From the IMG/VR virus record IMGVR_UViG_3300020203_000404, positions 87,811 to 151,810 of that record: a DNA stretch of 64,000 bases. One strand, written 5' to 3'. The notes beneath the pieces are model-generated. The model was not told the origin of the DNA. It was given only the letters and a program-made list of their open reading frames with translations, and did no database searches. Below are positions 1 to 64,000 of this stretch, one piece after another. Each line of letters begins with the position of its first letter. The first letter of the stretch is position 1. The position numbers were made by a program, and so were the translations under genes. The DNA is from a virus.

Positions 1-1134
1 GACAAATTAAATAATCTCGCCCATAATTTACATTTGTGTGCATCAGACGTTGACCATAGTGAATTACATAAACAATTAGAGTCCGTAGCTATGCAGGCTG
101 TAAAAAGCGGTTTTATTTTCTTTGATCGCTCGTCTGGACAATATAGATTACGATCTGATTTGATGCCACGCTCATTAGGTTTTGAAGATATAGCAATTCA
201 ACAGTCATTTAATCAATGTCAATCTAGACTTGATGTAGATACAAAAAGCGAGATTTGTCGTGGCGTTTGGCTTAATGTGCCTTTGGTCGCCTCAAACATG
301 TCTACTGTTGTTAATGCTGATTTTTGTATTTTACTTAGTAAATATGGTGCTATGGGCATTATGCATCGTGCCGCACCCGATGATATACTTATACAATCTG
401 CAAAATCCATGGCTAGTTACTTAGAGCATATTGCCGTTTCGGTTGGCGTCGGAGACGTTCAAGTGCAATTGGCAAAAAAATTAATTCGTGCAGGTGCAAC
501 TATAGTAGTTATTGATATTGCACATGGTTTTAGTTCTGGCGTGCTAGACACCGCCAAGGCCATCAAAGTATTTAGTCCAACAACAAAAATTATTGTTGGC
601 AATTTTGTTTGTCCAGAAGCTATACCATATTTTAATGATTATGTTGATGGTATAAAATTAGGTATTGCACAAGGCTTGGCATGTGAAACAAAAAATACTG
701 CTGGCTGTACAGAGAAACAATTTTCTGCTATTGCTAAAATGACCGCTATATGTCGTGATTTTGGCATGCCAATGATCAGTGATGGTGGTATTCGAGAACC
801 CGCTGATTACACTAAGGCAATTGCTGCTGGTGCGAACGCTGTGATGGCCGGGTCTATTTTTGCTCGTTGTCCAGAATCAGCAGCAGAAATTGTGCATGTT
901 GATGGTGTGGCTAAAAAAGTATATGCCGGTATGGCCAGTCGTTACGTACAGGACAAATGGCGTGGTATGAAAGCCGGTACATGTCCCGAGGGCAGTGTTC
1001 GATATCTTGATATTGGAGAGTCAGTTGAAAAATTAATTGAACGATATCAGGGAGCATTACGAAGTGGCGTTACATATGCTGGCGGAAAAGACATTCAGTC
1101 GTTTCAGGCCAATGTGAAATTTATTCGTGTATAA
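1..1134 (+). CDS. guaB: IMP dehydrogenase/GMP reductase family protein (no CBS domain; frame open from window start)
   Basis: PLVASNMSTV, DIAHG, catalytic Cys loop GIAQGLACET, ISDGGI, YAGMAS, PEG, LRSGVTYAG; no in-frame stop between base 1 and 34. Confidence 0.85.
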   Translation, partial: DKLNNLAHNLHLCASDVDHSELHKQLESVAMQAVKSGFIFFDRSSGQYRLRSDLMPRSLGFEDIAIQQSFNQCQSRLDVDTKSEICRGVWLNVPLVASNMSTVVNADFCILLSKYGAMGIMHRAAPDDILIQSAKSMASYLEHIAVSVGVGDVQVQLAKKLIRAGATIVVIDIAHGFSSGVLDTAKAIKVFSPTTKIIVGNFVCPEAIPYFNDYVDGIKLGIAQGLACETKNTAGCTEKQFSAIAKMTAICRDFGMPMISDGGIREPADYTKAIAAGANAVMAGSIFARCPESAAEIVHVDGVAKKVYAGMASRYVQDKWRGMKAGTCPEGSVRYLDIGESVEKLIERYQGALRSGVTYAGGKDIQSFQANVKFIRV

Positions 1135-1150
1135 ATAAAGGAGGCTATAA

Positions 1151-1480
1151 ATGTCAATAACTTTAACAGAGAGTGCTATTAAAGAATTAGATCGTATTAT
1201 GTTAGAACAGAATCTTTCAAAAAATACATGCCTTCGTTTAGGAGTGCGAGGAGGCGGCTGTTCGGGCTTTAGCTATATTTTAGAATTCGATGACACTGTG
1301 AATGAAGTAGATCAAGTTAATGAACATGGCGGCATTACAGTTGTTTGTGATCCAAAGAGTTTTTTGTATCTTAGTGGTATGAGTGTTGACTTTGAGAACA
1401 CTTTAATGAATCGTGGTTTTAAGTTCATCAATCCTAACGCAGTTAAAAGCTGTGGATGCGGCGAGTCGTTTTCGGCATGA
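1151..1480 (+). CDS. iscA: HesB/IscA Fe-S cluster assembly A-type carrier
   Basis: GGGCSGFSY and C-terminal NPNAVKSCGCGESF; GAGG RBS. Confidence 0.95.
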   Translation: MSITLTESAIKELDRIMLEQNLSKNTCLRLGVRGGGCSGFSYILEFDDTVNEVDQVNEHGGITVVCDPKSFLYLSGMSVDFENTLMNRGFKFINPNAVKSCGCGESFSA

Positions 1481-2349
1481 CAATGCGTATTCTAGTTTCA
1501 TACAGAGGAATTCCTCAGTCTCGTGGCTGGGCGACTGGGGATTGCGTCGTTCGTGCTTTTCAAGAACTTGGGCACGAAGCTGTTCCATATGGTAACTACT
1601 ATCAGACACAAGAGAGACTAGAGGGCTCACGGAAGGTCTTAGAAGAAGACTGGGACTTATTCTTATTTCTTGAATGCGGCGATGGCGATCCCGTCTATAC
1701 AGAGCTAATGAATGTACGGTCACGCAAGCGAGCTAGCTGGTTTTTTGATGCCGCACTCTATCCTGATCGTTGGCGAGCAATCAATAACATGTTTGGCTTT
1801 GATGTTAACTTTATGGCAAACGCCAATATGATCTACGATGGAATGTACTTGCCATACGCCGCCGATGAGAAGTTGCATTTTAGATCTTATCAAGAAAAGG
1901 TTCGTGACTTTCTAATCATAGGTTCTGATAGACCAGAACGTCGCCACCTTTACAATCTAATTAGACAATATTGTCCGGCAGCAAGAACAGATTTTTTGCA
2001 TGGCGTGTTTAGAGAGCAGTACATTGATGAGATAGCTAGATCTCATTATGTTGTAAATGATGTTGCTGGTGGAGGGGGTGGTTTATTACCCATGAGATGC
2101 ACCGAAACCATGGCGGCGTGTAGTGTGCTCCTCAGTGTACAAGATTCGGCCCTGCATACCATTGGCAATGATCTTGAGCACTTCATTTCATTTCAAGACG
2201 AAAACCATCTCGTTGGCAATATTCCAAAAATGTTTTCTGTGGGAGAAAGTCTTTCCAAGAGAATTGCCACTCAGGGCCAAGAGCATTGCTTGAAGAACCA
2301 TACCTACAGGAATAGATGTTCGGCCATTTTGACTAGGATGTTCCCGTAA
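1477..2349 (+). CDS. Glycosyltransferase (CgeB/GT1-like)
   Basis: YLPYAAD, LPMRCTETMA and HTYRNR, typical of the Glyco_trans_1_2 C-terminus. Confidence 0.75.
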   Translation: MTMRILVSYRGIPQSRGWATGDCVVRAFQELGHEAVPYGNYYQTQERLEGSRKVLEEDWDLFLFLECGDGDPVYTELMNVRSRKRASWFFDAALYPDRWRAINNMFGFDVNFMANANMIYDGMYLPYAADEKLHFRSYQEKVRDFLIIGSDRPERRHLYNLIRQYCPAARTDFLHGVFREQYIDEIARSHYVVNDVAGGGGGLLPMRCTETMAACSVLLSVQDSALHTIGNDLEHFISFQDENHLVGNIPKMFSVGESLSKRIATQGQEHCLKNHTYRNRCSAILTRMFP

Positions 2350-2438
2350 TTATTCCAGATAGTGCTGGACAAGATGTTGTTTCAAGTAATCATATGTATG
2401 GGCACCGTTGTTCGACGATCTTAAAAAGTTGTTTCCAC

Positions 2439-3113
2439 ATGAAAGAGTCTGACAAGATTAGTATTTTGGTTTGCTGTCACAGCAACGATCATGAGCACGA
2501 CATGCTTTTGCAAGCTGCTCTTGAGTCTTTAACTCGACAGACGTATCAAAATTTTGAAACTGTTTTAGTGCTTGATGAGTGTCGTGAAGGCACGAAATGG
2601 ATAGCTGAGCCCTATAGGGATATTTTAAGTCTTAAGATTCATGAGCGTTCCCATAAGCAAGGCTTGGCAATGGCTAAGAACTTTGGTCTAGCTCGCTGTA
2701 CGGGTCAATGGGTTGCCTACCTTGATGCTGACGACCAGTGGATGGATTGTAAGCTTGAACTGCAACGCAACTTCCTTTTAGAGAACGAGAATACGGATTT
2801 TGTATTTTGTGAAGTATGGGATAATTATGCTGGTACGCTAACTCCTAACTGTTTCAAGATTGGGCAATACGAAACCCACGCGGCAATTGCTGCTGCGATG
2901 CCGCGTGAGAATGTTGTATGTCACGGCTCAGCGTTAATTCGTAAGTTAGCTATTGATTCTCTGGGTGGTTACAGTACCGACCGTTTACTATTGGGTCGCG
3001 AAGACTGGGATTTGTGGCAAAGAGCTATCGCTAATGGATTTCATTTCTATAAAATACCAGAAAGATTGTATATTTATGGCATGGGAACTAGCGTTGTTCG
3101 TGGCGAAGTATAA
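2439..3113 (+). CDS. GT2 family glycosyltransferase
   Basis: ALESLTRQTY, AYLDADD, EDWDLW. Confidence 0.9.
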   Translation: MKESDKISILVCCHSNDHEHDMLLQAALESLTRQTYQNFETVLVLDECREGTKWIAEPYRDILSLKIHERSHKQGLAMAKNFGLARCTGQWVAYLDADDQWMDCKLELQRNFLLENENTDFVFCEVWDNYAGTLTPNCFKIGQYETHAAIAAAMPRENVVCHGSALIRKLAIDSLGGYSTDRLLLGREDWDLWQRAIANGFHFYKIPERLYIYGMGTSVVRGEV

Positions 3114-4075
3114 TGAAATTACTTTATTGTGGACTAAGATTCAACTATGGCAAATCACTAGAGGGCGATAGCTACGAATATTGGAATTTTGAAGCTGGAT
3201 TGAAGGAATTTTGCTTATCTCATAAAATAGAACTTCAAATTTATTATCCAGACTATTCTAATATTGCTGTTGACGAACTATGCACTACGGCATTTGATGC
3301 CATTATTCACTTTGCCTTTAATGAATCATTAGATTTGCCAGAGTGTATTGCTAAATTGGCATTAAAGCGTGATGTTCCCGTTATTCAATTTGATGCAGAT
3401 TCAAGCTGGCGTTTCCAGAACTGGATCTTCCCGCGTCGTGACCGCGTGAGTCACTTTGTCACTACTCATTCTGCCACTATTCCTTGGTATGAAAAGAATG
3501 GCTTGAAAGTTATTAAGTCACAGTGGGCTGGTTCCCCGGCGTATAAGGCGAATCCGTGGGCGTATATGTACGACGCTACGTTTGTTGGCCAGAAGCATGG
3601 TCAGATGCCGAATGGCAAATTTCTACGCTCAGAGATCGTGGATGCCATTATGAACGCTGGTATCCGCGTTGACATCTTTGGTAATTACTGGGATGGTTAT
3701 GCCAACTGGCATGGCTACGCGAAGGACTTTGAAGAAGTGATTCGCGTATTCAATCAGTCGCGTGTCAATTTGAATCTGTCGAATCCATGGCATCATGGAA
3801 CGATGCCACAGATTAAGGGCAGGCACTTCGAAATTCCTCAGTGTCAAGGGTTTCAGATTAGTACGCCAGCAGACGATCTTGAATCTTACTTTGTACCAGA
3901 CAAGGAAATAGTCATTGCCAAAAACGTTCAAGAGTTGATTGAGAAGACACAATACTATCTTGCCAATCCAGAGGAGCGAGAGGTAATTGCTCAAGCGGGT
4001 CGTGACCGTATGCTTCGTGACCATCAATGGTACCATCGTTTCGAGTACATCTTTAAGGAAGTGGGATTGCTATGA
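3113..4075 (+). CDS. CgeB-like glycosyltransferase
   Basis: SRVNLNL, KGRHFEIPQCQGFQIS, EREVIAQAGRDR..HQW. Confidence 0.85.
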   Translation: MKLLYCGLRFNYGKSLEGDSYEYWNFEAGLKEFCLSHKIELQIYYPDYSNIAVDELCTTAFDAIIHFAFNESLDLPECIAKLALKRDVPVIQFDADSSWRFQNWIFPRRDRVSHFVTTHSATIPWYEKNGLKVIKSQWAGSPAYKANPWAYMYDATFVGQKHGQMPNGKFLRSEIVDAIMNAGIRVDIFGNYWDGYANWHGYAKDFEEVIRVFNQSRVNLNLSNPWHHGTMPQIKGRHFEIPQCQGFQISTPADDLESYFVPDKEIVIAKNVQELIEKTQYYLANPEEREVIAQAGRDRMLRDHQWYHRFEYIFKEVGLL

Positions 4076-4605
4076 GATTGAATCTAGCATCACACGGCGA
4101 CAACCGCGAAGGCTACGTCAACATTGATTACGATCATCCCTCGGCAGACCTCAAGGCCGATGTTTCGGCACTGCCGTACGAGGAAGATTCGGTAGATCAG
4201 ATCCTGGCTTACCACATTCTCGAACACTTTCGAGCCGGTGAGTACGAGCCACAACTATCGAATCCGCTCAATCCCAAGACAGCAATGGCTGCTCTTGCTG
4301 AGTGGCGTCGAGTCCTGAAACCGGGCGGCACACTAGAGATCAAGGTGCCGGACTTCGAGAAGATCGTTTGGCTTTACTTCAACTTCCCTCAATGGGCCAG
4401 AGCAGAATCCAGCGTCAACGCTCCATTTGGTAGCTACTCGGATTGGGTTGTATCTAACGGGCAGCACCAGTGCTTGTTTGACAAGCGGGCTATGCAGCGA
4501 CTACTAACCGTATGTGGCTTCACGAACATCACGTTCGTTGACTCGCCAGCGGTTGCCGTAATTGACAGAGCGAATTTAGAGATGTATGTAATCTGCTCTA
4601 AGTGA
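4072..4605 (+). CDS. Class I SAM-dependent methyltransferase
   Basis: RLNLAS, HILEHF, RVLKPGG..VPD. Confidence 0.85.
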   Translation: MRLNLASHGDNREGYVNIDYDHPSADLKADVSALPYEEDSVDQILAYHILEHFRAGEYEPQLSNPLNPKTAMAALAEWRRVLKPGGTLEIKVPDFEKIVWLYFNFPQWARAESSVNAPFGSYSDWVVSNGQHQCLFDKRAMQRLLTVCGFTNITFVDSPAVAVIDRANLEMYVICSK

Positions 4606-4973
4606 TGGTACGCACATACAAAACACTTGAGTTTGGTAGAGCTTCTGGCAATGAAGTATGGCGGTCATACATCGCTCGTGCCGCATCTAAGGGACTGGCT
4701 TGGGAATTGACACGCTGTGAATTTGATGCACTGATATCTCGATCATGTGTCTATTGCAGTAGACCTCCCGGCAACATCAAAAACAACGGCAGAAACTATG
4801 GCCATTTGTTTTACAATGGCATTGATAGAGTTGACAATCGTCTCGGATACATCAAGAGTAATGTAGTCTCGTGCTGTGCCATCTGTAACAGAGCTAAAGG
4901 CACGCTCACCACACAAGAATTCGATCTATGGATTCATGATCTCATGCGAGTACAACATGGACTACCAAACTAG
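4602..4973 (+). CDS. HNH-type (homing) endonuclease
   Basis: CVYC...GIDRVDN..GY...NVVSCCAICNRAK. Confidence 0.8.
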   Translation: MMVRTYKTLEFGRASGNEVWRSYIARAASKGLAWELTRCEFDALISRSCVYCSRPPGNIKNNGRNYGHLFYNGIDRVDNRLGYIKSNVVSCCAICNRAKGTLTTQEFDLWIHDLMRVQHGLPN

Positions 4974-5592
4974 ACGCGACAATCACGACTTCATGACCGA
5001 AGAGCACATCTCGGTGTTCCTACGTAATCACAACACGGGCACGAACAATCGTGGTCGTCATCGCTTGGCGTCCCTACTTTTTGAATACCAACAACCGACT
5101 GTGTTAGACGTTGCCTGTGGTTCTTGTGTCAACTGGGAAGTGTTTAAGGGACGCGGACTCGACTGCCAGTACACTGGCTTGGATCGCACTAAGAAGATGC
5201 TGGCTCACGCTCAAGCACTCTACGGCGACGAAATTAAACTACAAGAAGGCTTCATCCAGAGTCTTCCATTTCAAGATAGTGCGTTTGATATAGTAATCGC
5301 CAGACACATAATTGAGCACCTTGGCGAAGGCTATGAACAGGCGATTAAGGAAGTCTATCGTGTTGCTTCCAAAGAGGCAATCATCGTTCTGTTCGTCGAT
5401 CTAGCCAATGGGCCAGACGACGAAATCAAGGAGTCGGATCCCGACGAGAACGGCTGCACTTACTTCTGGAACACCTACGCTCACGATAAGTTCATGACTT
5501 TTCTTGGCACATTGGGATGTCAAGTCAAGGTGGAGTATGTGCGTACGCCCGGTGCTGCTGCTAATGATACGATCATTCGACTTATCAAATAA
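4957..5592 (+). CDS. Class I SAM-dependent methyltransferase
   Basis: VLDVACGS, GLD, LPFQDSAFDIV..RHIIEHL. Confidence 0.9.
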   Translation: MDYQTRRDNHDFMTEEHISVFLRNHNTGTNNRGRHRLASLLFEYQQPTVLDVACGSCVNWEVFKGRGLDCQYTGLDRTKKMLAHAQALYGDEIKLQEGFIQSLPFQDSAFDIVIARHIIEHLGEGYEQAIKEVYRVASKEAIIVLFVDLANGPDDEIKESDPDENGCTYFWNTYAHDKFMTFLGTLGCQVKVEYVRTPGAAANDTIIRLIK

Positions 5593-6137
5593 TGCACAAA
5601 CGAATTCAAAACCTTGACGGCAAGAAGTTTGGTAGCTTGACGGCTACTAACATAACTCGTAAACGTCGTAATAGAAAATTGCAGCGTCTATGTCATTGTG
5701 ATTGTGGGCAAGATTCTTGGGTCGAGACAAATGCCTTGATAAGCGGCGGCACCAAAAGTTGTGGCTGTAAGCAAGGCGGTGGTAGAAAATTGTCTTTTGG
5801 TACCGCCTCAAGAAATGAAGTCTTAAGAAATTACAAAAGCAGTGCTAAGAAACGTGCTCTTGTTTGGAAAATTACCGACAAAGAGTTTGACGAGCTAACA
5901 AGTGGCATATGTCATTATTGTGGCTCGCCACCCTCTAGAGTCAAACATACTGGAAGAAATTATGGTGACTTTGTTTATAATGGTATTGATAGTGCTATAG
6001 GATATACTGTCAAAAATGTTGTCCCTTGTTGTACGCTATGCAATAGAGCTAAAAACACCATGAACTATATTGATTTTATTCATTGGATTGATAATATCAG
6101 GACGCACAATCGTTTGGAGGTTGTATATGTTTCATGA
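5592..6137 (+). CDS. HNH-type homing endonuclease (GIDR motif region shortened, possibly inactive)
   Basis: GKKFGSLT..CHCDCG..SCGC N-terminal domain; CHYC..NGID..NVVPCCTLCNRAK. Confidence 0.75.
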   Translation: MHKRIQNLDGKKFGSLTATNITRKRRNRKLQRLCHCDCGQDSWVETNALISGGTKSCGCKQGGGRKLSFGTASRNEVLRNYKSSAKKRALVWKITDKEFDELTSGICHYCGSPPSRVKHTGRNYGDFVYNGIDSAIGYTVKNVVPCCTLCNRAKNTMNYIDFIHWIDNIRTHNRLEVVYVS

Positions 6138-6975
6138 TGTGACGTACGGGGTTTTGCATTACAATCCCAGCCTAGATGCAGGTGCGACTCGTGCGTATAT
6201 TAATGCTGTTGATTCTTTAGCACAAAATAGAAGCTCTAGTTTGCGTAGTGAAATTTTTCTTATTGATCAAAATAGTGATCAAGAGTTAACGAATACACTT
6301 GCTAAAAAATATGGCTTTAGTTCATTATGTTTAAACAAAAACATTGGCATTAGTCGTGGTATCAACCTGTTAGCCAATATGGCTCGCGGCAAGTATGTGT
6401 CATTAGTCACATCAGATGTGATCTTCCCACAAGGACTTGATGAAAGACTTATGTCTGTGCTTGATGCCGACCCCAAGATCTATCAGATCTGCCCAGTGTC
6501 CGACAACTCGTCTCTGGATCACCAGCGTTCGCCTTGTGCTATTGAAGATGGCGTCCTTATTCCCAACCTAGTTCAAGAGTTGACCATTCAGTATTGGCCA
6601 CGTACCGTTTTCGACAAGATTGGATACTTTGACGAACGCTGGAAGGCGTGCTACGAGAACATGGACTTTGCTCTCCGTGCCTTCTTGGAGGGCGGATCTG
6701 TCGTAGTCGATCAACGTGCGTTCTGCCACCATGAGCACAACACCACTATGAAGAGTGGTGCGATTCACCATGCATACGACGGCTATCTACCTATGCCCAA
6801 TGGTCTTGATCATCAGCCGCTCTTGCAGATGTGGCGTGACAAGTGGCCCAACCTTGAAAGATACATGAATCACTATGACACATTCACTAAGGATATGGGC
6901 CAAACGCGGGCGGCAATGTTTTTTGCGTATAGCAAGAACGTGTATCTGCCGTATGTACAAGAAGTCCCTTATTAA
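6127..6975 (+). CDS. GT2 family glycosyltransferase
   Basis: NIGISRGIN, IGYFDER..YENMDFALR. Confidence 0.8.
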   Translation: MFHDVTYGVLHYNPSLDAGATRAYINAVDSLAQNRSSSLRSEIFLIDQNSDQELTNTLAKKYGFSSLCLNKNIGISRGINLLANMARGKYVSLVTSDVIFPQGLDERLMSVLDADPKIYQICPVSDNSSLDHQRSPCAIEDGVLIPNLVQELTIQYWPRTVFDKIGYFDERWKACYENMDFALRAFLEGGSVVVDQRAFCHHEHNTTMKSGAIHHAYDGYLPMPNGLDHQPLLQMWRDKWPNLERYMNHYDTFTKDMGQTRAAMFFAYSKNVYLPYVQEVPY

Positions 6976-6976
6976 C

Positions 6977-7558
6977 ATGAAACGCTACGATATCATTCGT
7001 CATCTGATTGAGGCACGCGACTACAAGTCGTATCTTGAAATTGGTGTACTGGAACAAGAAACATTCAACAGCTTGCCGCCATTAGATGTTAAACATAGTG
7101 TTGATCCTAATGGGCAAGCTGTGTTTAATACTACCTCCGACGACTTTTTCAAGAATCATTGTCATCAATATTATGATTTAATCTTTATTGACGGCTTACA
7201 TCTTGAAGAGCAAGTGCAAAGAGATATGGAAAATTCATTGACATACCTAAACGAAGGTGGCATAATTATAGTACATGACTGCTTGCCTTCGGCAGAGTAT
7301 GAGCAACTGCGAGAAGGTGTTAGTGGCAAACCATGGACTGGGGACGTGTGGAAGGCATTTGCAAAGCTGCGAGCGGATCGTAGGGACTTAATTATGCGTG
7401 TTGTGGACACTGATTATGGATGTGGGTTGATTGAGCGTGGTGTCGATCCGGTCGAGTATCACTCAATTGATGGCGATTACACCTGGGACTTCTTCTGTAA
7501 GAATCGTAACGAAATCATGGGTGTTATTACACCGGAGCAGTTCATTGGACGTTCATAA
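6977..7558 (+). CDS. Methyltransferase (Methyltransf_24-like)
   Basis: YLEIGV, DLIFIDGLH, GGIIIVHD, WTGDVWK. Confidence 0.85.
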   Translation: MKRYDIIRHLIEARDYKSYLEIGVLEQETFNSLPPLDVKHSVDPNGQAVFNTTSDDFFKNHCHQYYDLIFIDGLHLEEQVQRDMENSLTYLNEGGIIIVHDCLPSAEYEQLREGVSGKPWTGDVWKAFAKLRADRRDLIMRVVDTDYGCGLIERGVDPVEYHSIDGDYTWDFFCKNRNEIMGVITPEQFIGRS

Positions 7559-8072
7559 TCGAGATTGGGTTGTAGCCCGTAACAATCTTTTGAATGGTAA
7601 GCTACTTGAGATTGGTAGTTTTGTTGTGCCCGGCCAAGAACAGATTGCCTTGCGACCAGTAGTCGAAAAGTTTGTCAATAGCTATCTCGGCATTGACATG
7701 CGTGAAGGCCCTGGCGTTGATCTCGTAACTAGCGAAGACAACGCCTTTCCTTTTGAAGATAACACATTTGATGTCGTTGTATCGTTAGACACCCTTGAAC
7801 ACGTTCGCAACCCTTGGACGTTCATTGAAAACGCAGCGAGAGTCCTAAAGCCCGGTGGTCACTTCTTTTTGGCTACCGTGTTTTCATTTCCTATTCATGG
7901 TTACCCGGATGACTACTGGCGTTTCACCCCCAATTGCTTGAAGATGCTCATCGAGACCTATGGTCTCGAAGTGGCAGGTGATTTGACGCCATCTGAATGC
8001 TGTACTAAAAACCCTGCACATCACTTGGCGAACCCGACAATCGTTCGTCTAATTGCTAGAAAGCCACTATGA
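7545..8072 (+). CDS. Class I SAM-dependent methyltransferase
   Basis: LLEIGS, GPGVD, LEHV, HGYPDDYWRFT; TTG start after GGAG inferred. Confidence 0.85.
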   Translation: MDVHNRDWVVARNNLLNGKLLEIGSFVVPGQEQIALRPVVEKFVNSYLGIDMREGPGVDLVTSEDNAFPFEDNTFDVVVSLDTLEHVRNPWTFIENAARVLKPGGHFFLATVFSFPIHGYPDDYWRFTPNCLKMLIETYGLEVAGDLTPSECCTKNPAHHLANPTIVRLIARKPL

Positions 8073-9025
8073 ACGCCAAGACATTAGTTACTGGTTCGTC
8101 TGGATTTTTAGGTCAACATGTCGTTCCACTCTTACGTGCCGACGGTCATGAAGTGATGACCCCATCAAGTAACTCTTTGAACTTACTTGACCAAGACGCT
8201 AAGGCAATTGCGAGTTATCTTGTTATCCACGAGGTAAGTACGGTTGTTCATCTTGCTGCAATTTGTGGTGGCATCGGCATCAATAAAGACAATCCAGGTA
8301 AGTTCATGTATGGGAACTTGCAGATGGGTCTTAACGTTATCGAGGCGTGTCGCCTCGCTAACGTAAAGAAGCTTGTGAATTTGAGTACCGTCTGCTCGTA
8401 TCCCAAGAACACGCCGGTACCATTTCAAGAGAGTGATCTATGGATCGGCTATCCCGAAGAGACCAATGCTCCATATGGCATTGCCAAGAAAACGATTGTG
8501 GAGCTTGGTATTGCATACCATAAGCAGTATGGTTTAAACGTCACTAATCTAGTGCCGGTTAATATGGCCGGTGAGCACGATCATTTCGATCCTTATTCCT
8601 CTCATGTTGTGCCAGCTTTGATTCGCAAGTTTGAAGAAGCTGATCAACAAAGAGAGTATGTAGATATCTACTCAGTTAGTGCCCCACTTGTGACCTTATG
8701 GGGCACAGGATCTGCTTCTCGCGAGTTTTTGTATGCCGGTGATTGTGCCAAAGCGATTGCAATTGCCGTTCAAAAGAATACGGGGCCAGATCCCATCAAT
8801 CTTGGCACTGGTCAAGAAATTACCATCAAGCAGTTAGCCGAGTTGGTAAAGCAAATTGGTGGTTATGTTTCCAATGTCAAATGGGATCATACTAAGCCAG
8901 ATGGTCAACCACGCAGATCACTAGATGTTTCAAGAGCCAAGAACGTGCTTCACTGGGAAGCTACAACTCCTATTTCCGAAACGGTCCGCAAGACCATTGA
9001 CTGGTACAGAGAGAACAATGGGTAG
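8069..9025 (+). CDS. fcl: GDP-L-fucose synthase
   Basis: GSSGFLG, HLAAICGGI, CSYP, YGIAK, SHVVPALIRK, WGTGSASREF, KPDGQPRR. Confidence 0.93.
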   Translation: MNAKTLVTGSSGFLGQHVVPLLRADGHEVMTPSSNSLNLLDQDAKAIASYLVIHEVSTVVHLAAICGGIGINKDNPGKFMYGNLQMGLNVIEACRLANVKKLVNLSTVCSYPKNTPVPFQESDLWIGYPEETNAPYGIAKKTIVELGIAYHKQYGLNVTNLVPVNMAGEHDHFDPYSSHVVPALIRKFEEADQQREYVDIYSVSAPLVTLWGTGSASREFLYAGDCAKAIAIAVQKNTGPDPINLGTGQEITIKQLAELVKQIGGYVSNVKWDHTKPDGQPRRSLDVSRAKNVLHWEATTPISETVRKTIDWYRENNG

Positions 9026-9263
9026 AACACTAATAGACGTTGACGGTCAAAGATTTGGTAGACTTGTCGCAAGTAACAAAGTCAAGAAAATTGGACGTGC
9101 TATGTGTCGTCTATGTTACTGTGATTGTGGCAAAAAGACTTGGCAAGCTACAAAAGGATATACCAAGAAGAACTGTGTATCTTGTTGTAAAATCTGTAAT
9201 AGAGCTAAAAGCGGCATGGGGTTTGACGATTTTATGAGTTGGATTCGGAGATTACAAGCATGA
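9018..9263 (+). pseudogene. Internally deleted HNH homing endonuclease
   Basis: N-terminal CYCDCG joined almost directly to GYTKKNCVSCCKICNRAK; the central part present in paralogs is missing. Confidence 0.7.
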
Positions 9264-10279
9264 ACAAGACTGCTATAATTAGTGGTGTTGGCGGTCAAGA
9301 CGGAATGTACTTGTCGCATTATCTCTTGTCCTTGGGTTATCGAGTTGTAGGTATTCGTCGTCGCACATCGACCCCAAACTTAGTTCGATTACGTACTTTA
9401 ATAGGGTCGCCAAACTTTCATATTGTTGATGGTGACATTACTGACATTTCAAGCCTCCAGGACATCGTGCGTCAATTCCAACCGCACGAGTTCTATCACT
9501 TGGCCGCACAGAGCCATGTTGCGATGTCCTGGAAGTATCCTATCGCCACCTGCGAAATGACCGGCCTCGGTGTTTTGAATTGCCTTGAGGCTTTGAAGCA
9601 AGTGAAGCCAGACTGTCGTTTCTACTTTGCTGGTTCAAGCGAACAGTTCGGCAACCCAATTCACAATGGTAAGGTTGTGAGCTTGGACGAGAACACTCCT
9701 ATGGAGCCTGAGTCGCCATACGCGGCTGCCAAAGTCTTCGGCTACAATATTGCTCATGTGTATCGCCGTTCGTTTGGTATGTACACCGCCTGTGGCATTC
9801 TCTTCAATCACGAGTCTCCGCTTCGTGGAGAGGAGTTCGTCACACGAAAGATCACAAGCAACCTTGCTCGCGTCAAATGGGGCTTGCAGGATTGTGTAGA
9901 ACTCGGCAACATGGACGCTCAACGTGACTGGGGCTTCGCTGGCGATTACGTCAAGGCGATGCACGGCATGTTGCAGCTAGACACCCCAGACGATTTCGTA
10001 ATTGCAACAGGCAGCACGCACTCTGTGCGTAAGTTCTTTGACGCCTGCTGTAACTGGTTTGAACTCGATCCTGAAAAGGTTTATCGAATCAATCCTGCAT
10101 TCAAACGCCCCAAGGATGTTGAAGTATTGTTGGGCGATTCTTCCAAGGCCCGAAAGAAGTTGAACTGGTATCCTGAGTGCGACTTCGATCAGCTAGTAGA
10201 CAAGATGTGTCGTTACGACTACCATCTACAGTCGCCTGAACCCAACTTGTTCAGACGTGCTGACGAATTCCTTTTCTAG
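9260..10279 (+). CDS. gmd: GDP-mannose 4,6-dehydratase
   Basis: GVGGQDG, LAAQSHV, SPYAAAK, LFNHESPLRG..FVTRKIT, RDWGFAGDYV. Confidence 0.96.
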   Translation: MNKTAIISGVGGQDGMYLSHYLLSLGYRVVGIRRRTSTPNLVRLRTLIGSPNFHIVDGDITDISSLQDIVRQFQPHEFYHLAAQSHVAMSWKYPIATCEMTGLGVLNCLEALKQVKPDCRFYFAGSSEQFGNPIHNGKVVSLDENTPMEPESPYAAAKVFGYNIAHVYRRSFGMYTACGILFNHESPLRGEEFVTRKITSNLARVKWGLQDCVELGNMDAQRDWGFAGDYVKAMHGMLQLDTPDDFVIATGSTHSVRKFFDACCNWFELDPEKVYRINPAFKRPKDVEVLLGDSSKARKKLNWYPECDFDQLVDKMCRYDYHLQSPEPNLFRRADEFLF

Positions 10280-10287
10280 GAGTAAAT

Positions 10288-10974
10288 ATGAATGAGAATG
10301 AAAAGCCGCACGAGATCACTGAACGTGAGAAGCGTGCATGGCAAGAGGGTTCTAAGACCCGCAAACGTGATCGTCCTGCATTGACAATGCCACAGCGTAT
10401 TGAATTCTTGAAGATGGTTGCACAGCTTTCAAGTAATACAGCATTCGAAAGAAAGCTTGGATTGGGTGCTGCCGATGTTGACTTCTATAAAAAGGAGTTC
10501 AGTGTTGAAAATCAAGATGATGCTAGACGTTTGTATAAACGCCTAGAGATCGACATGATTGAAGGCAACGAAGAGCGTATTATTAGCGAGACAGGCAAAG
10601 CTCGTGACGCTGAGGCTACTGCTAATCTTAGACTGAAAGAGATTGAATTGCGTAAGACGATTGAGAAACGTGAAAAGACCGTTGGCACGCCGAACGGCAA
10701 TGCGATTCGTGCTGAGGATGCCGAACGTCAACAACGTTTCCAGCAAGAGCAAGACGCTCAAATGACAGAAGCTCTTGGCAATGGCGAACCTTGGTTTTTG
10801 CCACTTGAGGGCTCTGAATCCGATAGACGTGGCATGACCGAACGTTTCCGTCGAGACGTTGAGAATTGTGGTTTGCAGTTTTGTGTCAATAAGTATCGGG
10901 CCAGTCCCCTTCAATTGAAAACAGAAGCGGCAAGACTCAAGCTTCGCATCAATTGGGATAGAGTCAAAAGATGA
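10288..10974 (+). CDS. Hypothetical coiled-coil protein
   Basis: 228-aa ORF with AGGAG RBS. Confidence 0.6.
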   Translation: MNENEKPHEITEREKRAWQEGSKTRKRDRPALTMPQRIEFLKMVAQLSSNTAFERKLGLGAADVDFYKKEFSVENQDDARRLYKRLEIDMIEGNEERIISETGKARDAEATANLRLKEIELRKTIEKREKTVGTPNGNAIRAEDAERQQRFQQEQDAQMTEALGNGEPWFLPLEGSESDRRGMTERFRRDVENCGLQFCVNKYRASPLQLKTEAARLKLRINWDRVKR

Positions 10975-10984
10975 ACCGCAAACT

Positions 10985-11704
10985 ATGAAATTGACGCATC
11001 AAAGTTTGCAACAACTCTACGACACTATGTCGTTGGATGAAATGGCTATTCATGTAGGCATGTCAAAGTCTACCCTGTATTATCATATGAAAAAGTTGGG
11101 CGTCGCCCGTAGAAGTAAGAGTGACGCTCAACGTAAACACATTGAGACTACTGGTCATCAGAGAACTGGCAGTCATCATACGGGCGAGGCTCGCGAAAAG
11201 ATATCGACGGGCACGAAAGAGTTTTGGGAGTCCGATAGAGGTAAAGATCAGAAGGCTGCGTTATGTAAATTACGTCGCCAAGAATGGGCGGATAGCACAA
11301 GTAAGAAGCGTAGTGCCGTACTGGCACGCCTTCAAGATGCTCACAGGCCGGAGCCAGGCGAGCTTTCGAACTTTGGAAGGAAGTTGTCCACGTTCCTTGC
11401 AAGCAGGGAACGTGTTTCTACAGGAATCCGACTGACGAACGATCACGTCTCTGACATAATATTAGAGGACAGGAAGGTGGTCGTAGAGCTTATCTTCCCG
11501 ATTAGTATCTATGGAGAACAACAACAACATCGACTCGAAGAACGGTACGCACGCCTCACACAGCATTTGAATGCCGCAGGCTATCGCGTTATGATCATCG
11601 AGGACAAGTCCAATTCTGTATCGCAAGCTCGCTGTCAGCGGGTATATGATCAACTCTGTCTCTTTTTTCAAGAGACGCAACAGGCCAAGACAATCATTTC
11701 ATGA
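10985..11704 (+). CDS. HTH + putative DUF559/Vsr-like endonuclease domain protein
   Basis: N-terminal HTH (SLDEMAIHVGMSKSTLY); C-terminal SDII..KVVVEL...AGYRVMII. Confidence 0.5.
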   Translation: MKLTHQSLQQLYDTMSLDEMAIHVGMSKSTLYYHMKKLGVARRSKSDAQRKHIETTGHQRTGSHHTGEAREKISTGTKEFWESDRGKDQKAALCKLRRQEWADSTSKKRSAVLARLQDAHRPEPGELSNFGRKLSTFLASRERVSTGIRLTNDHVSDIILEDRKVVVELIFPISIYGEQQQHRLEERYARLTQHLNAAGYRVMIIEDKSNSVSQARCQRVYDQLCLFFQETQQAKTIIS

Positions 11705-12408
11705 CTATCACACCCAAGCTACCCCGATACGGCACTAACTGGGAAGACCAACTTCAACCTGCCGACATTGGTGCTCGAAAAGAAGAGAATAGGGAGATGC
11801 GAGTTGTATACTTGCGTGGTCTACAACGTCTCGCTCAAGACGCTGGCATGATTCGCAGTGAATGTAGACTCAACTTCATCACAAAGGACCAGACCGGATC
11901 AGTTGGCATCATGCAGGCTGTGTATACGGTTGAGTTTTCTGATGGTACTTGGTGGGTTGGAGCGGCTGACTGTAACTCGGCGAATACGTCAGAGAAGTAC
12001 ATGAAGTATCCAACGGCGGTGGCCGAGTCTCGTGCGGAAGCTCGTTGTCTTCGCAAGGCCCTGAACATTGGTATCCTGTCGTCGGAAGAGGTTGGCTTTA
12101 CTGATGGCGGTGCGATTGAACAAATTGCGGCCTCATCGAATAAGAAAGTTGATACACAGGTTGTGAAGGCTATTGAAAAGCTTTGTGAGTCTCGTGGCGT
12201 TACGAACGCCGAAGTGCTCGAAGCTATTCTTAGTAAAGGTCGCAATAGCTCTGTCTTTGAGCTTGGCGAATTGACGGTTGACGAAGGTCAGAAAGCCATG
12301 GGATGGCTAAACGAACAGAAACCGAAGGCGGTCAAGTTGACCGCCACCCAAGAACGTGACGCCCGCAAGAAGGAATTGCGAGCACAGACAGATAAGGATA
12401 ATTCATGA
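11701..12408 (+). CDS. Putative ssDNA-annealing/recombination protein (Rad52/Sak-like)
   Basis: AVAESRAEARCLRKALNIG..SSEE motif. Confidence 0.55.
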   Translation: MTITPKLPRYGTNWEDQLQPADIGARKEENREMRVVYLRGLQRLAQDAGMIRSECRLNFITKDQTGSVGIMQAVYTVEFSDGTWWVGAADCNSANTSEKYMKYPTAVAESRAEARCLRKALNIGILSSEEVGFTDGGAIEQIAASSNKKVDTQVVKAIEKLCESRGVTNAEVLEAILSKGRNSSVFELGELTVDEGQKAMGWLNEQKPKAVKLTATQERDARKKELRAQTDKDNS

Positions 12409-12746
12409 AGATTACATATACAAGCAAGAGTGGTCGTCTCGCCGCAGAGTTTGACGAGAAGTCCCAAAAAGATCTCTTCCGACAGATTTCTACATTTCAA
12501 GAAGTCTTTGAAGAGACGAAGTGTGGCGTCTGCGGTAACGAAGATTTGCGTTTTGTTGTCCGCAACATTAAGGACAACGATTTTTATGAACTCCACTGCT
12601 TGAGCATTCCTTGCAAGTCTCGCTTGGCGTTTGGACAGCACAAGAAGGGTGAAACGCTGTTCCCGAGTCGCAAGGACGACGAAGGTAAGTGGCTACGTAA
12701 CAACGGTTGGATTAAGTGGAACCCTGATACGAAGAAGGAAGAGTGA
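12405..12746 (+). CDS. Hypothetical zinc-binding phage protein
   Basis: CGVC...CLSIPC; overlaps both neighbours by a few bases. Confidence 0.6.
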   Translation: MKITYTSKSGRLAAEFDEKSQKDLFRQISTFQEVFEETKCGVCGNEDLRFVVRNIKDNDFYELHCLSIPCKSRLAFGQHKKGETLFPSRKDDEGKWLRNNGWIKWNPDTKKEE

Positions 12747-13126
12747 TGAATACATTCCGCCTTACTTTTCAAGAGTATCAAAAGCTTGCCGCCGCTACCG
12801 CAGTTTATCCTTTTGTTGGGGTCAGTCCAAATAGTGTTGGTGGGACCGCACATTGTGAAAACTACATTTATCCTGCTCTTGGATTATGTGGAGAGGCTGG
12901 TGAAGTAGCTGAAAAAATCAAGAAGATTATTCGTGATAAAGATGGTGCAGTATCAATAGAAGATAAGATGGCTATCGCCAAAGAGCTTGGCGACGTTATG
13001 TGGTATCTTGCCGCCCTATGCAAAGAACTTGATCTTGATATGGGTGAAGTCGCTCAATGCAATCTTGACAAGCTTGCTGCTCGTGCATCAAAAGGAACTC
13101 TTGGTGGAAGCGGTGATAGCAGATGA
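12743..13126 (+). CDS. mazG: MazG-like nucleotide pyrophosphohydrolase
   Basis: LGLCGEAGEVAEKIKK..ELGDVMWY..GSGD. Confidence 0.9.
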   Translation: MMNTFRLTFQEYQKLAAATAVYPFVGVSPNSVGGTAHCENYIYPALGLCGEAGEVAEKIKKIIRDKDGAVSIEDKMAIAKELGDVMWYLAALCKELDLDMGEVAQCNLDKLAARASKGTLGGSGDSR

Positions 13127-13416
13127 GACGCATTGGTGATGGACCTCCTGTAGACAAGAAGATGTTTACGTGCCCGCAATGCTTGCAGACACGTATGACC
13201 CGTCCATTGGATCATACAGTGTCTCGTGATAAACAAGAATTCAAGACGAAAGACGGTTCGTCTATTTTGTTAATGACTGACACTTGCGACGCTTGCGTCG
13301 CAAGGAACTATCGTAGGTATTTTGAACCAACGAGAGCAGACATTCGTAAAGTTCTCAGGGCTATGAATGATGAGGCTCGGGCGTCGCCTGATGTATCGCT
13401 AGAAGAATTGCTGTAG
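13123..13416 (+). CDS. Hypothetical protein (two CxxC)
   Basis: CPQC, CDAC; operon-coupled. Confidence 0.55.
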   Translation: MRRIGDGPPVDKKMFTCPQCLQTRMTRPLDHTVSRDKQEFKTKDGSSILLMTDTCDACVARNYRRYFEPTRADIRKVLRAMNDEARASPDVSLEELL

Positions 13417-13417
13417 C

Positions 13418-14641
13418 ATGGTCAAACACGCAAATTTGTGGTTTGAATCGTGCCCAACCAAGCGTGAACTCACGTCTGGATTAATAAAGAATGTTGACAC
13501 GCTCATCATCGGTGGCGGACTCGCCGGGGTGAGCTTGCTTCATAATCTTGTCAATGGCGGCATGGTCAATACATATCTCGTTGAAGAAAACTCTGTTGGG
13601 TTTCATGGGTCCGGTCGTGGCATGGGACAGCTTATGCTACGCGGTAGCAAGCTCTTTCATGAAATGCCAGATGGTGAAGAGTATCTGAATTTCGTTAGCG
13701 ACAATAACTGTCGTTTCTTGAAAGGGTTACGAGCACTATCCTTTGATCATGACCTTCGTGAAACTGGTGGTCTAAGACTTGCTATGAACGATCAAGAGAT
13801 GGCGTTACTTGAACGTGAATCATGGTTTATTCAACAGGTGCGTAGGATCGACTGTCCAATTCTTTCGAGACGACAGTTAAATTTACTAGTACCAGCTAAA
13901 CATTTCGTAGGTGGTATGTTTATTCCTAATGAAGCTTCGTACAATCCATACAAAGTTGTGAATGGCTTGCGAGATACTGTTGAAAAAAACGGATCTCGTG
14001 TCTTTACTAACACTCAGGTAGAATCTGTACTTGCGAACGATGATGGAAGTTTAACCGTCTTAATTCGTCATCGTGGCACCATTCGAGCCAAACAAGTAGT
14101 GTATTGTCTTGGTGCATACACGAGTAGACTACTACCAGAATTTGCGGATGTGCTTATTCCATTTAGAGAGCAAGTAGTTGCTACCGATTATCTTGAAAAC
14201 GACGCCGCACAGACGCTCCCGGCTATGAGCATTTCATGCAATAATGGTCAGGAGCGATTTCGTCAGTACGCGAGTCGTTTCCTTATGGGAGGCATGCGAC
14301 AGTCTGTGCGAGGCCGACAAGAAGGTCTCGTATACGATGGAGAGATTAGTCCTGCGGTGTATGAAAAACTTCGTGTATTCGCCATCGAATCTTTTCCAGT
14401 CTTAAAACATTCTAAGTTCAGTCATGTCTGGTCAGGTGTTTTCTGTGGCACCAAAGATGATAAGCCATTGATTGGTCCGGTACCAAATCGCCCCAATCAA
14501 TACATGATGACTGGTTTCGGTTGTTATGATTCTAGCAACGCAATTCTCGGCAGTATGTTGATCAAGGATTACATTAAGCACAAGGACTCGGCTGGGCCGG
14601 GCCACCAAATTTTGCATCCAGGACGTTTTTTCCATGTTTGA
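13418..14641 (+). CDS. FAD-dependent oxidoreductase (DAO/PuuB-like)
   Basis: IIGGGLAG, GSGRGMG, WSG...TKDDKPLIG. Confidence 0.85.
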   Translation: MVKHANLWFESCPTKRELTSGLIKNVDTLIIGGGLAGVSLLHNLVNGGMVNTYLVEENSVGFHGSGRGMGQLMLRGSKLFHEMPDGEEYLNFVSDNNCRFLKGLRALSFDHDLRETGGLRLAMNDQEMALLERESWFIQQVRRIDCPILSRRQLNLLVPAKHFVGGMFIPNEASYNPYKVVNGLRDTVEKNGSRVFTNTQVESVLANDDGSLTVLIRHRGTIRAKQVVYCLGAYTSRLLPEFADVLIPFREQVVATDYLENDAAQTLPAMSISCNNGQERFRQYASRFLMGGMRQSVRGRQEGLVYDGEISPAVYEKLRVFAIESFPVLKHSKFSHVWSGVFCGTKDDKPLIGPVPNRPNQYMMTGFGCYDSSNAILGSMLIKDYIKHKDSAGPGHQILHPGRFFHV

Positions 14642-16595
14642 TATCGCCACACCTTCTTTCACACTCCCCGATTCGTTTGTAGCCAAGTACCGTGGTAAAC
14701 AGCCTCAATGGGGCAGCTTGGGTTATTTTACTTTTAAACGGACTTATGCCCGTGCCATTGAAAACGAAAGTCGTTCAGAGGAATACTGGGAGACGTGTCG
14801 TCGTGTAGTTGAAGGCACGTTCAGCATTCAGCGTAACCATTGCAAGCGTAATCATTTACCTTGGAATGAAGCAAAGGCTCAACGTACCGCTAAGCGTATG
14901 TTCGAGTTGATGTGGACGTTCAAGTTTCTTCCTCCGGGCCGTGGCCTGTGGGCGATGGGCACTAAATACGTTCAAGAGCGTGGTGGTGCGGCCCTCAACA
15001 ACTGTGCCTTCGTTAGCACGAAAGATCTCGCCACCGATCCTATTAAGCCATTCACGTTCATTATGGACATGAGTATGGTTGGTGTCGGTGTTGGCTTTGA
15101 TACGATGGGTGCTGGCAAACTCTTAGTGAAGGGCGTGACAGTCAATCAGGCTGAGCCGTTCGTTGTGCCAGATACTCGCGAAGGCTGGGTCGAAGCATTG
15201 CGACTTATGTTAGAGGCGTACATTCATGGCACGCCAGGACCGTGGTTTGACTTTAGTTTAGTTCGTCCAGAAGGATCGCCCATCAAGGGATTTGGCGGTA
15301 CTGCAAGTGGACCTCAACCATTGATTGAAATGTTGCAGGACATTCGCAAGGTGCTGGACGCAAAGACAGACCAGACGCTATCATCAGAAGATATCGTAGA
15401 CATCGGCAATCTCATTGGCCGTTGTGTTGTCGCGGGCAACGTTCGTCGCTCCGCAGAGATCGTATTCGGCGATCCAACCGACGAGACATTTGCCCTTTTA
15501 AAGCAAGACAAAGAGAAGCTAGCTCACCACAGATGGGCAAGTAACAACTCTATCTTCGCTACCGTAGGTATGGACTACGCTTGGCACGCTCGTCAGACAG
15601 CTACCAACGGCGAGCCGGGATATATGTGGCTTGACAATGCTCGTGCATACGGACGCATGAAGGATCCTGCCGACTGGGCAGATCGTGAAGCCGTTGGTGG
15701 TAACCCGTGCTTAGAGCAGACTCTCCATCAGTACGAACTCTGTACTCTTGTCGAAACGTTCCCGTCGAGACATGAAAGTCTCGACGAGTATGTGGAAACT
15801 CTCAAGATTGCATACCTGTACGCAAAGACCGTCACCCTGATTCCGACTCACTGGGCAGAGACGAACTCTGTGATGGCTAGAAACCGTCGTATCGGTTTGA
15901 GTCAGAGCGGCATCATCAAAGCGTTTGGACGACACGGTCGTCGTGAAGTATTGCGTTGGTGTGACAAGGGTTACGAATTCATCTCTGGGCTTGACATTCA
16001 GTATTCTAATTGGCTTGGTGTACCCAAGTCAATTAAGAAGACTTCCGTCAAGCCCAGTGGGACTATCAGCTTGCTTGCTGGTGAGCCGCCCGGCATTCAT
16101 TACCCGCACTCCGAGTATTACATCAGGCGAATCCGCGTTGGCACGTCTTCGCCTTTAGTTGAAGCTGCCCGCGTAGCTGGCTATAAGATTGAAGCCGCTG
16201 TTGGCCAAGAGGCGAACACGGTCTGTATTGAATTCCCTATCCACGAAGAGTTCTTTGTCCGTTCGAAGGACGACGTGTCGATCTGGGAGCAGGTTGCCAA
16301 TGCAGTTGCGTACCAACGTTACTGGGCTGATAACCAAGTGTCAATCACTGTGACTTTCAAGCCAGAAGAGCAGGAAGATATTCAGCACGTTCTTGAGCTA
16401 TATGAAGACTCGCTCAAAGGCATTTCGTTCTTGCCAATTTCAGAGCATGGCTACGTGCAAGCTCCGTATGAAACTATTACAAAAGAGCAGTATCTTGAAA
16501 TGTCAAAGGACTTGAAGGCCGTTATCTTTGACAATGTTTCAGAGGGTGATGTAGTAGCTCCTAAGTTTTGTGATGGTTCATCTTGTGAAATCTAG
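14634..16595 (+). CDS. nrdJ: Class II (adenosylcobalamin) ribonucleotide reductase, monomeric type
   Basis: PPGRGLW, NNCAF, GNVRRSA, NPCLEQ..ELCTL, VKPSGT, C-terminal CDGSSCEI. Confidence 0.93.
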   Translation: MFDIATPSFTLPDSFVAKYRGKQPQWGSLGYFTFKRTYARAIENESRSEEYWETCRRVVEGTFSIQRNHCKRNHLPWNEAKAQRTAKRMFELMWTFKFLPPGRGLWAMGTKYVQERGGAALNNCAFVSTKDLATDPIKPFTFIMDMSMVGVGVGFDTMGAGKLLVKGVTVNQAEPFVVPDTREGWVEALRLMLEAYIHGTPGPWFDFSLVRPEGSPIKGFGGTASGPQPLIEMLQDIRKVLDAKTDQTLSSEDIVDIGNLIGRCVVAGNVRRSAEIVFGDPTDETFALLKQDKEKLAHHRWASNNSIFATVGMDYAWHARQTATNGEPGYMWLDNARAYGRMKDPADWADREAVGGNPCLEQTLHQYELCTLVETFPSRHESLDEYVETLKIAYLYAKTVTLIPTHWAETNSVMARNRRIGLSQSGIIKAFGRHGRREVLRWCDKGYEFISGLDIQYSNWLGVPKSIKKTSVKPSGTISLLAGEPPGIHYPHSEYYIRRIRVGTSSPLVEAARVAGYKIEAAVGQEANTVCIEFPIHEEFFVRSKDDVSIWEQVANAVAYQRYWADNQVSITVTFKPEEQEDIQHVLELYEDSLKGISFLPISEHGYVQAPYETITKEQYLEMSKDLKAVIFDNVSEGDVVAPKFCDGSSCEI

Positions 16596-16629
16596 TAGAC
16601 ATGAGACTGATCTTGGTCATAATATAGAC

Positions 16630-16902
16630 ATGCAGAACACACAAAAGTACGTTATGATCTTCGCTAGGGACGAGCAGGGTAACGAAATCAAATATCGTTT
16701 CATGCTTTCCATTAGTAAGTCAATTAAGTCAGTCGAAGCGAAGTTTATTAAGGCCGTGATGGACACCGATGGAGTCGATCGTGTTGAGCTTAATGGTCGA
16801 TACACGGCTGAGGTGGTGATCGCTCGTGCCTTTGATGCCGAAGAGGTATTAAAAGTACTCGCATCCAAGCTCGATGAAGTACTCAGCGACATCATTGTAT
16901 GA
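16630..16902 (+). CDS. Hypothetical protein
   Basis: ORF between nrdJ and thyX, overlapping the thyX start. Confidence 0.55.
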   Translation: MQNTQKYVMIFARDEQGNEIKYRFMLSISKSIKSVEAKFIKAVMDTDGVDRVELNGRYTAEVVIARAFDAEEVLKVLASKLDEVLSDIIV

Positions 16903-17528
16903 CTCAGCACACTAACGTAGTAGAACTGATCGGACATTATGGTGGTGACGAGTCACATGCTCTGTCTGCGTGGACTAGTACAAGCCGCGATCTTACAGAC
17001 GAGAAGCGTGGGCGTATGGGTCGTCTACTTGAATCTCTTGCTAAGGCAGGTCATCACACACCATTTGAAAAAAGTCAATTGCATTTTCTTGTCACTTGTG
17101 ATACCGCAAGTCACATTCATATCATTAAGCATCGCATCGGTGTTAGTGTGAATGCCGAATCTGCTCGTTACAAGGAACTCAAAGAAGACAAATATTATCT
17201 GCCACAAGACTGGTCTCAAGAATCACGAGATGATCTTGAGTGTAACATAAAGAAATGCTATGTGGAATACCACCGTTATGTGCGTGAGCTTGAAAAACAA
17301 GGCATTGACAAAAAACGTGCTAAAGAATCCGCACGCTTCATTCTTCCTTACGCTAATCAGTTGGTGCTTGATGTGAGTTTTAACTTTCGTTCCTTTATGC
17401 ACTTCCAAGGACTGAGAAATAACGAACATGCTCAGCTAGAGATTCGGACAATCGCTCAACAAATGTTGCGTTTAGTTAAAGACACTGGTCAGTTTGACAT
17501 GTCATTGAAGGCATTTGAATATGCTTAA
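16899..17528 (+). CDS. thyX: Flavin-dependent thymidylate synthase
   Basis: HHTPFE, KHRIGVSVNAESARY, AQLEIR. Confidence 0.93.
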   Translation: MTQHTNVVELIGHYGGDESHALSAWTSTSRDLTDEKRGRMGRLLESLAKAGHHTPFEKSQLHFLVTCDTASHIHIIKHRIGVSVNAESARYKELKEDKYYLPQDWSQESRDDLECNIKKCYVEYHRYVRELEKQGIDKKRAKESARFILPYANQLVLDVSFNFRSFMHFQGLRNNEHAQLEIRTIAQQMLRLVKDTGQFDMSLKAFEYA

Positions 17529-17555
17529 CTTATTGTCTAATTGACGTTCTTTCAA

Positions 17556-17574
17556 GACCCGCTAAAAGCGGGCC
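17556..17574 (+). terminator. Hairpin after thyX
   Basis: CCCGC-TAAAA-GCGGG stem. Confidence 0.5.
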
Positions 17575-17631
17575 TTAGTGTATTCATCTAAGGTCGGGTA
17601 TCGTTTTTGTACCTTTTCAAGGAAGTTCAGT

Positions 17632-18078
17632 ATGACCTCAATAGTAGCATCAATCGTAGGCAGTGGAACATTGCCTTTTACTCGTGCAATTCTTCCACCT
17701 TCTCAGCGTGGCACTCAACTTGGTTCCGAGGGTGTTCGCACCGGAATGCAGGTAATGATTGGCAACCCCGAAGACATGACTTCGGTTGATGCCTTTGCCG
17801 TCTCTGGTGTGTCGCTGGCGGGAACTCCTGTGCGAATCTGGGGACCGGGCATTAGCTCGTTACCTAGACAGCGAGAAGTGATGATTAAAAATCAAGGACC
17901 GGGCTCTGTTTACATTGGCCCAAACTCAACTGCTGTCATTGCACCCAGTGGTTTCCAGATCAATCCACCTACGGCGAACAACACGTTCAACGAAGTAAAG
18001 CTTCCATTCTTGTGTAACGTAGACATTTGGGCCAGAGCAGATGGTGCCGGTGCGTCGGTAACTATTATCGCTTACTGA
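17632..18078 (+). CDS. Putative virion structural protein
   Basis: beta-rich, G/S/T/P-rich; IKNQGPGSVYIG resembles the next gene. Confidence 0.5.
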   Translation: MTSIVASIVGSGTLPFTRAILPPSQRGTQLGSEGVRTGMQVMIGNPEDMTSVDAFAVSGVSLAGTPVRIWGPGISSLPRQREVMIKNQGPGSVYIGPNSTAVIAPSGFQINPPTANNTFNEVKLPFLCNVDIWARADGAGASVTIIAY

Positions 18079-18105
18079 TGACACAATCCCTTTAAAGGGG
18101 AGCCC

Positions 18106-18540
18106 ATGTCCTTAGAATACAGCACAATTATTGGCTCAGGTACAACTCCTCACCTAGCACCGTCGCCGGTCTATAACTTTCCAGATGGTACGTTTCCGAT
18201 TCCTGATCAACGCACGGACCTTCGTGCCCGTCGTGGCGAAGGTACCGTCATTCTCAATCCCGAGAACTTCTCGGTGTCGATTGGATTGCGTCAGCAGGCC
18301 ATATCTGTTTCAAGCGAAATAGCACTGCCACTAAACCCCCTAGAGAATAGACGTGCTCTTGTTTTGCACAACGCTGGTCCAGGTATACTGTATATCGGAT
18401 TATCTGGTGTCACTACTATTGATGGTTTCCCAATTGCTGTAAATGAAAAGATAGCAATTGACTGCCAGGGAACCACGAACGTAACCCTTTACGGCGTCTC
18501 TGACTCGACTTGCGATGTCAGAGTTCTTGAGTTTGCGTAA
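18106..18540 (+). CDS. Putative virion structural protein (paralog of the preceding gene)
   Basis: LHNAGPGILYIG..GFPI. Confidence 0.5.
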   Translation: MSLEYSTIIGSGTTPHLAPSPVYNFPDGTFPIPDQRTDLRARRGEGTVILNPENFSVSIGLRQQAISVSSEIALPLNPLENRRALVLHNAGPGILYIGLSGVTTIDGFPIAVNEKIAIDCQGTTNVTLYGVSDSTCDVRVLEFA

Positions 18541-18932
18541 TGGTCAGCATAGGAGGCATTGTCAGCCTTGGCGGGGGCACAAGCGGTGGGGGCGGCGGGT
18601 CTACATCCGGCATCCAGTCTATCAACGGCCAGACTGGCCCGACTGTTTCATTCACTGGCGTCAACGGCATTGTAGTTGCCGCTGGCGGCAACCAGATTGT
18701 TATCGACGGTGCGGGTGCATCAGGCGTAACGAGCAAGTTCGCACATTCCTTTTCTTCTATTTCAAGTGGATTGTTTACGCATGGATTAGGTACTTTGGAT
18801 GTACTTGTTCAGGTGTACGATAATGGCTCCCCTAGACGTGCCATGATGCCTGACGATATCATTATTGAGAATACTACACAAGTATCACTAATCTTCAATA
18901 CTCCACAATCTGGACGTATTGTGATTGTTTAG
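18540..18932 (+). CDS. Tail/fiber-associated protein
   Basis: SINGQTG motif; HGLGTLDVLVQVYD domain. Confidence 0.6.
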   Translation: MVSIGGIVSLGGGTSGGGGGSTSGIQSINGQTGPTVSFTGVNGIVVAAGGNQIVIDGAGASGVTSKFAHSFSSISSGLFTHGLGTLDVLVQVYDNGSPRRAMMPDDIIIENTTQVSLIFNTPQSGRIVIV

Positions 18933-18956
18933 TGTAATCATATTTGGAGGAACATC

Positions 18957-19727
18957 ATGGTAAGACTAAATGGCGATCTCATTCCCGGTAGTAGTGGTCA
19001 AGCACACTTGGGCGTGAACGGTGGCGTAGGCGATGCATTTGATATAACCACGCTAACGCCGTTTGGTCGTATTCATATGAACTCTGGCGTCTGGCACGAT
19101 CCTATGACGGGTCAATCAGGCGTCCTTAGATATAGCCAAGCCGCAAGTGCGTTTCAGATCTCTATTGATGGAGGTCGTACGTTCAATAACTTGGTTACAA
19201 GTGCCGGAACTGTTACATCCGTTGGTGTAATTGGTGGTGCTAATCTTACTGGCAATATCGACCTAGCGACCCAAGCGAGCGGCTTCCTTGCTATCTTTGA
19301 CACTGCTGGTGCAAGCCCAATCAATTTTGCCGTTGATCATCTAGGTCTATCTGGCCTGTGGAGATTCCCACCACAAGGCTTCAATGGATCTGTTGTTAAT
19401 GAATTGACTGACTTCAATGGTACAAAAGTTCAAGGATCGGTAAGTGTTGTTGGTGCCTCTGGTGTCGTTGTTGATATTATTGGTCAAGTAATAACGATCA
19501 CCGCCGGTAATACACTACTGCGAGCATTTGCCCAAACTTTTGGTGCATTTGTAACTTGGACCGTCATTCACAATCTTGGTACGACAGATGTATCTGTAGA
19601 TGTTTATGATGCAAGTTCTCCACGTCTATCAATTATTCCCGATGCGATTGCAATTACAGATAGCAATACTGTTACTGTGACTTTTAACACCGCTCAAGCT
19701 GGCAGAGTTGTAATTTCAGGATTCTAA
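18957..19727 (+). CDS. Tail fiber-like protein
   Basis: Gly-rich; C-terminal HNLGTTDVSVDVYD domain shared with the previous gene. Confidence 0.6.
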   Translation: MVRLNGDLIPGSSGQAHLGVNGGVGDAFDITTLTPFGRIHMNSGVWHDPMTGQSGVLRYSQAASAFQISIDGGRTFNNLVTSAGTVTSVGVIGGANLTGNIDLATQASGFLAIFDTAGASPINFAVDHLGLSGLWRFPPQGFNGSVVNELTDFNGTKVQGSVSVVGASGVVVDIIGQVITITAGNTLLRAFAQTFGAFVTWTVIHNLGTTDVSVDVYDASSPRLSIIPDAIAITDSNTVTVTFNTAQAGRVVISGF

Positions 19728-19728
19728 T

Positions 19729-20427
19729 ATGGTAAGTTTACATCTTTTGTTGCGTGGAGACATGATGCCATTAAGTGGCATCAAAGCTTCCATTGGTCGT
19801 AATACATATGATGGTGCCGCCCCGACTGTGCCAGTGAATGACGTGCATTTACGTTCTCTTAATCTATATGATGGCGGTTCATCTGGCGTTCTTACTTACA
19901 ATAATGGTAATAGACGTTTAGATCTAAATCGTAACAATGGGGCTGTAAGACCAATTGTTACGGCGATCGTAGTACAAATTTATGACGCTGATGGCACTGG
20001 TACACATGTATTTGGTAGCGGCGGCACACCAGTTATTATGTCCACAACACAAGTTAATACTCATGTGAATCTTTTTCTTCTTGGTGGTGCTGGTTCTGAG
20101 ATTGGCGTTAAGGAAGACGGAACTTATGAATTGGAATGGCGTGTAACGGCACAAGATGATGGTGGATGGGGTCGTGACGCTAGCATAAGTATTTGGCTTG
20201 AAGAAGATAATGGTGGTGGTTTTACTGAAGTTGCTGGAACACGCTCTTTCGCTTCAATGGGGATAGACGGAAACGGTACTGTATGGCCAGCCACAGCCAA
20301 TGGTTTTCATATTATGCCCATTTTTGATAGTTATGTTTATAGAATCATGGTTGATGATTTGACTGGCGGCTCTACTGGTGCTCAAGTTCAATATGGATCA
20401 TCTTTTATGATGAAGAAAATATATTGA
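19729..20427 (+). CDS. Tail fiber/receptor-binding-like protein
   Basis: C-terminal beta-sandwich-like segment (DGTYELEW). Confidence 0.5.
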   Translation: MVSLHLLLRGDMMPLSGIKASIGRNTYDGAAPTVPVNDVHLRSLNLYDGGSSGVLTYNNGNRRLDLNRNNGAVRPIVTAIVVQIYDADGTGTHVFGSGGTPVIMSTTQVNTHVNLFLLGGAGSEIGVKEDGTYELEWRVTAQDDGGWGRDASISIWLEEDNGGGFTEVAGTRSFASMGIDGNGTVWPATANGFHIMPIFDSYVYRIMVDDLTGGSTGAQVQYGSSFMMKKIY

Positions 20428-20493
20428 AATGAAAATGGCAATAATAATTACTGGTGTTGGTGCATCACAACTACTTATAAAGAGACTTAAATA

Positions 20494-21879
20494 ATGGCAA
20501 GAGAAGTAGGAGATTTGTGGCCGCAAGTTAGTGGCTCTGCATCTTTGGGTGCGGAGATGCGTAATGGTGGCTTTACCGGAGCGATACGTCCATTCGCTCA
20601 TGTACATATGGACAGTGGTATATTTCATAGTTCACTTATTGATAATTCTGGTATCATTAGATTAGACACGGGCAAGGGACTTTATAATGCACATGCTCCA
20701 TCTTTTTCATTTTCTTTTAATGGCGGGAATAATTTTCCGTTGGAAATTGGTGGCAATGCAGCACAACCAGTATTAGAAGCTGCGTATATTGAGACACCAA
20801 GAGGAGACTTGCGTCTTACTGCAAGCGGCACTTTAACGCTTTTAAGTCTTAATAGCGACATTGGCGTTACAACAAATAGCGATACTGTTATAAGCGTTTT
20901 TAATAATAGCGGCGTCCTACATTACGAGTTTGGTCCTCATCAAGCTTGGTATGTAAAAGCTAGTCACTCAAATACTGGCGGACCATTCAATGATGGCTTC
21001 TGGCCGATTGCACATTCGGGCAACGTTGCTCAAATGATTGCTAGTAGCACTACAACATTACAACAGGCGTACGTAGCTGGCCGCTCTATCATCACAACAT
21101 CACTTGATGGCGGACCTGTACTAATCTCTGGTCAGACTGCTGTACCATTACGTCTTGAAACCGCAGAAGATAGTTTGGGACATATTGAAATGTTAGGTCT
21201 ACTTAGATCTCCAACAGAATTTCAAAAGCCAGGCACTCTTGTCTTGATGAGTCATGGTTTGAATCTTGACAATCCTTTTGTTGCGTCTATCACTGGACAA
21301 AACATGATTGCCGCCAAGTCTGCCGGTATACCAACACTTTGGTTACACTGTGGTGGTTCTGGAACGGTTGCAATACGTACTGCGTCTGGTGTATCTCAGT
21401 TTTTTAATATCTTTGCTTCAAATGCAATAACTGAAACCGGCTTGAATGTGCCGTTTTTAGATCCATCACAATCAGTACCAGATAGATTTTTAAAGTCTAT
21501 TTCTGGCAGTGGTATTCAAGTTCTTGTTCCTGGCCTTTATAAGATTTTGTATGCGGCTTCGCTAGAAAAAACTGCTGGCGAACTTGCTCAACAAGTTAAC
21601 ATAGAGATTCGCATTAATGATATTTGGGGTCAAACATTTAAAATTATTGGCGGCAATGCTTTTTCTACTGTTAGAGATTCAGCATCTAACGTTAATACGG
21701 CACATGGACAATCTATTATTGATGTTAACAGTGGCGAAGTGCTCAATATTTTTGGTTATTTACCATTCGCTCCTGTGCCACCAAACTCTGTACGATTCGG
21801 CCAAAGATTGTGCAATGTTATTGTAGAGTATCTTGGTCCACAAAGAGGTATCAGTACTGTGAGACTGAAAGTAACATAA
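20494..21879 (+). CDS. Tail fiber/receptor-binding-like protein
   Basis: TTLQQAY motif; C-terminal VPGLYKI C1q-like beta-sandwich; N-terminus similar to the 18957 gene. Confidence 0.55.
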   Translation: MAREVGDLWPQVSGSASLGAEMRNGGFTGAIRPFAHVHMDSGIFHSSLIDNSGIIRLDTGKGLYNAHAPSFSFSFNGGNNFPLEIGGNAAQPVLEAAYIETPRGDLRLTASGTLTLLSLNSDIGVTTNSDTVISVFNNSGVLHYEFGPHQAWYVKASHSNTGGPFNDGFWPIAHSGNVAQMIASSTTTLQQAYVAGRSIITTSLDGGPVLISGQTAVPLRLETAEDSLGHIEMLGLLRSPTEFQKPGTLVLMSHGLNLDNPFVASITGQNMIAAKSAGIPTLWLHCGGSGTVAIRTASGVSQFFNIFASNAITETGLNVPFLDPSQSVPDRFLKSISGSGIQVLVPGLYKILYAASLEKTAGELAQQVNIEIRINDIWGQTFKIIGGNAFSTVRDSASNVNTAHGQSIIDVNSGEVLNIFGYLPFAPVPPNSVRFGQRLCNVIVEYLGPQRGISTVRLKVT

Positions 21880-22178
21880 TGGACGCTGTATTAGACACGG
21901 CAAAAACATTAATTGAAAGCTACGGCTTTACTGGTGCGGCTTTTGGTGGACTATTGTGGCTTCTATGGAAGAACAAGAAGGACGCTGACGTGCGTATCAC
22001 AGAGCTTGAGCGTGCAGCAGACTCTTATCAGTCTGGTCAAGTTGCCAACTACAAAGAGATGATCATGGAATATATTTGTCTCGTTAAGGGTAACACAGAG
22101 TTGCTCGCCAAGCTAACTACCTGTCTTGATTCAATGAATAATACTCTACTTAGGCTAGAAGATAAGAAGCAAGAATAG
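21879..22178 (+). CDS. Putative holin-like membrane protein
   Basis: One TM segment (YGFTGAAFGGLLWLLW) then a coiled coil; last gene of the structural block. Confidence 0.4.
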   Translation: MDAVLDTAKTLIESYGFTGAAFGGLLWLLWKNKKDADVRITELERAADSYQSGQVANYKEMIMEYICLVKGNTELLAKLTTCLDSMNNTLLRLEDKKQE

Positions 22179-22184
22179 AAACAC

Positions 22185-22209
22185 TCGGGGCCGCGATAAG
22201 CGGCCCCGA
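22185..22209. terminator. Hairpin terminator between convergent operons
   Basis: TCGGGGCCGC-GATAA-GCGGCCCCGA. Confidence 0.75.
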
Positions 22210-22213
22210 TTGT

Positions 22214-22453
22214 TTACACGATGTTTGGTTTGGCGTTGTTAGGATCGCCTCGCTTCTCGACCCTTTCTTTGTCCGCAGCTACACTCGCTTCGGGCGTCAT
22301 TACGCACGCACCAAAGGGTTTACGTTCTGGGCGTCCAAAGAAGGACATGATCTCAGTCCTGAGACTTGCACGCACCTCCTGTGGTACATTGAATTGCTCC
22401 AAGCGTTCACGCAGAATACGATCCAGCGTGAGTCCATTGTCATTACTGTTCAT
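22214..22453 (-). CDS. Hypothetical protein
   Basis: ORF coupled to the upstream gene. Confidence 0.5.
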   Translation of the reverse strand: MNSNDNGLTLDRILRERLEQFNVPQEVRASLRTEIMSFFGRPERKPFGACVMTPEASVAADKERVEKRGDPNNAKPNIV

Positions 22454-22949
22454 TTTTCCACATTCTTTTAAAGCGGTTGATAGTACGTCTCTTTAATGAG
22501 CGTGCTTGATCTTTATCTATCTCATCTAGTTTGGCAGCCAACTCACTAACCTTTGAGTGGTCCTTGGGAGCCAATAGAACCTCCCCGTCCCTAACCTTTG
22601 CCTTAACATATTCGGCTGTCTTCTTGCGAAAGAAGACGAGCGATCGAATAGTGGGCACCAATTCACGACGAATAGCTTGTTGCCACCTGCGACAAGTATC
22701 GTCGAGCGGCGAGACCTGACTGTTGAGTTCATCTATGATTCGCGAGTCGTTGTATACCATCACGTCACCCTGAATGCCTTGTTTTCGAGCCACTTCCTTG
22801 AGGGCTAGAAACAACACCTTATAGGTGTGGTGAATCTCATTAAAGATAGGACGGCCACGTTCATCCGTTGCCGGGGTGCATTTGAAGCTAGCTTCAACGC
22901 CTTCCCCAGCAACATAGTAACCATCTTTGGTAACGAAGACCGTGATCAT
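22443..22949 (-). CDS. Hypothetical protein, possible RNase H-like fold
   Basis: VMVYNDSRIIDELN resembles the RNase HI DS motif. Confidence 0.4.
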   Translation of the reverse strand: MITVFVTKDGYYVAGEGVEASFKCTPATDERGRPIFNEIHHTYKVLFLALKEVARKQGIQGDVMVYNDSRIIDELNSQVSPLDDTCRRWQQAIRRELVPTIRSLVFFRKKTAEYVKAKVRDGEVLLAPKDHSKVSELAAKLDEIDKDQARSLKRRTINRFKRMWKNEQ

Positions 22950-23476
22950 TGTGCCAAACGACAGAAGTCAGCCTTCATTTCCGTGGCCCGTGCTTGCTCG
23001 ACTGGCGTGACTACGCCAGCAGTGCGTAGAGCGTCAGCAACAATAGTCAGTACTTCTTGGGTACGTGGCGAGAGTTCAAGCATATGCGTCTCGGGATTCA
23101 ACCATTCCAGGGCACCACGAGCTAGCAATTCTTGTTCGACAACAAGCAAGATGAATTCAACTTCATCATTATCAAAGCCAGCCTTACGAAGAGCCGGAAC
23201 AATCAAGGACTTCACTCCACCGGCAATGGGTTCGCCCTTAATGCCATCAATGATTGCGGCCACAACACCGAGTTGATTATGAGTGACGAGGCCCTCCTGT
23301 AGAATGCGGTTAGAACCAATCTTCACACCCAACTGAATGTACAGCTTCCACTTGCCGTATTCAAGCTCGGTCATCTCTTCAAGCGGCTTAACTCCAATCC
23401 CTCCGGTGTTGACGCACGATACGAAGCCGCTTGAGAGAGCGGCACAAAATACCAACACTGTTACAATTTTCTTCAT
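22946..23476 (-). CDS. Lipoprotein
   Basis: MKK + hydrophobic stretch + lipobox-like FVS-C. Confidence 0.6.
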   Translation of the reverse strand: MKKIVTVLVFCAALSSGFVSCVNTGGIGVKPLEEMTELEYGKWKLYIQLGVKIGSNRILQEGLVTHNQLGVVAAIIDGIKGEPIAGGVKSLIVPALRKAGFDNDEVEFILLVVEQELLARGALEWLNPETHMLELSPRTQEVLTIVADALRTAGVVTPVEQARATEMKADFCRLAQ

Positions 23477-24039
23477 GATTCATTCTTCTTTCGAGCTACT
23501 GGACTGTGACCTTCTCGGGTGTCGGCTGGAGCCTTTGCACCCAAGAACGCCGCCTTTTCTTCTACTGTTTTTTCATTGATACGCTTACGGCAGTCTCTAC
23601 ACGTACGGTAGATATGACGTTTACCATTCTCCATGGTTATACTGATGGGACTTTTATTGATGTGTAAACATTTACTACCATCTACTGCCATTCCTGGCAA
23701 AATGATATCTTGATCTTCTGATATTTCACGAGGACTTGTATCGACCATCTCTCGTTTCTTTGCAGCAACAAAACTAGCATCGTCTTCATCCAGGTCGGCA
23801 AGTGTACGCTGACCTGGATTTTCGGAATGGCTCTGGCGGGCACCGCCAACAAAGTCCCAGCCCTCAGGCAACAAGTCGCCTGAGACAAGCTGTTGCTCAA
23901 GTTTTGCGGCTGCTGCCGCAGAGAGTTCGTATGTGCGACCAGTCTTCTTGCCACTTTTCTTTATAACCAACGTGACTGTATCGGCGGGATCATATTCCTG
24001 CTTGGTTAAATCACATTCTTGAACAACACGTCTTGCCAT
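23473..24039 (-). CDS. Hypothetical protein (Lsr2-like N-terminus possible)
   Basis: MARRVVQECDL...RTYELSAAAAAKL. Confidence 0.45.
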   Translation of the reverse strand: MARRVVQECDLTKQEYDPADTVTLVIKKSGKKTGRTYELSAAAAAKLEQQLVSGDLLPEGWDFVGGARQSHSENPGQRTLADLDEDDASFVAAKKREMVDTSPREISEDQDIILPGMAVDGSKCLHINKSPISITMENGKRHIYRTCRDCRKRINEKTVEEKAAFLGAKAPADTREGHSPVARKKNES

Positions 24040-24728
24040 TACGGTAAGTCCTGACTTCTGTATGCTTCGTATCTACGAAGAACTTCCTTAACGATTGGTG
24101 AGCGTTGAACCGTCTCAATATTCTCCATTGAGATTACACCCACTCCTGGTACCCCATCCAGTATGTTGATTGCCTCAATCAAGGCACTATTTTCTGGACG
24201 AATGTCGCACTGATCCATATCGCCAGCAATTACTAGCTTGGAATGCTTACCAACTCTAGTAAGTAACATCTTCATAGCGTCACCATCCAGAGGAACGTTT
24301 TGTGCTTCCTCTACGATAATGAAGCAGTTGTTGAATGAGCGTCCACGGCACAGACTTAAGACCGTGAACTCAAACTTGTCACGAACGATGTTGTCAATGT
24401 CTTGTTCATTTTGAAACATAAGACGCATGTTGTCTCTTAGACCTAGAACATACGGCGTGACCTTTTCATCAACTGTACCCGGCAGAGCACCAAGTTTTTC
24501 TCCAGTATTGGATTGAATATATGGACGAACGATCACAATACGTTGAATGCCGCCTCTTTTGGGGGCATTCATCATCATGGTCAATGCCTTATTGACCGCC
24601 AAGAATGTCTTTCCTGTACCGGCATAGCCGTTACAAATAGTGATAATGTTTCGATCTAGTGAATCTTGATACTCTTCTTGTCCTGGTGCTGGTTGAGCGG
24701 GAACAAATCGGACTTCACTTTTTTGCAT
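24039..24728 (-). CDS. phoH: PhoH family ATPase
   Basis: GYAGTGKT, LGALPG, RGRSF, EEAQN, LTRVG, GDMDQ. Confidence 0.93.
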   Translation of the reverse strand: MQKSEVRFVPAQPAPGQEEYQDSLDRNIITICNGYAGTGKTFLAVNKALTMMMNAPKRGGIQRIVIVRPYIQSNTGEKLGALPGTVDEKVTPYVLGLRDNMRLMFQNEQDIDNIVRDKFEFTVLSLCRGRSFNNCFIIVEEAQNVPLDGDAMKMLLTRVGKHSKLVIAGDMDQCDIRPENSALIEAINILDGVPGVGVISMENIETVQRSPIVKEVLRRYEAYRSQDLP

Positions 24729-24731
24729 CTA

Positions 24732-25334
24732 TCATCCTCTATTGGCCCTACGAGAAGCTTTTGTTTTCTTGTTTTGGGCACGACGATCCGCAATAACCTT
24801 GCGACGGTGGGGGGTAAGCTTCATGCCAAACTTCGTTTGGCTAACTTGTGCTGACATTTCATTCTCAAGGTGATGAGCAATGATCGTACCATTCAAGTGG
24901 TCCATTTCATGCATCACACATCTTGCCCAAAAACCCTTGAATACTTCCGTCTTGACCTCGCCGTCAAGCTCGTGATATTGAAGAGTAATTTGCTTTGGTC
25001 TTTTAATCATTGCACTAAATCCAGGAAGTGACAGGCATGCTTCGCCGTCCTTCTTCGTCTCGCGACTACGCGAGATAACTACCGGATTAATGAATGCACG
25101 ATTCACGCCCTTTTCGCGAAGCAAGAAGATCCGTTTAGGATAGCCCACCTGTACGGCGGCTAAACCTGCGGCTTGTTCTCCAAGCACATCAAGGACAGCA
25201 TCCATTTTGCCAATGACGGCTGCATCAGTATCATTGATGGGTAAGCTACATGGTTGCGACGCACCTTCAAGCAAGGGCCAGCGTTCTTGATCTTGGGGCG
25301 TGATTATCACTGATTCTTGTGTTGATGATTCCAT
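24732..25334 (-). CDS. def: Peptide deformylase
   Basis: GLAAVQ, EACLS, HEMDHLNG. Confidence 0.93.
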   Translation of the reverse strand: MESSTQESVIITPQDQERWPLLEGASQPCSLPINDTDAAVIGKMDAVLDVLGEQAAGLAAVQVGYPKRIFLLREKGVNRAFINPVVISRSRETKKDGEACLSLPGFSAMIKRPKQITLQYHELDGEVKTEVFKGFWARCVMHEMDHLNGTIIAHHLENEMSAQVSQTKFGMKLTPHRRKVIADRRAQNKKTKASRRANRG

Positions 25335-25921
25335 ACTCGATTGATCCATTTCAAAAATTCCTCGGTTGTCTTGACGTGCTTCCCGTAATTACAATCTTTA
25401 CAAGATGTCACACAGTTGTCTAGTGAATAGCCAAGATTACTATCAATCCTGTCAATGCCGTTTGTCCGAATCAGACCATCCTCGTGACGCCGCTTGGCTT
25501 GTTCTGACCGAACTTGTTTGTATCTAGTCTTATTAAAGACGTTTTGTGCTATTGATGGAAGAGCACCACAATAATAACAACTTGAAAAAATGAAGCGTTC
25601 AAACTCGTCTTTTGTTAATGACCAAGACAAGTGTCTTTTTTTTGCTCCGCCTTTGTAGCGGGACATGTAGTTATTGATATTTGTTTCTTTAGGATCTCTT
25701 GAAAAGAGAGGAGCGTGAACACGCCATTGACATCCACATGACCTATTGGGTGTTCTACGAATTTGCCTGCTGTCTAAGATGATTTCATTGCCACAATCAC
25801 ATCTCGCCTGCCATTGCACGTACTTATCATTCTTGACAAGTTTTTGATCATCGGATACACGCCCTAAGATGGTCATATATCCAATACGCTTTCCTGTATA
25901 ATCTATTGCTTTGTGTGCCAT
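25307..25921 (-). CDS. HNH homing endonuclease
   Basis: CDCG..SCGC; CYYC..GIDRIDSNLGYSLDNCVTSCKDCNYGK. Confidence 0.8.
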   Translation of the reverse strand: MAHKAIDYTGKRIGYMTILGRVSDDQKLVKNDKYVQWQARCDCGNEIILDSRQIRRTPNRSCGCQWRVHAPLFSRDPKETNINNYMSRYKGGAKKRHLSWSLTKDEFERFIFSSCYYCGALPSIAQNVFNKTRYKQVRSEQAKRRHEDGLIRTNGIDRIDSNLGYSLDNCVTSCKDCNYGKHVKTTEEFLKWINRVWNHQHKNQ

Positions 25922-25961
25922 ATCAAGTAGTACACTATTAGCACGCGGCATGAGTGTGATA

Positions 25962-26738
25962 TTAGGACAGAATCTCATAGCCATCTTCCTTGACAAGGAT
26001 ACATCGTTCCGAATGAGCAACCAATGATCCGTCTTTAGAGCGTGCCGTCCAGCCATCATCACCAATCACAAACTCTGTTGATCCGAATGTCACAACTGGT
26101 TCGAGACAAATAATATCGCCGGTCTTAAACTTATACGCAGCATACTCTCTTTCAAGTTGCCACTGCTTAATCTTAGAGAGCGATCTATCTATTCCATTGG
26201 GGATAAAGGGCACTTCATGTAATGTTCGCCCTATCTTATGACCACCCCAAGCAAGACATATATTGACGCCTAATGCAGTGGCTCTAGCCTCAGCAATTTT
26301 AGCTATTTCAAGTAAACTAACGCCATCTTTAAGCACAGAAATCTCAGCTTCCAATACACTCTCTACGGCAGTAATGAGACGTTCTTGAAAAGGAAAAAAT
26401 GTAGGGTGTGTTACATCAGAAACGATGCGGGTGCGTGCAGAGTCCACACACCATCCTTCATAGCTACAGCCAACGTCTACGGTGAGTAGATCGCCGTCTT
26501 TTAGAACGTAGTTGTTCGGGACGCCGTGTACGATAACATCGTTAGGCGATAAGCAGCAGACTCCTGTGAATCCGCGATAGCCTTTAAAGATTGGTACGCA
26601 TCCAAATATAGCGAAGTGTTGCTCTATCGCGTCGTTAATCTCTAAGAGAGTTGTGCCCGGAACGGCATGGCTAAATCCTAATTCAATAGCCATGCGATTG
26701 ATTTCCCCGGCGTGGCGAGTGGCTTCGAGTCTATCCAT
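25962..26738 (-). CDS. map: Methionine aminopeptidase type I
   Basis: SPNDVIVHGVP, DVG..DSART, GHKIG..LHE, LEP, AHSE. Confidence 0.92.
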   Translation of the reverse strand: MDRLEATRHAGEINRMAIELGFSHAVPGTTLLEINDAIEQHFAIFGCVPIFKGYRGFTGVCCLSPNDVIVHGVPNNYVLKDGDLLTVDVGCSYEGWCVDSARTRIVSDVTHPTFFPFQERLITAVESVLEAEISVLKDGVSLLEIAKIAEARATALGVNICLAWGGHKIGRTLHEVPFIPNGIDRSLSKIKQWQLEREYAAYKFKTGDIICLEPVVTFGSTEFVIGDDGWTARSKDGSLVAHSERCILVKEDGYEILS

Positions 26739-27330
26739 GTTCTTCAACCCAATACTTGATCTTTCGCCAGTGTGACAGCGTTTCACGGTAAGCCTTTTCA
26801 GGACTTTTCAAGTGAAACGATGGGTGGTAAGTCACAATAACCTTGGAAGCGTAGCCATCTACAGTGTAATTCAGCCAGCCGTCTTTATTGGACAGCTTAT
26901 CAAAAAAAAACCGATTCAATGCACCCTTAATTGGCTCGCCTTTAAATTGTTCAAGTGCAGATCGTCCAAGCAATACTATTAACTTGGGACGCAGCAACCT
27001 GATCTGTAGGTCGAGCCGCCATTTACACGAGTCCATTTCTTCTTTTCGAGGCGTTCTGTCATTAGGTGTACGACATAGAACCGTGTTTGTGATATAGACA
27101 TCTTGACGTGTCACGCCAAGGTAACTAAGGATTGAGTCTAATTTTTGTCCAGCTTTTCCCAGAAAAGGAACGCCCTCCAAGTCCTCTTCTTCGCCAGGGG
27201 CTTCGCCAACAATCAAAATCAATGGTTCGTGTGAGCCCGATCCGAATACAACCTTTGTGCGGGTTTTGCATAGGTCGCAAGATCCGCACGAAGACATCTG
27301 TTCTTGAAAAGCATCAAGCCGAGCATTCAT
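26731..27330 (-). CDS. Uracil-DNA glycosylase family 4
   Basis: CGSCDLC, VGEAPG, CRTP, TYHPS. Confidence 0.9.
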   Translation of the reverse strand: MNARLDAFQEQMSSCGSCDLCKTRTKVVFGSGSHEPLILIVGEAPGEEEDLEGVPFLGKAGQKLDSILSYLGVTRQDVYITNTVLCRTPNDRTPRKEEMDSCKWRLDLQIRLLRPKLIVLLGRSALEQFKGEPIKGALNRFFFDKLSNKDGWLNYTVDGYASKVIVTYHPSFHLKSPEKAYRETLSHWRKIKYWVEEHG

Positions 27331-28265
27331 ACATTATGTCCCGTGAACAACTCGTTAGTCCAATTACCCTTAGTCTTTCTTCGCAGTGCGTCTCCACCGA
27401 AGTGAAGTAAGTTCATCATGGAATCGGCTGATGCTGCGATACGACCTTCAATCGTCTTGATGTCTGTTATTTCATTGCAAGAGTTTTCAAGAGCTTGCTT
27501 CTTAGCTTCCGGCACTTCTATTTCAAGGTCATTCTCAACGTGAATCATTAGATGATCCACATAGCGGGCACTTGCACGATTAATACCCGTCATATAGAAT
27601 GCGTCCTTCGGACGCAGGTGGCCATTCACATAGCAGGTTGACGTGTGCCAGCCGATGTTGCGGAAGATACAGGCTGCCATGACCAGTGAAATGTTCAGGG
27701 GGGTTTCAGATTCTTTTGCCTGTACGGCCATCACCTTGGCTAATCGTAGCGAGCCAGCGACGTGTACTAAAAGACCGCCGCGATAAGCCAGGGGGCCGCT
27801 CAAGCCATAGGGGCTCGTCTTGAGAGCGTGTAGCATATCGAGACGATGAATAGCGTTACCCACGACATTGCGGTAGTGCTCATCGGTCATTGTCTCGAAG
27901 GCTTCTTCAACGTCTGCTGCACACGCAGCCAGAGCGGCGTCACTCATGCCCTTCACATAGTCGTGAACATTGAGGGGCGTATCTACCTCAACGACCTTAC
28001 TGGCGTCTACAGAGAACTCTAGATCGTCCTTGTAGGGTTTTAACTCTACTGCCATACGATAATACTGACCTTCAACTAAGGTGCTGTCGTAATTCCATAC
28101 GACACCTTCAATTTCTCCAGTAATATCTCGAAGCGTTGCCTTGGCGAATCTATTGCCAGAGGTCGTTAGCATGGCTTCATTTTGCGTAACCTTTTGAACA
28201 AGAAAGATCTGTCGGTAACGACCAGCTTTCAAGTCCTTGATCGCAATATACGTTTCAGTATTCAT
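27327..28265 (-). CDS. YhaM/Cbf1-like OB-fold + HD-fold protein (HD replaced by RN)
   Basis: LRDITGEIEGVVW OB fold; AYRGGLLVH; ACIFRNIG in place of LHDIG. Confidence 0.7.
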   Translation of the reverse strand: MNTETYIAIKDLKAGRYRQIFLVQKVTQNEAMLTTSGNRFAKATLRDITGEIEGVVWNYDSTLVEGQYYRMAVELKPYKDDLEFSVDASKVVEVDTPLNVHDYVKGMSDAALAACAADVEEAFETMTDEHYRNVVGNAIHRLDMLHALKTSPYGLSGPLAYRGGLLVHVAGSLRLAKVMAVQAKESETPLNISLVMAACIFRNIGWHTSTCYVNGHLRPKDAFYMTGINRASARYVDHLMIHVENDLEIEVPEAKKQALENSCNEITDIKTIEGRIAASADSMMNLLHFGGDALRRKTKGNWTNELFTGHNV

Positions 28266-28467
28266 ATTTGTTGCGTCTGCCACCATGCGTTCGATCATCT
28301 CCCTGTTTACAGGTTGGGCATTGAGCGACCTTGCGGGTGATGATGTAGATTTCATCTGGCTGTTCTCTTTCTGAACCTGGATTAAGGATGATCTTCACTT
28401 GTCCGCCGTAGTAACAGCCGCGACACTTGCCGCATTCAATAAGAGTGATAGTCTTAGGCGTTTTCAT
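28255..28467 (-). CDS. Small zinc-finger protein
   Basis: CGKC, CPTC. Confidence 0.5.
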   Translation of the reverse strand: MKTPKTITLIECGKCRGCYYGGQVKIILNPGSEREQPDEIYIITRKVAQCPTCKQGDDRTHGGRRNKYEY

Positions 28468-28975
28468 GACTCAATCTCTTTTCCAGCAACTTGACGAGTC
28501 GTTTGACATGCATAGCCACACCCTGATGTGAGATGTCACTTGACTCCGCTATCTTTCGAAACGACTTGCCTTTGACATAGTGCTCGATTAAGAAGTGTGC
28601 GTTTGGCTCTTCCGCAACCGCACTAAAAATAGAAGCCATAAGCTCGCTTTCTTCGGGTGAGTTGTCTACATAGCCGGGTTCGAGCGTAGCGTCAAACTCT
28701 AAACGATTCACGGAGACGCGAGTCTTTTCAAGAACATAGCGTAGCATACGTCCACGCATATATAAATAAGCGAAGGTCGTGAACTTAGCTTTTGTTGAGT
28801 CATAGTTTTTGACTGCACTAAGCAGGCCAACCCATGCCTCTTGTTGAAGGTCTTCGTACGTAATTAGTGGATCTTTTTTTGTGTACGAAAGGAATGGACG
28901 TATAATAGCACTGATCAGTGCGTCCCATTCACATTTTGGCAAAGAGTCTAAAGTTTTATCGTTCATAAGAGTCAA
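28454..28975 (-). CDS. Sigma-70 family RNA polymerase sigma factor
   Basis: EDLQQEAWVGL..KFTTFA region 2; SFRKIA..ISHQGV region 4. Confidence 0.88.
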   Translation of the reverse strand: MTLMNDKTLDSLPKCEWDALISAIIRPFLSYTKKDPLITYEDLQQEAWVGLLSAVKNYDSTKAKFTTFAYLYMRGRMLRYVLEKTRVSVNRLEFDATLEPGYVDNSPEESELMASIFSAVAEEPNAHFLIEHYVKGKSFRKIAESSDISHQGVAMHVKRLVKLLEKRLSHENA

Positions 28976-29351
28976 TTTGTGCGACTAGCATTGTAATGTA
29001 CGTGTTCTTTTCGTCGCTTGTCAGAGCAGCCCAGTGAGAGATCACGTCGAGATTGCCGCCGTTTGGCACTTCTTCGTTACCCACTATTTGGCGGTGCCGA
29101 TATAGTACTTGTCCTTCTATGTTTTGCACTACAAAGGTTACCACATGAAAGTCTTCGCTGTCGATTAAATTCCAGAAGTACTTGAGTAGTTCGTTGTATC
29201 GCACTACAACCTTCTTTGATTTACCGCCCTTTTCTATCAGGATAAAGATAACCCTATCCTGGTTTTTCCAGCCATCTGATTCTAGCTCGGCGTGTAGTTG
29301 CTTTACTCGGTCCCAATTGATTTTGATTGCTATGAGACAAGCCCCCTTCAA
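28956..29351 (-). CDS. Hypothetical protein
   Basis: ORF in operon. Confidence 0.5.
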   Translation of the reverse strand: MKGACLIAIKINWDRVKQLHAELESDGWKNQDRVIFILIEKGGKSKKVVVRYNELLKYFWNLIDSEDFHVVTFVVQNIEGQVLYRHRQIVGNEEVPNGGNLDVISHWAALTSDEKNTYITMLVAQIDSYER

Positions 29352-29367
29352 GTAAGGATTACACTAA

Positions 29368-30624
29368 TCACGCAACGCGACCATCTTCGATGTAAACACC
29401 CATTCTATCTTCGGAGTTGCGTGAGGCGTATTCAATCCAGATCTGAAAGTCACTGTCAACGGCCATAGAATTAATAACCGCCATACTCTCGTCATCCAGT
29501 AGCGAACCGTCTGTAATGCGAATGACACGTAAAGTTGGATTGGACGCCATCGCGATAGCAAGCGAGATTTTTAGTCTGCGTGCCGCAGAAGCTTGACAGA
29601 ACGGTACGTCTGTACCGTCTTCATTGATAATACGCACACCTTCGGCATTGATAGTAAAGCCCTTGACCGGCAAGGGGGCAGCTTCTAGAGCTTCCGCCTT
29701 TTCAATCTCGATCAGTTCCATCTTTGCGTTCAGCGATGTGATGTTAGCGTCTACACCTTCTAGTGCCTTGCGTAGCTTACGATACTCGATAACTTCACGA
29801 GCACGGCGATTGTTGTTCTCAATGTCCTTGAGTTGACTTTGCAAAAACGTAACGTCAATAACTTCTGTCTTACCAAGCTCAGCGGTGTTCGCTCCCATGA
29901 TCATGGCGGAATTGTTCACTACTGCCTGTAGTCTTTGAATCTCGCGGAGGGCATCTGCGGACGCCTTGGTAACACGCTCGTTCTCAGCTTGCAAGTCCTT
30001 GATGCGTTGATTAACTGCCACGCCCTCCGTGATAGAGACGGTGAGATCTAGGCTAGACAATTCTTCTACTGGATCTTGATCTGTTGGTGGACGAACATTC
30101 GCCAACAAACTAGCCAGACGTTTCTGTTCACGGTTGGCATCGGTGCGAGATTCGTAGGCCGCTTGTATGCGGGCGTCGAAGTCCGCCAAGTTCAACTTGC
30201 CATCCGTAATCTTAAACAAGAGGTCGGCCAGCATGGTACGCTGCTCTTGTTCGGTTTTTCTAGCAAACTCCCATGGATCGAATGAAAGATCACCAATCAT
30301 TCCATCAAGTAGTTTTTGAGGAGACGACACCTTATTGCCTTCTGGCGTACGAACTTCTAAAGTGCTGCCGCCCTCAGTAAAACGACGAGTCACAATATAG
30401 TCGCCCAGATCCAAAGTCGTCACGGCACTTTTCTCGCCACGACGTATTGGCTGCGGATTACTCTTGGATGCTGCCCTATATTCGAGTGCGAGATAGATAC
30501 AGTCAAGCACAGAAGTTTTGCCATTTTCATTCTTACCACTGATAACTACTACGTTATCAGTGGGGGTAATGTCAATAGCCTTAAGTCGCTTGATGTTTTC
30601 AGCTTGTAATTGAATGATCTTCAT
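29368..30624 (-). CDS. SMC/RecN-like AAA ATPase
   Basis: GKNENGKTS Walker A, coiled coil, ITDGSLLD Walker B. Confidence 0.85.
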   Translation of the reverse strand: MKIIQLQAENIKRLKAIDITPTDNVVVISGKNENGKTSVLDCIYLALEYRAASKSNPQPIRRGEKSAVTTLDLGDYIVTRRFTEGGSTLEVRTPEGNKVSSPQKLLDGMIGDLSFDPWEFARKTEQEQRTMLADLLFKITDGKLNLADFDARIQAAYESRTDANREQKRLASLLANVRPPTDQDPVEELSSLDLTVSITEGVAVNQRIKDLQAENERVTKASADALREIQRLQAVVNNSAMIMGANTAELGKTEVIDVTFLQSQLKDIENNNRRAREVIEYRKLRKALEGVDANITSLNAKMELIEIEKAEALEAAPLPVKGFTINAEGVRIINEDGTDVPFCQASAARRLKISLAIAMASNPTLRVIRITDGSLLDDESMAVINSMAVDSDFQIWIEYASRNSEDRMGVYIEDGRVA

Positions 30625-30662
30625 TGTTAAACGCCTTTAGAAAGTAGTTTTCAGCGACCACA

Positions 30663-31259
30663 TTAGCGTGCGAACTCGAACGTCACCGTTTCGCTTACGT
30701 TTGATAGCCCGCCTAGGCTTTGCATTGTTTGCCATAATAGTTTATCGTGATTATCTGATGGCTGCCAGCCATCAGTGAGTTGAAAAAGTGCTCGCGTGTG
30801 TGCCATGCCAACCGTCAAGATATCCGTACTGTTTGTTTGGCCCACTCTACGATTGACCTGTTTCGAGCGTGGAGATTTACGTCTCCATGAAAATGAGCGT
30901 CCAACAGTTCTTAACATAGTTGCTTGAGGATTCTCCTCAAGCATGCTTGAAAAAGTAGAAAGATGGTTGTGCAGCCACACGTCGTCGTCGTCGATGTACG
31001 CAATCCAGGGATTAGAACCTAACGCCGCACCTTTATTGCGAGCCCAGGCACCGAAGTCTTCGTGACAGGGCACGTCTGAGTTAACGACCTTCACTTGTGG
31101 ACTATCGACAATGTGCTCTAGGCGTGACATACCGTCACACACTATCCAAAGACACCAGTCTTTATAATCTTGATGTAGGACTGATTCGACAGCTTGAAAC
31201 AGGCTGAGCCTGCCGACTGACGGCAGGATAATGTCAAACTTCACTTGAGAGGTCTCCAC
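30663..31259 (-). CDS. GT2 family glycosyltransferase
   Basis: AVESVLHQ, ARNKG, AYIDDDD. Confidence 0.85.
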   Translation of the reverse strand: METSQVKFDIILPSVGRLSLFQAVESVLHQDYKDWCLWIVCDGMSRLEHIVDSPQVKVVNSDVPCHEDFGAWARNKGAALGSNPWIAYIDDDDVWLHNHLSTFSSMLEENPQATMLRTVGRSFSWRRKSPRSKQVNRRVGQTNSTDILTVGMAHTRALFQLTDGWQPSDNHDKLLWQTMQSLGGLSNVSETVTFEFAR

Positions 31260-31726
31260 ACAAACTTATTTACAGGTATTTTATATGACATCTTGGAGCC
31301 AAAACCTGTCCACGGAATAATCTTGCATGTATCTATAATGTCTTGGAGGGCCGCAGGCTTGAGCATCGTATAGCGTGGTACGTCTTCATTAGATCCATTG
31401 ATCATCAGGATGATTGCACCATCACGCAGGTATGACTTTACTTGAGAAGCTTTCAAGTGAAAGAACTTATCCAGTAGTGGCTTTGAAAACTTGACTTCGA
31501 CTTTACCATAACCCTCAACATTAAAGTCGGGATCCATGGACACTTCTTTGTCTGTCAGTAGCTCGCCAGTTTGACCGCAGCCGGTATCAGTATACTTTGG
31601 CCGAACGCCACTGGTGCGTTCGACCAAATCTAGCCACATAATGAACAACGCACGCTCTTCTTTCGTCCTAGACTTAATGTCCTTCTTGAACTGATCTTCG
31701 GAACGACTATCATAGCGGTAATTCAT
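31241..31726 (-). CDS. Putative PD-(D/E)XK nuclease
   Basis: DPDF...VEVK. Confidence 0.45.
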   Translation of the reverse strand: MNYRYDSRSEDQFKKDIKSRTKEERALFIMWLDLVERTSGVRPKYTDTGCGQTGELLTDKEVSMDPDFNVEGYGKVEVKFSKPLLDKFFHLKASQVKSYLRDGAIILMINGSNEDVPRYTMLKPAALQDIIDTCKIIPWTGFGSKMSYKIPVNKFVWRPLK

Positions 31727-31787
31727 TTTTATAGCTTCAAAGGTGTTCTTGGTCTAGCGATGTCGCCACAAGAAGCTGTATCGTCCA

Positions 31788-32387
31788 TTACTTCACAAGT
31801 CTTTCAATGACATCCGGCTGAGACAAGACCTTGCGGAATTTGTGCAGCACTTGAAAACAACAATGAGAATCATATAGAGCAGCGTGGAACTTACTCTTGC
31901 CAAGATAGCTCATGTCGATTTTGAGAGCCTTCACTGTCTGCGACAGACTTGCTCCACTCTTGATTGCTTCACTGCCAGCAAACAATCGGATGAGGGGCAT
32001 AGAGTCAACGTAACGGTACGTGAAGTTGGCTTCAAATTGTTGAGGCTCGATACCATAAATACCATACGCCAACATTCGTATATCGAATGCTATATTGTGA
32101 CCGCCCATGATCTGAGCACCATTATCGTGCCACATGTCTACGAATTTACTCTGGATTACTTCCGTTGTTTCCCCTTCTGAGAAGGCTTGTGACGGAGTAA
32201 TGCCATGAATTTCGATGGCCTTTGGCGTAAACTTATAGTCTTCAATAGACGGCAGCTTATGCAGAGATTCAAACTGAGAAATAATCTCGCCAGTTTCAAG
32301 ATCGCCAACAAGAGCACCAACCGAGAACACTGAGTGTACCTTGGAATCTAATCCGCCCGATTCACTGTCAAACACCATGATTCGCAT
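31788..32387 (-). CDS. DEDDh 3'-5' exonuclease
   Basis: FDSESGG, GHNIAFD, HAALYD. Confidence 0.88.
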   Translation of the reverse strand: MRIMVFDSESGGLDSKVHSVFSVGALVGDLETGEIISQFESLHKLPSIEDYKFTPKAIEIHGITPSQAFSEGETTEVIQSKFVDMWHDNGAQIMGGHNIAFDIRMLAYGIYGIEPQQFEANFTYRYVDSMPLIRLFAGSEAIKSGASLSQTVKALKIDMSYLGKSKFHAALYDSHCCFQVLHKFRKVLSQPDVIERLVK

Positions 32388-32506
32388 TTTTATTCCTCAT
32401 CTTTTCGTAATATTTTCTTTTAGTCGCCTGAACGCAAATGACTCCAGCACCCATTAGGTTCTATTCGAACCTTCTGCATGAATCGTACTGGAATTGATTT
32501 TTCATT

Positions 32507-32944
32507 TTACGATACGCATTGTGTATTAACTGCCTTCACGGCTTCGTCAAACATACCAACGATCTTTGCCCACTGATCGTCGCGTGCCATCGGGCAACGG
32601 AAGGCAACATTGCCAAGCTTGTCAACATTCGAAAACGTCGGGTCCGTACAAGCGTGTTCGGGCTTGAATACCTTGCGGAATTCACGCACAACTGCACGAG
32701 CATCTACCTTGTCCGACAGGTGCTCCACGACGCCGACAAACTTGACGTTGTTATTGCCTTCAATCGTACTCACAACACGTTGAGCCAGAATGTGGCGGGC
32801 CAACTTGCGGTTGAAGCAGTCGCCAGCACGCACGAAGCCGACTGACATATAGGCGACGCTAGCAATCACTGCGACGCCAACACTGATGCCGTCAGCAGGA
32901 CGGTGAGAAAATGCCATCGAATCAATCAATTCAACGATCTTCAT
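32507..32944 (-). CDS. Hypothetical phage protein
   Basis: DCFNRKLAR segment; ORF in operon. Confidence 0.55.
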   Translation of the reverse strand: MKIVELIDSMAFSHRPADGISVGVAVIASVAYMSVGFVRAGDCFNRKLARHILAQRVVSTIEGNNNVKFVGVVEHLSDKVDARAVVREFRKVFKPEHACTDPTFSNVDKLGNVAFRCPMARDDQWAKIVGMFDEAVKAVNTQCVS

Positions 32945-33128
32945 TTGAAATGTTTCCTTGTACTTTTTGCACAGGTGGTTGGACTTGGCTGAGAACAGAC
33001 AAGGCCAGGAAAAGGTTAACGGTAACTCCGATTGGAGCACCGACGTTAGTTGTACGAAGGGCAGCCATTAAAATGCGTGCCTCATCCCCGGACAGTGCGA
33101 TATTGGGTTCGTGTTGTGTATCAGTCAT
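32931..33128 (-). CDS. Hypothetical protein
   Basis: Coupled small ORF. Confidence 0.45.
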   Translation of the reverse strand: MTDTQHEPNIALSGDEARILMAALRTTNVGAPIGVTVNLFLALSVLSQVQPPVQKVQGNISNEDR

Positions 33129-33846
33129 TGATCAAACCATATTTTTTCAAGACGGAGCGTAGATAGTTTTCAAGGTCATCGAATGAACCATTGTTCTGGT
33201 ACGTGTTCTCAAACACTTCGTTATCTAGGGCCGTTTCACTTGCGTGATTATCTTTAAAGCCCGTAGACCTCTCCAGTCTAATGATGACGCCGCCCGCCTC
33301 TTCTGTCACGCTCTTTTCGTTAGGAAAGCGACAGTCCGTTATGATTACTACGTCAGTGCCCCAATCGCGGTTAAATGGAGCTTTAGCCCATACTGGATCG
33401 TAAATCGCACGAAAGATGTCAGTACCCATCACTTGAAGCACTTCACGATTAGTCATGGCACCAGTTCGCGGCAGTAGTTTACCATCAAGTGGGTCAATTT
33501 CTATACTATATTTCAAGCGAACGTCGAGAGTGAATCCATCCCATAGAATGGGGGAGCGTTCGTTCTTTTGTACGTCAGTGCCGTAGACTTCCGCAGAACT
33601 CAAGCCCAAGATGTCAATGCACATATTCTTGAGAGGGTCGGCGAACGAAGTAATGACTACGCGTTTTCCGGTTGTTTCAAGTATTTTTTTGATAAACATA
33701 GCTGAGCTATCTTTACCAACTTGTTTCTTACCTGACAGTGCAATGAACACTGGAGAGGCATGGGGGGTCTTTTTAGTCATGTCTTCTAGTCCTACTGTTA
33801 GAGTATCGTGTGGTGTACCATAGTCTACTTCATCAAACCAATTCAT
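33121..33846 (-). CDS. Deoxynucleoside monophosphate kinase
   Basis: SGKKQVGKD, FADPLK, REVLQVMGT, ITDCRFPNE, HASE. Confidence 0.9.
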   Translation of the reverse strand: MNWFDEVDYGTPHDTLTVGLEDMTKKTPHASPVFIALSGKKQVGKDSSAMFIKKILETTGKRVVITSFADPLKNMCIDILGLSSAEVYGTDVQKNERSPILWDGFTLDVRLKYSIEIDPLDGKLLPRTGAMTNREVLQVMGTDIFRAIYDPVWAKAPFNRDWGTDVVIITDCRFPNEKSVTEEAGGVIIRLERSTGFKDNHASETALDNEVFENTYQNNGSFDDLENYLRSVLKKYGLIND

Positions 33847-33880
33847 GCGTGCATCAATCTTGAAAAAACTGTAGGTGTCT

Positions 33881-34363
33881 TTAGTACTCCCCTAAGATAC
33901 CCTTCACGACGTACAGGGCGTCTGCGATATTGGTCGTGCGAAACTGACAGCATTCGGTGACAAATGCATGTTCGTGTGTATTGCCAGTCTCTTCAATGAT
34001 TAAGATGATAGGAATATCTCGGGCATTGGCCCAGCCGACTTCTACCATTGATCCAATAGAAACTCTTTTCGAGCCAAGTAAATTGAGAATCATGACATCA
34101 GTATTGAGACAATAAAACCTGTCACGAGTCACAACACCAGTCGGCGTACTCATGGCACGCACCGCACACTCAAGTCCAGGTACGATTTCACAATCAGTTA
34201 ATAGACCTTTGTGATGACGTAGATGCACCGCTGAACTGAGCGGGCTAATGGCCTTGATGCCTGATTTAGCAAGCTCTTCTTGTGCGTCTTGACGCCATTC
34301 TGTAGCTTCGTCATACGTGAGACCACTGATTGGACCAGCCAAGTATACCGTTTTATTTACCAT
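33881..34363 (-). CDS. Nucleoside 2-deoxyribosyltransferase-like protein
   Basis: VYLAGPI, SIGSMVEVGWA. Confidence 0.8.
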   Translation of the reverse strand: MVNKTVYLAGPISGLTYDEATEWRQDAQEELAKSGIKAISPLSSAVHLRHHKGLLTDCEIVPGLECAVRAMSTPTGVVTRDRFYCLNTDVMILNLLGSKRVSIGSMVEVGWANARDIPIILIIEETGNTHEHAFVTECCQFRTTNIADALYVVKGILGEY

Positions 34364-34394
34364 GTAGCTTTCTTAATGAGGTTGCTTAGTTTAC

Positions 34395-34568
34395 TTGACA
34401 TGCTCCCCGACCTAAAGGCACGGGGATTCTCCGGCTAGGCGACTTTCGTCGCTGTACGGTTGGCTTGACGTTTCAACACGGGTTGCTCCCAGGGGAGTCT
34501 TACGCCCGCTCCGCGTCCATTTAGCGTCGTGGGCATATCCTGCCCCGACTTGATCAATGTTATCAGCT
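34395..34568 (-). mobile_element. IS200/IS605 remnant: tnpB C-terminal tail + omegaRNA scaffold + right end
   Basis: Minus strand reads ADNIDQVGAGYAHDAKWTRSGRKT, then GAATCCCCGTGCCTTTAGGTCGGGGAGCATGTCAA (right-end hairpin ending TCAA). Confidence 0.75.
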
Positions 34569-34584
34569 GGTAGAAATGTAGTAT

Positions 34585-35646
34585 TCATTCTTGCGTGACG
34601 GGCTTGCCTTTTTCATCCTTAACCTTTTCAAGGACAATTTTCCAGATATTGTCTATCATCTTCTTCTTATCTAATAGACCAAAGACAATACCAGTTAAGG
34701 TCTTGGGCGTGTTTGCCTGGATCCAGAGAGCTTGCGTCTTGCGATCTGCATCAGGGATGCGACCGGCAATATCCTCAGTCTCGATACGCAGCTTGTCGTG
34801 CATAGTCTGCACGTAAGCACGGATGTCGTCGAAGTCCTGTCGAATACCATGAGGCAATTCGCGAAGCGTTACGCCGTATTCCTTGCCACGGATAAGCTCG
34901 ATGACCCCCTTCGGGCTCATGTAATTCAGGAGTCGGTGGACACGCAGGTAGGCCGGTGATTTGACTTTAACACGACGACCGCTCGCAAAGCGAGCGACGT
35001 ATCCCTCGTGGTTATCCTCGAAAGGAATGTCGCCACGTAAGTCCAGATTGTAGCGGCGGGGCCGCTTAAAGCCACACTTTTCTGCGAGTTGGTCAACTCG
35101 CATGGGGTGCCATTCCGTCCCGCCGTGCTCGATGACACCGAGTAGACACAGGAACGTCTCGCCCTTGTAATCTACGACGATTCGGTTCTCTGGATAGATA
35201 ATCTCGAAGATTGGCGTGCAGTCCTTCGGCAGCAATTGCGTAGGATAGTTAGCATTCAAGATCTGAGTGCCCATCTTTGCCTGATTCGACTCCATGCTAC
35301 CGGGGGTCGCCAGTGACCACGACACGTCACCCGTCAAGAAGTATCCGATACCACATGAGCCGTCCACCTTTTCCGTGATCTCGATCTCTTCATCCCACGG
35401 AAGATTCTCCATCATCGTCTCGGAGACTTCTCCGAGGTTGAAGAACTTCGGAAAGGGGCGAGCCACTAACGTTCCATCGGAACGGAAGATGATGCCGCGA
35501 GCCTGACGGTTCGTGTCGTTCCAGAGACCCTGGATGTGGGTGTCCTGGGTGTATTTGAAGATCGCGAGGTCGCCCGTTCGTGAGACGTTGACACGACCTT
35601 CGTCTACCTCGCGAATGAGCTTCTGATAAAGTATGTAGTCTTTCAT
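34585..35646 (-). CDS. T4 Rnl1-like RNA ligase
   Basis: ARGIIF..RPFPKFFN, EKVDGS, FEIIYPENRIVV, EGYV, KVKS. Confidence 0.9.
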   Translation of the reverse strand: MKDYILYQKLIREVDEGRVNVSRTGDLAIFKYTQDTHIQGLWNDTNRQARGIIFRSDGTLVARPFPKFFNLGEVSETMMENLPWDEEIEITEKVDGSCGIGYFLTGDVSWSLATPGSMESNQAKMGTQILNANYPTQLLPKDCTPIFEIIYPENRIVVDYKGETFLCLLGVIEHGGTEWHPMRVDQLAEKCGFKRPRRYNLDLRGDIPFEDNHEGYVARFASGRRVKVKSPAYLRVHRLLNYMSPKGVIELIRGKEYGVTLRELPHGIRQDFDDIRAYVQTMHDKLRIETEDIAGRIPDADRKTQALWIQANTPKTLTGIVFGLLDKKKMIDNIWKIVLEKVKDEKGKPVTQE

Positions 35647-36875
35647 GCGAGTGCCTTTACTCGTGCTTGCTCCATCTTTTGCTTAATGGCTTCGCCATTT
35701 CGTAAATTAGCGAACTGATCGCCCTTCACGCTGCGGAATCTATCCGCAGCGTCTAGCACAGCTTGACGCTGCGGATAGGGCTTGTCATGAAAGTCGGGTC
35801 CACGCCCCTGAGCGTCTGCCTGCGAAGCAAGCGTAACGCATTCAATTAGCGTGTTGCCGTGAGCGGCCCCCAGTCGATCAAGGAGTCGTACCTTTGTCGT
35901 AGACCTCAAGGAATCGAAACGATGGATATTCAGGTGCTCTCGTGACGTAGCCACACCAACATCTCTGAGTGCGTTGGGCACCTTTAAACGATCACAGAAT
36001 TTATGTACCAATGGTATACCCAACGCCTCATGATTGTAATGGTGCGGTAGGTTATCGTCGTCAGTCACGGCCTTTCCTAGATCGTGGACCAATGCAGCAA
36101 ACATCGTGGCGTCATCCGCCCCGAGTTCGCGTGCTCGATCCACGACTAGAAGCGTGTGAACGAATGCGTCACCCTCCGGGTGATGCTTCTCTGGTTGGAC
36201 TCGTCCAGCCAGAGCAGCGATTTCTGGGAACACTTCTGCCAAACATTGGAAGTCTCGAAGTGCCTCAAAGAATACACTCGGCTTGGCCGAACGTAACGCC
36301 TTCATAAGCTCCTCAAAAACACGCTCGCCAGCGAGCGTGGGAAGCTCGAAACGCAAGAATTGGCACATATTCATAAGCTCTTGCGTAGACTGGAATCCGA
36401 GTTGGGCCGCGAACCTTGCGGCACGCAACACACGCAACGGATCCTCAACGAAGTGCTTGCTGACGGGAGCCAGTCTTTTTTCAGCAATTGCCTTACGACC
36501 ACCGAACGGGTCGATAATCTCACCCGTGAACGGTTCCATAGCCATAGCATTAATCGTCAAGTCACGACGGAACAAATCTTGTTCAATCGTGATGCCGCCC
36601 GTATCACAGACGAATCCCGTGTGACCAGCACCGACCTTGCGTTCTGTACGAGCTAGGGCAATTTCGATACCCGCAACGATAACGATAGGAAAATCCTTAC
36701 CTACGGCATCGCCTTCTGGAAAGGCTGCAAGCAACTGCGGCATCGTCAGGCCAATGACGCAAATATCCACGTCATTCGACTCGCGACCCATTACGTGATC
36801 GCGGACGGCCCCACCAACCACAAGGGGGTGGCCACCAACCGCTTGAATGCGGCGGCAAAGCTCAAGATGTTCCAT
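35643..36875 (-). CDS. cca: Multifunctional CCA-adding tRNA nucleotidyltransferase with HD domain
   Basis: VGGAVRD, DVD, RRDLTINA, EDPLRVLR, HHPEGD..HT, HDLGK. Confidence 0.93.
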   Translation of the reverse strand: MEHLELCRRIQAVGGHPLVVGGAVRDHVMGRESNDVDICVIGLTMPQLLAAFPEGDAVGKDFPIVIVAGIEIALARTERKVGAGHTGFVCDTGGITIEQDLFRRDLTINAMAMEPFTGEIIDPFGGRKAIAEKRLAPVSKHFVEDPLRVLRAARFAAQLGFQSTQELMNMCQFLRFELPTLAGERVFEELMKALRSAKPSVFFEALRDFQCLAEVFPEIAALAGRVQPEKHHPEGDAFVHTLLVVDRARELGADDATMFAALVHDLGKAVTDDDNLPHHYNHEALGIPLVHKFCDRLKVPNALRDVGVATSREHLNIHRFDSLRSTTKVRLLDRLGAAHGNTLIECVTLASQADAQGRGPDFHDKPYPQRQAVLDAADRFRSVKGDQFANLRNGEAIKQKMEQARVKALA

Positions 36876-36909
36876 GTGTCATTATACCTTACGTCGTGGA
36901 CGTAGTCAA
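36876..36909 (-). promoter_or_regulatory. sigma70-like leaderless promoter of cca
   Basis: TTGACT-17-TATAAT-5nt-ATG. Confidence 0.75.
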
Positions 36910-37317
36910 CTTCTTTCGCAGATTCATGAGAGCCTTACCCAGAAAATTACTTCCCTTGCCGTTGCAGACTCCCCAAAACGTATCGCCCCAGGTATTACCT
37001 TCGATCAATTCGGCATCGCCAGTGGCGACAAGAGCGTCCTTAAGCACTTCTTCTGAAAATTTACTTACAAGTATATCTTCCATTACAACGATCTTGTCCC
37101 AATTGGGACGTAATACCAGTGCTCTGCCAAGGTGTTTAGAGAGGCTTGCATCCATTAAAGGTTGTGTAAATGCTCGCCTTGCTTCCATGTTCAGGGTCTT
37201 GGCGGCTTGAAAAGCATGTTCGCTAGAAGGATAAATTAGTCCCTCATAACTTACATTACATCTGTAGAAATTACTCAGGAAGGCGTATTCGCCACGAAAT
37301 TGTTCAATTCTTTTCAT
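36889..37317 (-). CDS. NADAR family protein
   Basis: FLSNFY, SEHAFQAAK, EGNTWGDTFWG, NFLGKALM. Confidence 0.92.
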   Translation of the reverse strand: MKRIEQFRGEYAFLSNFYRCNVSYEGLIYPSSEHAFQAAKTLNMEARRAFTQPLMDASLSKHLGRALVLRPNWDKIVVMEDILVSKFSEEVLKDALVATGDAELIEGNTWGDTFWGVCNGKGSNFLGKALMNLRKKLTTSTT

Positions 37318-37597
37318 AACGACTACACTCCGTAACGACATTAAAGACGAGCGGTGATACAATCGACTGACCGGGCTGCGAACGCCAGAAACACACCGAT
37401 CGCACTTTCTGGATGTCAATCGAGATTTGAGAAACTCCGGGACTTTCTGCATTGTCACCGTCGAACGGATTGCCCTGTATCATTTCTGGCTGCATGAAAA
37501 TTTGCACGTCGTTCTCTTGCAACGTCATGCCATGTCTGCACGTCCAGCACCGACTTTGTTGCGGCGTGACATCTTCTTCTTCATCATCGTCATGCAT
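37304..37597 (-). CDS. Hypothetical protein
   Basis: CWTC...C..C. Confidence 0.5.
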   Translation of the reverse strand: MHDDDEEEDVTPQQSRCWTCRHGMTLQENDVQIFMQPEMIQGNPFDGDNAESPGVSQISIDIQKVRSVCFWRSQPGQSIVSPLVFNVVTECSRYEKN

Positions 37598-38006
37598 ATT
37601 CTTGTTCACTTTCAAGCGGCTGATACTTGTTGATTTGCCTTTGAACAATCTCTTTGGTTACACCATGAGTGTTTCGGGACGCGAATAGTTTGGCGTCCCA
37701 CGGACCCTTGATTCGATAAATTGTGACTTCGTAATCAAATTCCTTAGCCATTTGAAGGTACGGAGTTAATTCCCAGCGAGTCATGCTCGTGTTCGACACG
37801 ACCACCAGTTCTTTTTCGCTACTGACAGCTTCACGAACACGACGTTGACAGTCAGCGTGAGCTTGACTCAGCTTATTGGCCTCAAAAACGTACGTGCCGC
37901 TCCGCATAAAGAATTCGTCTGCCTCAAAGTGGAGACCTCCGAGTGCTTTAGCGGCGGTGGACTTGCCTGAGCCACTCGGCCCACGAAAGATGATGAGCTT
38001 CTTCAT
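37590..38006 (-). CDS. P-loop kinase (AAA_33/polynucleotide kinase-like)
   Basis: RGPSGSGKST, EADEFF, VVSNT, RNTHGV. Confidence 0.88.
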   Translation of the reverse strand: MKKLIIFRGPSGSGKSTAAKALGGLHFEADEFFMRSGTYVFEANKLSQAHADCQRRVREAVSSEKELVVVSNTSMTRWELTPYLQMAKEFDYEVTIYRIKGPWDAKLFASRNTHGVTKEIVQRQINKYQPLESEQEYA

Positions 38007-38053
38007 TGCTTTATCATACAACAGGGGCGTGCTCTTGTCAAGCACGCCCCTGT
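38007..38053 (-). promoter_or_regulatory. Leaderless promoter with -35 in a 13-bp hairpin loop
   Basis: TTGACA-17-TATGAT-6nt-ATG; ACAGGGGCGTGCT/AGCACGCCCCTGT arms. Confidence 0.7.
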
Positions 38054-38072
38054 GAAAACTTGATCTAAAGGA

Positions 38073-38444
38073 TCAGAACAGCTTGCCTTCGCTCGTAGCC
38101 GCCTCCACAGGAGGTTCGTCGCTCTTTGGTCCACCACTGACGAAATTGAATCCGCCGAAGCTGTCGAGAATCATTTCAAGCTTAGAACGCTTATCGCCAT
38201 CCTTCGTTTCCCAGCGGTTCTGATGAATAGAGCCCTTTACGATGATCTGTTTACCCTTCGTGCAGTAAACCTTGATCGTATCGACCTGCTTACCAAAGGC
38301 CACACAATCAACGAATGCCGTTTCCTTTTTGTCACCAAATCCGGTGTTCACGGCGATGGTAAAACGAGCCACGTTCTTTTCTGGACCGATGATCTCAGGA
38401 TCAGCCGTCAAATTACCTTGCAAAATCACTACGTTCAAATTCAT
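38073..38444 (-). CDS. ssb: Single-stranded DNA-binding protein
   Basis: NVVILQGNLTADPE, FTIAVN, KGKQI, RWETKDG. Confidence 0.93.
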   Translation of the reverse strand: MNLNVVILQGNLTADPEIIGPEKNVARFTIAVNTGFGDKKETAFVDCVAFGKQVDTIKVYCTKGKQIIVKGSIHQNRWETKDGDKRSKLEMILDSFGGFNFVSGGPKSDEPPVEAATSEGKLF

Positions 38445-38806
38445 ACTACTATTTCCTTGGCTGCGATAGCAGCGATAACTTCTTGTAATGCCCGCTCACG
38501 AGTGAGCGTGCCGTCCTTGTGTCGTTGACATTGTTCACGACTCATGCGAAATCTACGGACCACGCCCGTAGCCGCCTGCACTCTTTCCGAGAAATTTGCG
38601 ATCGTCAAGCCATCGCAAAGATAGACCGAATCAGGAACCTCGGGCTTTCTAGGCTTAAGCTTATCGGCTCCACCAGCCGCAATAAACTCAGCAAATGCCT
38701 GTTCTCGTGTAAACGTACCAGCTTCGATACGTGCGAACTGTTCGTTGCTAACACGAAAACGGAACCCCGTCTTTTCGTGAAAGTTTTCTAACGTTAGATC
38801 ATTCAT
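38441..38806 (-). CDS. Hypothetical protein with an internal duplication
   Basis: Two copies of LT.xNF...RFRxSxEQ..TRExA. Confidence 0.65.
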   Translation of the reverse strand: MNDLTLENFHEKTGFRFRVSNEQFARIEAGTFTREQAFAEFIAAGGADKLKPRKPEVPDSVYLCDGLTIANFSERVQAATGVVRRFRMSREQCQRHKDGTLTRERALQEVIAAIAAKEIVV

Positions 38807-38917
38807 GTTGTGTCTCCATGTAACTATTATGACGGGTTGGGTTTCTAGCGTCTATCTGAAATTCGAATTCGTAGGAAGGGTGATTATAGTCTAAACTTAC
38901 TCAGGGCATTGAGTGTT

Positions 38918-40006
38918 TCACAGATCCTTAGAATCACGGAATACGACACCTACAGGGAAACGGGGAATACCGTCGTCCGTGAGGTCGAAGTAGCGGACGG
39001 TGAGCTTCTTACCGATGTACTTTTTGCGTTCCGCATAAAAGCGGCGACGTTCGTCCATGGTAGCCTTCATCGTGCATTCGAAAAGTCCACCATTACTTTG
39101 ACAGGTCCACACGACGCACGCTGTCATCTTGCCACGACCGTCACGAGCATCGACAACGAGGAATTCGGCATCTTGGAATTCCTTTACCTTTAGAAGCTCA
39201 GAAGAGCGATATCCCCAAAGGTATTGTCCATGACCAAGACGTAGAATTGCACCTTCATAGCCCTCTTGGACGAATAGACCGTACAGAGTCATTAGCTCTG
39301 TGTGTGATGCGACTTTAAAAGTAGGTACACGTTTGACATTTTTGAATTCCGCGATCGAATTCAGCTTGAGTGTACGTTCTTCAAAAGTGAGTGTTTCATC
39401 GCCTTCGTCACAAACCGGCACGTCATAGACGTTGTAGATAATCTGCTCACTGCCGGGCTTCCACTTTTTGACGAGCGAAGTCACCGTTTGGCATGATAGG
39501 CCGTGATAGTAAAGCTCGCCATCAAGAACCATGTTGCGGGGCAACCACTTTTCAAGCTGCTCTTGAACGGGCGGCATCTTGTATGGCTTGCCCGCTCGCG
39601 AGGTCAAAACGACCTTATTACCTTCCCATTCAGCTAAACAGCGAACGCCATCTAGCTTGGGTTGCACGAAAGCTGGGAAAGAGACGTTCTTCTTCTTATC
39701 CTCGTACTTATGAGCTAACATCGGAAGGCGTAACTCCTCCTGAGCCCCTTCCTTCGTCTCACTGTACTTTCTCTCGACTTTAAAGCTCCAGAGTGATTGA
39801 GCCTCCGCCTGGGCTTGTGCATCAGGCGTCGTGGCGTTCGAACGTCCTACGTTCTTCGAGATAGCCTTTTTCAAGCTTTGTTGAAGCTTGCCGCCAACCT
39901 GACCATACTCGGTCATGATCGTGTCGCCTTTGGCCCAAACTCGCCATTGACGAAGATCTCCGCCCTTGGCTTTATGATAAAGAATAGGAAGCTTCATATC
40001 CATCAA
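38918..40006 (-). CDS. ATP-dependent DNA ligase
   Basis: QPKLDGVR, LDGELY, EGAILR, LLKVKEF, PRFPV. Confidence 0.93.
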   Translation of the reverse strand: MMDMKLPILYHKAKGGDLRQWRVWAKGDTIMTEYGQVGGKLQQSLKKAISKNVGRSNATTPDAQAQAEAQSLWSFKVERKYSETKEGAQEELRLPMLAHKYEDKKKNVSFPAFVQPKLDGVRCLAEWEGNKVVLTSRAGKPYKMPPVQEQLEKWLPRNMVLDGELYYHGLSCQTVTSLVKKWKPGSEQIIYNVYDVPVCDEGDETLTFEERTLKLNSIAEFKNVKRVPTFKVASHTELMTLYGLFVQEGYEGAILRLGHGQYLWGYRSSELLKVKEFQDAEFLVVDARDGRGKMTACVVWTCQSNGGLFECTMKATMDERRRFYAERKKYIGKKLTVRYFDLTDDGIPRFPVGVVFRDSKDL

Positions 40007-41073
40007 TGACGCTCGGTTCCGCCCTTACGGGTCAGGTAATCATGACTAATGACCTTGAAAATACGACGCTTCGGATGCGGGTCAAGATCTCCCTTGCCCC
40101 AAGTCTCTTCGTCCATTGGACGGACAACTATACCCTCTTTTATTTGACCGGGCGACAACACACTGTCGCCTTCCGCTAGTTCACACAATTCCTTGAAAGT
40201 GTAAACAGCAGGGTTTATGTGCGGGACGATCGGTAATTCGCATTGAACGCAGATTTCCTTGACGTACGCCCAGGGCAGGTAAGTGCCGTTGATCGCGATG
40301 TCGAAAATACGCCACGCCTTTTCTTTGCCGTAAGTCAAATCCTGTACGCCAGGACCGAAGATCTCGCCGAAGACGAGAATGGAGTCGATGTGTCCTGGTA
40401 CGCTCGTGGTTGTCAGGATATCGTACAAGGTATTCAGGCCCTTATCGTAAAGCTCGAAAGGTAGACCGTAAACTCCGGACTGCTCAATCTTACGTTGCGT
40501 GCGGTGAGTACCAGCAATCCTTTCAAGGTAGTCATTGCCTATCTCGTTCGAGGAACGAACCCAGCCCACGCGGCTATTCGTGCCATGAATCTTTTCCGTC
40601 AGAATCAACGGTGCTCCGTAATTCAATTGATCCGGGAAGTTGCGAAGATTCTGAATATCCGTGTACGTATGTAAGAGCGGATGATTGCGGGCCATCTGTC
40701 CCGGCGACGTACTTTCGGGCTCTTCGTATTTTTCAATGCCAAGATATTCGGCCAGATTCGTTCCAATAGGATCATCACCCGGCACAGGAGCGAGGAAGCC
40801 AAAACTAGGAGCACCGCGTAGCTTCACGGCCTTGACGCGACCCCTAGTGGCGTCTTTGTTCCACGAAAGATAGTCGCGTACACCCCAGGCAATAGCCCGG
40901 TCCTTTGGCACCATAACATCGGGCGGAACATGGACGGCTAGCTGACCGACAACATAATTGCCCTTGCCAGAGACAATCTGCCAACCACCAACTTTCACAA
41001 TTTCAAGCTTATCCGCATTAGGATGCGGATGTACTTCGTCAATCTCCACAACAAGTACAAGAAGATCACTCAT
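40003..41073 (-). CDS. RNA ligase, DRB0094 family
   Basis: HPNADKLE N-terminus, TEKIHGTN, FGEIFG, EGIVVR, KVISHDYL. Confidence 0.9.
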   Translation of the reverse strand: MSDLLVLVVEIDEVHPHPNADKLEIVKVGGWQIVSGKGNYVVGQLAVHVPPDVMVPKDRAIAWGVRDYLSWNKDATRGRVKAVKLRGAPSFGFLAPVPGDDPIGTNLAEYLGIEKYEEPESTSPGQMARNHPLLHTYTDIQNLRNFPDQLNYGAPLILTEKIHGTNSRVGWVRSSNEIGNDYLERIAGTHRTQRKIEQSGVYGLPFELYDKGLNTLYDILTTTSVPGHIDSILVFGEIFGPGVQDLTYGKEKAWRIFDIAINGTYLPWAYVKEICVQCELPIVPHINPAVYTFKELCELAEGDSVLSPGQIKEGIVVRPMDEETWGKGDLDPHPKRRIFKVISHDYLTRKGGTERH

Positions 41074-41842
41074 GGTTAAGTCGGGCTCGGATTTCAGCGA
41101 GCGTAGTTGTGTTGTATTGCATGCCGTTTTCGTAAACAAGTTGGAAGGCACAGGAGTTGACCTGTTCCCACGAAGCTTCCTGTCGCATCCCAAATGACTT
41201 GCCGAAATTAGCTTCGTAGACAGCGATCAGTCCCTTGGCAGACTTCTTGCTGAAAGCCCCCTTGTTTGTCTTGGGGTCTTTGAAAATGGCTCGTTCCTCG
41301 CCGTTAACCACACCGAAGGTGGCCTTCATCGCGAAACCAAATGTGTCGCGAGTTACATACTGATATGTGTAGCTGCCGATACCAGCGACCCAATTTACGC
41401 TTGCGAAGCCCTTAGCCTTAAGCCCTTGATTGATCTTTCTTGCCAAAGGCAAGGTGATGCTGTCGCCGTAGATCAGACCGATGTGCGAATCCAATTCCTT
41501 GAAGCCTGCGGCATTCGTGACGCCGCCAAAAAGCTCCCAAAGTACTTCAACAGATCCCTTGAATTCCGGACTGTCGGGTGCGGCGTCAGGGTCTCCGCAA
41601 ATGATCTCCAGTGGCGTCTTAGGACTTGAGTCCGGTCGAATCACCAACTTACCATTTCGGGCCATGATTTCCTCCCGCAATTGCGGGAGGATGGTAGTTA
41701 GAACACCCCAGTAGTCCCAAGTGTCTGATACGACACTAACGATGCCTGTAGGGTAGACACTAAGTAGACGCTTGAAATACTCTAATTCGCCATAGAAGAG
41801 TTTTTCGTGTTCGTTAAGAGTGCGAATTCGTTTTCGAGTCAT
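41066..41842 (-). CDS. NAMPT/Namat-like protein, C-terminal part
   Basis: SVVSDTWD, VIRPDS, IYGDSIT, GIGSYTYQ, TRDT, KDPKT, KKSAKG. Confidence 0.88.
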   Translation of the reverse strand: MTRKRIRTLNEHEKLFYGELEYFKRLLSVYPTGIVSVVSDTWDYWGVLTTILPQLREEIMARNGKLVIRPDSSPKTPLEIICGDPDAAPDSPEFKGSVEVLWELFGGVTNAAGFKELDSHIGLIYGDSITLPLARKINQGLKAKGFASVNWVAGIGSYTYQYVTRDTFGFAMKATFGVVNGEERAIFKDPKTNKGAFSKKSAKGLIAVYEANFGKSFGMRQEASWEQVNSCAFQLVYENGMQYNTTTLAEIRARLNHE

Positions 41843-41853
41843 GGTAATGTATT

Positions 41854-41882
41854 AGTATACAACGGAGTGTTCGGAATGTCAA
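41854..41882 (-). promoter_or_regulatory. Promoter between the two NAMPT parts
   Basis: TTGACA-17-TATACT. Confidence 0.7.
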
Positions 41883-41897
41883 GCAAAAGATAACTTA

Positions 41898-42731
41898 TCA
41901 AGGAAGCGATCTAATGAACTTCCAAGTTTGTGACGCTTCATTCCACTCTTCTTCTACAGAAGTGATGATAGCTGCCCTATCCATTGATACTAAAGAGGCG
42001 ACAGAATGTTCGGTTGCCGCCACGCTACATCCGACAAGCTCTTTGTCGGAGTCGGCACCGTAATACTGTTCAAGGAAGTCAATCGCTGGAACGGTGTCCG
42101 ATCCGACAAAGGATAAAAGATGAGCCGCACCACTCGTGCAGGCAGCTTCGATACCGGGCATGCCACGGAACGAGAAGTCGTGACCTTGAAAGGAAGTAAA
42201 ACCAACGTCAGCTCCGGTCTCTTTCGCCGCTCGCACAAATTCCTTCTTGTATTCTGCCGCGATCGTGGCTGACGTGCAGGGTTGCCAGAGCGTCGCAGAC
42301 AGAATCGTTTCGAGGTAATTCGGGAGCCAGAAGCCGCTCGGGTGCGTGTTGTGAATGACTACCGGAGGTACCCCAATCGGAACTCGACTACCTTCTGGTA
42401 GTGCGAGAATTCGAACCGGCAGATATCCCAGGGCGTGCAACGCCCTGATGTGATCCATCGGGACGGTATCCTTGCCAAGAGCATTGTCTACACGACGCTT
42501 GTACCTCGCGACCACTTCTTCAACAGGTCGCGAGAAGAAGTTGACATCCCACTCGTGAGCAAGAAATCTTTGAATGAAGTATTGAAGGCCAAAAAATACC
42601 ACGGATTCCACTCCGTCGATCCGTGAGGATCGCGGGGTGAAGTTCGAGAAAACGAGGCTCGTGCCCTCGGGGTATTGGCGACGGTGGTCGGCCTTGTACC
42701 AGTCGATACTATGAAGCGGATGAGTATTCAT
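41898..42731 (-). CDS. NAMPT/Namat-like protein, N-terminal part
   Basis: DWYKADH..QYP, FFGLQ, HDFSFRG, GSDT, ATEHSV. Confidence 0.88.
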   Translation of the reverse strand: MNTHPLHSIDWYKADHRRQYPEGTSLVFSNFTPRSSRIDGVESVVFFGLQYFIQRFLAHEWDVNFFSRPVEEVVARYKRRVDNALGKDTVPMDHIRALHALGYLPVRILALPEGSRVPIGVPPVVIHNTHPSGFWLPNYLETILSATLWQPCTSATIAAEYKKEFVRAAKETGADVGFTSFQGHDFSFRGMPGIEAACTSGAAHLLSFVGSDTVPAIDFLEQYYGADSDKELVGCSVAATEHSVASLVSMDRAAIITSVEEEWNEASQTWKFIRSLP

Positions 42732-42916
42732 TGGGAGATGTAGTCATTAAAAGATTTACAGACCATGAACAATATTACAGGAAGACAAAACAACATCGTA
42801 ACTATTATGACAAGTACACAAACCTCTTCAGGCTTTCTAGGCTTAAGCTTCTCGTTGCTAACACGAAAACGGAACCCCGTCTTTTCGTGAAAGTTTTCTA
42901 GCGTTAGATCGTTCAT
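42728..42916 (-). CDS. Chimeric small membrane protein (5' part duplicated from the 38441-38806 gene)
   Basis: Identical MNDLTLENFHEKTGFRFRVSNE start, then KLKPRKPE and a TM segment. Confidence 0.55.
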   Translation of the reverse strand: MNDLTLENFHEKTGFRFRVSNEKLKPRKPEEVCVLVIIVTMLFCLPVILFMVCKSFNDYISQ

Positions 42917-43692
42917 AGTTTTAGTTGCCTAATCATCGGGTCGTCAAATGTTGCAAAACTGTCCGTGCAGTAGATTCGCTCGATCTTGCCGTCAAAGACG
43001 GCAAGGCCATTCGAGAAGATCGCATGCGTTACGACCAAGTATACCTTTGCCTTCGGAGAACGCAAGTGAATTGCTTTCGCGATCTCTGTAAAAGTGCGAC
43101 CGCCATCGCAAAGGTCATCGACAATCACGAACTTATCGTACATACAAACGTTAGTGGAGGTGGTGTTTATTTCCGTGCCAACAACCTTGCCGTTTTCGTC
43201 ACGACGCTTGCTGCATTGCACTAAATCGCCGTTGAGTGGGATTTGCTTACTGACCCAGGCCGCAGCACCGGCATCGGGCGACACGAAACAAACGTTGTCG
43301 TCGCCAATATCCTTGAGAGCCAAGTCCACAAGTCGGATCGTGGGCTCGACAATACTGACATTGGGCAGATATTTCTTCAATGCCACAGGATTGTGCGGCT
43401 TGACGACATCGATCGTTTCGAGGCGAAGGCTACACAAGTAATCGCATACAATCTTGATGTCGATAGCCTCGCCAGGGGAGAAGCGGCGGTCACAGCGAGC
43501 AGCCAGCAAGTAATTGACTTGAAGGTGCCTGATCTCCGGGTGAATCTCCAAAACCTGAGCGATCAAGAAGAGGTCGTCGAAATTACGGATACTAGCACTA
43601 AGTGTAGTGGAGCCCTTGAGATCCATCGTTGACACAATGTGCTTGTGACCATCGGGATAGTGAGAGACCTTGAAATCGGATAGATTAACCAT
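42913..43692 (-). CDS. Prs-like pyrophosphokinase (probable NARP1 Adps)
   Basis: ARCDRRF, VSPDAGA, IVDDLCDGGRTF, VTHAIFS. Confidence 0.88.
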   Translation of the reverse strand: MVNLSDFKVSHYPDGHKHIVSTMDLKGSTTLSASIRNFDDLFLIAQVLEIHPEIRHLQVNYLLAARCDRRFSPGEAIDIKIVCDYLCSLRLETIDVVKPHNPVALKKYLPNVSIVEPTIRLVDLALKDIGDDNVCFVSPDAGAAAWVSKQIPLNGDLVQCSKRRDENGKVVGTEINTTSTNVCMYDKFVIVDDLCDGGRTFTEIAKAIHLRSPKAKVYLVVTHAIFSNGLAVFDGKIERIYCTDSFATFDDPMIRQLKL

Positions 43693-43717
43693 TTGCTTTA
43701 CTCTTTCTTACAGTGTT

Positions 43718-43806
43718 TGGTGCGGGTGACAGGCATCGAACCTGCAAGCCTTTTTAGGGGCACGGGATCCTAAGTCCCGCGTGTCTGCCAATTCCACCAC
43801 ACCCGC
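43718..43806 (-). tRNA. tRNA-Leu(UAG)
   Basis: Cloverleaf, CT-TAG-GA loop, long variable arm, encoded CCA. Confidence 0.93.
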
Positions 43807-43818
43807 GTGTGTGCCACA

Positions 43819-44316
43819 TCAAATATTGTGTTGGCAGATTATGGCATCAGGGAAATAGTGTTCGATAATGGCCAAGTAAATACCCCACTCTCCGCCGCCA
43901 AGGCCGCATCCCATCTTGAAGGGGAAGTAAAGAGGAACATCTTTGTCAAGTTTCGGAGCAAGCGACTCAAAGGCTCTTGCCGTGGCATCGTAGCTAGTCA
44001 TTCGCCACCTAGAGGAAATGTAACCTTGGCCAAAAACGTTTGCGATTTTGAGGTACTTGTGATTAGGTACCGTCCACATGAACGTTTTGCCAAGCATCAC
44101 GTCGTTAGCAAGGTCTTCTGTAAGATAACCACTGAGACGTTCGTTATCTACTGACTTAATCCACTTGGCAATACAATCTTGATATTCTTTTTCAAGACCT
44201 GGGAACTTCTTGGCGAGTGCGTAGGCGATGCCGCCCCCCATGATGCCTTGGCAGTTGACCTGATGGAAGAGAACGCCATCCGTGAGAGCAAGCATGTCCT
44301 GTTTGATGATCTTCAT
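43819..44316 (-). CDS. Macrodomain protein
   Basis: HQVNCQGIMGGGIA, ANVFGQ, MGCGLGGGEW. Confidence 0.92.
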   Translation of the reverse strand: MKIIKQDMLALTDGVLFHQVNCQGIMGGGIAYALAKKFPGLEKEYQDCIAKWIKSVDNERLSGYLTEDLANDVMLGKTFMWTVPNHKYLKIANVFGQGYISSRWRMTSYDATARAFESLAPKLDKDVPLYFPFKMGCGLGGGEWGIYLAIIEHYFPDAIICQHNI

Positions 44317-44348
44317 GTTCTATAGTATCACGTTGTCCAGTAAAAAGT

Positions 44349-44423
44349 TGGTACTCCTACCAGGATTCGAACCTGGACGCTTTGTTTAGAAGACAAAGAT
44401 GCTGTCCATTACATCATAGGAGT
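44349..44423 (-). tRNA. tRNA-Arg(UCU)
   Basis: TTTGT-CTTCTAA-ACAAA arm, TTCGAAT, CCA. Confidence 0.9.
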
Positions 44424-44441
44424 GCGTATGGGCTATTGTTT

Positions 44442-44518
44442 TGGTCGAGCATGTTGGAATTGAACCAACCTAATGTCCTGTTTCCAAAACAGGCGACCCA
44501 CCATGAGTCTGATGCTCG
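44442..44518 (-). tRNA. tRNA-Pro(UGG)
   Basis: CCTGT-TTTGGAA-ACAGG arm, CCA. Confidence 0.85.
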
Positions 44519-44526
44519 AATTGTTT

Positions 44527-44613
44527 TGGCGGAGAGGCAGAGGAATCGAACCCCGGACCTTGCGATCCCCCCGGTATTCAAAACCAGTTGCCGACCATTC
44601 AGCGGTACCTTCC
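44527..44613 (-). tRNA. tRNA-Ser(UGA), non-canonical 8/4 fold
   Basis: TT-TGA-AT loop, long variable arm, G discriminator, 8-bp bulged acceptor, 4-bp T stem. Confidence 0.8.
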
Positions 44614-44679
44614 GTTTGTTTACATGCTCGCCACGTTGATGTGGTGACTTGAAATAGAAAAGAGCTTCGGCAACGCTCA

Positions 44680-44790
44680 TTAGTTGCTCCCGATCAAAGC
44701 CTTGACGATGAAGAAAAGACCGACCATGCAAGCACACCACCATATAATGTAGGTGATGACGAATGCCCAGAAAGCGGTTTTGACCTTCAT
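44680..44790 (-). CDS. Small membrane peptide (36 aa)
   Basis: MKVKTAFWAFVITYIIWW...; TATCAT-6nt-ATG leaderless promoter upstream. Confidence 0.45.
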   Translation of the reverse strand: MKVKTAFWAFVITYIIWWCACMVGLFFIVKALIGSN

Positions 44791-44920
44791 GTCTCTATGA
44801 TATCACTTTTCAAGCGAAGTGCAAGTATATTTTCAAATTTTGGCGGTAGATCCAGGACTAATTATGTTGGCCACACATATGGCAATGACTGAAAGTCTGG
44901 AAATGGTAAAAAGGTCTGCA

Positions 44921-45199
44921 TCAGAGTTCGCGAAATTTTTTGTAAGACGACTTGAGCTTACTTTTAAGCACGGAAGAGAAACACCAGTAGCCTAAGAGAA
45001 ACTTATTGATATTAAGAGTAAGTTGGATGAAGCCTATAACGCAGAGAGTTCCAGGCACAAACGCGATCGGAATACAGAGTGGCGAGAGTACCCACCACCA
45101 GGACCAGTCGATGAAGTTCGTTAGCTTGAGGCCGATGAACAGAACAGTGAGTATACCAGCGAAGTTGACGCTATTTCGCTCATAAGTATTATTGGTCAT
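44921..45199 (-). CDS. Small phage membrane protein
   Basis: LTVLFIGLKLTNFIDWSWWWVLSPL motif. Confidence 0.75.
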   Translation of the reverse strand: MTNNTYERNSVNFAGILTVLFIGLKLTNFIDWSWWWVLSPLCIPIAFVPGTLCVIGFIQLTLNINKFLLGYWCFSSVLKSKLKSSYKKFREL

Positions 45200-45306
45200 G
45201 ATTTTGAGTAAAAGTTATTGATTCGTCGCACATTTCTTTGGATTGACCGGCGAGATTACGCATGCTGATATCATAGCTCGCTAAAGCGAGCTAGTCAAGA
45301 AAAAGT

Positions 45307-45391
45307 TGGTAGGAACAGTCGGGATCGAACCGACACGCCGTTAGGCACATCATTTTAAGTGATGAGCGTCTGCCAATTCCGCCATGTCCCC
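45307..45391 (-). tRNA. tRNA-Leu(UAA)
   Basis: CATCA-CTTAAAA-TGATG arm, variable arm, CCA. Confidence 0.92.
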
Positions 45392-45397
45392 GTGTAT

Positions 45398-45474
45398 TGG
45401 TCCGCTATCTAGGAATTGAACCTAGCCCTGAGGTTAATAAGACCCCTGCATGACGACCAGTGTGCTAATAGCGG
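45398..45474 (-). tRNA. tRNA-Ile(UAU)
   Basis: GGGGT-CTTATTA-ACCTC arm; acceptor CCGCTAT/ATAGCGG; CCA. Confidence 0.78.
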
Positions 45475-45909
45475 TCAGTCCAGTGTACAAGCCATTGCAT
45501 TCGAGGTGTTGAACGTGATCGCACCAGAGTTCGTGTCACGGTACCACCACTGAAAAAGGAGCGTCGTGCCAAGCGGCATCAGCGTCAAGTCAACCTGACG
45601 AGTTGCGTTGCCGTTCACGGTAGCAGTCGGCCCACCGACGCGAACGAATTGACCGAGCGGATTGATACACAACGTGCCGTTACCAAAAGGAACGTTGAAC
45701 TGGGTCGTGCCACACGTCAGTTGTGCAAACGACTGAGGCATTGCGTTCGTCAGCGTACAGCCGAGGTTGTTGTCGATTCGCGTTAGCGAGCCGGTGTAGT
45801 CACAATGGGCAACCAATCCAAGAGAATTGGGCTGCGAATCGCAGTAGTTGTAAGCGGAGCCAGCGGAGGCGGTAAGTGCTAGGAGGCACACAGCGATGAT
45901 GTTCTTCAT
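45475..45909 (-). CDS. Secreted protein resembling a Planctomycetota extracellular domain
   Basis: Signal peptide; YC..QPNSLG...PFGNGTLCI...FQWWYRD...FNTSNA; preceded by the cassette-type promoter. Confidence 0.6.
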   Translation of the reverse strand: MKNIIAVCLLALTASAGSAYNYCDSQPNSLGLVAHCDYTGSLTRIDNNLGCTLTNAMPQSFAQLTCGTTQFNVPFGNGTLCINPLGQFVRVGGPTATVNGNATRQVDLTLMPLGTTLLFQWWYRDTNSGAITFNTSNAMACTLD

Positions 45910-45951
45910 GCTTGAATGATACATCATTCTCACGGTTTGTCAAGCAAAAAA

Positions 45952-46557
45952 TCACTTTAAGCCGACGATTGAGCCGGGGGCGATGGTCGCGTCCTGGCCG
46001 ACGATCGCGTTCTCGTCGATGGTCACGTTCCTGCCGATGGTCACGTTCTCGTAGATGAGCACGTATTCGCCGATGGTCACGTTCTCGCCGATGATCGCGT
46101 TCTTGCCGATGTACGAGTACGAGCCGATGTTCGCGTGCTCGCCGATTTTCGAATCCTGGCCGATGTTCGCGTTCTCGCCGATGGTCACGTTCCAGCTGAT
46201 GTTCGCGTTCTTGCCGATGGTCGAGTACGAGCCGATGATCGAGTACGGGGCGATGGTCACGTTCCAGCCGATGGTCGCGTCCCGGTCGATGGTCGCGTCC
46301 CGGTCGATGGTCACGTTCTCGCCGATGGTCACGTTCTCGCCGATGGTCGAGTATGAGCCGATGTACGAGTCCTCGCCGATGGTCGCGTTCCTGCCGATGG
46401 TCGAGTGCGAGCCGATGGTCGCGTTCTCGCCGATGGTCACGTTCGGGCAGATGAGCACGTATTCGCCGATGGTCACGTTCTCGCCGATGGGTACGTTCGA
46501 GCCGACGTTGACCAGAACGGTCTTTCCGTCCGGGTTCGTGTGTGTGATGGTTTTCAT
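45952..46557 (-). CDS. LbH hexapeptide-repeat protein, cassette 1 (201 aa)
   Basis: MKTITHTNPDG cap; IGxxxx repeats. Confidence 0.9.
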   Translation of the reverse strand: MKTITHTNPDGKTVLVNVGSNVPIGENVTIGEYVLICPNVTIGENATIGSHSTIGRNATIGEDSYIGSYSTIGENVTIGENVTIDRDATIDRDATIGWNVTIAPYSIIGSYSTIGKNANISWNVTIGENANIGQDSKIGEHANIGSYSYIGKNAIIGENVTIGEYVLIYENVTIGRNVTIDENAIVGQDATIAPGSIVGLK

Positions 46558-46598
46558 GTTTTAATGATACATCATTCTCGCGGTCTGTCAAGCAAAAA
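46558..46598 (-). promoter_or_regulatory. Cassette promoter (also at 45910, 47259, 47708, 50013, 50372, 50749, 51306, 51773, 52596 on -; 63545, 63922 on +)
   Basis: TTGACA-GACCGCGAGAATGATG-TATCAT-TAAAAC-ATG; variant TTGACG..TATAAT; no Shine-Dalgarno. Confidence 0.85.
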
Positions 46599-47258
46599 TC
46601 ACTTTGAGCCGACGATTGAGCCGGGGGCGATGGTCGCGTTCTTGCTGACGGTCGCGTTCTTGCCGATGGTCGCGTTCCTGCCGATGGTCGCGTTCCTGCC
46701 GATGGTCACGTTCTCGCCGATGGTCGAGTACGAGCCGATGTGCGAACCCTCGCCGATGTGCGAACCCTCGCCGGTGTACGAATCCTCGCCGATGGTCGAG
46801 TACGAGCCGATGATCGCGTTCTTGCCGATGATCGCGTTCGGGCAGATGGTCACGTTCTCGCCGATGGTCACGTTCTCGTAGATGAGCACGTATTCGCCGA
46901 TGGTCACGTATTCGACGATGGTCACGTTCTCGCCGATGATCGCGTTCTTGCCGATGGTCGCGTTCGGGCAGATGGTCGAGTACGAGCCGATGGTCACGTT
47001 CCTGCCGATGATCGCGTTCGGGCAGATGGTCACGTTCTCGCCGATGTTCGCGTATTCGCCGATGGTCACGTTCCAGCCGATGTTCGCGTACTTGCCGATG
47101 TACGAGTACGAGCCGATGGTTGCGTTCTTGCCGATGATCGCGTTCTTGCCGATGCTCGCGTTCTTGCCGATGGTCACGTTCTCGTAGATGGTCACGTTCT
47201 CGCCGACGTTGACTTGAACGGTCTTGCCGTTCGGGTTCGTGTGCGTGATGGTTTTCAT
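46599..47258 (-). CDS. LbH hexapeptide-repeat protein, cassette 2 (219 aa)
   Basis: Same caps and repeats. Confidence 0.9.
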   Translation of the reverse strand: MKTITHTNPNGKTVQVNVGENVTIYENVTIGKNASIGKNAIIGKNATIGSYSYIGKYANIGWNVTIGEYANIGENVTICPNAIIGRNVTIGSYSTICPNATIGKNAIIGENVTIVEYVTIGEYVLIYENVTIGENVTICPNAIIGKNAIIGSYSTIGEDSYTGEGSHIGEGSHIGSYSTIGENVTIGRNATIGRNATIGKNATVSKNATIAPGSIVGSK

Positions 47259-47299
47259 GTTTTCATGATACATCATTCTCGCGGTCTGTCAAGCAAAAA

Positions 47300-47707
47300 T
47301 CACTTTGAGCCGACGATTGAGCCGGGGGTGATGGTCGCGTTCCTGCCGATGGTCGAGTGCGAGCCGATGCTCGCGTTCTTGCCGATGGTCACGTATTCGC
47401 CGATGGTCGAATTGACGCCGATGTACGAGTACAAGCCGATGTACGAGTGCAAGCCGATGGTTGCGTTCTCGCCGATGGTCACGTTCTTGTCGATGGTCGC
47501 GTGCTCGCCGATTTTCGAATCCTGGCCAATGTTCGCGTTCTCGCCGATGGTCACGTTCTCACCGATGTACGAGTCCTCGCAGATGGTCACGTATTCGCCG
47601 ATGGTCACGTTCTCGCAGATGGTTACGCCATAGCCGATGGTTACGTTCTCGCCGACGTTGACTTGAACGGTCTTGCCGTTCGGGTTCGTGTGCGTGATGG
47701 TTTTCAT
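47300..47707 (-). CDS. LbH hexapeptide-repeat protein, cassette 3 (135 aa)
   Basis: Same caps and repeats. Confidence 0.9.
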   Translation of the reverse strand: MKTITHTNPNGKTVQVNVGENVTIGYGVTICENVTIGEYVTICEDSYIGENVTIGENANIGQDSKIGEHATIDKNVTIGENATIGLHSYIGLYSYIGVNSTIGEYVTIGKNASIGSHSTIGRNATITPGSIVGSK

Positions 47708-47748
47708 GTTTTAATGATACATCATTCTCGCGGTCTGTCAAGCAAAAA

Positions 47749-48246
47749 TCACTTTGAGCCGACGGTTGAGCCGGGGGCGATGGTCGCGTCCTGGCCGACG
47801 ATCGCGTTCTTGCCGATGGTCGCGTTCTTGCCGATGGTCGCGTTCTTGCCGATGGTCGCGTTCTTGCCGATGGTCACTTCCCGGCGGATGTGCGAGCCCT
47901 CGCCAATGGTCGCGTCCTGGCCGATGGTCACGTTCTCGCCGATGGTCGCGTTCCTGCCGATAGTCAAGTGCGAGCCGATGGTCGAGTGCGGGCCGATGGT
48001 CACGTTCTCGCCGATGTACGAGTCCTCGCCGATGTACGAGTCCTCGCCGATGGTCGAGTACGAGCCGATGGTCGAGTACGAGTCGATGGTCACGTTCTCG
48101 CCGATGGTCGAGTACGAGCCGATGGTCGCGTATTCGCCGATGGTCACGTTCTCGTCGATGGTCACGTTCTCGTCGATGTACGAATCCTCGCCGACGCTGA
48201 CTTGAACGGTCTTTCCGTTCGGGTTCGTGTGTGTGATGGTTTTCAT
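47749..48246 (-). CDS. LbH hexapeptide-repeat protein, cassette 4 (165 aa)
   Basis: Same caps; ATG 5 nt downstream of the tRNA-Val CCA. Confidence 0.88.
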   Translation of the reverse strand: MKTITHTNPNGKTVQVSVGEDSYIDENVTIDENVTIGEYATIGSYSTIGENVTIDSYSTIGSYSTIGEDSYIGEDSYIGENVTIGPHSTIGSHLTIGRNATIGENVTIGQDATIGEGSHIRREVTIGKNATIGKNATIGKNATIGKNAIVGQDATIAPGSTVGSK

Positions 48247-48251
48247 TGTAT

Positions 48252-48325
48252 TGGTAGGCAATGAGGGAATTGAACCCCCGACTTCTGGATGTAAACCAGG
48301 CGTTTTACCACTAGACTAATCGCCC
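48252..48325 (-). tRNA. tRNA-Val(UAC)
   Basis: TT-TAC-AT loop, CCA. Confidence 0.9.
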
Positions 48326-48333
48326 GTGCTAAG

Positions 48334-48660
48334 TCAATCCCAAAGATGGAAAAAGTGCTCTCGGAACAGATTGAGGCCAGTTTCAACCTCAGTCCGCTCT
48401 TCCTCAGTCAGCATGTATATCGCACCATCTGAATCGACAATCAGCTTGAATGCCCTATGCATCTTTTCAAGCATGACAAGCCACGCTTCGTGACCGCCCT
48501 CCAACCCCATTGGAAAGCCATGATTATAAGTGTCAATAAAAGCTCGCAGACGAGGCTCGATGAATGCAGCGACTGTATTATTAAGAGACCACAATTCGCT
48601 ATCGTCAAATCCGCGAGTAAGACGTTGCCATAAGAAGTGTATCTTGCGAGATAATTTCAT
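48334..48660 (-). CDS. Hypothetical phage protein
   Basis: QRLTRGFDDSELWSL...GLNLFREHFFHLWD, recalled as a common phage motif. Confidence 0.7.
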   Translation of the reverse strand: MKLSRKIHFLWQRLTRGFDDSELWSLNNTVAAFIEPRLRAFIDTYNHGFPMGLEGGHEAWLVMLEKMHRAFKLIVDSDGAIYMLTEEERTEVETGLNLFREHFFHLWD

Positions 48661-48678
48661 ATTAATCCTAAAGTGTAT

Positions 48679-48755
48679 TGGAGCCATCGGTGGGCCACGA
48701 TCCCACAACCTATCGCTTACAAAGCGATTGCACCGCCTACTTGTGCTACGATGGC
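48679..48755 (-). tRNA. tRNA-Thr(UGU)
   Basis: ATCGC-TTTGTAA-GCGAT arm; atypical T loop ATCGTGG. Confidence 0.85.
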
Positions 48756-48881
48756 ATTTTCTTTTTACGAATGCGTTTAGCATTCTTATATGATGTTGGT
48801 AGACCGTGACGGTGATGCTCTATCATACACCCTCTTACGAGGGTGTGGGCTTGAAAAAGAAGAATTACATTTTCAAGTGTA

Positions 48882-48945
48882 TGGTGCCTCCCCGACGACC
48901 TTCTGCTCTTCACGCAGACGCTACTACTAACTGAGCTACAGAAGC
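48882..48945 (-). pseudogene. tRNA-Phe(GAA) lacking the T arm
   Basis: D arm and TCTGC-GTGAAGA-GCAGA intact; only 64 nt. Confidence 0.7.
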
Positions 48946-48961
48946 AAAAGCATGCTTGTAT

Positions 48962-49039
48962 TGGTGGGGAAGGCAGGACTCGAACCTGCGACCTTAAGGG
49001 TATACACCCTTGTTGCTCTCCCAACTGAGCTACTTCCCC
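48962..49039 (-). tRNA. tRNA with irregular anticodon arm (identity undetermined)
   Basis: Perfect acceptor, D and T arms; AAGGG-TGTATA-CCCTT with a 6-nt loop. Confidence 0.6.
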
Positions 49040-49062
49040 ATAGTGGAGTTAATGTACTTTGA

Positions 49063-49139
49063 TGGTGGACCGGGGGAGTGACGATCTCCCGACTTTCGGA
49101 TGCAAACCGAATGTTTTACCAACTTAGAACTACCAGCCC
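49063..49139 (-). tRNA. tRNA-Ala(UGC)
   Basis: TT-TGC-AT loop, G3:U70, atypical T loop ATCGTCA. Confidence 0.88.
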
Positions 49140-49149
49140 ATCCTAGCCG

Positions 49150-49503
49150 TTAAACACCAAAGAGACGCATATCTTTACTATGTTTTTCAAGAGCATTTTC
49201 TAATTCCATAATGATCTTGCCATAGACAAGCTCTAAATGGTCAGGGACATTGTGACGATGATTCGAACCACGCTTTTCGTGGTACAGGTTCAATACAGCG
49301 GTGATCCGCAGAGCATTGTCACGCACCTTACGGGCCGCAACCCATGATCGCTTCACGTTGTCAGGCGTTTTAGCGTGATCTAACCAGTAAGAACTATGAC
49401 CAACTCTCCAGTAAGAATTGTGACCAACCTTATAAGGCCCCGTCTTGCGTTCCTTTTTGAGAGCCTTTTGGCTCTCAGACATTTGCTTAATTAGGTTCTT
49501 CAA
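49150..49503 (-). CDS. Hypothetical protein
   Basis: ORF with VGHNSYW/VGHSSYW duplication. Confidence 0.55.
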   Translation of the reverse strand: MKNLIKQMSESQKALKKERKTGPYKVGHNSYWRVGHSSYWLDHAKTPDNVKRSWVAARKVRDNALRITAVLNLYHEKRGSNHRHNVPDHLELVYGKIIMELENALEKHSKDMRLFGV

Positions 49504-49552
49504 TGCGATCTGCGTATTTATAACGATTCACTCCGTTTATTGTTGAGCTTGA

Positions 49553-49613
49553 AAAGCCAAGTGGGGCTCGAACCCACGCACTGACCGTTTGGAGCGGTCT
49601 GAACTATACCCGC
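49553..49613 (-). pseudogene. Chimeric tRNA remnant (Gly-like 5' end fused to Trp(CCA) anticodon and T arms)
   Basis: GCGGGTATAGTTCA joined to GACCG-CTCCAAA-CGGTC..GGTTCGAGCC; acceptor does not pair. Confidence 0.55.
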
Positions 49614-49623
49614 AAAATTGGAA

Positions 49624-49887
49624 TCACACGGGTTTCCAAATCTTAGTTATTGTTTCTACTTGCTTTACTTCAGTACAGTCAAGAAAAAACTCAAAGTCAT
49701 AATCAGTAAAATAACTTCCCGTACGGCTAACACATAGCTCGTAATAAGGACCGTCACCTTCTCTAAATATGACACTAAGATTAGACCATTTACCTTGGTC
49801 TTGCCACTCTCCGATTTCTATAACCGTATACTTATCGGAGTCGTCGGTGAGGATTTCAGCCGCTTCTGATTCTGTTAATTGCATCAT
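49624..49887 (-). CDS. Hypothetical phage protein
   Basis: GAGG RBS; RTGSYFTDY...EVKQVE. Confidence 0.65.
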   Translation of the reverse strand: MMQLTESEAAEILTDDSDKYTVIEIGEWQDQGKWSNLSVIFREGDGPYYELCVSRTGSYFTDYDFEFFLDCTEVKQVETITKIWKPV

Positions 49888-50012
49888 AGTTTCCTCTGGT
49901 AAATCAATGCTTGAAAGATGGTGGATCTTGAGCCGGGGGCGATGGTCGCGTGCTCGCCGACGTTGACTTGAACGGTCTTGCCGTTCGGGTTCGTGTGCGT
50001 GATGGTTTTCAT
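49884..50012 (-). pseudogene. Collapsed cassette 5 (caps plus about one repeat, 42 aa)
   Basis: MKTITHTNPNGKTVQVNVGEHATIAPGS followed by an unrelated tail. Confidence 0.8.
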
Positions 50013-50053
50013 GTTTTAATGATACATCATTCTCGCGGTCTGTCAAGCAAAAA

Positions 50054-50371
50054 TCACTTTAGGCCGACGATTGAGCCGGGGGCGATGGTCGCGTTCTTGC
50101 CGATGTACGAGTACGAGCCGATGGTCACGTTCTTGCCGATGATCGCGTTCGGGCAGATAGTCACGTATTCGCCGATGTTCGCGTTCTTGCCGATGTTCGC
50201 GTGCTTGCCGATGTACGAGTACGAGCCGATGTACGAGTGCGAGCCGATGGTCGAGTCCTCGCAGATGGTCACGTATTCGCCGATGATCGAGCCATCGGCG
50301 ATGGTCACGTTCTTGCCGACGCTGACTTGAACGGTTTTGCCGTTCGGGTTCGTGTGTGTGATGGTTTTCAT
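50054..50371 (-). CDS. LbH hexapeptide-repeat protein, cassette 6 (105 aa)
   Basis: Same caps and repeats. Confidence 0.9.
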   Translation of the reverse strand: MKTITHTNPNGKTVQVSVGKNVTIADGSIIGEYVTICEDSTIGSHSYIGSYSYIGKHANIGKNANIGEYVTICPNAIIGKNVTIGSYSYIGKNATIAPGSIVGLK

Positions 50372-50412
50372 GCTTCAATTATACATTATTCTCGCGGCTC
50401 GTCAAGCAAAAA

Positions 50413-50748
50413 TCACCTTAAGCCGACGGTTGAGCCATCGGCGATGGTCGCGTTCCTGCCGATGATCGAGTACGAGTCGATGGTCACGTTCTTGCCGACG
50501 GTCGAGTACGAGCCGATGTTCGCGTACTCGCCGATGTTCACGTACGAGCCGATGTTCACGTACGAGCCGATGTTCGCGTACGAGCCGATGTTCACGTACG
50601 AGCCGATGTTCGCGTACGAGCCGACGTTCGAGCCCCAGCTGATGGTTACGTGCTCGCCGATTGTCGCGTTCGGGCCGATGTTCGCGTTCGGGCCGACGTT
50701 GACTTGAACGGTCTTGCCGTTCGGGTTCGTGTGCGTGATGGTTTTCAT
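50413..50748 (-). CDS. LbH hexapeptide-repeat protein, cassette 7 (111 aa)
   Basis: Same caps; IGSY(A/V)N-rich. Confidence 0.9.
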   Translation of the reverse strand: MKTITHTNPNGKTVQVNVGPNANIGPNATIGEHVTISWGSNVGSYANIGSYVNIGSYANIGSYVNIGSYVNIGEYANIGSYSTVGKNVTIDSYSIIGRNATIADGSTVGLR

Positions 50749-50789
50749 GTTTTAATGATACATCATTCTCGCGGTCTGTCAAGCAAAAA

Positions 50790-51305
50790 TCACTTTGAGC
50801 CGACGGTTGAGCCATCGGCGATGGTCGCGTCCTGGCCGACGATCGCGTCCCGGACGATGTACGAGTTCTTGCCGATGATCGCGTTCTTGCCGATGGTCGC
50901 GTGCTCGCCGATGGTCACGTTCCTGCCGATGTTCGCGTTCTCGCAGATGAGCACGTATTCGCCGATGTACGAGTTCTCGCGGATGATCACGTTCTCGCCG
51001 ATGGTCACGTTCTTGCCGATGGTCACGTTCTTGCCGATGATCGCGTTCTTGTCGATGGTCGCGTTCCTGCCGATGGTCACGTTCTCGTAGATGAGCACGT
51101 ATTCGCCGATGGTCACGTTCTCGCCGATGTTCGCGTTCTTGCGGATGGTCGCGTTCGGGCAGATGGTCGAGCACGAGCCGACGTGCGAACCATCGGCGAT
51201 GTTCGCGTATTCGCCGATGGTCACGTTCCAGCCGATGGTCACGTTCTCGCCGACGTTGACTTGAACGGTCTTGCCGTTCGGGTTCGTGTGTTTGATTGTA
51301 TTCAT
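50790..51305 (-). CDS. LbH hexapeptide-repeat protein, cassette 8 (171 aa)
   Basis: Same caps and repeats. Confidence 0.9.
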   Translation of the reverse strand: MNTIKHTNPNGKTVQVNVGENVTIGWNVTIGEYANIADGSHVGSCSTICPNATIRKNANIGENVTIGEYVLIYENVTIGRNATIDKNAIIGKNVTIGKNVTIGENVIIRENSYIGEYVLICENANIGRNVTIGEHATIGKNAIIGKNSYIVRDAIVGQDATIADGSTVGSK

Positions 51306-51346
51306 GTTTTAATGATACATCATTCTCGCGGTCTGTCAAGCAAAAG

Positions 51347-51772
51347 TCACTTTGAGCCGACGATTGAGCCGGGGGCGATGGTCGCGTCCTGGCCGACGAT
51401 CGCGTCCCGGACGATGTACGAGTTCTCGCCGATGTTCGCGTTCTCGCCGATGATCGCGTTCTTGCCGACGGTCGAGTACGAGCCGATGGTCACGTTCTTG
51501 CCGATGGTCGCGTTCTCGCCGATGGTCACTTCCCGGCGGACGTGCGAGCCCTCGCCAATGGTCGCGTCCTGGCCGATGGTCACGTTCTCACCGATGGTCA
51601 CTTCCCGGCGGACGTGCGAGCCCTCGCCAATGGTCGCGTTCTCGCCGATGGTCGCGTTCTCGCAGATGGTCACGTTCTCGCCGATGGTCACGTTCTTGCC
51701 GATGGTCACGTTCTTGCCGACGCTGACTTGAACGGTTTCGCCGTTCGGGTTCGTGTGCGTGATGGTTTTCAT
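51347..51772 (-). CDS. LbH hexapeptide-repeat protein, cassette 9 (141 aa)
   Basis: Same caps and repeats. Confidence 0.9.
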   Translation of the reverse strand: MKTITHTNPNGETVQVSVGKNVTIGKNVTIGENVTICENATIGENATIGEGSHVRREVTIGENVTIGQDATIGEGSHVRREVTIGENATIGKNVTIGSYSTVGKNAIIGENANIGENSYIVRDAIVGQDATIAPGSIVGSK

Positions 51773-51786
51773 GTTTTAATGATACA

Positions 51787-52257
51787 TCATTCTCGCGGTC
51801 TGTCAAGCAAAAAACACTTTGGGCCGACGGTTGAGCCATCGGCGATGGTCGCGTTCCTGCCGATGATCGAGTACGAGTCGATGGTCACGTTCTTGCCGAC
51901 GGTCGAGTACGAGCCGATGATCGCGTTCTTGCCGATGGTCGCGTTCTCGCCGATGGTCGCGTTCTCGCCGATGATCGCGTTCTGGCCGATGTACGAGTAC
52001 GAGCCGATGGTTGCGTTCAAGCCGATGGTCGCGTTCCTGCCGATGGTCGCGTTCTCGCCGATGATCGCGTTCGGGCAGATGATCACGTATTCGACGATGG
52101 TCGAGTACGAGTCGATGTTCGAACCGACGCCGATGTTCGCGTTCTCGCCGATGGTCACGTTCTCGCCGATGATCGCGTTCTTGGCGATGGTCACGTTCTC
52201 GCCGACGCTGACTTGAACGGTTTCGCCGTTCGGGTTCGTGTGTGTGATGATATTCAT
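51787..52257 (-). CDS. LbH hexapeptide-repeat protein, cassette 10 (147 aa + 9-aa extension)
   Basis: Usual TGA is TGT here, so the frame runs into the next promoter. Confidence 0.88.
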   Translation of the reverse strand: MNIITHTNPNGETVQVSVGENVTIAKNAIIGENVTIGENANIGVGSNIDSYSTIVEYVIICPNAIIGENATIGRNATIGLNATIGSYSYIGQNAIIGENATIGENATIGKNAIIGSYSTVGKNVTIDSYSIIGRNATIADGSTVGPKCFLLDRPRE

Positions 52258-52295
52258 GTCTTAGGATACCCTATAAGTGCGAAAAAAGCAAAAAA

Positions 52296-52595
52296 TCACT
52301 CTGGGCCGATGTACGAGTACAAGCCGATGTACGAGTCCTTACCGATGGTCACGTGCTCGCCGGTGGTCACGTGCTCACAGATGGTCACGTTCTCGCCGAT
52401 GGTCGAGCCATCGCCGATGATCGCGTGCTTGCCGATGTTCGAGCCCTGGCCGATGTTCAAGTCCTCGCCGATGGTCGAACCCCGACCGATTGTCACGAAC
52501 TTGCCGATGGTCACGTTCTCGCCGATGGTCACGTTCTTGCCGACGCTGACTTGAACGGTTTTACCGTTCGGGTTCGTGTGTGTGATGGTTTTCAT
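52296..52595 (-). CDS. LbH hexapeptide-repeat protein, cassette 11 (99 aa, most divergent)
   Basis: Same N-cap, different C-end (IGPE). Confidence 0.88.
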   Translation of the reverse strand: MKTITHTNPNGKTVQVSVGKNVTIGENVTIGKFVTIGRGSTIGEDLNIGQGSNIGKHAIIGDGSTIGENVTICEHVTTGEHVTIGKDSYIGLYSYIGPE

Positions 52596-52719
52596 GCTTC
52601 GATTATACATCATTCTCGCGGCTCGTCAAGCAAAAAATCACTCTAAAAAGCGGTCGCGACTCTCAATGGCCTACACCAACACAGAATCTCATTTTTTTCT
52701 TTTCAAGTTGTCTTGAAGA

Positions 52720-53610
52720 TCAGCACGACTTCTTGGGACGGCGACACGACGCCTCATGCTTCTTGCCGCCCTTCGTACCGCAGTGCGAGCAAGGACTACG
52801 CTTGACGGTTCGTGTCGTCGTCGTGGTAACTTCGACAACATCTTCCTCCTCATATGCCGGAACAGGTTCCGGCATAGGATACATCGGACTCTCGATCTGC
52901 CCCTCAGCCTCAGCGAGCACTTTGTAACGACACACACGCAGCTTGGAACAGTTGTGGTCCTTAGGCACCGCGATGCAGTCGGCTGGATTCACTTTCACGA
53001 GCACAGTGCGAGCGGCAAAGCTGCGAGCGTACTCCAACGTACCGACGTGGTAGCCACGGCTACATTCGTTGCGACGATCAGGATCGACATTCTGACGAGG
53101 CATTTCAATGACTTCGCCAATTGCATTCTTAACCATACCAGAGTACTGATCGAACCAGTCGTCACGCACGCCCTTATAGCCGATGAAGCAACCATCTTCC
53201 GTGATCGGAAACTGACTACAGCCATTGTTGGTGTTTTCCAGAAAGTCGTAGAGTTCCGCGACGGCCATCGGCATCGGGTTGGCCATCAGGTTTTCAAGGA
53301 ATCGAATCAGCGGATCAGTCGGCAGTCCTTCTCGAATGAAGTCGAGAATGCGTTCCGTCACCGTATTGTGCATCGGCAGATCGCCGTAGAACACTTGGCC
53401 ATGCTTGACCGTGACGGGGCTATTTCTCATGGTCGCCGCAATGGTCGCCGGAATGTCGATGAGAGATTCCAGATCGTCGTGTCGCTTTGCCTTAATCGCT
53501 TCCACGATTAAGACGTAGTTTGGATGACTCTTCCCGATCGAGAAGGTCTTGGCATCGAGAATCAGGGTGATGTTGCCATCGCCCGTAACGAGACTTGCAA
53601 AGTTTTTCAT
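52720..53610 (-). CDS. rIIB: RIIB-like protein
   Basis: ITEDGCFIGYKGV, CSRGYHVG, VKVNPAD..VP.D..KLRVCRY. Confidence 0.88.
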   Translation of the reverse strand: MKNFASLVTGDGNITLILDAKTFSIGKSHPNYVLIVEAIKAKRHDDLESLIDIPATIAATMRNSPVTVKHGQVFYGDLPMHNTVTERILDFIREGLPTDPLIRFLENLMANPMPMAVAELYDFLENTNNGCSQFPITEDGCFIGYKGVRDDWFDQYSGMVKNAIGEVIEMPRQNVDPDRRNECSRGYHVGTLEYARSFAARTVLVKVNPADCIAVPKDHNCSKLRVCRYKVLAEAEGQIESPMYPMPEPVPAYEEEDVVEVTTTTTRTVKRSPCSHCGTKGGKKHEASCRRPKKSC

Positions 53611-53613
53611 AGT

Positions 53614-55539
53614 TCAGACGGCCTCAATCAATTTGATGTACTGGATCACTGGTTCCATAGCAATGTTACCTCGGTACCAGTCAATGCCACCCAAAATCGG
53701 GTATTTTTTGAAGAATTCTTTCTGATAACGAGGAGCGGTCGGCATCTTGATGTCAAAAACCTGACACAAGCGGCTGTAAACGCTCATGTTACTGACATTC
53801 GCCCCGTAAACCTTAATCAGATTGTCACACTCTGTCGAGAGTCCAGCAATTTTCTCAATGAGAAACTTATGGCTAATGTCATCCCCATCATTTTGAAATC
53901 TCGACAGAGCAAACATATCAAGATCAGCCAAAAACTCTTCGGTCATGTCCTTGGCGACAGCGGAACATTCGATGATACCGTGCTTGACACGAAAAGAGTC
54001 GTATTGCTTGGCAGGGATTCCGTAAATTCGCTTGAAGCCGAACGTGTTCGCGATGATATGAACGTCCTGCGGAGCGACCTTTTGGCCGTTCCAGATAACC
54101 CAATTACCATCACGCGGCACACAGCAGGCGTCATTAGCGTCAACGTCGGTAGCCGCGTTAATGCCATACCACTCAAAGCTGTTATTGAGAAGCTTGATCG
54201 GCATGCTACGCACTGTCGTACCTGCGGTTCGAGCCTTACGCGGCACATCCGGCAACAGACTCAGCTTGGTCATCACGTCGCCAAACAATTCAGTAAAGCG
54301 AGCGGCGTCCTCAATCTTCACAAGATAGAACCGATTATGGGTACACGCTCGCATGTATTGACGAAGGCGACCCTTCATCTTCTGCGTCATGTCCGCATCA
54401 TCTTCAATGAAGATCATTTGATCAATATGTCCGCCAATATGGAATTCACCGTGCAGGCTATGCATGAAGAGTTTTTTGTCAAGACGAAGAGAGCAGGATT
54501 GCATTGAATACTTGTCCTTCTCTTCGTATTTGATTGGATCGGTTCCATGAGGCGAAAGTTCGCTCACCAAGTTACGGTACTTGGCTAGAGCCCGCAGCTT
54601 TTGAAGGACCGTCCCTTCGTTCGCGACACGACGTTCAAATTCGGCCCGCACCACAACGGCAGCCTCGTTAAGAGCAGCGGTTATCTTCGCGATCGTCCTG
54701 TCGTCGTAATTAACCTCTTCGCGACTAGCGGCAATAGAAACCGCACCTATCGGCAAGTTCAAGATAATAATGGCATTGTGGTAAAACGGGCAGGCAAAAT
54801 CGCGATCAGAGACGGCGTAGCAAACCTGACCCATCATGACGTTAAGACGCGATGAAACAGGTGCTTTATGATTTATGTACAACGAGAATTCACTCGTTTC
54901 AAATTCCGGCTTCTCGCTATCGAAGTTGAGTTGGGCACCGACAATGTTCGGACGCACCTTGAAAAAGGTGTAGACACGTTGAGCGGCCCTGACGAAAATC
55001 TGAGCGTCGCCCGGCTTCGTGTTGATGCGGACTTCCAAGCCGTTCGGCTCGTCCGTATCAACTGTGTTCAAAAGAGCGAGCGTCGGAATCGACGACTCAT
55101 TCTTGAAGGCGGAGTACGTGTACTTCCGTTTGTCCCAAATGGATATAATCGTGAATTGGTCCGTGTACGCAAAGGGGGACTTGCTGCCGATACCTAGACA
55201 GCCAGTAAAGTCATCGCTATTCGTGCGAGTACTTTTGCCGTATTTCTTGTATACGGTTTCGATTTGAGTGGGCGACAAGCCCGTACCGTAGTCACGGATC
55301 GACAACCAAGGCTCTAGTTGATTTGGAAGATGAACATCGAACGGCTGATCGGCACAGCCAGCATCCGTATGAGAGTCGGATGCATTCGTGGACAATTCAC
55401 GAACGATAGCTCGCGGCTCGTCAGTGTAAACCTTCTTTGAAAGCAAGGCAAACATTGCCGCGTTTGTTTCGAAGGAGTACGTGCCTTCTTGGAAGGTGCC
55501 AGAGCGTTCGACTTCGAGAGTTGTTTCAGTGAGTTTCAT
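53614..55539 (-). CDS. rIIA: RIIA-like protein (N-terminal GHKL ATPase)
   Basis: RELSTNASD, IRDYGTGL, STRT..GCLGIGSKSPFAY. Confidence 0.9.
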   Translation of the reverse strand: MKLTETTLEVERSGTFQEGTYSFETNAAMFALLSKKVYTDEPRAIVRELSTNASDSHTDAGCADQPFDVHLPNQLEPWLSIRDYGTGLSPTQIETVYKKYGKSTRTNSDDFTGCLGIGSKSPFAYTDQFTIISIWDKRKYTYSAFKNESSIPTLALLNTVDTDEPNGLEVRINTKPGDAQIFVRAAQRVYTFFKVRPNIVGAQLNFDSEKPEFETSEFSLYINHKAPVSSRLNVMMGQVCYAVSDRDFACPFYHNAIIILNLPIGAVSIAASREEVNYDDRTIAKITAALNEAAVVVRAEFERRVANEGTVLQKLRALAKYRNLVSELSPHGTDPIKYEEKDKYSMQSCSLRLDKKLFMHSLHGEFHIGGHIDQMIFIEDDADMTQKMKGRLRQYMRACTHNRFYLVKIEDAARFTELFGDVMTKLSLLPDVPRKARTAGTTVRSMPIKLLNNSFEWYGINAATDVDANDACCVPRDGNWVIWNGQKVAPQDVHIIANTFGFKRIYGIPAKQYDSFRVKHGIIECSAVAKDMTEEFLADLDMFALSRFQNDGDDISHKFLIEKIAGLSTECDNLIKVYGANVSNMSVYSRLCQVFDIKMPTAPRYQKEFFKKYPILGGIDWYRGNIAMEPVIQYIKLIEAV

Positions 55540-55574
55540 GCCAGTATCTTACCCCTTAGAGTCTAGCCCGTCAA
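55540..55574 (-). promoter_or_regulatory. Leaderless promoter of rIIA
   Basis: TTGACG-17-TAAGAT-6nt-ATG. Confidence 0.7.
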
Positions 55575-55845
55575 GTGGAAATTTTGGCCCATAGATCAAA
55601 CGCAGTCGCAGAAATTCTTGGTACTCGTAATATTGAGTCTGTTCTTTGCTACGCAGAAGAATAGTTTCAATTGCCGTCGCTCCTGCCATTAGCAAGGTCT
55701 CGAAACATTCGTGCCCTTTGTTAAAGACAATATATTCGGTTTGCCGATCTCCAACCACAAAATAAATACGTCTGCAATTGTCCAAAGCTCCCCGATGCAC
55801 GACAATTTCTCTATCCATTAATGGTCTCGCGTTCTTTTCTAGCAA
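55549..55845 (-). CDS. Hypothetical protein
   Basis: ORF coupled to the upstream gene. Confidence 0.4.
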   Translation of the reverse strand: MLEKNARPLMDREIVVHRGALDNCRRIYFVVGDRQTEYIVFNKGHECFETLLMAGATAIETILLRSKEQTQYYEYQEFLRLRLIYGPKFPLDGLDSKG

Positions 55846-56570
55846 TACAGCAACTCAAGCGACTCGCCATTCCATAGAATAGCCTGATGCTGTTCGATAC
55901 ACGGAGCACACGCCCACGTTGTACCTTCGGTTTCACCAGCTTGATACGTGTGATGATGTCCAAACACCCAGTGCCTGGGCTTAAACTGCCCTCGAATAGC
56001 GTTCAGAGCTTGCTTATCCGATCGCCCAAATTCCTTTTTGTGCGAACCATAAGGAAAGTCGAATGGAAACTCGTGCGAGATCACAAGGTCGATTGTCTGC
56101 TGATAATCCAACGCCTCCATGACTTGACGATAGGTGATTGACTCTTGAGGCCACCACGACTTACCTTGGATCCGATGATCCTTGTCGATGGATGAAGCAC
56201 CGCCGAAAAACATCACGGTGTAGTCTGTCAGTCGCAGGACTGATCCACGCGGCTGATAGATCATGCCCGACTGAAACGCCCCTTGATCTTTTTCAAGCTG
56301 ATCGTGATTCTCATGATTACCATCAATCCAATAGAATGGCAATGCTTCTGCCTTAGTAATCGTGGACGGATTCATATACGCTTTGTGAAACGTAAAGGGG
56401 TTACAGAATCCAGTGCCGTTAGCCTGAATGTCGCTACCCGGCCACGCATAGCCAAAATCTCCCACTTGAATCATATGGGTGATATCAGGGTGCTGCTTGA
56501 GAGCACGAGCAATCGTGATGTTGAGATCGCTCCACATTCCGTGGACATCCCCCAAGATTAAGACCTTCAT
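55839..56570 (-). CDS. Calcineurin-like metallophosphoesterase
   Basis: GDVHG, VGDFG, DGNHE, SHE, FGHHH. Confidence 0.92.
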   Translation of the reverse strand: MKVLILGDVHGMWSDLNITIARALKQHPDITHMIQVGDFGYAWPGSDIQANGTGFCNPFTFHKAYMNPSTITKAEALPFYWIDGNHENHDQLEKDQGAFQSGMIYQPRGSVLRLTDYTVMFFGGASSIDKDHRIQGKSWWPQESITYRQVMEALDYQQTIDLVISHEFPFDFPYGSHKKEFGRSDKQALNAIRGQFKPRHWVFGHHHTYQAGETEGTTWACAPCIEQHQAILWNGESLELLYC

Positions 56571-56748
56571 GATGTCAAGTCTTATTCGTTTTCAAGCTCA
56601 GATTCCCGCCCAGAGAACGCCCAGTACACAAACAATGTAAATGGAATGATAGGCCACATCAGTGACACGAAACCTCGCACCCAGCTATTGTCAGTGTCGG
56701 CACGATCCCAGGCGAGAGGCATACCGAGCACGTAGAGGATCCAAAACA

Positions 56749-57822
56749 TCAGTCGTCCTTGTTTCGACAGGCGGTGAGGTCAGATTGGAATTTACCAGTG
56801 AGCAACAGATTGCGGCCAGTCAAGCACACGGCAATGACACGTCGCGGATCGGTATTCTGTTCAACGTCCATGCAGTAGCGAATCGCAGGTTCAATCCATG
56901 CGGCATCACCATTGATAGATTCAATTTCACGCTTAAGAATTAGCCGCAAGATTGCTTCGTTAGGACGCGGACAGTAAATACTGTGAGAGAAACGTGACGC
57001 CATTGCCCCTTCGTGACGTGACTTGAAAAGATCAATGTCATTCACGGTCGCGACGCAGACGAACGGCACCTTGCGGTAGTAGCTACCACGAGCAGTCACC
57101 TTGCGAATTTCCGCTCGACCATCAAGAGCGGACAGTAGCCACATAAAAGCTTGATCCGGCACCTTTTCAATCTCTTCAATCACGAGAAGGGGCGGAACAA
57201 CGTCGGCATCCATGATTGCGGCAATAGCACCAGCAGCCGTAGTCTGAGTGCCGTCGAATTCGATACAGCCATCGACCCCCACCATATTCTTGACACCACC
57301 CAGAAGATCACTCTTGCCGCATCCAGGCTTGCCGTGCAAGACAGCGTGATAACGTTTCGTATAATTGGTGTCTTTGGCGGTTTGCAACGATGCCAGAACA
57401 ATGTCGATTTGCGGATCGAGACCGTACAAGTGATCGAAGTGCGTACCACGTTCGATTGTGACTTCCGCAATCAAGTCAGTTTCATTGAATACTTTGAGAT
57501 TGGGGCCGGTGGTATTATGACCGCCCAGCACGCTCCACTTGCCCTTATTGCCAGCACACTTAAAAATGGCGTCCTTGACACCATTGAATTGTTTGGCCGG
57601 GTCGCCGCGACCAATGTGCTCGAATTCAAGTTCGACGCTGTAATGCCATTCACCTTCAACCAAAACAGGCACGATATCGTCTGGTAGTTCGGTTGACAGA
57701 CGGAATTGTTTGCCTCGTGAGGCCGCGAGAGCACGATCCACGATCTCGTCTACCTGACGACGGGTAATCGAGACGTTCGAGCGACGTTGGGCTTTGCGTT
57801 CGATGGTGATCTTGTGACTCAT
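56749..57822 (-). CDS. AAA+ ATPase
   Basis: GKPGCGKS Walker A, LVIEEIEK Walker B, ATVN, ASRF. Confidence 0.85.
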   Translation of the reverse strand: MSHKITIERKAQRRSNVSITRRQVDEIVDRALAASRGKQFRLSTELPDDIVPVLVEGEWHYSVELEFEHIGRGDPAKQFNGVKDAIFKCAGNKGKWSVLGGHNTTGPNLKVFNETDLIAEVTIERGTHFDHLYGLDPQIDIVLASLQTAKDTNYTKRYHAVLHGKPGCGKSDLLGGVKNMVGVDGCIEFDGTQTTAAGAIAAIMDADVVPPLLVIEEIEKVPDQAFMWLLSALDGRAEIRKVTARGSYYRKVPFVCVATVNDIDLFKSRHEGAMASRFSHSIYCPRPNEAILRLILKREIESINGDAAWIEPAIRYCMDVEQNTDPRRVIAVCLTGRNLLLTGKFQSDLTACRNKDD

Positions 57823-57857
57823 GCCTCTATTATACCCACTAAACAGCTATTTGTCAA
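57823..57857 (-). promoter_or_regulatory. Consensus leaderless promoter
   Basis: TTGACA-17-TATAAT-6nt-ATG. Confidence 0.85.
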
Positions 57858-58168
57858 GTGACTTCCACAAAACGCAGCGACCCAAGAAATAAGCCACTGC
57901 GATCAACATGAAGTAGTGTTCATATAGCACGAAAAAGAGAGCAGTGATGGGCAGTAGAAACAAACATACGCTTAACACGATGGAGCCGAGCAGAAGACTC
58001 AGGGCGTGGTGCTTCACTTCACTGTCACCATAGCATCTAGAGGCACAAAAACGATACAATTATTGGTTTCAAGACAGAAAACCCTGGCGTTAGGTCCACC
58101 GTGCAATTTCAAGAACGTCTTGCCGTCATAAGTAAACCACGTTGCGTTTCTTAGAGACCAAAAGAACT

Positions 58169-58417
58169 TCATGCTTCGTAGAAAACAAGGGCTTCTTGTT
58201 TCTCATCCCAGGACATATTCACTAACCCAAGCTCAACCAGACGCATAAGATCTTCGTTAATCGCCAGAGTAGCAATCTCTTTGAGAAGCTGGTCGTCTGT
58301 GAAGCAATCTGGCATTCGCGAGATGGCCAACATAGTAATGTACTCGGAGCATTCGCCGTCAACTGAGACGCGGGAGCACTCTTCAAGAGGCTTGAAATAG
58401 TCAGATTTATTGTGCAT
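58169..58417 (-). CDS. Hypothetical protein
   Basis: AGGAG RBS before MHNKS; winged-helix-like end LVELGLVNMSWD. Confidence 0.5.
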   Translation of the reverse strand: MHNKSDYFKPLEECSRVSVDGECSEYITMLAISRMPDCFTDDQLLKEIATLAINEDLMRLVELGLVNMSWDEKQEALVFYEA

Positions 58418-58655
58418 AATTTCTCCTAAACAGTTTTGTGTATATACGTTCAAATGCTTCGTAGAGGCGTTTTGCCATAGACAAAACTAACTCCTCTTTT
58501 TCTTTTTCAAGCGATTCAGACGTAAGGTGAACTTGCGATACGTCTACACCCTTAGCGTGTAAGTCTCGATTCGAGACTAGTGATTTACGCTTAAGGCCGC
58601 GAGTTGCTGCTTGGTCCAACAAAACGTTCAATGGTTTAGCTTTTAAGTGTGTCAT
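58407..58655 (-). CDS. Hypothetical protein
   Basis: Coupled ORF. Confidence 0.5.
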   Translation of the reverse strand: MTHLKAKPLNVLLDQAATRGLKRKSLVSNRDLHAKGVDVSQVHLTSESLEKEKEELVLSMAKRLYEAFERIYTKLFRRNYAQ

Positions 58656-58976
58656 AATTGGTAATATTAGCGGTAACGATTGTCACTTTTGCCGTCACGA
58701 AAACATAATCACTTTTGTAACGACGTATGTTAATCTTCCAGGTCTTCGCCATATTGGGCGAGCGGCAGAGGTATAGGTTTGGGTGTTGCGGTCGGCCATA
58801 TTTTCTTGACGCCCTTAATGACTAAGCCGCCAACAATGAGGCCGCCAAGGATGACGGAGTACACCATACACATTCACTCACCATCCTTTTCGAGTTGTTC
58901 GATTATCATCTAATAGGGCTCGTTTAGATCGAAACTGTAGTTTGATTTGCATGTCTTAGGATACCCCATCTAGGGG

Positions 58977-59219
58977 CTAAGTCAAGTCCTTTTCAAGTTC
59001 CTTACGCAGAACCTCCACACACTTATCACAAACCTTACCAGAGACATCATTGAGGCGACCGAGGTCGATACCCATCAGTTTGGTGCCGCAAATGGCGATT
59101 GTGCCTGCCTTGGCGGGTTTATTTTCGTTGCGGATGATGTGGGCGAGCGGAGGCCAGGAGGGCGGAACCTCGTCCATCATGGGTTCGATTACAGGTTCAG
59201 TCAGTGTTTCTTTTGTCAT
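58977..59219 (-). CDS. Small zinc-binding protein (DUF3039-like)
   Basis: AH...AICG...VCDKC. Confidence 0.5.
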   Translation of the reverse strand: MTKETLTEPVIEPMMDEVPPSWPPLAHIIRNENKPAKAGTIAICGTKLMGIDLGRLNDVSGKVCDKCVEVLRKELEKDLT

Positions 59220-59696
59220 TTTCAAGCTACTCCAATAAGGAAGTTGGCGGGTTAGATCTTATTCATTTTCAAGCCGCTCCAAATTTATCATAGTAAAAGA
59301 AGAAAACAAACGGCGAGTCATCATGGCGGAACCAGACCTGTGGCTACGAGGTGACACCGAGGCGTTCCTTGAAAACGAAAAGAGACACCAGGGGGCGATA
59401 CTCGTTAGGGTCTATCCTTCTCTTTTTGTTATAGTTTTTGTTTTCCTGTGCTCACACACGAGCACTAACACATTGGCAGCTTCTCAGCCTATGAAATATT
59501 GCAGTGTTTGGCTCGCCCGCAAGCACTTCGTGGTCCGGCTGGGCATGTCGGCCCTCCCCCTAGCCTGCGTGCATTCTACGTGTCTCCAGATGTAAAAAAG
59601 TGTGTTTGAATTTTCTTGAAATGGATCAGTACCCCGCCGCACACTGAACCCCAGCTTCCCAGTCGCCGTAGTCGCCAGTGCCTTTTCGGTACTCAT

Positions 59697-59957
59697 GTCT
59701 GCATGATAGTACTGTTTCGAGCTATTGTCAAGAAGTTTCTTGAAAAAGAAAAAAGTAGTTGCACACCTATCCTTTTGGGTGTACTCTTGAATGCAGGAGC
59801 CCAGCTAAGGCTCGCAAGATAGGTTCCGCAAACCCCAGTCCGGCGGTTTGGCACAATCCAGCAAATTGTGGTGTTTTGCGTGTAAACGCTATACGTCTGT
59901 TGCCTATCCTGCACTTTTCAAGTAATAGCTTGACATTACGAGGAATCGTGATATGAT
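59697..59957. promoter_or_regulatory. Divergent promoter pair at the transcription divergence point
   Basis: Minus: TTGACA-17-TATCAT (59703-59731); plus: TTGACA-16-TATGAT (59930-59957). Confidence 0.7.
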
Positions 59958-59982
59958 AGAAGTGGCTTGAAAAAGTCAACAC

Positions 59983-60061
59983 TGCGGAGTAGAGAAGCCC
60001 GGCTGTTCTCGTCTGCCTCATAAGCAGAAGATCGTGGGTTCGAATCCCACCTCCGCTACCA
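59983..60061 (+). tRNA. tRNA-Met(CAU), initiator-like
   Basis: TCTGC-CTCATAA-GCAGA arm; 1:72 mismatch; CCA. Confidence 0.88.
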
Positions 60062-60099
60062 TTTATCGAAGCACGAAGACTTGCGGAACAAGGAGCGGC

Positions 60100-61206
60100 G
60101 TGAAGGTACAGCGTGGTTACAAGACCGAATTGAGGTTGAACGACAAACAACGAACCGCATGTCTCAAACATGCAGGGGCGGCTCGTTACACCTACAATTG
60201 GGGCTTGAGCCAGAAGAAGATGGCATACGAGAACGGCGAAAAGACGCCCAACGCCATCGAACTCCACCGCCGACTCAATGCTCTCAAACCGACTGAACTG
60301 CCGTGGATGTACGCAGTATCAAAGTGCAGCCCACAAGAGGCTCTACGCAATCTGGATCGTGCCTACGATAACTTCTTCAAGAAGCGGGGCAAGTTCCCAA
60401 AGTTCAAGAGCAAAAAGAATGGCATCGGCGGCTTCCGGCTGACTGGCACAATCAAGGTTACGGAGAACACGGTGCAACTGCCCCGGCTCGGTGTCCTGAA
60501 ACTCAAGGAACGTGGCTATTTGCCCACGGACGCCAAGATACTGTCAGCAAGCGTCTCAGAACGTGCTGGACGCTGGTTCGTGAGCATTCAGGTCGAGGAA
60601 GACCTACCAGAGTACAACGGCGTCAAGGACGAGCATGACGTGGTTGGCGTGGACTTGGGCATCAAGACGTTGGCAACCGTGAGTGATGGTACGAAGTACG
60701 AGAACCCGAAGCCGTTGAAGACGAAACTCAGAAAGTTGAAGAAACTCCAGCAGAGCGTCAGCCGGAAGGTCAAAGGAAGCCAGAACAGGAAGAAAGCGAC
60801 CAAGAAAGTAGCCCGACTCCATCTCAGGATCAGCAACGTCCGCAAGAACACGTTGCACAAGATGACGACGACTTTAGCGAAAACCAAGCGGGTTGTCGTG
60901 ATCGAGGACTTGAATGTGTCTGGCATGATGAAGAACAGGTGCTTGTCTCGGTCGATAGCCGATCTTGGCTTGTTTGAATTACGAAGACAGTTGTCCTATA
61001 AGGGCGGCTGGTATTCTTGCAAGATCGTGCCAGTGGACAGGTTCTTCCCATCCAGCAAGACGTGTAGCGTCTGCGGGGAGATCAAGGAAGACTTGACACT
61101 GGCTGATCGAGAATGGGATTGTGGCGGTTGTGGTACGCATCATGACCGGGATCACAACGCATCAGTTAATTTAGAGAACGTCGCTGCAAGTTCTGTAGAG
61201 ACGTAA
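60100..61206 (+). CDS. tnpB: TnpB RNA-guided endonuclease
   Basis: AGGAG + GTG start; HTH; RuvC GVDLG / IEDL / DRDHNA; CSVC..CGGC zinc finger. Confidence 0.95.
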   Translation: MKVQRGYKTELRLNDKQRTACLKHAGAARYTYNWGLSQKKMAYENGEKTPNAIELHRRLNALKPTELPWMYAVSKCSPQEALRNLDRAYDNFFKKRGKFPKFKSKKNGIGGFRLTGTIKVTENTVQLPRLGVLKLKERGYLPTDAKILSASVSERAGRWFVSIQVEEDLPEYNGVKDEHDVVGVDLGIKTLATVSDGTKYENPKPLKTKLRKLKKLQQSVSRKVKGSQNRKKATKKVARLHLRISNVRKNTLHKMTTTLAKTKRVVVIEDLNVSGMMKNRCLSRSIADLGLFELRRQLSYKGGWYSCKIVPVDRFFPSSKTCSVCGEIKEDLTLADREWDCGGCGTHHDRDHNASVNLENVAASSVET

Positions 61207-61340
61207 AACGCCTGTGGAGAGGGAAGCTCTGGTCATGAACTTGTCGTTCATGACGAAACTGCCTTCTGTGAAGCAGGAATGGAACAGGGGATTTGGGGCG
61301 TTTTTGCGTCTTCCAGATTTCCGTAGGTTTTCAGGAACGG
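61190..61340 (+). ncRNA. Putative TnpB omegaRNA scaffold / IS right end
   Basis: ACGCCTGTGGAG...GTCATGAAC/GTTCATGAC hairpin...TGAAGCAGGAA...GAACGG end. Confidence 0.65.
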
Positions 61341-62026
61341 TCAAACCCTGGCGTCTCTTTTCCTTTTCAAGGAACTGCAAAGGACAATTTGCAGGACATG
61401 GCTCGAAAAGGTAGAGCTCCTATGGCTACTGCACTATTCTCAAAAGAACAAGTGGCGTTACTATATGCCGCTGGCGTCTCTTCGACACGAATCGCTCGTT
61501 AAATGGTGTACACTACAAGAGTTATGGCGGTCCAATTAGAGACCGGGGGTCGAGAAAATGGGGTAATAGATATTCCCCTGGGAGTACCGGGGTGCGTAAA
61601 AAATACGTCTAAGACTTAAAAATGAAATTCTGAATAGACATGAGAGAAAACTCTGGAAGTCTGTACAATTCGCTTACTTAGCGTTTCCCAGAAATTTCAG
61701 CGGCTTCGTCACCGTCCTTACTAGTGGCTTGAAAAAGAAGAACTGGGGGCGGGCGTGCTCAACTCCCATCCCCATAGGAGGAGCACCACCCGTCGCCGTG
61801 GCCCTTGGCCCGCCTTCGCGACACCCTATCTTACTCCATTTTCAAGCAATGTCAACAAGGATCCACGATTTTCGTCCCTGATGTCGGATCTTCCAGGGCG
61901 ACCGTATCTCGTTGACAGTTACATGTTATCATCGTTTTCAAGCGATGTCAATAAGGATCCACGTTTTCAAGTGGAACGGGCCTCTCCCCGCGTCAAGTCT
62001 AGTTGCGGAACCGCAACAGAGGTAGA

Positions 62027-62122
62027 TGGATGCCCTGAAAGGATTTACACCTAAGTCTTTCGCACCGTTTCCTAGGACTGCGTGCGGCTGTTCTGTTTCT
62101 TGTGTTTTTGAACTACAGGGCG
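62027..62122 (-). ncRNA. tRNA-like RNA with its own promoter
   Basis: GCCCTG/CAGGGC acceptor, GTTC/GAAC D stem, 3' CCA; TTGACT-16-TATGAT upstream. Confidence 0.5.
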
Positions 62123-62261
62123 GACATATCATACCATCGTTTTCAAGATAGTCAAGCGGAACGCTTGAAAAAGAAATCGCCCGCCTCATTTGACATTCCC
62201 ACGGATCGGCGTATCATATGGAGTACCGCCAATCGGCACGAACCAACAACGGAGAATCGAC

Positions 62262-63146
62262 ATGACTCAAGCAACGACCGACTTCCTGAACCGCGAAAAC
62301 ATGAACTACAGCGTGCAAAGCGTACCGGCTCCGCATCCCGTGTATCGTGATCGGAACGTCGAGGGACAATACCACCTTGTTCGCTCCACGGACAATGTCG
62401 TAGTCTCGTTGAAAACCGTCTCGAAAAGGTACGTCGCGACGTGCCCGATTGACATGATCGCCCCGATCGCCCCTCTGATCGCCGAGGGCTGGGTGACGCC
62501 TGAGCGAGGTTTCATGCTCTCCGAAGGGTCGCACGAGATGCTGGTGTTCAAGATCGACGGCGGCAAGCTCGACAACGGCGGTAGGGTCGATGGTGAGGAT
62601 TGGGACCACTTTTTCCAGCTTCACAACTTCCAGGGGTCTGGATCGTTTTTCGGCTCGCTCTTCGCCCGGCGTCAGGTCTGTTCAAACGGTGCCGTTCGCG
62701 TCGTGAGCAAGGGTAACGGGTTCCGTCTCCGCCACATGGGAGCCCTTCAAGCGAAGTACGAAGATGCGATGCGAACGTGGGAAGATATCCAGGTCGAGAT
62801 CCGCAAGCTCTCGAAGCGGATGACGCTCTGGAACGGTCAAAGGCTGACCTACTCCGAAGCCGTCGCCCTTTTCAACATGATCTATGATGTCGAGGATCCG
62901 AGCGACATCGCAACGCGGACGGAAAACGAACTCAAGTTTGCGATCAGCGAGTTCTCGAATCCAGGCCGTGGCACCTACGGCAAGACCGTTGCGGATGTCT
63001 ACAACGCGATCACGGCGACAAATACGCACTACGCCCCCAAGGGTAGCCGCGAGACGGAAACGAAGCGGATGTCAAGCCTTTTCAATCCGAACGGCTCGCG
63101 GAACCTCCTCGAAGGTCGGGCAATCGAAGTGCTGTCGAGCCTCTAA
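62262..63146 (+). CDS. DUF932 family protein
   Basis: RQVCSNG, RLRH, GTYGKT..DVYNAIT. Confidence 0.75.
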   Translation: MTQATTDFLNRENMNYSVQSVPAPHPVYRDRNVEGQYHLVRSTDNVVVSLKTVSKRYVATCPIDMIAPIAPLIAEGWVTPERGFMLSEGSHEMLVFKIDGGKLDNGGRVDGEDWDHFFQLHNFQGSGSFFGSLFARRQVCSNGAVRVVSKGNGFRLRHMGALQAKYEDAMRTWEDIQVEIRKLSKRMTLWNGQRLTYSEAVALFNMIYDVEDPSDIATRTENELKFAISEFSNPGRGTYGKTVADVYNAITATNTHYAPKGSRETETKRMSSLFNPNGSRNLLEGRAIEVLSSL

Positions 63147-63147
63147 T

Positions 63148-63192
63148 TAGTCCGGGGTGGCGGTTGACAAGACCGCCACTCCGGACTATACT
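63148..63192 (+). promoter_or_regulatory. Promoter with -35 in a 17-bp hairpin loop
   Basis: TTGACA-17-TATACT; arms TAGTCCGGGGTGGCGGT/ACCGCCACTCCGGACTA. Confidence 0.7.
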
Positions 63193-63200
63193 CTAACCTC

Positions 63201-63362
63201 ATGGGACATCGCTGGGATCGTGACTACAATCGAGCCTCTAGACCACCTCCCGACCTTATTGGTGACGCCAAGGGCGTTCTCACGGAATGGATCTTGCTGG
63301 CACTAGGGACCGCACTACTGGGGTGTTTCATCAAGTTTATGGGATGGAACACGGACGACTGA
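63201..63362 (+). CDS. Small membrane protein (53 aa)
   Basis: ATG after the promoter, one TM segment, followed by a hairpin. Confidence 0.5.
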   Translation: MGHRWDRDYNRASRPPPDLIGDAKGVLTEWILLALGTALLGCFIKFMGWNTDD

Positions 63363-63365
63363 CTA

Positions 63366-63391
63366 GGGGGCGGCTCTTTTGAGCCGCCCCC
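63366..63391 (+). terminator. GC-rich hairpin
   Basis: GGGGGCGGCTC-TTTT-GAGCCGCCCCC. Confidence 0.65.
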
Positions 63392-63585
63392 AATTCTTGA
63401 AAAGGAGTTGACAGCCGATCTATACGGCTGCCATTTTGGCAGCCATAATCCTACGGTGGCCCCCGGTCCTCCACCATGACGCTGAACTATATCACACGAA
63501 ACGTGTTACGTCAAGCCGATGGCTCAACCGTCGGCTCAAAGTGATTTTTGTTTGACAGACCGCGAGAATGATGTATCATTAAAAC

Positions 63586-63921
63586 ATGAAAACCATCACG
63601 CACACGAACCCGAACGGCAAGACCGTTCAAGTCAACGTCGGCTCGAACGTAACCATCGGCTATGGCGTAACCATCTGCGAGAACGTGACCATCGGCGAAT
63701 ACGCGAACATCGTCGATGGTTCGCACGTCGGCTCGTACTCGACCATCGGCAAGAACGCGACCATCGGCAAGAACGCGATCATCCGCGAGCACGCGACCAT
63801 CGGCAAGAACGCGATCATCCGCGAGCACGCGACCATCGGCGAGAACGCGACCATCGGCAAGAACTCGTACATCGGCAAGAACGCGACCATCGCCCCCGGC
63901 TCAATCGTCGGCTCAAAGTGA
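63586..63921 (+). CDS. LbH hexapeptide-repeat protein, cassette 12 (111 aa)
   Basis: Same caps and repeats. Confidence 0.9.
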   Translation: MKTITHTNPNGKTVQVNVGSNVTIGYGVTICENVTIGEYANIVDGSHVGSYSTIGKNATIGKNAIIREHATIGKNAIIREHATIGENATIGKNSYIGKNATIAPGSIVGSK

Positions 63922-63962
63922 TTTTTGCTTGACAGACCGCGAGAATGATGTATCATTAAAAC

Positions 63963-64000
63963 ATGAAAACCATCACGCACACGAACCCGAACGGCAAGAC
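63963..64000 (+). CDS. LbH cassette 13 (truncated by window end)
   Basis: MKTITHTNPNGK. Confidence 0.8.
   Translation, partial: MKTITHTNPNGK

Follow-up and report, generated by a model that had tools for sequence, protein, structure and literature searches.

The window analysed here (64,000 bp) is the last 64 kb of the 151,810 bp genome of an uncultured Antarctic phage, which is 96 % complete and whose terminal 100 nt repeat its initial 100 nt with one mismatch. Adjoining rIIA and rIIB, amid tRNA genes and small accessory genes, are divergent arrays of short genes made up of hexapeptide repeats, referred to here as cassettes. Ten intact cassettes and one 42-aa remnant lie on the minus strand within 45910–52640, and a plus-strand array begins at 63586 and runs on over the contig ends. 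Genome-wide there are 24 complete copies of 99–243 aa, all 24 differing from one another. The preliminary description of an array of self-promoted, variable beta-helix cassettes is upheld, as the ORFs, the N-cap (MKTITHTNPNGKTVQV on the minus-strand ORFs), the Hexapep matches and the promoters were all recovered; it had, however, placed eleven cassettes in the interval, where ten full copies are found, the eleventh length being that of a plus-strand copy.

All features from here to the end of the minus array are on the minus strand. The first copy downstream of rIIB, cassette 1 (99 aa; 52296..52595; Hexapep E 6e-17), carries an IGPE cap, the standard C-cap, previously thought constant, being missing; its type A promoter (52602..52629; TTGACG-16-TATAAT) lies 6 nt ahead of the ATG and its allele in L027 encodes an identical protein with three synonymous differences. 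Cassette 2 (51787..52257) had been listed as 147 aa, but its TGA is lost and it reads 156 aa, i.e. 147 aa and nine read-through residues, the L027 allele being 147 aa; it has a type B promoter at about 52263–52291 (TTGCTT-17-TATCCT, 5 nt ahead of the ATG). Then follow cassettes 3 (141 aa; 51347..51772; promoter 51779–51806), 4 (171 aa; 50790..51305; promoter 51312–51339; same protein in L015), 5 (111 aa; 50413..50748; promoter 50755–50782) and 6 (105 aa; 50054..50371; promoter 50378–50405), of which the last has a variant with a type B promoter in L015. The 42-aa ORF at 49884..50012 (promoter 50019–50046), in which the N-cap is followed by a single unit and the half of a C-cap, is a deletion remnant fused to what lies upstream of an 85-aa gene, itself equipped with a normal ribosome-binding site; the remnant is also present in L026, and a near-identical one that starts MST is found in L015.

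The array is interrupted at 48252..49902 by genes for several tRNAs (Val and Thr among them) and by three small genes to which no function is assigned, a segment 86–98 % identical to the relative G001. Beyond it, cassette 7 (165 aa; 47749..48246) has no promoter of its own, its ATG lying 5 nt past the CCA end of the tRNA-Val, a layout repeated in L015, L017 and L026. Cassettes 8 (135 aa; 47300..47707; promoter 47714–47741), 9 (219 aa; 46599..47258; promoter 47265–47292) and 10 (201 aa; 45952..46557; promoter 46564–46591; same protein in L021) complete the minus array, and a further type A promoter (45916..45943) precedes a non-cassette gene (45475–45906) whose 144-aa product is unrelated to the cassettes and, having a signal peptide, is presumably secreted. 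On the plus strand, the first unit (63552..63921) comprises a type A promoter and a 111-aa cassette (63586–63921), and the next (63929..64000) a promoter and the first 12 codons (ATG 63963) of a cassette truncated where the contig stops. The rule that every full copy is 6n+3 aa long is valid inside the SK/LK/LR and PE/LE/FE cap classes, but the IGPDA class is 6n+4.

Promoters and junctions

The stop-to-ATG spacer is 41 nt and contains TTGACA-16 nt-TATCAT, with 11/12 consensus matches. A promoter of this kind had been proposed for the typical unit, and this is correct for most units, the exceptions being cassette 7 and the type B site of cassette 2. A scan of 8.3 kb returned 11 promoter-like sites, ten of them minus-strand sites with 11/12 matches, compared with 5.4 ± 2.4 in shuffles. 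The −10 box lies exactly 6 nt from the ATG at 21 type A sites and 5 nt from it at type B sites, where the −35/−10 spacing is 17 nt (cassette 2) or 16 nt (type B copies in L007). No terminator or significant hairpin was found between cassettes at type A junctions, the sole junctions that combine the promoter with a hairpin and T-run being the type B ones located at the start of the genome. Identical promoter geometry precedes unrelated genes genome-wide, for example those for 357-aa and 410-aa proteins, and what had been taken as a constant repeat is an ordinary promoter and two protein caps.

The promoters resemble host sigma-70 sites. Because the −10 box ends 5–6 nt before the ATG, the cassette mRNAs are probably leaderless: a host-type sigma-70 promoter would start transcription at the A of the AUG or the nucleotide beside it. 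Leaderless mRNA requires a 5'-terminal AUG, and this would explain a promoter for each gene and no ribosome-binding site; a sigma-70-like promoter is found on most units and ribosome-binding sites are absent from the cassette genes. Nearly every copy would thus be a separate transcription unit. In Deinococcus-Thermus, leaderless mRNA arises from a −10 motif that typically lies about 6–7 bp ahead of the ORF (PMC12340547), and the cassettes resemble these genes in having a TANNNT-type −10 box 5–6 nt before the ATG and no ribosome-binding site, but they belong to a phage, also have a full −35 box, and have a predicted start site.

The conserved cap-promoter-cap junctions extend over approximately 100–127 nt, though the median exact identity per junction pair is only 28 nt. 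With up to 127 identical nt common to junctions, contigs built from short reads may be chimeric in part, and the order of cassettes is hence uncertain. A close parallel in arrangement is offered by the PeSL regulatory cassettes, each an early promoter coupled to a stem-loop, in the hyperplastic regions of T4-type phages (Arbiol et al. 2010, PMC2839356; PMC4122927). In both, repeated strong sigma-70-like promoters flank non-essential genes adjoining rIIA/rIIB, and recombination between the repeats leads to gene gain, loss and replacement among close relatives. Unlike PeSL, type A junctions have no stem-loop terminator, the repeat reaches into the protein-coding caps, and it flanks paralogous members of a single family where PeSL flanks unrelated ORFans.

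Protein family and predicted fold

All listed cassettes in the window match Pfam Hexapep (PF00132; E 6e-17 to 3e-44), and the closest phage families (phrog_5353, 2154, 36281, 5070 and 7964) are all of unknown function. Every NCBIfam enzyme model scored far under its cut-off, no acyltransferase model being reached. These observations are in keeping with the earlier view that the proteins lack loops and extra domains and are not acyltransferases. The cassettes share with LpxA, LpxD, GlmU, DapD and gamma-carbonic anhydrase the [IV]-G-x-x-[AVS]-x hexad, and with the hexapeptide acyltransferase superfamily the triangular solenoid with six-residue sides. They differ in having no loop insertions, extra domain or conserved catalytic residue, and in their size (99–243 aa), own N- and C-caps and 24 copies. 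The cassette protein therefore appears to be a capped, uninterrupted, non-enzymatic hexapeptide solenoid. Short, solenoid-only proteins from phage accessory regions (the above PHROGs and YdcK-type PF18836 solenoids) are similar, and small phage solenoids can likewise be multi-copy, with promoter-bearing junctions and 18-nt length slippage. In contrast to the PF18836 type, the cassettes match Hexapep, with no PF18836 match at E 0.01, and are distinguished by an HTNP(N/D)G cap and by promoters predicted to give leaderless mRNA. Very distant homologs from another phage and from a bacterial chromosome carry HTNPDG-type caps too, and the N-cap is likely to act at the protein level.

The repeat has a six-residue periodicity and predicted models reach pLDDT 77–86. 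Predictions conflict on the handedness of the rod: the two AlphaFold models (one of cassette 8) superpose well on right-handed helices only, fitting bactofilins at 2.1–2.6 Å over 89–102 residues and LbH enzymes at about 12 Å, whereas the ESM Atlas model of cassette 8 is left-handed-like, with TM 0.81 to a DapD-type LbH.

Variation among copies and relatives

The buried positions of the unit are fixed, with I/V at i in 96 % of units, G at i+1 in 78 % and A/V/S at i+4 in 94 %, while variation falls at the exposed i+2, i+3 and i+5, so that the diversified surfaces envisaged earlier are indeed seen. The 484 units comprise 153 amino-acid types and only 171 nucleotide types; codon-position entropy is 0.30 at position 3 versus 1.08 at position 1. 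GC3 is 0.93 in cassettes versus 0.51–0.63 in rIIA, rIIB and the ribonucleotide reductase gene, for which GC-biased gene conversion or codon optimisation for a GC-rich host are our guesses. Differences between alleles are 65 non-synonymous and 3 synonymous, against approximately 17 synonymous expected (P 8e-6), and no nonsense codon occurs in 1039 units (291 variant unit types), where about 10 were expected. Selection would preserve buried residues, purge nonsense mutations and favour change at exposed residues, though the non-synonymous excess could stem partly from swapped pre-existing units, not new mutations under selection.

It had been asked whether the array is invariant among relatives, and it varies in both copy number and alleles. 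G001 has one cassette versus four at one locus and none versus six at another, with flanks 85–98 % identical. Metagenomes from Antarctic lakes and mats contained 29 loci with further variants, and 27 of these taken with the two phages yielded 72 cassettes representing 57 distinct proteins. Some alleles are 100 % identical save for 18- or 36-nt indels, and paralogs have blocks of up to seven units in common, most shuffles giving 2–3. Copies are reshuffled between closely related phages. Rod length would shift when 18-nt units slip in register, whereas blocks, promoters and whole genes would be swapped as paralogs undergo gene conversion or recombine, also at the cap-promoter-cap junctions. Comparison of relatives indicates a repertoire that changes passively, these processes being sufficient. 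Bacterial contingency loci and repeat-variable surface or antifreeze families likewise exhibit in-frame unit slippage, tandem paralogs and exposed-residue variation, but the cassettes are predicted to be cytoplasmic and have no phase-variable on/off switching or ice-binding face.

The layout of constant repeat and variable insert, together with the non-synonymous excess, had suggested an undescribed diversification system, and a dedicated machine akin to DGRs, integrons or CRISPR arrays was considered. We regard this as scarcely credible, as no reverse transcriptase was found in the genome (96 % complete), inspection of the neighbouring genes showed no recombinase gene beside the arrays, and variants arise through gain or loss of units and exchange of blocks rather than targeted base changes. 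A TnpB insertion, missing from the relative, is the sole mobile-element gene in the vicinity. In-register slippage and paralog gene conversion would produce all of the variation, and therefore no special machine is needed, nor does the phage appear to possess one, and the CRISPR/integron analogy fails. Equally remote is an assembly artefact in which repeat mis-assembly inflated a few genes into arrays. Contig ends are often inside junctions and the L021 and L027 contigs link cassettes from opposite arrays of the present genome, but the 24 copies are all distinct, assemblies made independently from different samples contain the same cassettes and several of the same pairs of neighbours, and identical stretches at junctions are mostly short (see above).

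Possible roles of the cassette proteins

No cassette protein has a signal peptide, as stated previously, and the products are most likely early and cytoplasmic. Defence-system models matched no cassette or neighbour gene. Largely neutral or selfish amplification, driven by a recombinogenic junction and 18-nt repeats, with copies tolerated and their diversity functionally meaningless, would be consistent with the 100–127 identical nt common to junctions, with indels that are exact unit multiples and so keep frame by mechanism, with the remnant and the stop-loss copy, and with the far fewer copies at two loci in the relative. It is nevertheless unlikely given the missing nonsense codons, the strong shortage of synonymous differences, the conservation of buried and variability of exposed positions, and the retention of a strong promoter by almost every copy. 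More doubtful still is that the cassettes poison or mimic, in a dominant-negative manner, the hexapeptide-helix proteins of the host (such as LpxA, LpxD, GlmU, DapD or carboxysome CcmM/CcmN), a special case of the binder idea that would work via side-by-side helix association. LpxA and LpxD are the nearest solved sequences (E 1e-14), the NCBIfam CcmN model gave a weak match under its cut-off (E 4.5e-4), and structural comparison ranked first the CcmM-CcmN complex (Z 13.3, though with an rmsd of 12 Å), where one helix protein is bound by a second that is small and non-catalytic. Such similarity is generic to all hexapeptide proteins, the phage lacks psbA, and one conserved host target would not need about 57 different surfaces.

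A polymer or scaffold, be it a right-handed helix of the bactofilin kind or a decoration of the virion, is improbable to a similar degree; in it, the constant ends would allow rods of different length to join end to end. Both AlphaFold models fit bactofilins, and small viral solenoid clusters in the Atlas are sometimes auto-named 'polymer-forming cytoskeletal protein', which with scores of 0.87–0.89 is only a lead. Against this, Bactofilin Pfam gave no match at E 0.01 where Hexapep reached 3e-44, the ESM model is left-handed-like, and the promoters are early-type, not late. Conserved caps, which the cassettes carry, normally prevent end-to-end association. Regular beta-helices with threonine ladders bind ice, and a role in ice binding or other cold adaptation is suggested by the Antarctic lake and mat origin of all relatives, by Thr at 56 % of exposed i+5 positions and by the spruce budworm antifreeze protein among the fold rows (Z 9.7–11.6, rmsd about 11 Å). 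We consider this very improbable: ice-binding faces are conserved, whereas here the exposed positions are the variable ones, a Thr-enriched face beyond shuffling of own units was found in 0/49 cassettes, and a secretion signal is absent.

The reading we prefer, tentatively and as something short of probable, is that the cassettes are phage-specific, heavily amplified, small, capped, non-catalytic beta-helix rods, leaderless and passively diversified, that serve as host-directed binders or decoys. They would act stoichiometrically, their diversified surfaces meeting variable host targets, and we infer that such binding, early and in the cytoplasm, may serve to take over the host or to counter its defences.

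The cassette arrays and their relatives

The source virus contig (151,810 bp, estimated to be 96 % complete), of which the window is the final 64 kb, carries genes for ribonucleotide reductase, RNA ligase, tRNA nucleotidyltransferase, rIIA and rIIB, together with approximately 10 tRNA genes and an island of sugar-modifying genes. The array of small hexapeptide-solenoid gene cassettes reported in the preliminary description is real, and includes ten intact cassettes on the minus strand. Six of these lie directly downstream of rIIA-rIIB (window 52595 down to 50054, minus) and are followed by a 42-aa remnant (49884-50012, minus), then by a 1.65-kb stretch containing tRNAs and three small genes, and then by the four further cassettes (48246 down to 45952, minus). 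A divergent, plus-strand array starts at 63586 and extends past the contig end. As window positions 63901-64000 match the first 100 nt of the contig with one mismatch over the 100 nt, and the match sits inside a cassette junction, the plus array resumes at the genome start and reaches approximately 13.3 kb. Hence, the nominally linear contig probably either closes on itself or broke at a repeat. Genome-wide there are 24 complete copies (42–243 aa), each different from all of the others.

Five of the six reading frames are open through the cassettes (window 45800-52650, both strands) because the GC content at third codon positions (GC3) is 93 %, and long spurious ORFs consequently appear in ORF lists, for example 45800-46591 (minus) and 46740-47633 (plus). 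The only known RNA families that Rfam found in window 44000-64000 were tRNAs. In both this phage (window 48962-49039, minus) and its close relative (L006:5191-5268), ARAGORN called a tRNA whose anticodon (gtat) has four bases, and Rfam scored it as a tRNA at 51.7 bits. The relative also has a tRNA with the anticodon CTA (L006:5953-6028, minus), a possible amber suppressor, the anticodon and T arms of which match a degenerate tRNA-Trp(CCA)-like remnant at window 49551-49625 (minus) that receives no tRNA call from Rfam.

The close relative is represented by a 107-kb contig, with flanks 85–98 % identical to those in this phage. At one locus it has a single cassette versus the four found here, and at a second it has three unrelated genes and a tRNA-Tyr but none of the six cassettes; its contig, too, stops within the plus array. 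The array is thus not invariant among relatives, in keeping with the variability proposed initially. A set of 29 metagenome loci (Antarctic lake and mat samples) contributes more variants, swapped promoters and altered cassette orders, bringing the totals to 72 cassettes and 57 distinct proteins. The orders in two of these loci, L021 and L027, join cassettes that sit in opposite arrays in this genome, and reflect either inversion via recombination between inverted junctions or chimeric assembly. Pairs of junctions share up to 127 identical nucleotides (median 28).

Protein family, fold and distant homologues

All copies are strongly matched by the Pfam Hexapep model (PF00132; E 6e-17 to 3e-44), and show the superfamily trait of [LIV]-G-x4 hexapeptides in tandem, position i+4 being occupied by a small residue. 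In the profile of 49 proteins, 96 % of units have I or V at position i, 78 % have G at i+1 and 94 % have A, V or S at i+4, while i+2 (E/K/S/R/W and others), i+3 (N/Y/H/D/G) and i+5 (T/I/N/Y) vary. The cassette proteins therefore have a fixed buried core and a diversified surface. Their net charge spans −12 to +4, making a uniform role as DNA mimics unlikely.

In agreement with what had been proposed from the sequence, the proteins do not look like ordinary acyltransferases. All curated NCBIfam enzyme models scored below their cut-offs (the best at 174 bits against a cut-off of 207, most far lower), and the hexads run unbroken from cap to cap, lacking the loops that build the active site and the extra domains of the left-handed beta-helix (LbH) acyltransferases. 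Membership of that group (LpxA, LpxD, GlmU, DapD, CysE etc.) was rejected on these grounds. The YdcK-type beta-solenoid model PF18836 was absent at E 0.01 in the four cassettes searched, NF040481 was not among the 25 best of the 31–55 NCBIfam matches listed per cassette, and there was no Pfam match to bactofilin (PF04519) at E 0.01. The phage families matched are those without an assigned function, the best being phrog_5353 (E 3e-46); the match to phrog_5070 was weak (E 3.5e-12).

Predicted structures are confident solenoids with six-residue sides (pLDDT 86.5 and 77 for two AlphaFold models), though the models disagree on handedness. Both AlphaFold models superpose on the right-handed bactofilin structures 6RIA and 2N3D at 2.1–2.6 Å, whereas against LbH chains the rmsd is approximately 12 Å despite Z-scores of 12–15, which we read as a mirror-image relation, the Z-score being distance-based. 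In contrast, the ESM Atlas model for that protein has a TM score of 0.81 to a DapD-type LbH. Sequence homology favours the left-handed fold. The three-copy (trimer) prediction scored 0.00, which is not evidence either way, and Foldseek found no match in the PDB at E 0.001.

A nucleotide search of a phage collection found no match among cultured phages, and protein searches of cultured phages yielded only generic hexapeptide matches, in Aeromonas and Thermus phages. Thermus phage phiYS40 proved a false lead, as the nearest relatives of the rIIA protein are others; the closest rIIA match (33 % identity) is in an uncultured 595-kb phage. As a clue to the host, psbA is not present in the phage. 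A large protein search produced only generic acyltransferases at approximately 35 % identity and a single capped relative, P0004. When profiles were searched exhaustively, the HTNP(N/D)G cap turned up in singletons that are very distant homologs and have an added C-terminal domain of approximately 60 aa, resembling only unnamed small phage proteins; a further capped homolog, P0134, is encoded in a bacterial chromosome and does not include this domain. Retention of the cap in such distant homologs indicates that it is a feature of the protein, and most simply it would be a helix end-cap. One homolog with both cap and C-terminal domain sits in another, unrelated phage (contig L047, 5743-7351), where a pentapeptide-repeat protein is encoded downstream of it after a single small gene, so that an early-gene block has two solenoid proteins of different kinds as near neighbours.

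Promoters and putative leaderless expression

The 41-nt spacer between cassettes has the structure TGA-TTTTTGC-TTGACA-16 nt-TATCAT-TAAAAC-ATG (type A). Six nucleotides separate the end of the −10 box from the ATG, no ribosome-binding site is included, and the A of the ATG would be the expected point of transcription initiation. Junctions of a second kind, TTGCTT-16-TATCCT-5 nt-ATG (type B), have the same geometry, which also recurs at other places in the genome ahead of genes unrelated to the cassettes, such as those for 357-aa and 410-aa proteins. A type A promoter with a 6-nt spacer also precedes the gene for a cysteine-rich protein of 144 aa that has a signal peptide and no family match (window 45475-45943, minus). 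In total, ten sigma-70-like promoter sites at 11/12 matches were found in the interval, with more at the genome start. No terminator-like site lies between cassettes at type A junctions (junction fold z-score +0.81).

This arrangement is the same as that in Deinococcus-Thermus, where a −10 motif typically approximately 6–7 bp before the ORF has been shown experimentally to give leaderless mRNA (PMC12340547). From the promoter geometry and the absence of a ribosome-binding site, we infer that the cassettes are expressed as leaderless mRNAs. An internal cistron that has no ribosome-binding site would not be translated and hence, under leaderless expression, the self-promoted layout would be a necessity rather than a mere curiosity. 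The N-cap codons are strikingly CA-rich, and in Escherichia coli translation of leaderless mRNA is enhanced by CA-rich sequence after the AUG. The sole promoterless cassette (165 aa) begins 5 nt past the encoded CCA end of a tRNA-Val (window 48246-48325, minus), a layout also found in three metagenome contigs. Its position agrees with leaderless expression, as processing of the tRNA could supply the 5′ end and generate a near-leaderless mRNA.

Turnover, selection and possible roles

Though the arrays had been proposed as an undescribed diversification system, they are not a new kind of diversification machine. There was no match to a reverse transcriptase (PF00078) in the genome, as a diversity-generating retroelement would require, and slippage together with homologous recombination is sufficient to produce every variant seen. 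No recombinase gene was seen beside the arrays, though no dedicated search for recombinase families was involved. A TnpB/IS605 OrfB gene (window 60034-61206, plus) that adjoins a tRNA-Met is missing from the close relative; its homologs at 80–93 % identity include P0271, P0274, P0279 and P0288, and the two homolog neighbourhoods inspected look like other large phages.

Some alleles from independent assemblies are 100 % identical apart from an 18- or 36-nt indel, and paralogs have exact blocks of up to seven units in common, even between oppositely oriented arrays, against mostly two or three in shuffled controls. Among published systems, the closest analogue is the PeSL-mediated modular shuffling in hyperplastic regions of T4-type phages (PMC2839356). 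As there, a strong sigma-70-like promoter is repeated and gene content differs from that of a close relative at exactly these places, but the type A junction, unlike PeSL, has no stem-loop terminator joined to the promoter. Some type B junctions are an exception, carrying a hairpin and T-run. At the genome start (L007:8100-12900, plus), type B promoters behind a GC hairpin and T-run resemble T4 PeSL elements and lie between small genes of unrelated kinds and a few cassettes.

The 484 units comprise 153 peptide types and only 171 nucleotide types, with third codon positions nearly invariant (entropy 0.30, versus 1.08 at position 1). The cassettes have a GC3 of 0.93, compared with 0.51–0.63 for the reductase gene, rIIA and rIIB, and with 0.64–0.71 for other putative leaderless genes that neighbour the arrays. 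Our guesses as to the cause are gene conversion biased towards GC, in an array that recombines very often, or codons optimised to suit a GC-rich host. A Deinococcus-Thermus host, or another of high GC content in which leaderless mRNAs are numerous, would be compatible with both the codon usage and the promoter geometry. Among point differences between alleles of independent assemblies, 65 of 68 change the amino acid, where approximately 17 synonymous differences were expected (P 8e-6), and none of 291 unit variants includes a stop (approximately 10 expected).

On the best reading of these sequences, the cassettes would encode early, abundant, cytoplasmic, non-enzymatic rods with surfaces under diversifying selection, putatively acting as binders or decoys when the phage takes over its host or counters host defences. 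Alternatively, the cassettes may have been amplified neutrally, their products may poison host helix proteins, or they may form polymers. Defence-system models found no match. An ice-binding role was rejected as none of 49 cassettes has a Thr-rich face, and N-glycosylation, an idea that arose from the abundance of N-x-T/S motifs and from the island of glycosyltransferase genes in this phage, was rejected as the genome has no GT41-type cytoplasmic N-glycosyltransferase. A fuller version of the binder reading, which we consider conceivable though rather unlikely, is that the arrays are a candidate binder repertoire on one beta-helix scaffold, the rods being constantly reshuffled in length and surface through gene conversion and 18-nt slippage, with different cassettes neutralising different defence or takeover targets; leaderless mRNAs from host promoters would make their products the first proteins after infection.

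Phage genomes commonly carry small solenoid-only proteins, and we know of none with a known function. The cassettes form a genuine phage gene family, striking and uncharacterised, whose expression follows a coherent logic and whose population dynamics are clear. They offer an unusually clear natural experiment: at least 57 variants of the surface occur on a single scaffold, differences that change the amino acid are in strong excess, and copy number differs between near-identical phages. The locus also suggests a rule, whereby leaderless translation would require a promoter for each gene, and these promoters would in turn seed recombination sites through the genome. If the proteins are binders, they would make up a previously undescribed class of factors for takeover or counter-defence, as well as a scaffold library ready for use.

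Follow-up and report, generated by a model that had tools for sequence, protein, structure and literature searches.

The hexapeptide-repeat genes at positions 45952-52595 of the window, a 64,000-nt stretch taken from a 151,810-bp virus record (G000) that is 96% complete, probably represent a lineage-specific, fast-turnover multigene family of small non-enzymatic beta-helix proteins that is reshuffled by recombination. Ten complete genes and one 42-aa stub of this single family occupy the minus strand of the region, and the whole record has 23 complete copies besides the stub, plus one that the contig end truncates, together amounting to 6.8% of the genome. The record also carries rIIA/rIIB, about 10 tRNAs and a RecA-like gene; the phage apparently comes from cold microbial mats, and related contigs originate from microbial-mat and brine samples. 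Between 48247 and 50053, tRNAs and small genes unrelated to the family interrupt the array. A second array, B, is oriented oppositely and runs on past the window end. Every gene opens with a constant 17-aa N-cap, a beta-hairpin around NPNG, continues with 11-37 hexapeptide modules that keep a perfect 18-nt register, and closes with a short C-cap.

On the minus strand, c1 (45952..46557) encodes 201 aa with 30 full modules and a 4-aa end (Pfam Hexapep E 3e-44), c2 (46599..47258; ORF and Pfam Hexapep) 219 aa counted from its MKT start, c3 (47300..47707) 135 aa and c4 (47749..48246) 165 aa. A longer ORF of c2, up to 47276, starts within the promoter. The stub (49884..50012, minus strand), which a sequence-only reading had counted as cassette 5, consists of the N-cap, one module and the start of a C-cap before unrelated sequence, and serves as the promoter-bearing 5' transcript end for an 85-aa non-family gene (49627-49884) with its own Shine-Dalgarno. 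Beyond it on the same strand lie c5 (50054..50371; 105 aa, its body identical in contigs L012 and L020), c6 (50413..50748; 111 aa) and c7 (50790..51305; 171 aa), each with an identical copy in L020, c8 (51347..51772; 141 aa; ORF and Pfam Hexapep), c9 (51787..52257; 156 aa) and c10 (52296..52595; 99 aa, with the alternative C-cap IGPE). The stop codon of c9 is altered from TGA to TGT, so that c9 runs 12 aa into the next promoter; an intact form in L012 ends ...VGLR. On the plus strand, b0 (63586..63921; 111 aa) is the first gene of array B, and a further cassette is present by its 5' end only (63963..64000), being cut by the contig end.

Almost every copy possesses its own start, stop and predicted sigma-70-like promoter. 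The exception is c4, whose ATG lies 5 nt past the CCA end of tRNA-Val (48252-48325), the tRNA standing in the promoter's place. Promoter class P1, exemplified at 46564..46591 on the minus strand (TTGACA, 16 nt, TATCAT, 6 nt to ATG), follows the pattern TTGAC[AG], 16 nt, TAT[CA]AT, which agreed with 11 of 12 sigma-70 consensus positions in a consensus scan and occurs 10 times in the window versus 0 in shuffles, and 18 times in the genome. Further P1 copies lie at 45916-45943, 47265-47292, 47714-47741, 50019-50046, 50378-50405, 50755-50782, 51312-51339, 51779-51806 and 52602-52629 on the minus strand and at 63552-63579 and 63929-63956 on the plus strand. Since the copy at 45916-45943 drives a non-family gene (45475..45909, minus strand; 144 aa, with an apparent N-terminal signal sequence and no family in a Pfam search), the promoter-ATG unit is portable. 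A class P2 unit upstream of c9 (52263..52290, minus strand; TTGCTT, 16 nt, TATCCT, 5 nt to ATG) also precedes non-family genes elsewhere in the genome. Leaderless mRNAs are predicted because the -10 element ends 5-6 nt ahead of the ATG and a Shine-Dalgarno-like 4-mer was found in 0 of 21 cassette units versus 48 of 113 other ORFs; judged from this arrangement, transcription would start at or next to the ATG and yield leaderless early mRNAs. No terminator-like site was found on the coding strand between cassettes, junctions fold no better than shuffles (z -0.27), and the sole symmetry, a 6-bp inverted repeat (AATGAT-GT-ATCATT), overlies the -10 element.

A single founder 18-mer, ATC GGC GAG AAC G[CT]G ACC, gave rise to all modules. 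The 430 modules of the whole genome comprise 142 amino-acid types and 157 nucleotide types, and of the 70 amino-acid types that recur just 13 are encoded in more than one way, which bears out the earlier claim of a small fixed-codon vocabulary; the accompanying claim that most modules combine ATCGGC with listed dipeptides is borderline, as ATCGGC starts 132 of the 216 modules of the window array and 112 of 216 fit all three lists. Third codon bases are nearly frozen, differing from the consensus in 1-14% of modules where the first two codon positions differ in as many as 58%, and GC3 reaches 95% in modules against 45% in 81 other ORFs. Which third base is kept depends on the place in the module, with Val written GTC at positions 1 and 2 and GTG at position 5, and Ser written AGC at position 2 and TCG at position 5. 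Amino-acid entropy over module positions 1-6 is 0.57, 1.55, 2.68, 2.11, 1.75 and 1.93 bits; with I or V at position 1 in 99% of modules and A, S or V at position 5 in 98%, the proposal that variation falls mainly on turn and outward positions around a fixed core was upheld. First and second bases vary, and piN/piS among modules is 2.84, and only 1.5-1.7 in a minimum-spanning-tree version, both being rough values for 18-nt paralogous units that exchange sequence. Synonymous pairs made up 13 of 151 one-step module pairs versus 25-29% expected (p <= 3e-7), and every synonymous variant seen had replaced a G or C with an A or T. These figures suggest that selection favours amino-acid diversity; alternatively, codon selection, GC-biased conversion or another force that holds G/C at third positions could account for the low synonymous diversity.

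The cassettes are mosaics. Exact shared runs of at least three modules between different cassettes numbered 14, against 0.43 +/- 0.72 in 300 within-cassette shuffles, and runs of at least five modules numbered 3 against 0 in shuffles. The five blocks that had been named as recurring in different cassettes were all recovered where described, with 0-1 nucleotide differences over 36-96 nt, and c8 shares an exact block of 8 modules (148 nt) with an array-B gene (G000:4727-5206). In c1 and the array-B gene b6, two common blocks stand in opposite order; several donors are patchworked in every cassette, none of which has a single collinear sister; and of the 12 ways to pair a 5' type with a 3' type, 11 are represented, with some association left between the two. 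Together with chimeric relatives, these observations agree with the earlier view of block swapping over a simple duplication tree, and the 18-nt register is retained throughout the changes, as in-register exchange had been proposed to do. The part of that proposal which made ATCGGC the operative microhomology was not established, since ATCGGC is invariant and so gives no means of locating a breakpoint within it. Inside modules, two GGACGCGA repeats flank one clean 18-nt deletion, and ATCGGCGAG repeats flank another. The 137-nt junction unit between adjacent cassettes, made up of C-cap, promoter and N-cap, with a mean identity of 95.7% among copies, is the main homology for whole-cassette exchange. 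The repertoire is rearranged at three scales: single modules are duplicated and deleted, multi-module blocks are exchanged or converted between copies, and whole cassettes are gained, lost, reordered and inverted.

Comparison with close relatives revealed the same events between genotypes. Relative G001 has a backbone 95-98% identical to that of G000, with one cassette where c1-c4 stand and, at the c5-c10 locus, three unrelated ORFs and no cassette; indels and replacements among close relatives were also found in contigs L012, L014, L018, L020 and L025. A single 18-nt deletion is the only difference between b7 and its L014 copy, and the 14 sites that differ between b8 and its L024 copy all fall in 4 of 26 modules (p < 1e-5), a clustering that resembles conversion. 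A cassette in L008 equals c5 over six modules and then continues with a different tail and a c6/c9-type cap, and L012 and L018 contain array A/array B junctions consistent with inversion. The reshuffling observed is one between phage genotypes. The genome offers a RecA/UvsX-type gene (E 2e-43) and, in the 96%-complete record, no match to RVT_1, Phage_integrase or Resolvase, that is, no reverse transcriptase and no tyrosine or serine recombinase. The agent is best explained as ordinary homologous recombination, as in the shuffling of PeSLs (promoter-early stem-loops) in T4-type phages.

As to the proteins, all 10 window genes match Pfam Hexapep (E 1e-16 to 4e-53; 60-176 bits, cut-off 27) and LbH_EIF2B is matched at up to 98 bits (cut-off 54); tandem hexapeptides with profile scores above cut-off place them in the hexapeptide-repeat (LbH) superfamily (PF00132 and clan). 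They follow the same rule, [LIV]-[GAED]-x-x-[STAV]-x, as left-handed beta-helix acyltransferases and gamma-carbonic anhydrases (LpxA, GlmU, PglD). Hexapeptide acyltransferases form trimers whose active sites lie where subunits meet, and they have a catalytic His together with a substrate-binding loop or additional domain, whereas the cassettes are pure repeats without loops, extra domains or a conserved catalytic residue, and their module table shows no insertions. AF2 models of c3 (a regular beta-helix, pLDDT 91) and of the distant relative P0214 (pLDDT 78) gave Z 12-15 against LbH enzymes, with an rmsd of 11-12 A and 20-30% identity in structure-based alignments, but an rmsd of 2.1-3.0 A against right-handed triangular or square helices (bactofilin 2n3d, 6ria, pentapeptide proteins). 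The models therefore look mirror-wound; they appear to be wound opposite to the LbH enzymes, a feature of hand in which AF2 is fallible. Superposition of an AF2 model on BacA covered 102 residues at 2.5 A, with Z 11.4, and no window gene matched the bactofilin family (PF04519) in Pfam at E <= 0.01. No prism face or residue is conserved beyond the repeat rule, all three faces varying equally, so that no fixed interface suggests itself; likewise, isoelectric points ranging from 4.05 to 9.37 provide no single surface chemistry pointing to a target.

A wider kinship is found with PHROG 5353, whose phage proteins share the hexapeptide repeats and the N-terminal HTNP[DN]G hairpin. Cassettes match its profile at E 1e-17 to 3e-46 over positions ~28-178 of 256, the repeat part only, and P0121 matches positions 78-249; an N-cap profile search returned more than 20 representatives from other metagenomes beginning HTNP[DN]G..V.V ahead of repeats, and the N-terminal motif of P0214 is modelled as a beta-hairpin. 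These relatives, seen as single copies, bear a C-terminal beta/alpha domain of ~60 aa with a conserved G-C...W motif, whereas the cassettes lack that domain and are amplified to ~25 copies. In one phage contig, such a relative sits amid small early-looking genes. In genome organization, there is a likeness to the PeSLs of T4-type phages, repeated intergenic units with a strong sigma-70-like promoter that concentrate in hyperplastic regions just upstream of non-essential ORFs, mark insertions, deletions and replacements between closely related phages, and shuffle genes through inter-unit recombination (Arbiol et al. 2010, PMC2839356; Comeau et al. 2014, PMC4122927). The cassette units resemble them in the repeated promoter and in marking indels and replacements among close relatives, but differ in lacking the stem-loop terminator and the Shine-Dalgarno, which in the PeSL motif stands with a start codon at the 3' end; here the -10 element abuts the ATG, homology reaches into the coding caps, and what is shuffled is a single paralogous family, not a set of unrelated ORFans. 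In the tandem cluster of lpl lipoprotein paralogues of S. aureus, the evolving unit comprises an ORF 3' end, the intergenic region and the next ORF 5' end (Tsuru and Kobayashi 2008, PMC2568036), so that, as in the cassettes, a conserved unit spans the gene junction and central parts vary; lpl differs in being a bacterial chromosome locus with different proteins and no internal 18-nt modules.

Several other explanations were weighed. Plain tandem duplication and divergence, in which whole genes duplicate and then diverge through point mutations and module indels while copies never exchange sequence, would fit the residual association of 5' and 3' types, and local duplication does happen, because adjacent modules are identical in 6.6% of cases versus ~2% for distant ones; yet the reversed blocks of c1 and b6, the absence of a single collinear sister, the 11 end-type combinations, the sharp-breakpoint chimera and the crowding of differences in the b8 pair already contradict it, leaving it with next to no credence. 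Mosaics and rearrangements might instead be chimeric short-read joins across near-identical repeats, as all data are short-read metagenome assemblies in which identical repeats of 40-150 bases can be mis-joined, and assemblers do struggle here: the 151.8 kb contig stops inside a cassette on either side, and so does G001 at its end. Such an artefact is nevertheless very unlikely: identical cassettes occur in independent assemblies, the neighbour pairs c10-c9, c7-c6, b5-b6 and stub-after-c5 recur across contigs of different samples and assembly projects, contigs break at repeats and do not run through them, and the c5-type chimera and its neighbours are not limited to a single contig (L015 also has the 5' part of the chimera; L008, L015 and L020 have X1 and X2). 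Programmed diversification during the phage life cycle, whether DGR-like, shufflon-like or by donor conversion as in VLR, pilS or vlsE, is superficially suggested by first- and second-base variation with a fixed third base and by inverted arrays with inversion junctions. The limited module set and the variable residues on the exposed side of the solenoid do recall VLR, TALE, DGR and pilS/vlsE systems, but a diversity-generating retroelement was rejected on the lack of RVT_1 and on variable bases that are not adenine-specific (the most variable include G7, G13, C14 and C17, with G/C positions at the highest rates), and a shufflon or invertase switch on the lack of Phage_integrase or Resolvase matches. 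Nearly all copies have their own promoter, start and stop, so that there are no silent donor cassettes; with no dedicated enzyme or single expression site either, and with variation between genotypes and not within a lineage, the loose VLR/TALE analogy drawn earlier is not supported as a mechanism, and programmed diversification is scarcely credible.

Two further alternatives concern what is selected. The unit under selection could be the DNA, a selfish or regulatory PeSL-like promoter cassette with a tolerated repeat ORF, because the promoter-ATG unit drives unrelated genes too, far fewer copies suffice in thriving close relatives, and the repeats lack stop codons in all six frames, which makes an intact ORF weak evidence. 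We regard this as improbable, since the beta-helix constraints are held (I/V at position 1, G at position 2, A/S/V at position 5), the N-cap is conserved as protein and common to distant phage proteins, and in the frames examined changes stay in-frame with the caps retained. A structural or environmental role, as virion decoration or fibres possibly glycosylated at N-x-T/S, or as ice-binding rods for a cold habitat, would accommodate about 4 N-x-S/T sites per 100 aa, the mat and brine samples and the 59% Thr at outward position 6. It too is rated very unlikely: sigma-70-like promoters in an rII/tRNA region are typical of early genes, neither a GT41-type N-glycosyltransferase nor a signal peptide on cassette proteins was found, and ice-binding faces are regular and conserved whereas the three faces here vary equally.

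For the recombining family of beta-helix proteins, a model is proposed in which the family sits in plastic, early-type regions of a large rIIA/rIIB-bearing phage, with promoter, N-cap, 11-37 modules and C-cap as the portable unit. The modules stem from the founder 18-mer, its third bases retained and its first and second bases diversified; homologous recombination would rearrange modules, blocks and whole cassettes, and each copy would give a leaderless early mRNA. The weakest step is the last one, that the proteins may act as varied cytoplasmic early-infection binders or decoys in phage-host conflict, which we advance tentatively and hold at somewhat below an even chance. The fuller version, a heritable recombining repertoire of ~25 beta-helix "prisms" co-expressed from leaderless early transcripts, with variable surfaces that bind or decoy a variety of host defence or takeover targets, is less likely still. 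If true, the phage would have a germline counterpart of repeat-based recognition repertoires, one driven by recombination and operating without a dedicated diversifying enzyme, and the copy number and content of the cassettes would then track the host population.

The reverse strand at window 45952-52595 carries array A, in which ten complete genes (c1 to c10, 99-219 aa) and one 42-aa stub, a truncated copy, belong to a single family. Each complete cassette has constant ends, an N-cap MKTITHTNPNGKTVQVN and a short C-cap that is either IAPGSIVGSK-like or of the form IG[PLF]E / IG[PLS]DA, between which 11-37 hexapeptide modules of 18 nt succeed one another in perfect register; Pfam Hexapep was matched by all ten genes. 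Array A is broken at 48247-50053 by tRNAs and unrelated small genes. Array B runs in the opposite orientation, begins at 63586 and passes the contig end into the record start, and both contig ends of the record fall within cassettes. Genome-wide, the family takes up 6.8% of the DNA, counting the 23 complete genes, which all differ from one another, together with the stub and one cut copy. The repeats are open in all six frames; the shadow ORFs that result on the opposite strand (window 46055-52554 (+)), the longest of 297 aa, should not be annotated as genes. In c9 the stop codon was lost (TGA to TGT, window 51773-51822 (-)), adding 12 residues that read through the next promoter; the intact form is present in L012, a related metagenome contig.

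The virus record measures 151,810 bp and is rated 96% complete, the window being its final 64 kb. Window genes include rIIA, rIIB, ribonucleotide reductase, two RNA ligases, a DNA ligase, a CCA-adding enzyme and a PRPP synthase-like gene, together with ten tRNA calls. The best rIIA match among GenBank phages has only 33% identity, and a nucleotide search of phage GenBank records returned no match. Related contigs came from metagenomes of microbial mats and from one sample with the label LV_Brine, presumably Lake Vida, Antarctica. Within the tRNA island interrupting array A, ARAGORN called a tRNA of undefined identity with a four-base anticodon (gtat; 48962-49039 (-)). Elsewhere a 390-aa TnpB-type ORF (60034-61206 (+); OrfB_IS605 E 1e-31, Cas12f1-like TNB, HTH_OrfB) starts within or just past the phage tRNA-Met gene (59983-60061).

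The small fixed-codon vocabulary described in the sequence-only reading was borne out, as 430 modules reduce to 142 amino-acid types and 157 nucleotide types around the consensus unit ATC GGC GAG AAC GCG ACC. Third bases depart from this consensus in just 1-14% of modules, against 12-58% for the first and second bases of codons 3-6. The retained third base tracks the position in the unit and not the amino acid: at positions 1 and 2 Val is written GTC and at position 5 GTG, Ser takes AGC at position 2 and TCG at position 5, and Arg at position 3 is CGG or AGG, codons rare elsewhere in the genome. GC3 reaches 95% in modules versus 45% in 81 other ORFs. Such a codon pattern would result if all modules descended from a single founder 18-mer and silent changes have been few; a force favouring G or C at silent sites could also have contributed to it. 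Module piN/piS is 2.84 (a minimum-spanning-tree count gives a lower ratio, 1.5-1.7) and 13 of 151 one-step module-type pairs are synonymous versus 25-29% expected (p <= 3e-7); amino-acid change appears to exceed silent change, in units that are short, paralogous and exchanging sequence.

The cassettes are mosaics. Five rare blocks earlier seen to recur in different contexts all do so, with 0-1 nucleotide differences, and exact shared runs of at least three modules number 14 against 0.43 expected when modules are shuffled within cassettes, the longest comprising eight. Two blocks common to c1 and the array-B gene b6 stand in reversed order, and b7 is a tiling of blocks with best matches in c4, b4, b0 and c7. 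Cassettes fall into three 5' types, of which two are variants of a sigma-70-like promoter and the third is a promoter of another class; among 46 distinct complete cassettes these were found with four C-cap types in 11 of the 12 possible combinations. A simple duplication tree, the alternative to mosaicism, fails on the shared runs, the reversed blocks, the tiling and these combinations. Adjacent modules are identical three times as often as distant ones, which indicates that local slippage or unequal exchange also acts.

Intermediates were found in related genomes. Searching metagenome contigs for the N-cap DNA pattern yielded 22 loci, some with cassettes identical to those of the window genome though from other samples and assemblies, so that the cassettes and several neighbour pairs are reproducible. 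Compared with b7, the copy in L014 lacks exactly one module. Between the L024 copy and b8 there are 14 differing sites, confined to 4 of 26 modules (p < 1e-5), and no exact donor of the 31-nt replaced patch was found among sampled cassettes. The L008 copy shares six modules with c5 and then takes a different tail with a c6/c9-type cap. At a larger scale, L012 has the order c10, c9, c5, b7 followed by the array-B flank, and L018 the order b5, b6, c1 followed by the array-A flank; these junctions are the two that would be expected of an inversion between the inverted arrays. The site of b0, the first array-B cassette (63586-63921 (+)), is occupied in L014 by a b7-like gene. In G001, the closest long relative, the backbone is 95-98% identical, a single cassette stands in place of c1-c4, and three unrelated ORFs stand in place of c5-c10. 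One of these three bears a HAD_SAK_2 domain (E 2.5e-23), and a 206-aa ORF without a family precedes the single cassette; these loci lie at contig L001 5567-6771 and 9338-9958.

The cassette junction, formed by C-cap, intergenic promoter and N-cap, spans 137 nt with a mean identity of 95.7% over ten copies from both arrays. Such homology would be ample for general recombination, and a RecA/UvsX-type recombinase is encoded in the genome, outside the window. No reverse transcriptase, tyrosine recombinase or serine recombinase was found in this 96%-complete genome, and variable module bases lack adenine specificity. As to the proposal that ATCGGC microhomology allows in-register recombination, the hexamer may help to keep register; breakpoints cannot be placed in it because it never varies. 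One clean deletion is bounded by GGACGCGA repeats within modules. The likeness to VLR or TALE assembly extends no further than the use of modular repeats whose variable residues are exposed.

Upstream of nine of the ten window genes and of the stub lies a promoter, TTGAC[AG], 16 nt, TAT[CA]AT or, before c9, TTGCTT, 16 nt, TATCCT, and the ATG follows the end of the -10 element by 6 or 5 nt. A Shine-Dalgarno-like motif precedes 0 of 21 units versus 48 of 113 other ORFs. Because the usual sigma-70 start-site spacing places the transcription start at or beside the A of the ATG, the cassette mRNAs are predicted to be leaderless. Promoter-ATG units also precede unrelated genes. c4 has no promoter and begins 5 nt after tRNA-Val, at a junction that bears different cassettes in other contigs. 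No terminator-like hairpin was found between cassettes. A second upstream unit, CTCTTGCTTTTTCG...TAGGGTATCCTAAGAC-ATG, abuts the start codon (record 8177-11800 (+); window 52263-52290 (-)) and stands before some cassettes and no fewer than five non-family genes, so that one gene class of this phage may have leaderless-looking starts in general. In the promoter at window 46564-46577 and in all remaining promoters of class P1, one of the two promoter classes, the -10 element is overlapped by a 6-bp inverted repeat, AATGAT-GT-ATCATT, which may act as a binding site for a protein and not as an RNA hairpin.

An AF2 model of c3 (window 47300-47707 (-)) is a regular triangular solenoid (pLDDT 91). 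Entropy by position agreed with known hexapeptide geometry and with the expected unevenness of variation: the inward-pointing positions 1 and 5 keep to one kind of residue, and variation falls on positions 3, 4 and 6. No cassette face is preferentially conserved, no one-turn (three-module) periodicity was found, and module number is independent of multiples of three. The models of c3 and of P0214, a distant relative protein, superpose on right-handed bactofilin/pentapeptide helices at 2.1-3.0 A, versus 11-12 A on left-handed hexapeptide enzymes despite Z of 12-15; either the AF2 hand would be wrong, or the family would be right-handed with a hexapeptide-like sequence. Foldseek against PDB and BFVD gave weak solenoid matches only (TM 0.2-0.4), and a c3 homotrimer prediction scored 0.00, evidence neither way.

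The N-cap profile revealed many single-copy metagenome proteins sharing the HTNP[DN]G hairpin and the repeats; they belong to PHROG 5353 and carry a C-terminal domain that the cassettes lack. VIA-align of this domain in P0214 brought no family to prominence, beta-helix matches filling the list. A 5.8-billion-protein database yielded only generic hexapeptide enzymes and one true N-cap relative, P0004, which has little bearing on rarity. In one phage contig an N-cap relative has small, early-looking genes as neighbours, and in L032 (5743-7351) another single-copy relative lies two genes from a pentapeptide-repeat protein with DUF5758; small solenoid proteins may recur in early regions of this kind. 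DNA mimicry as a general property was ruled out, since pI spans 4.05-9.37, and no gene for N-glycosylation by a GT41-type enzyme was found. From the type of promoter, the place in the genome, the excess of amino-acid change and the fast turnover, we infer that the cassette proteins could act early in the cytoplasm as binders or decoys in the conflict between phage and host.

The nearest described phenomenon is the modular shuffling of T4-type phages by promoter-early stem-loops (PeSLs), repeated early promoters at indel boundaries (PMC2839356, PMC4122927). The cassette units are likewise repeated early promoters at indel boundaries, but they lack the stem-loop and the Shine-Dalgarno, reach into coding sequence and shuffle paralogues. 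The idea of promoter cassettes as recombination handles is extended to a handle that includes coding caps and a start codon, and early phage mRNAs without leaders are predicted as an entire class.

Large paralogue families are uncommon in phages of such size, and here one occupies about 7% of the genome. It offers a clean record of repeat-repertoire building, with one founder, frozen silent sites, excess amino-acid change and exchange at three scales, whose natural intermediates are seen in related contigs. If the proteins are binders or decoys, this idealised scaffold, which tolerates changes in length, would offer a natural model of the way phages explore surface diversity.
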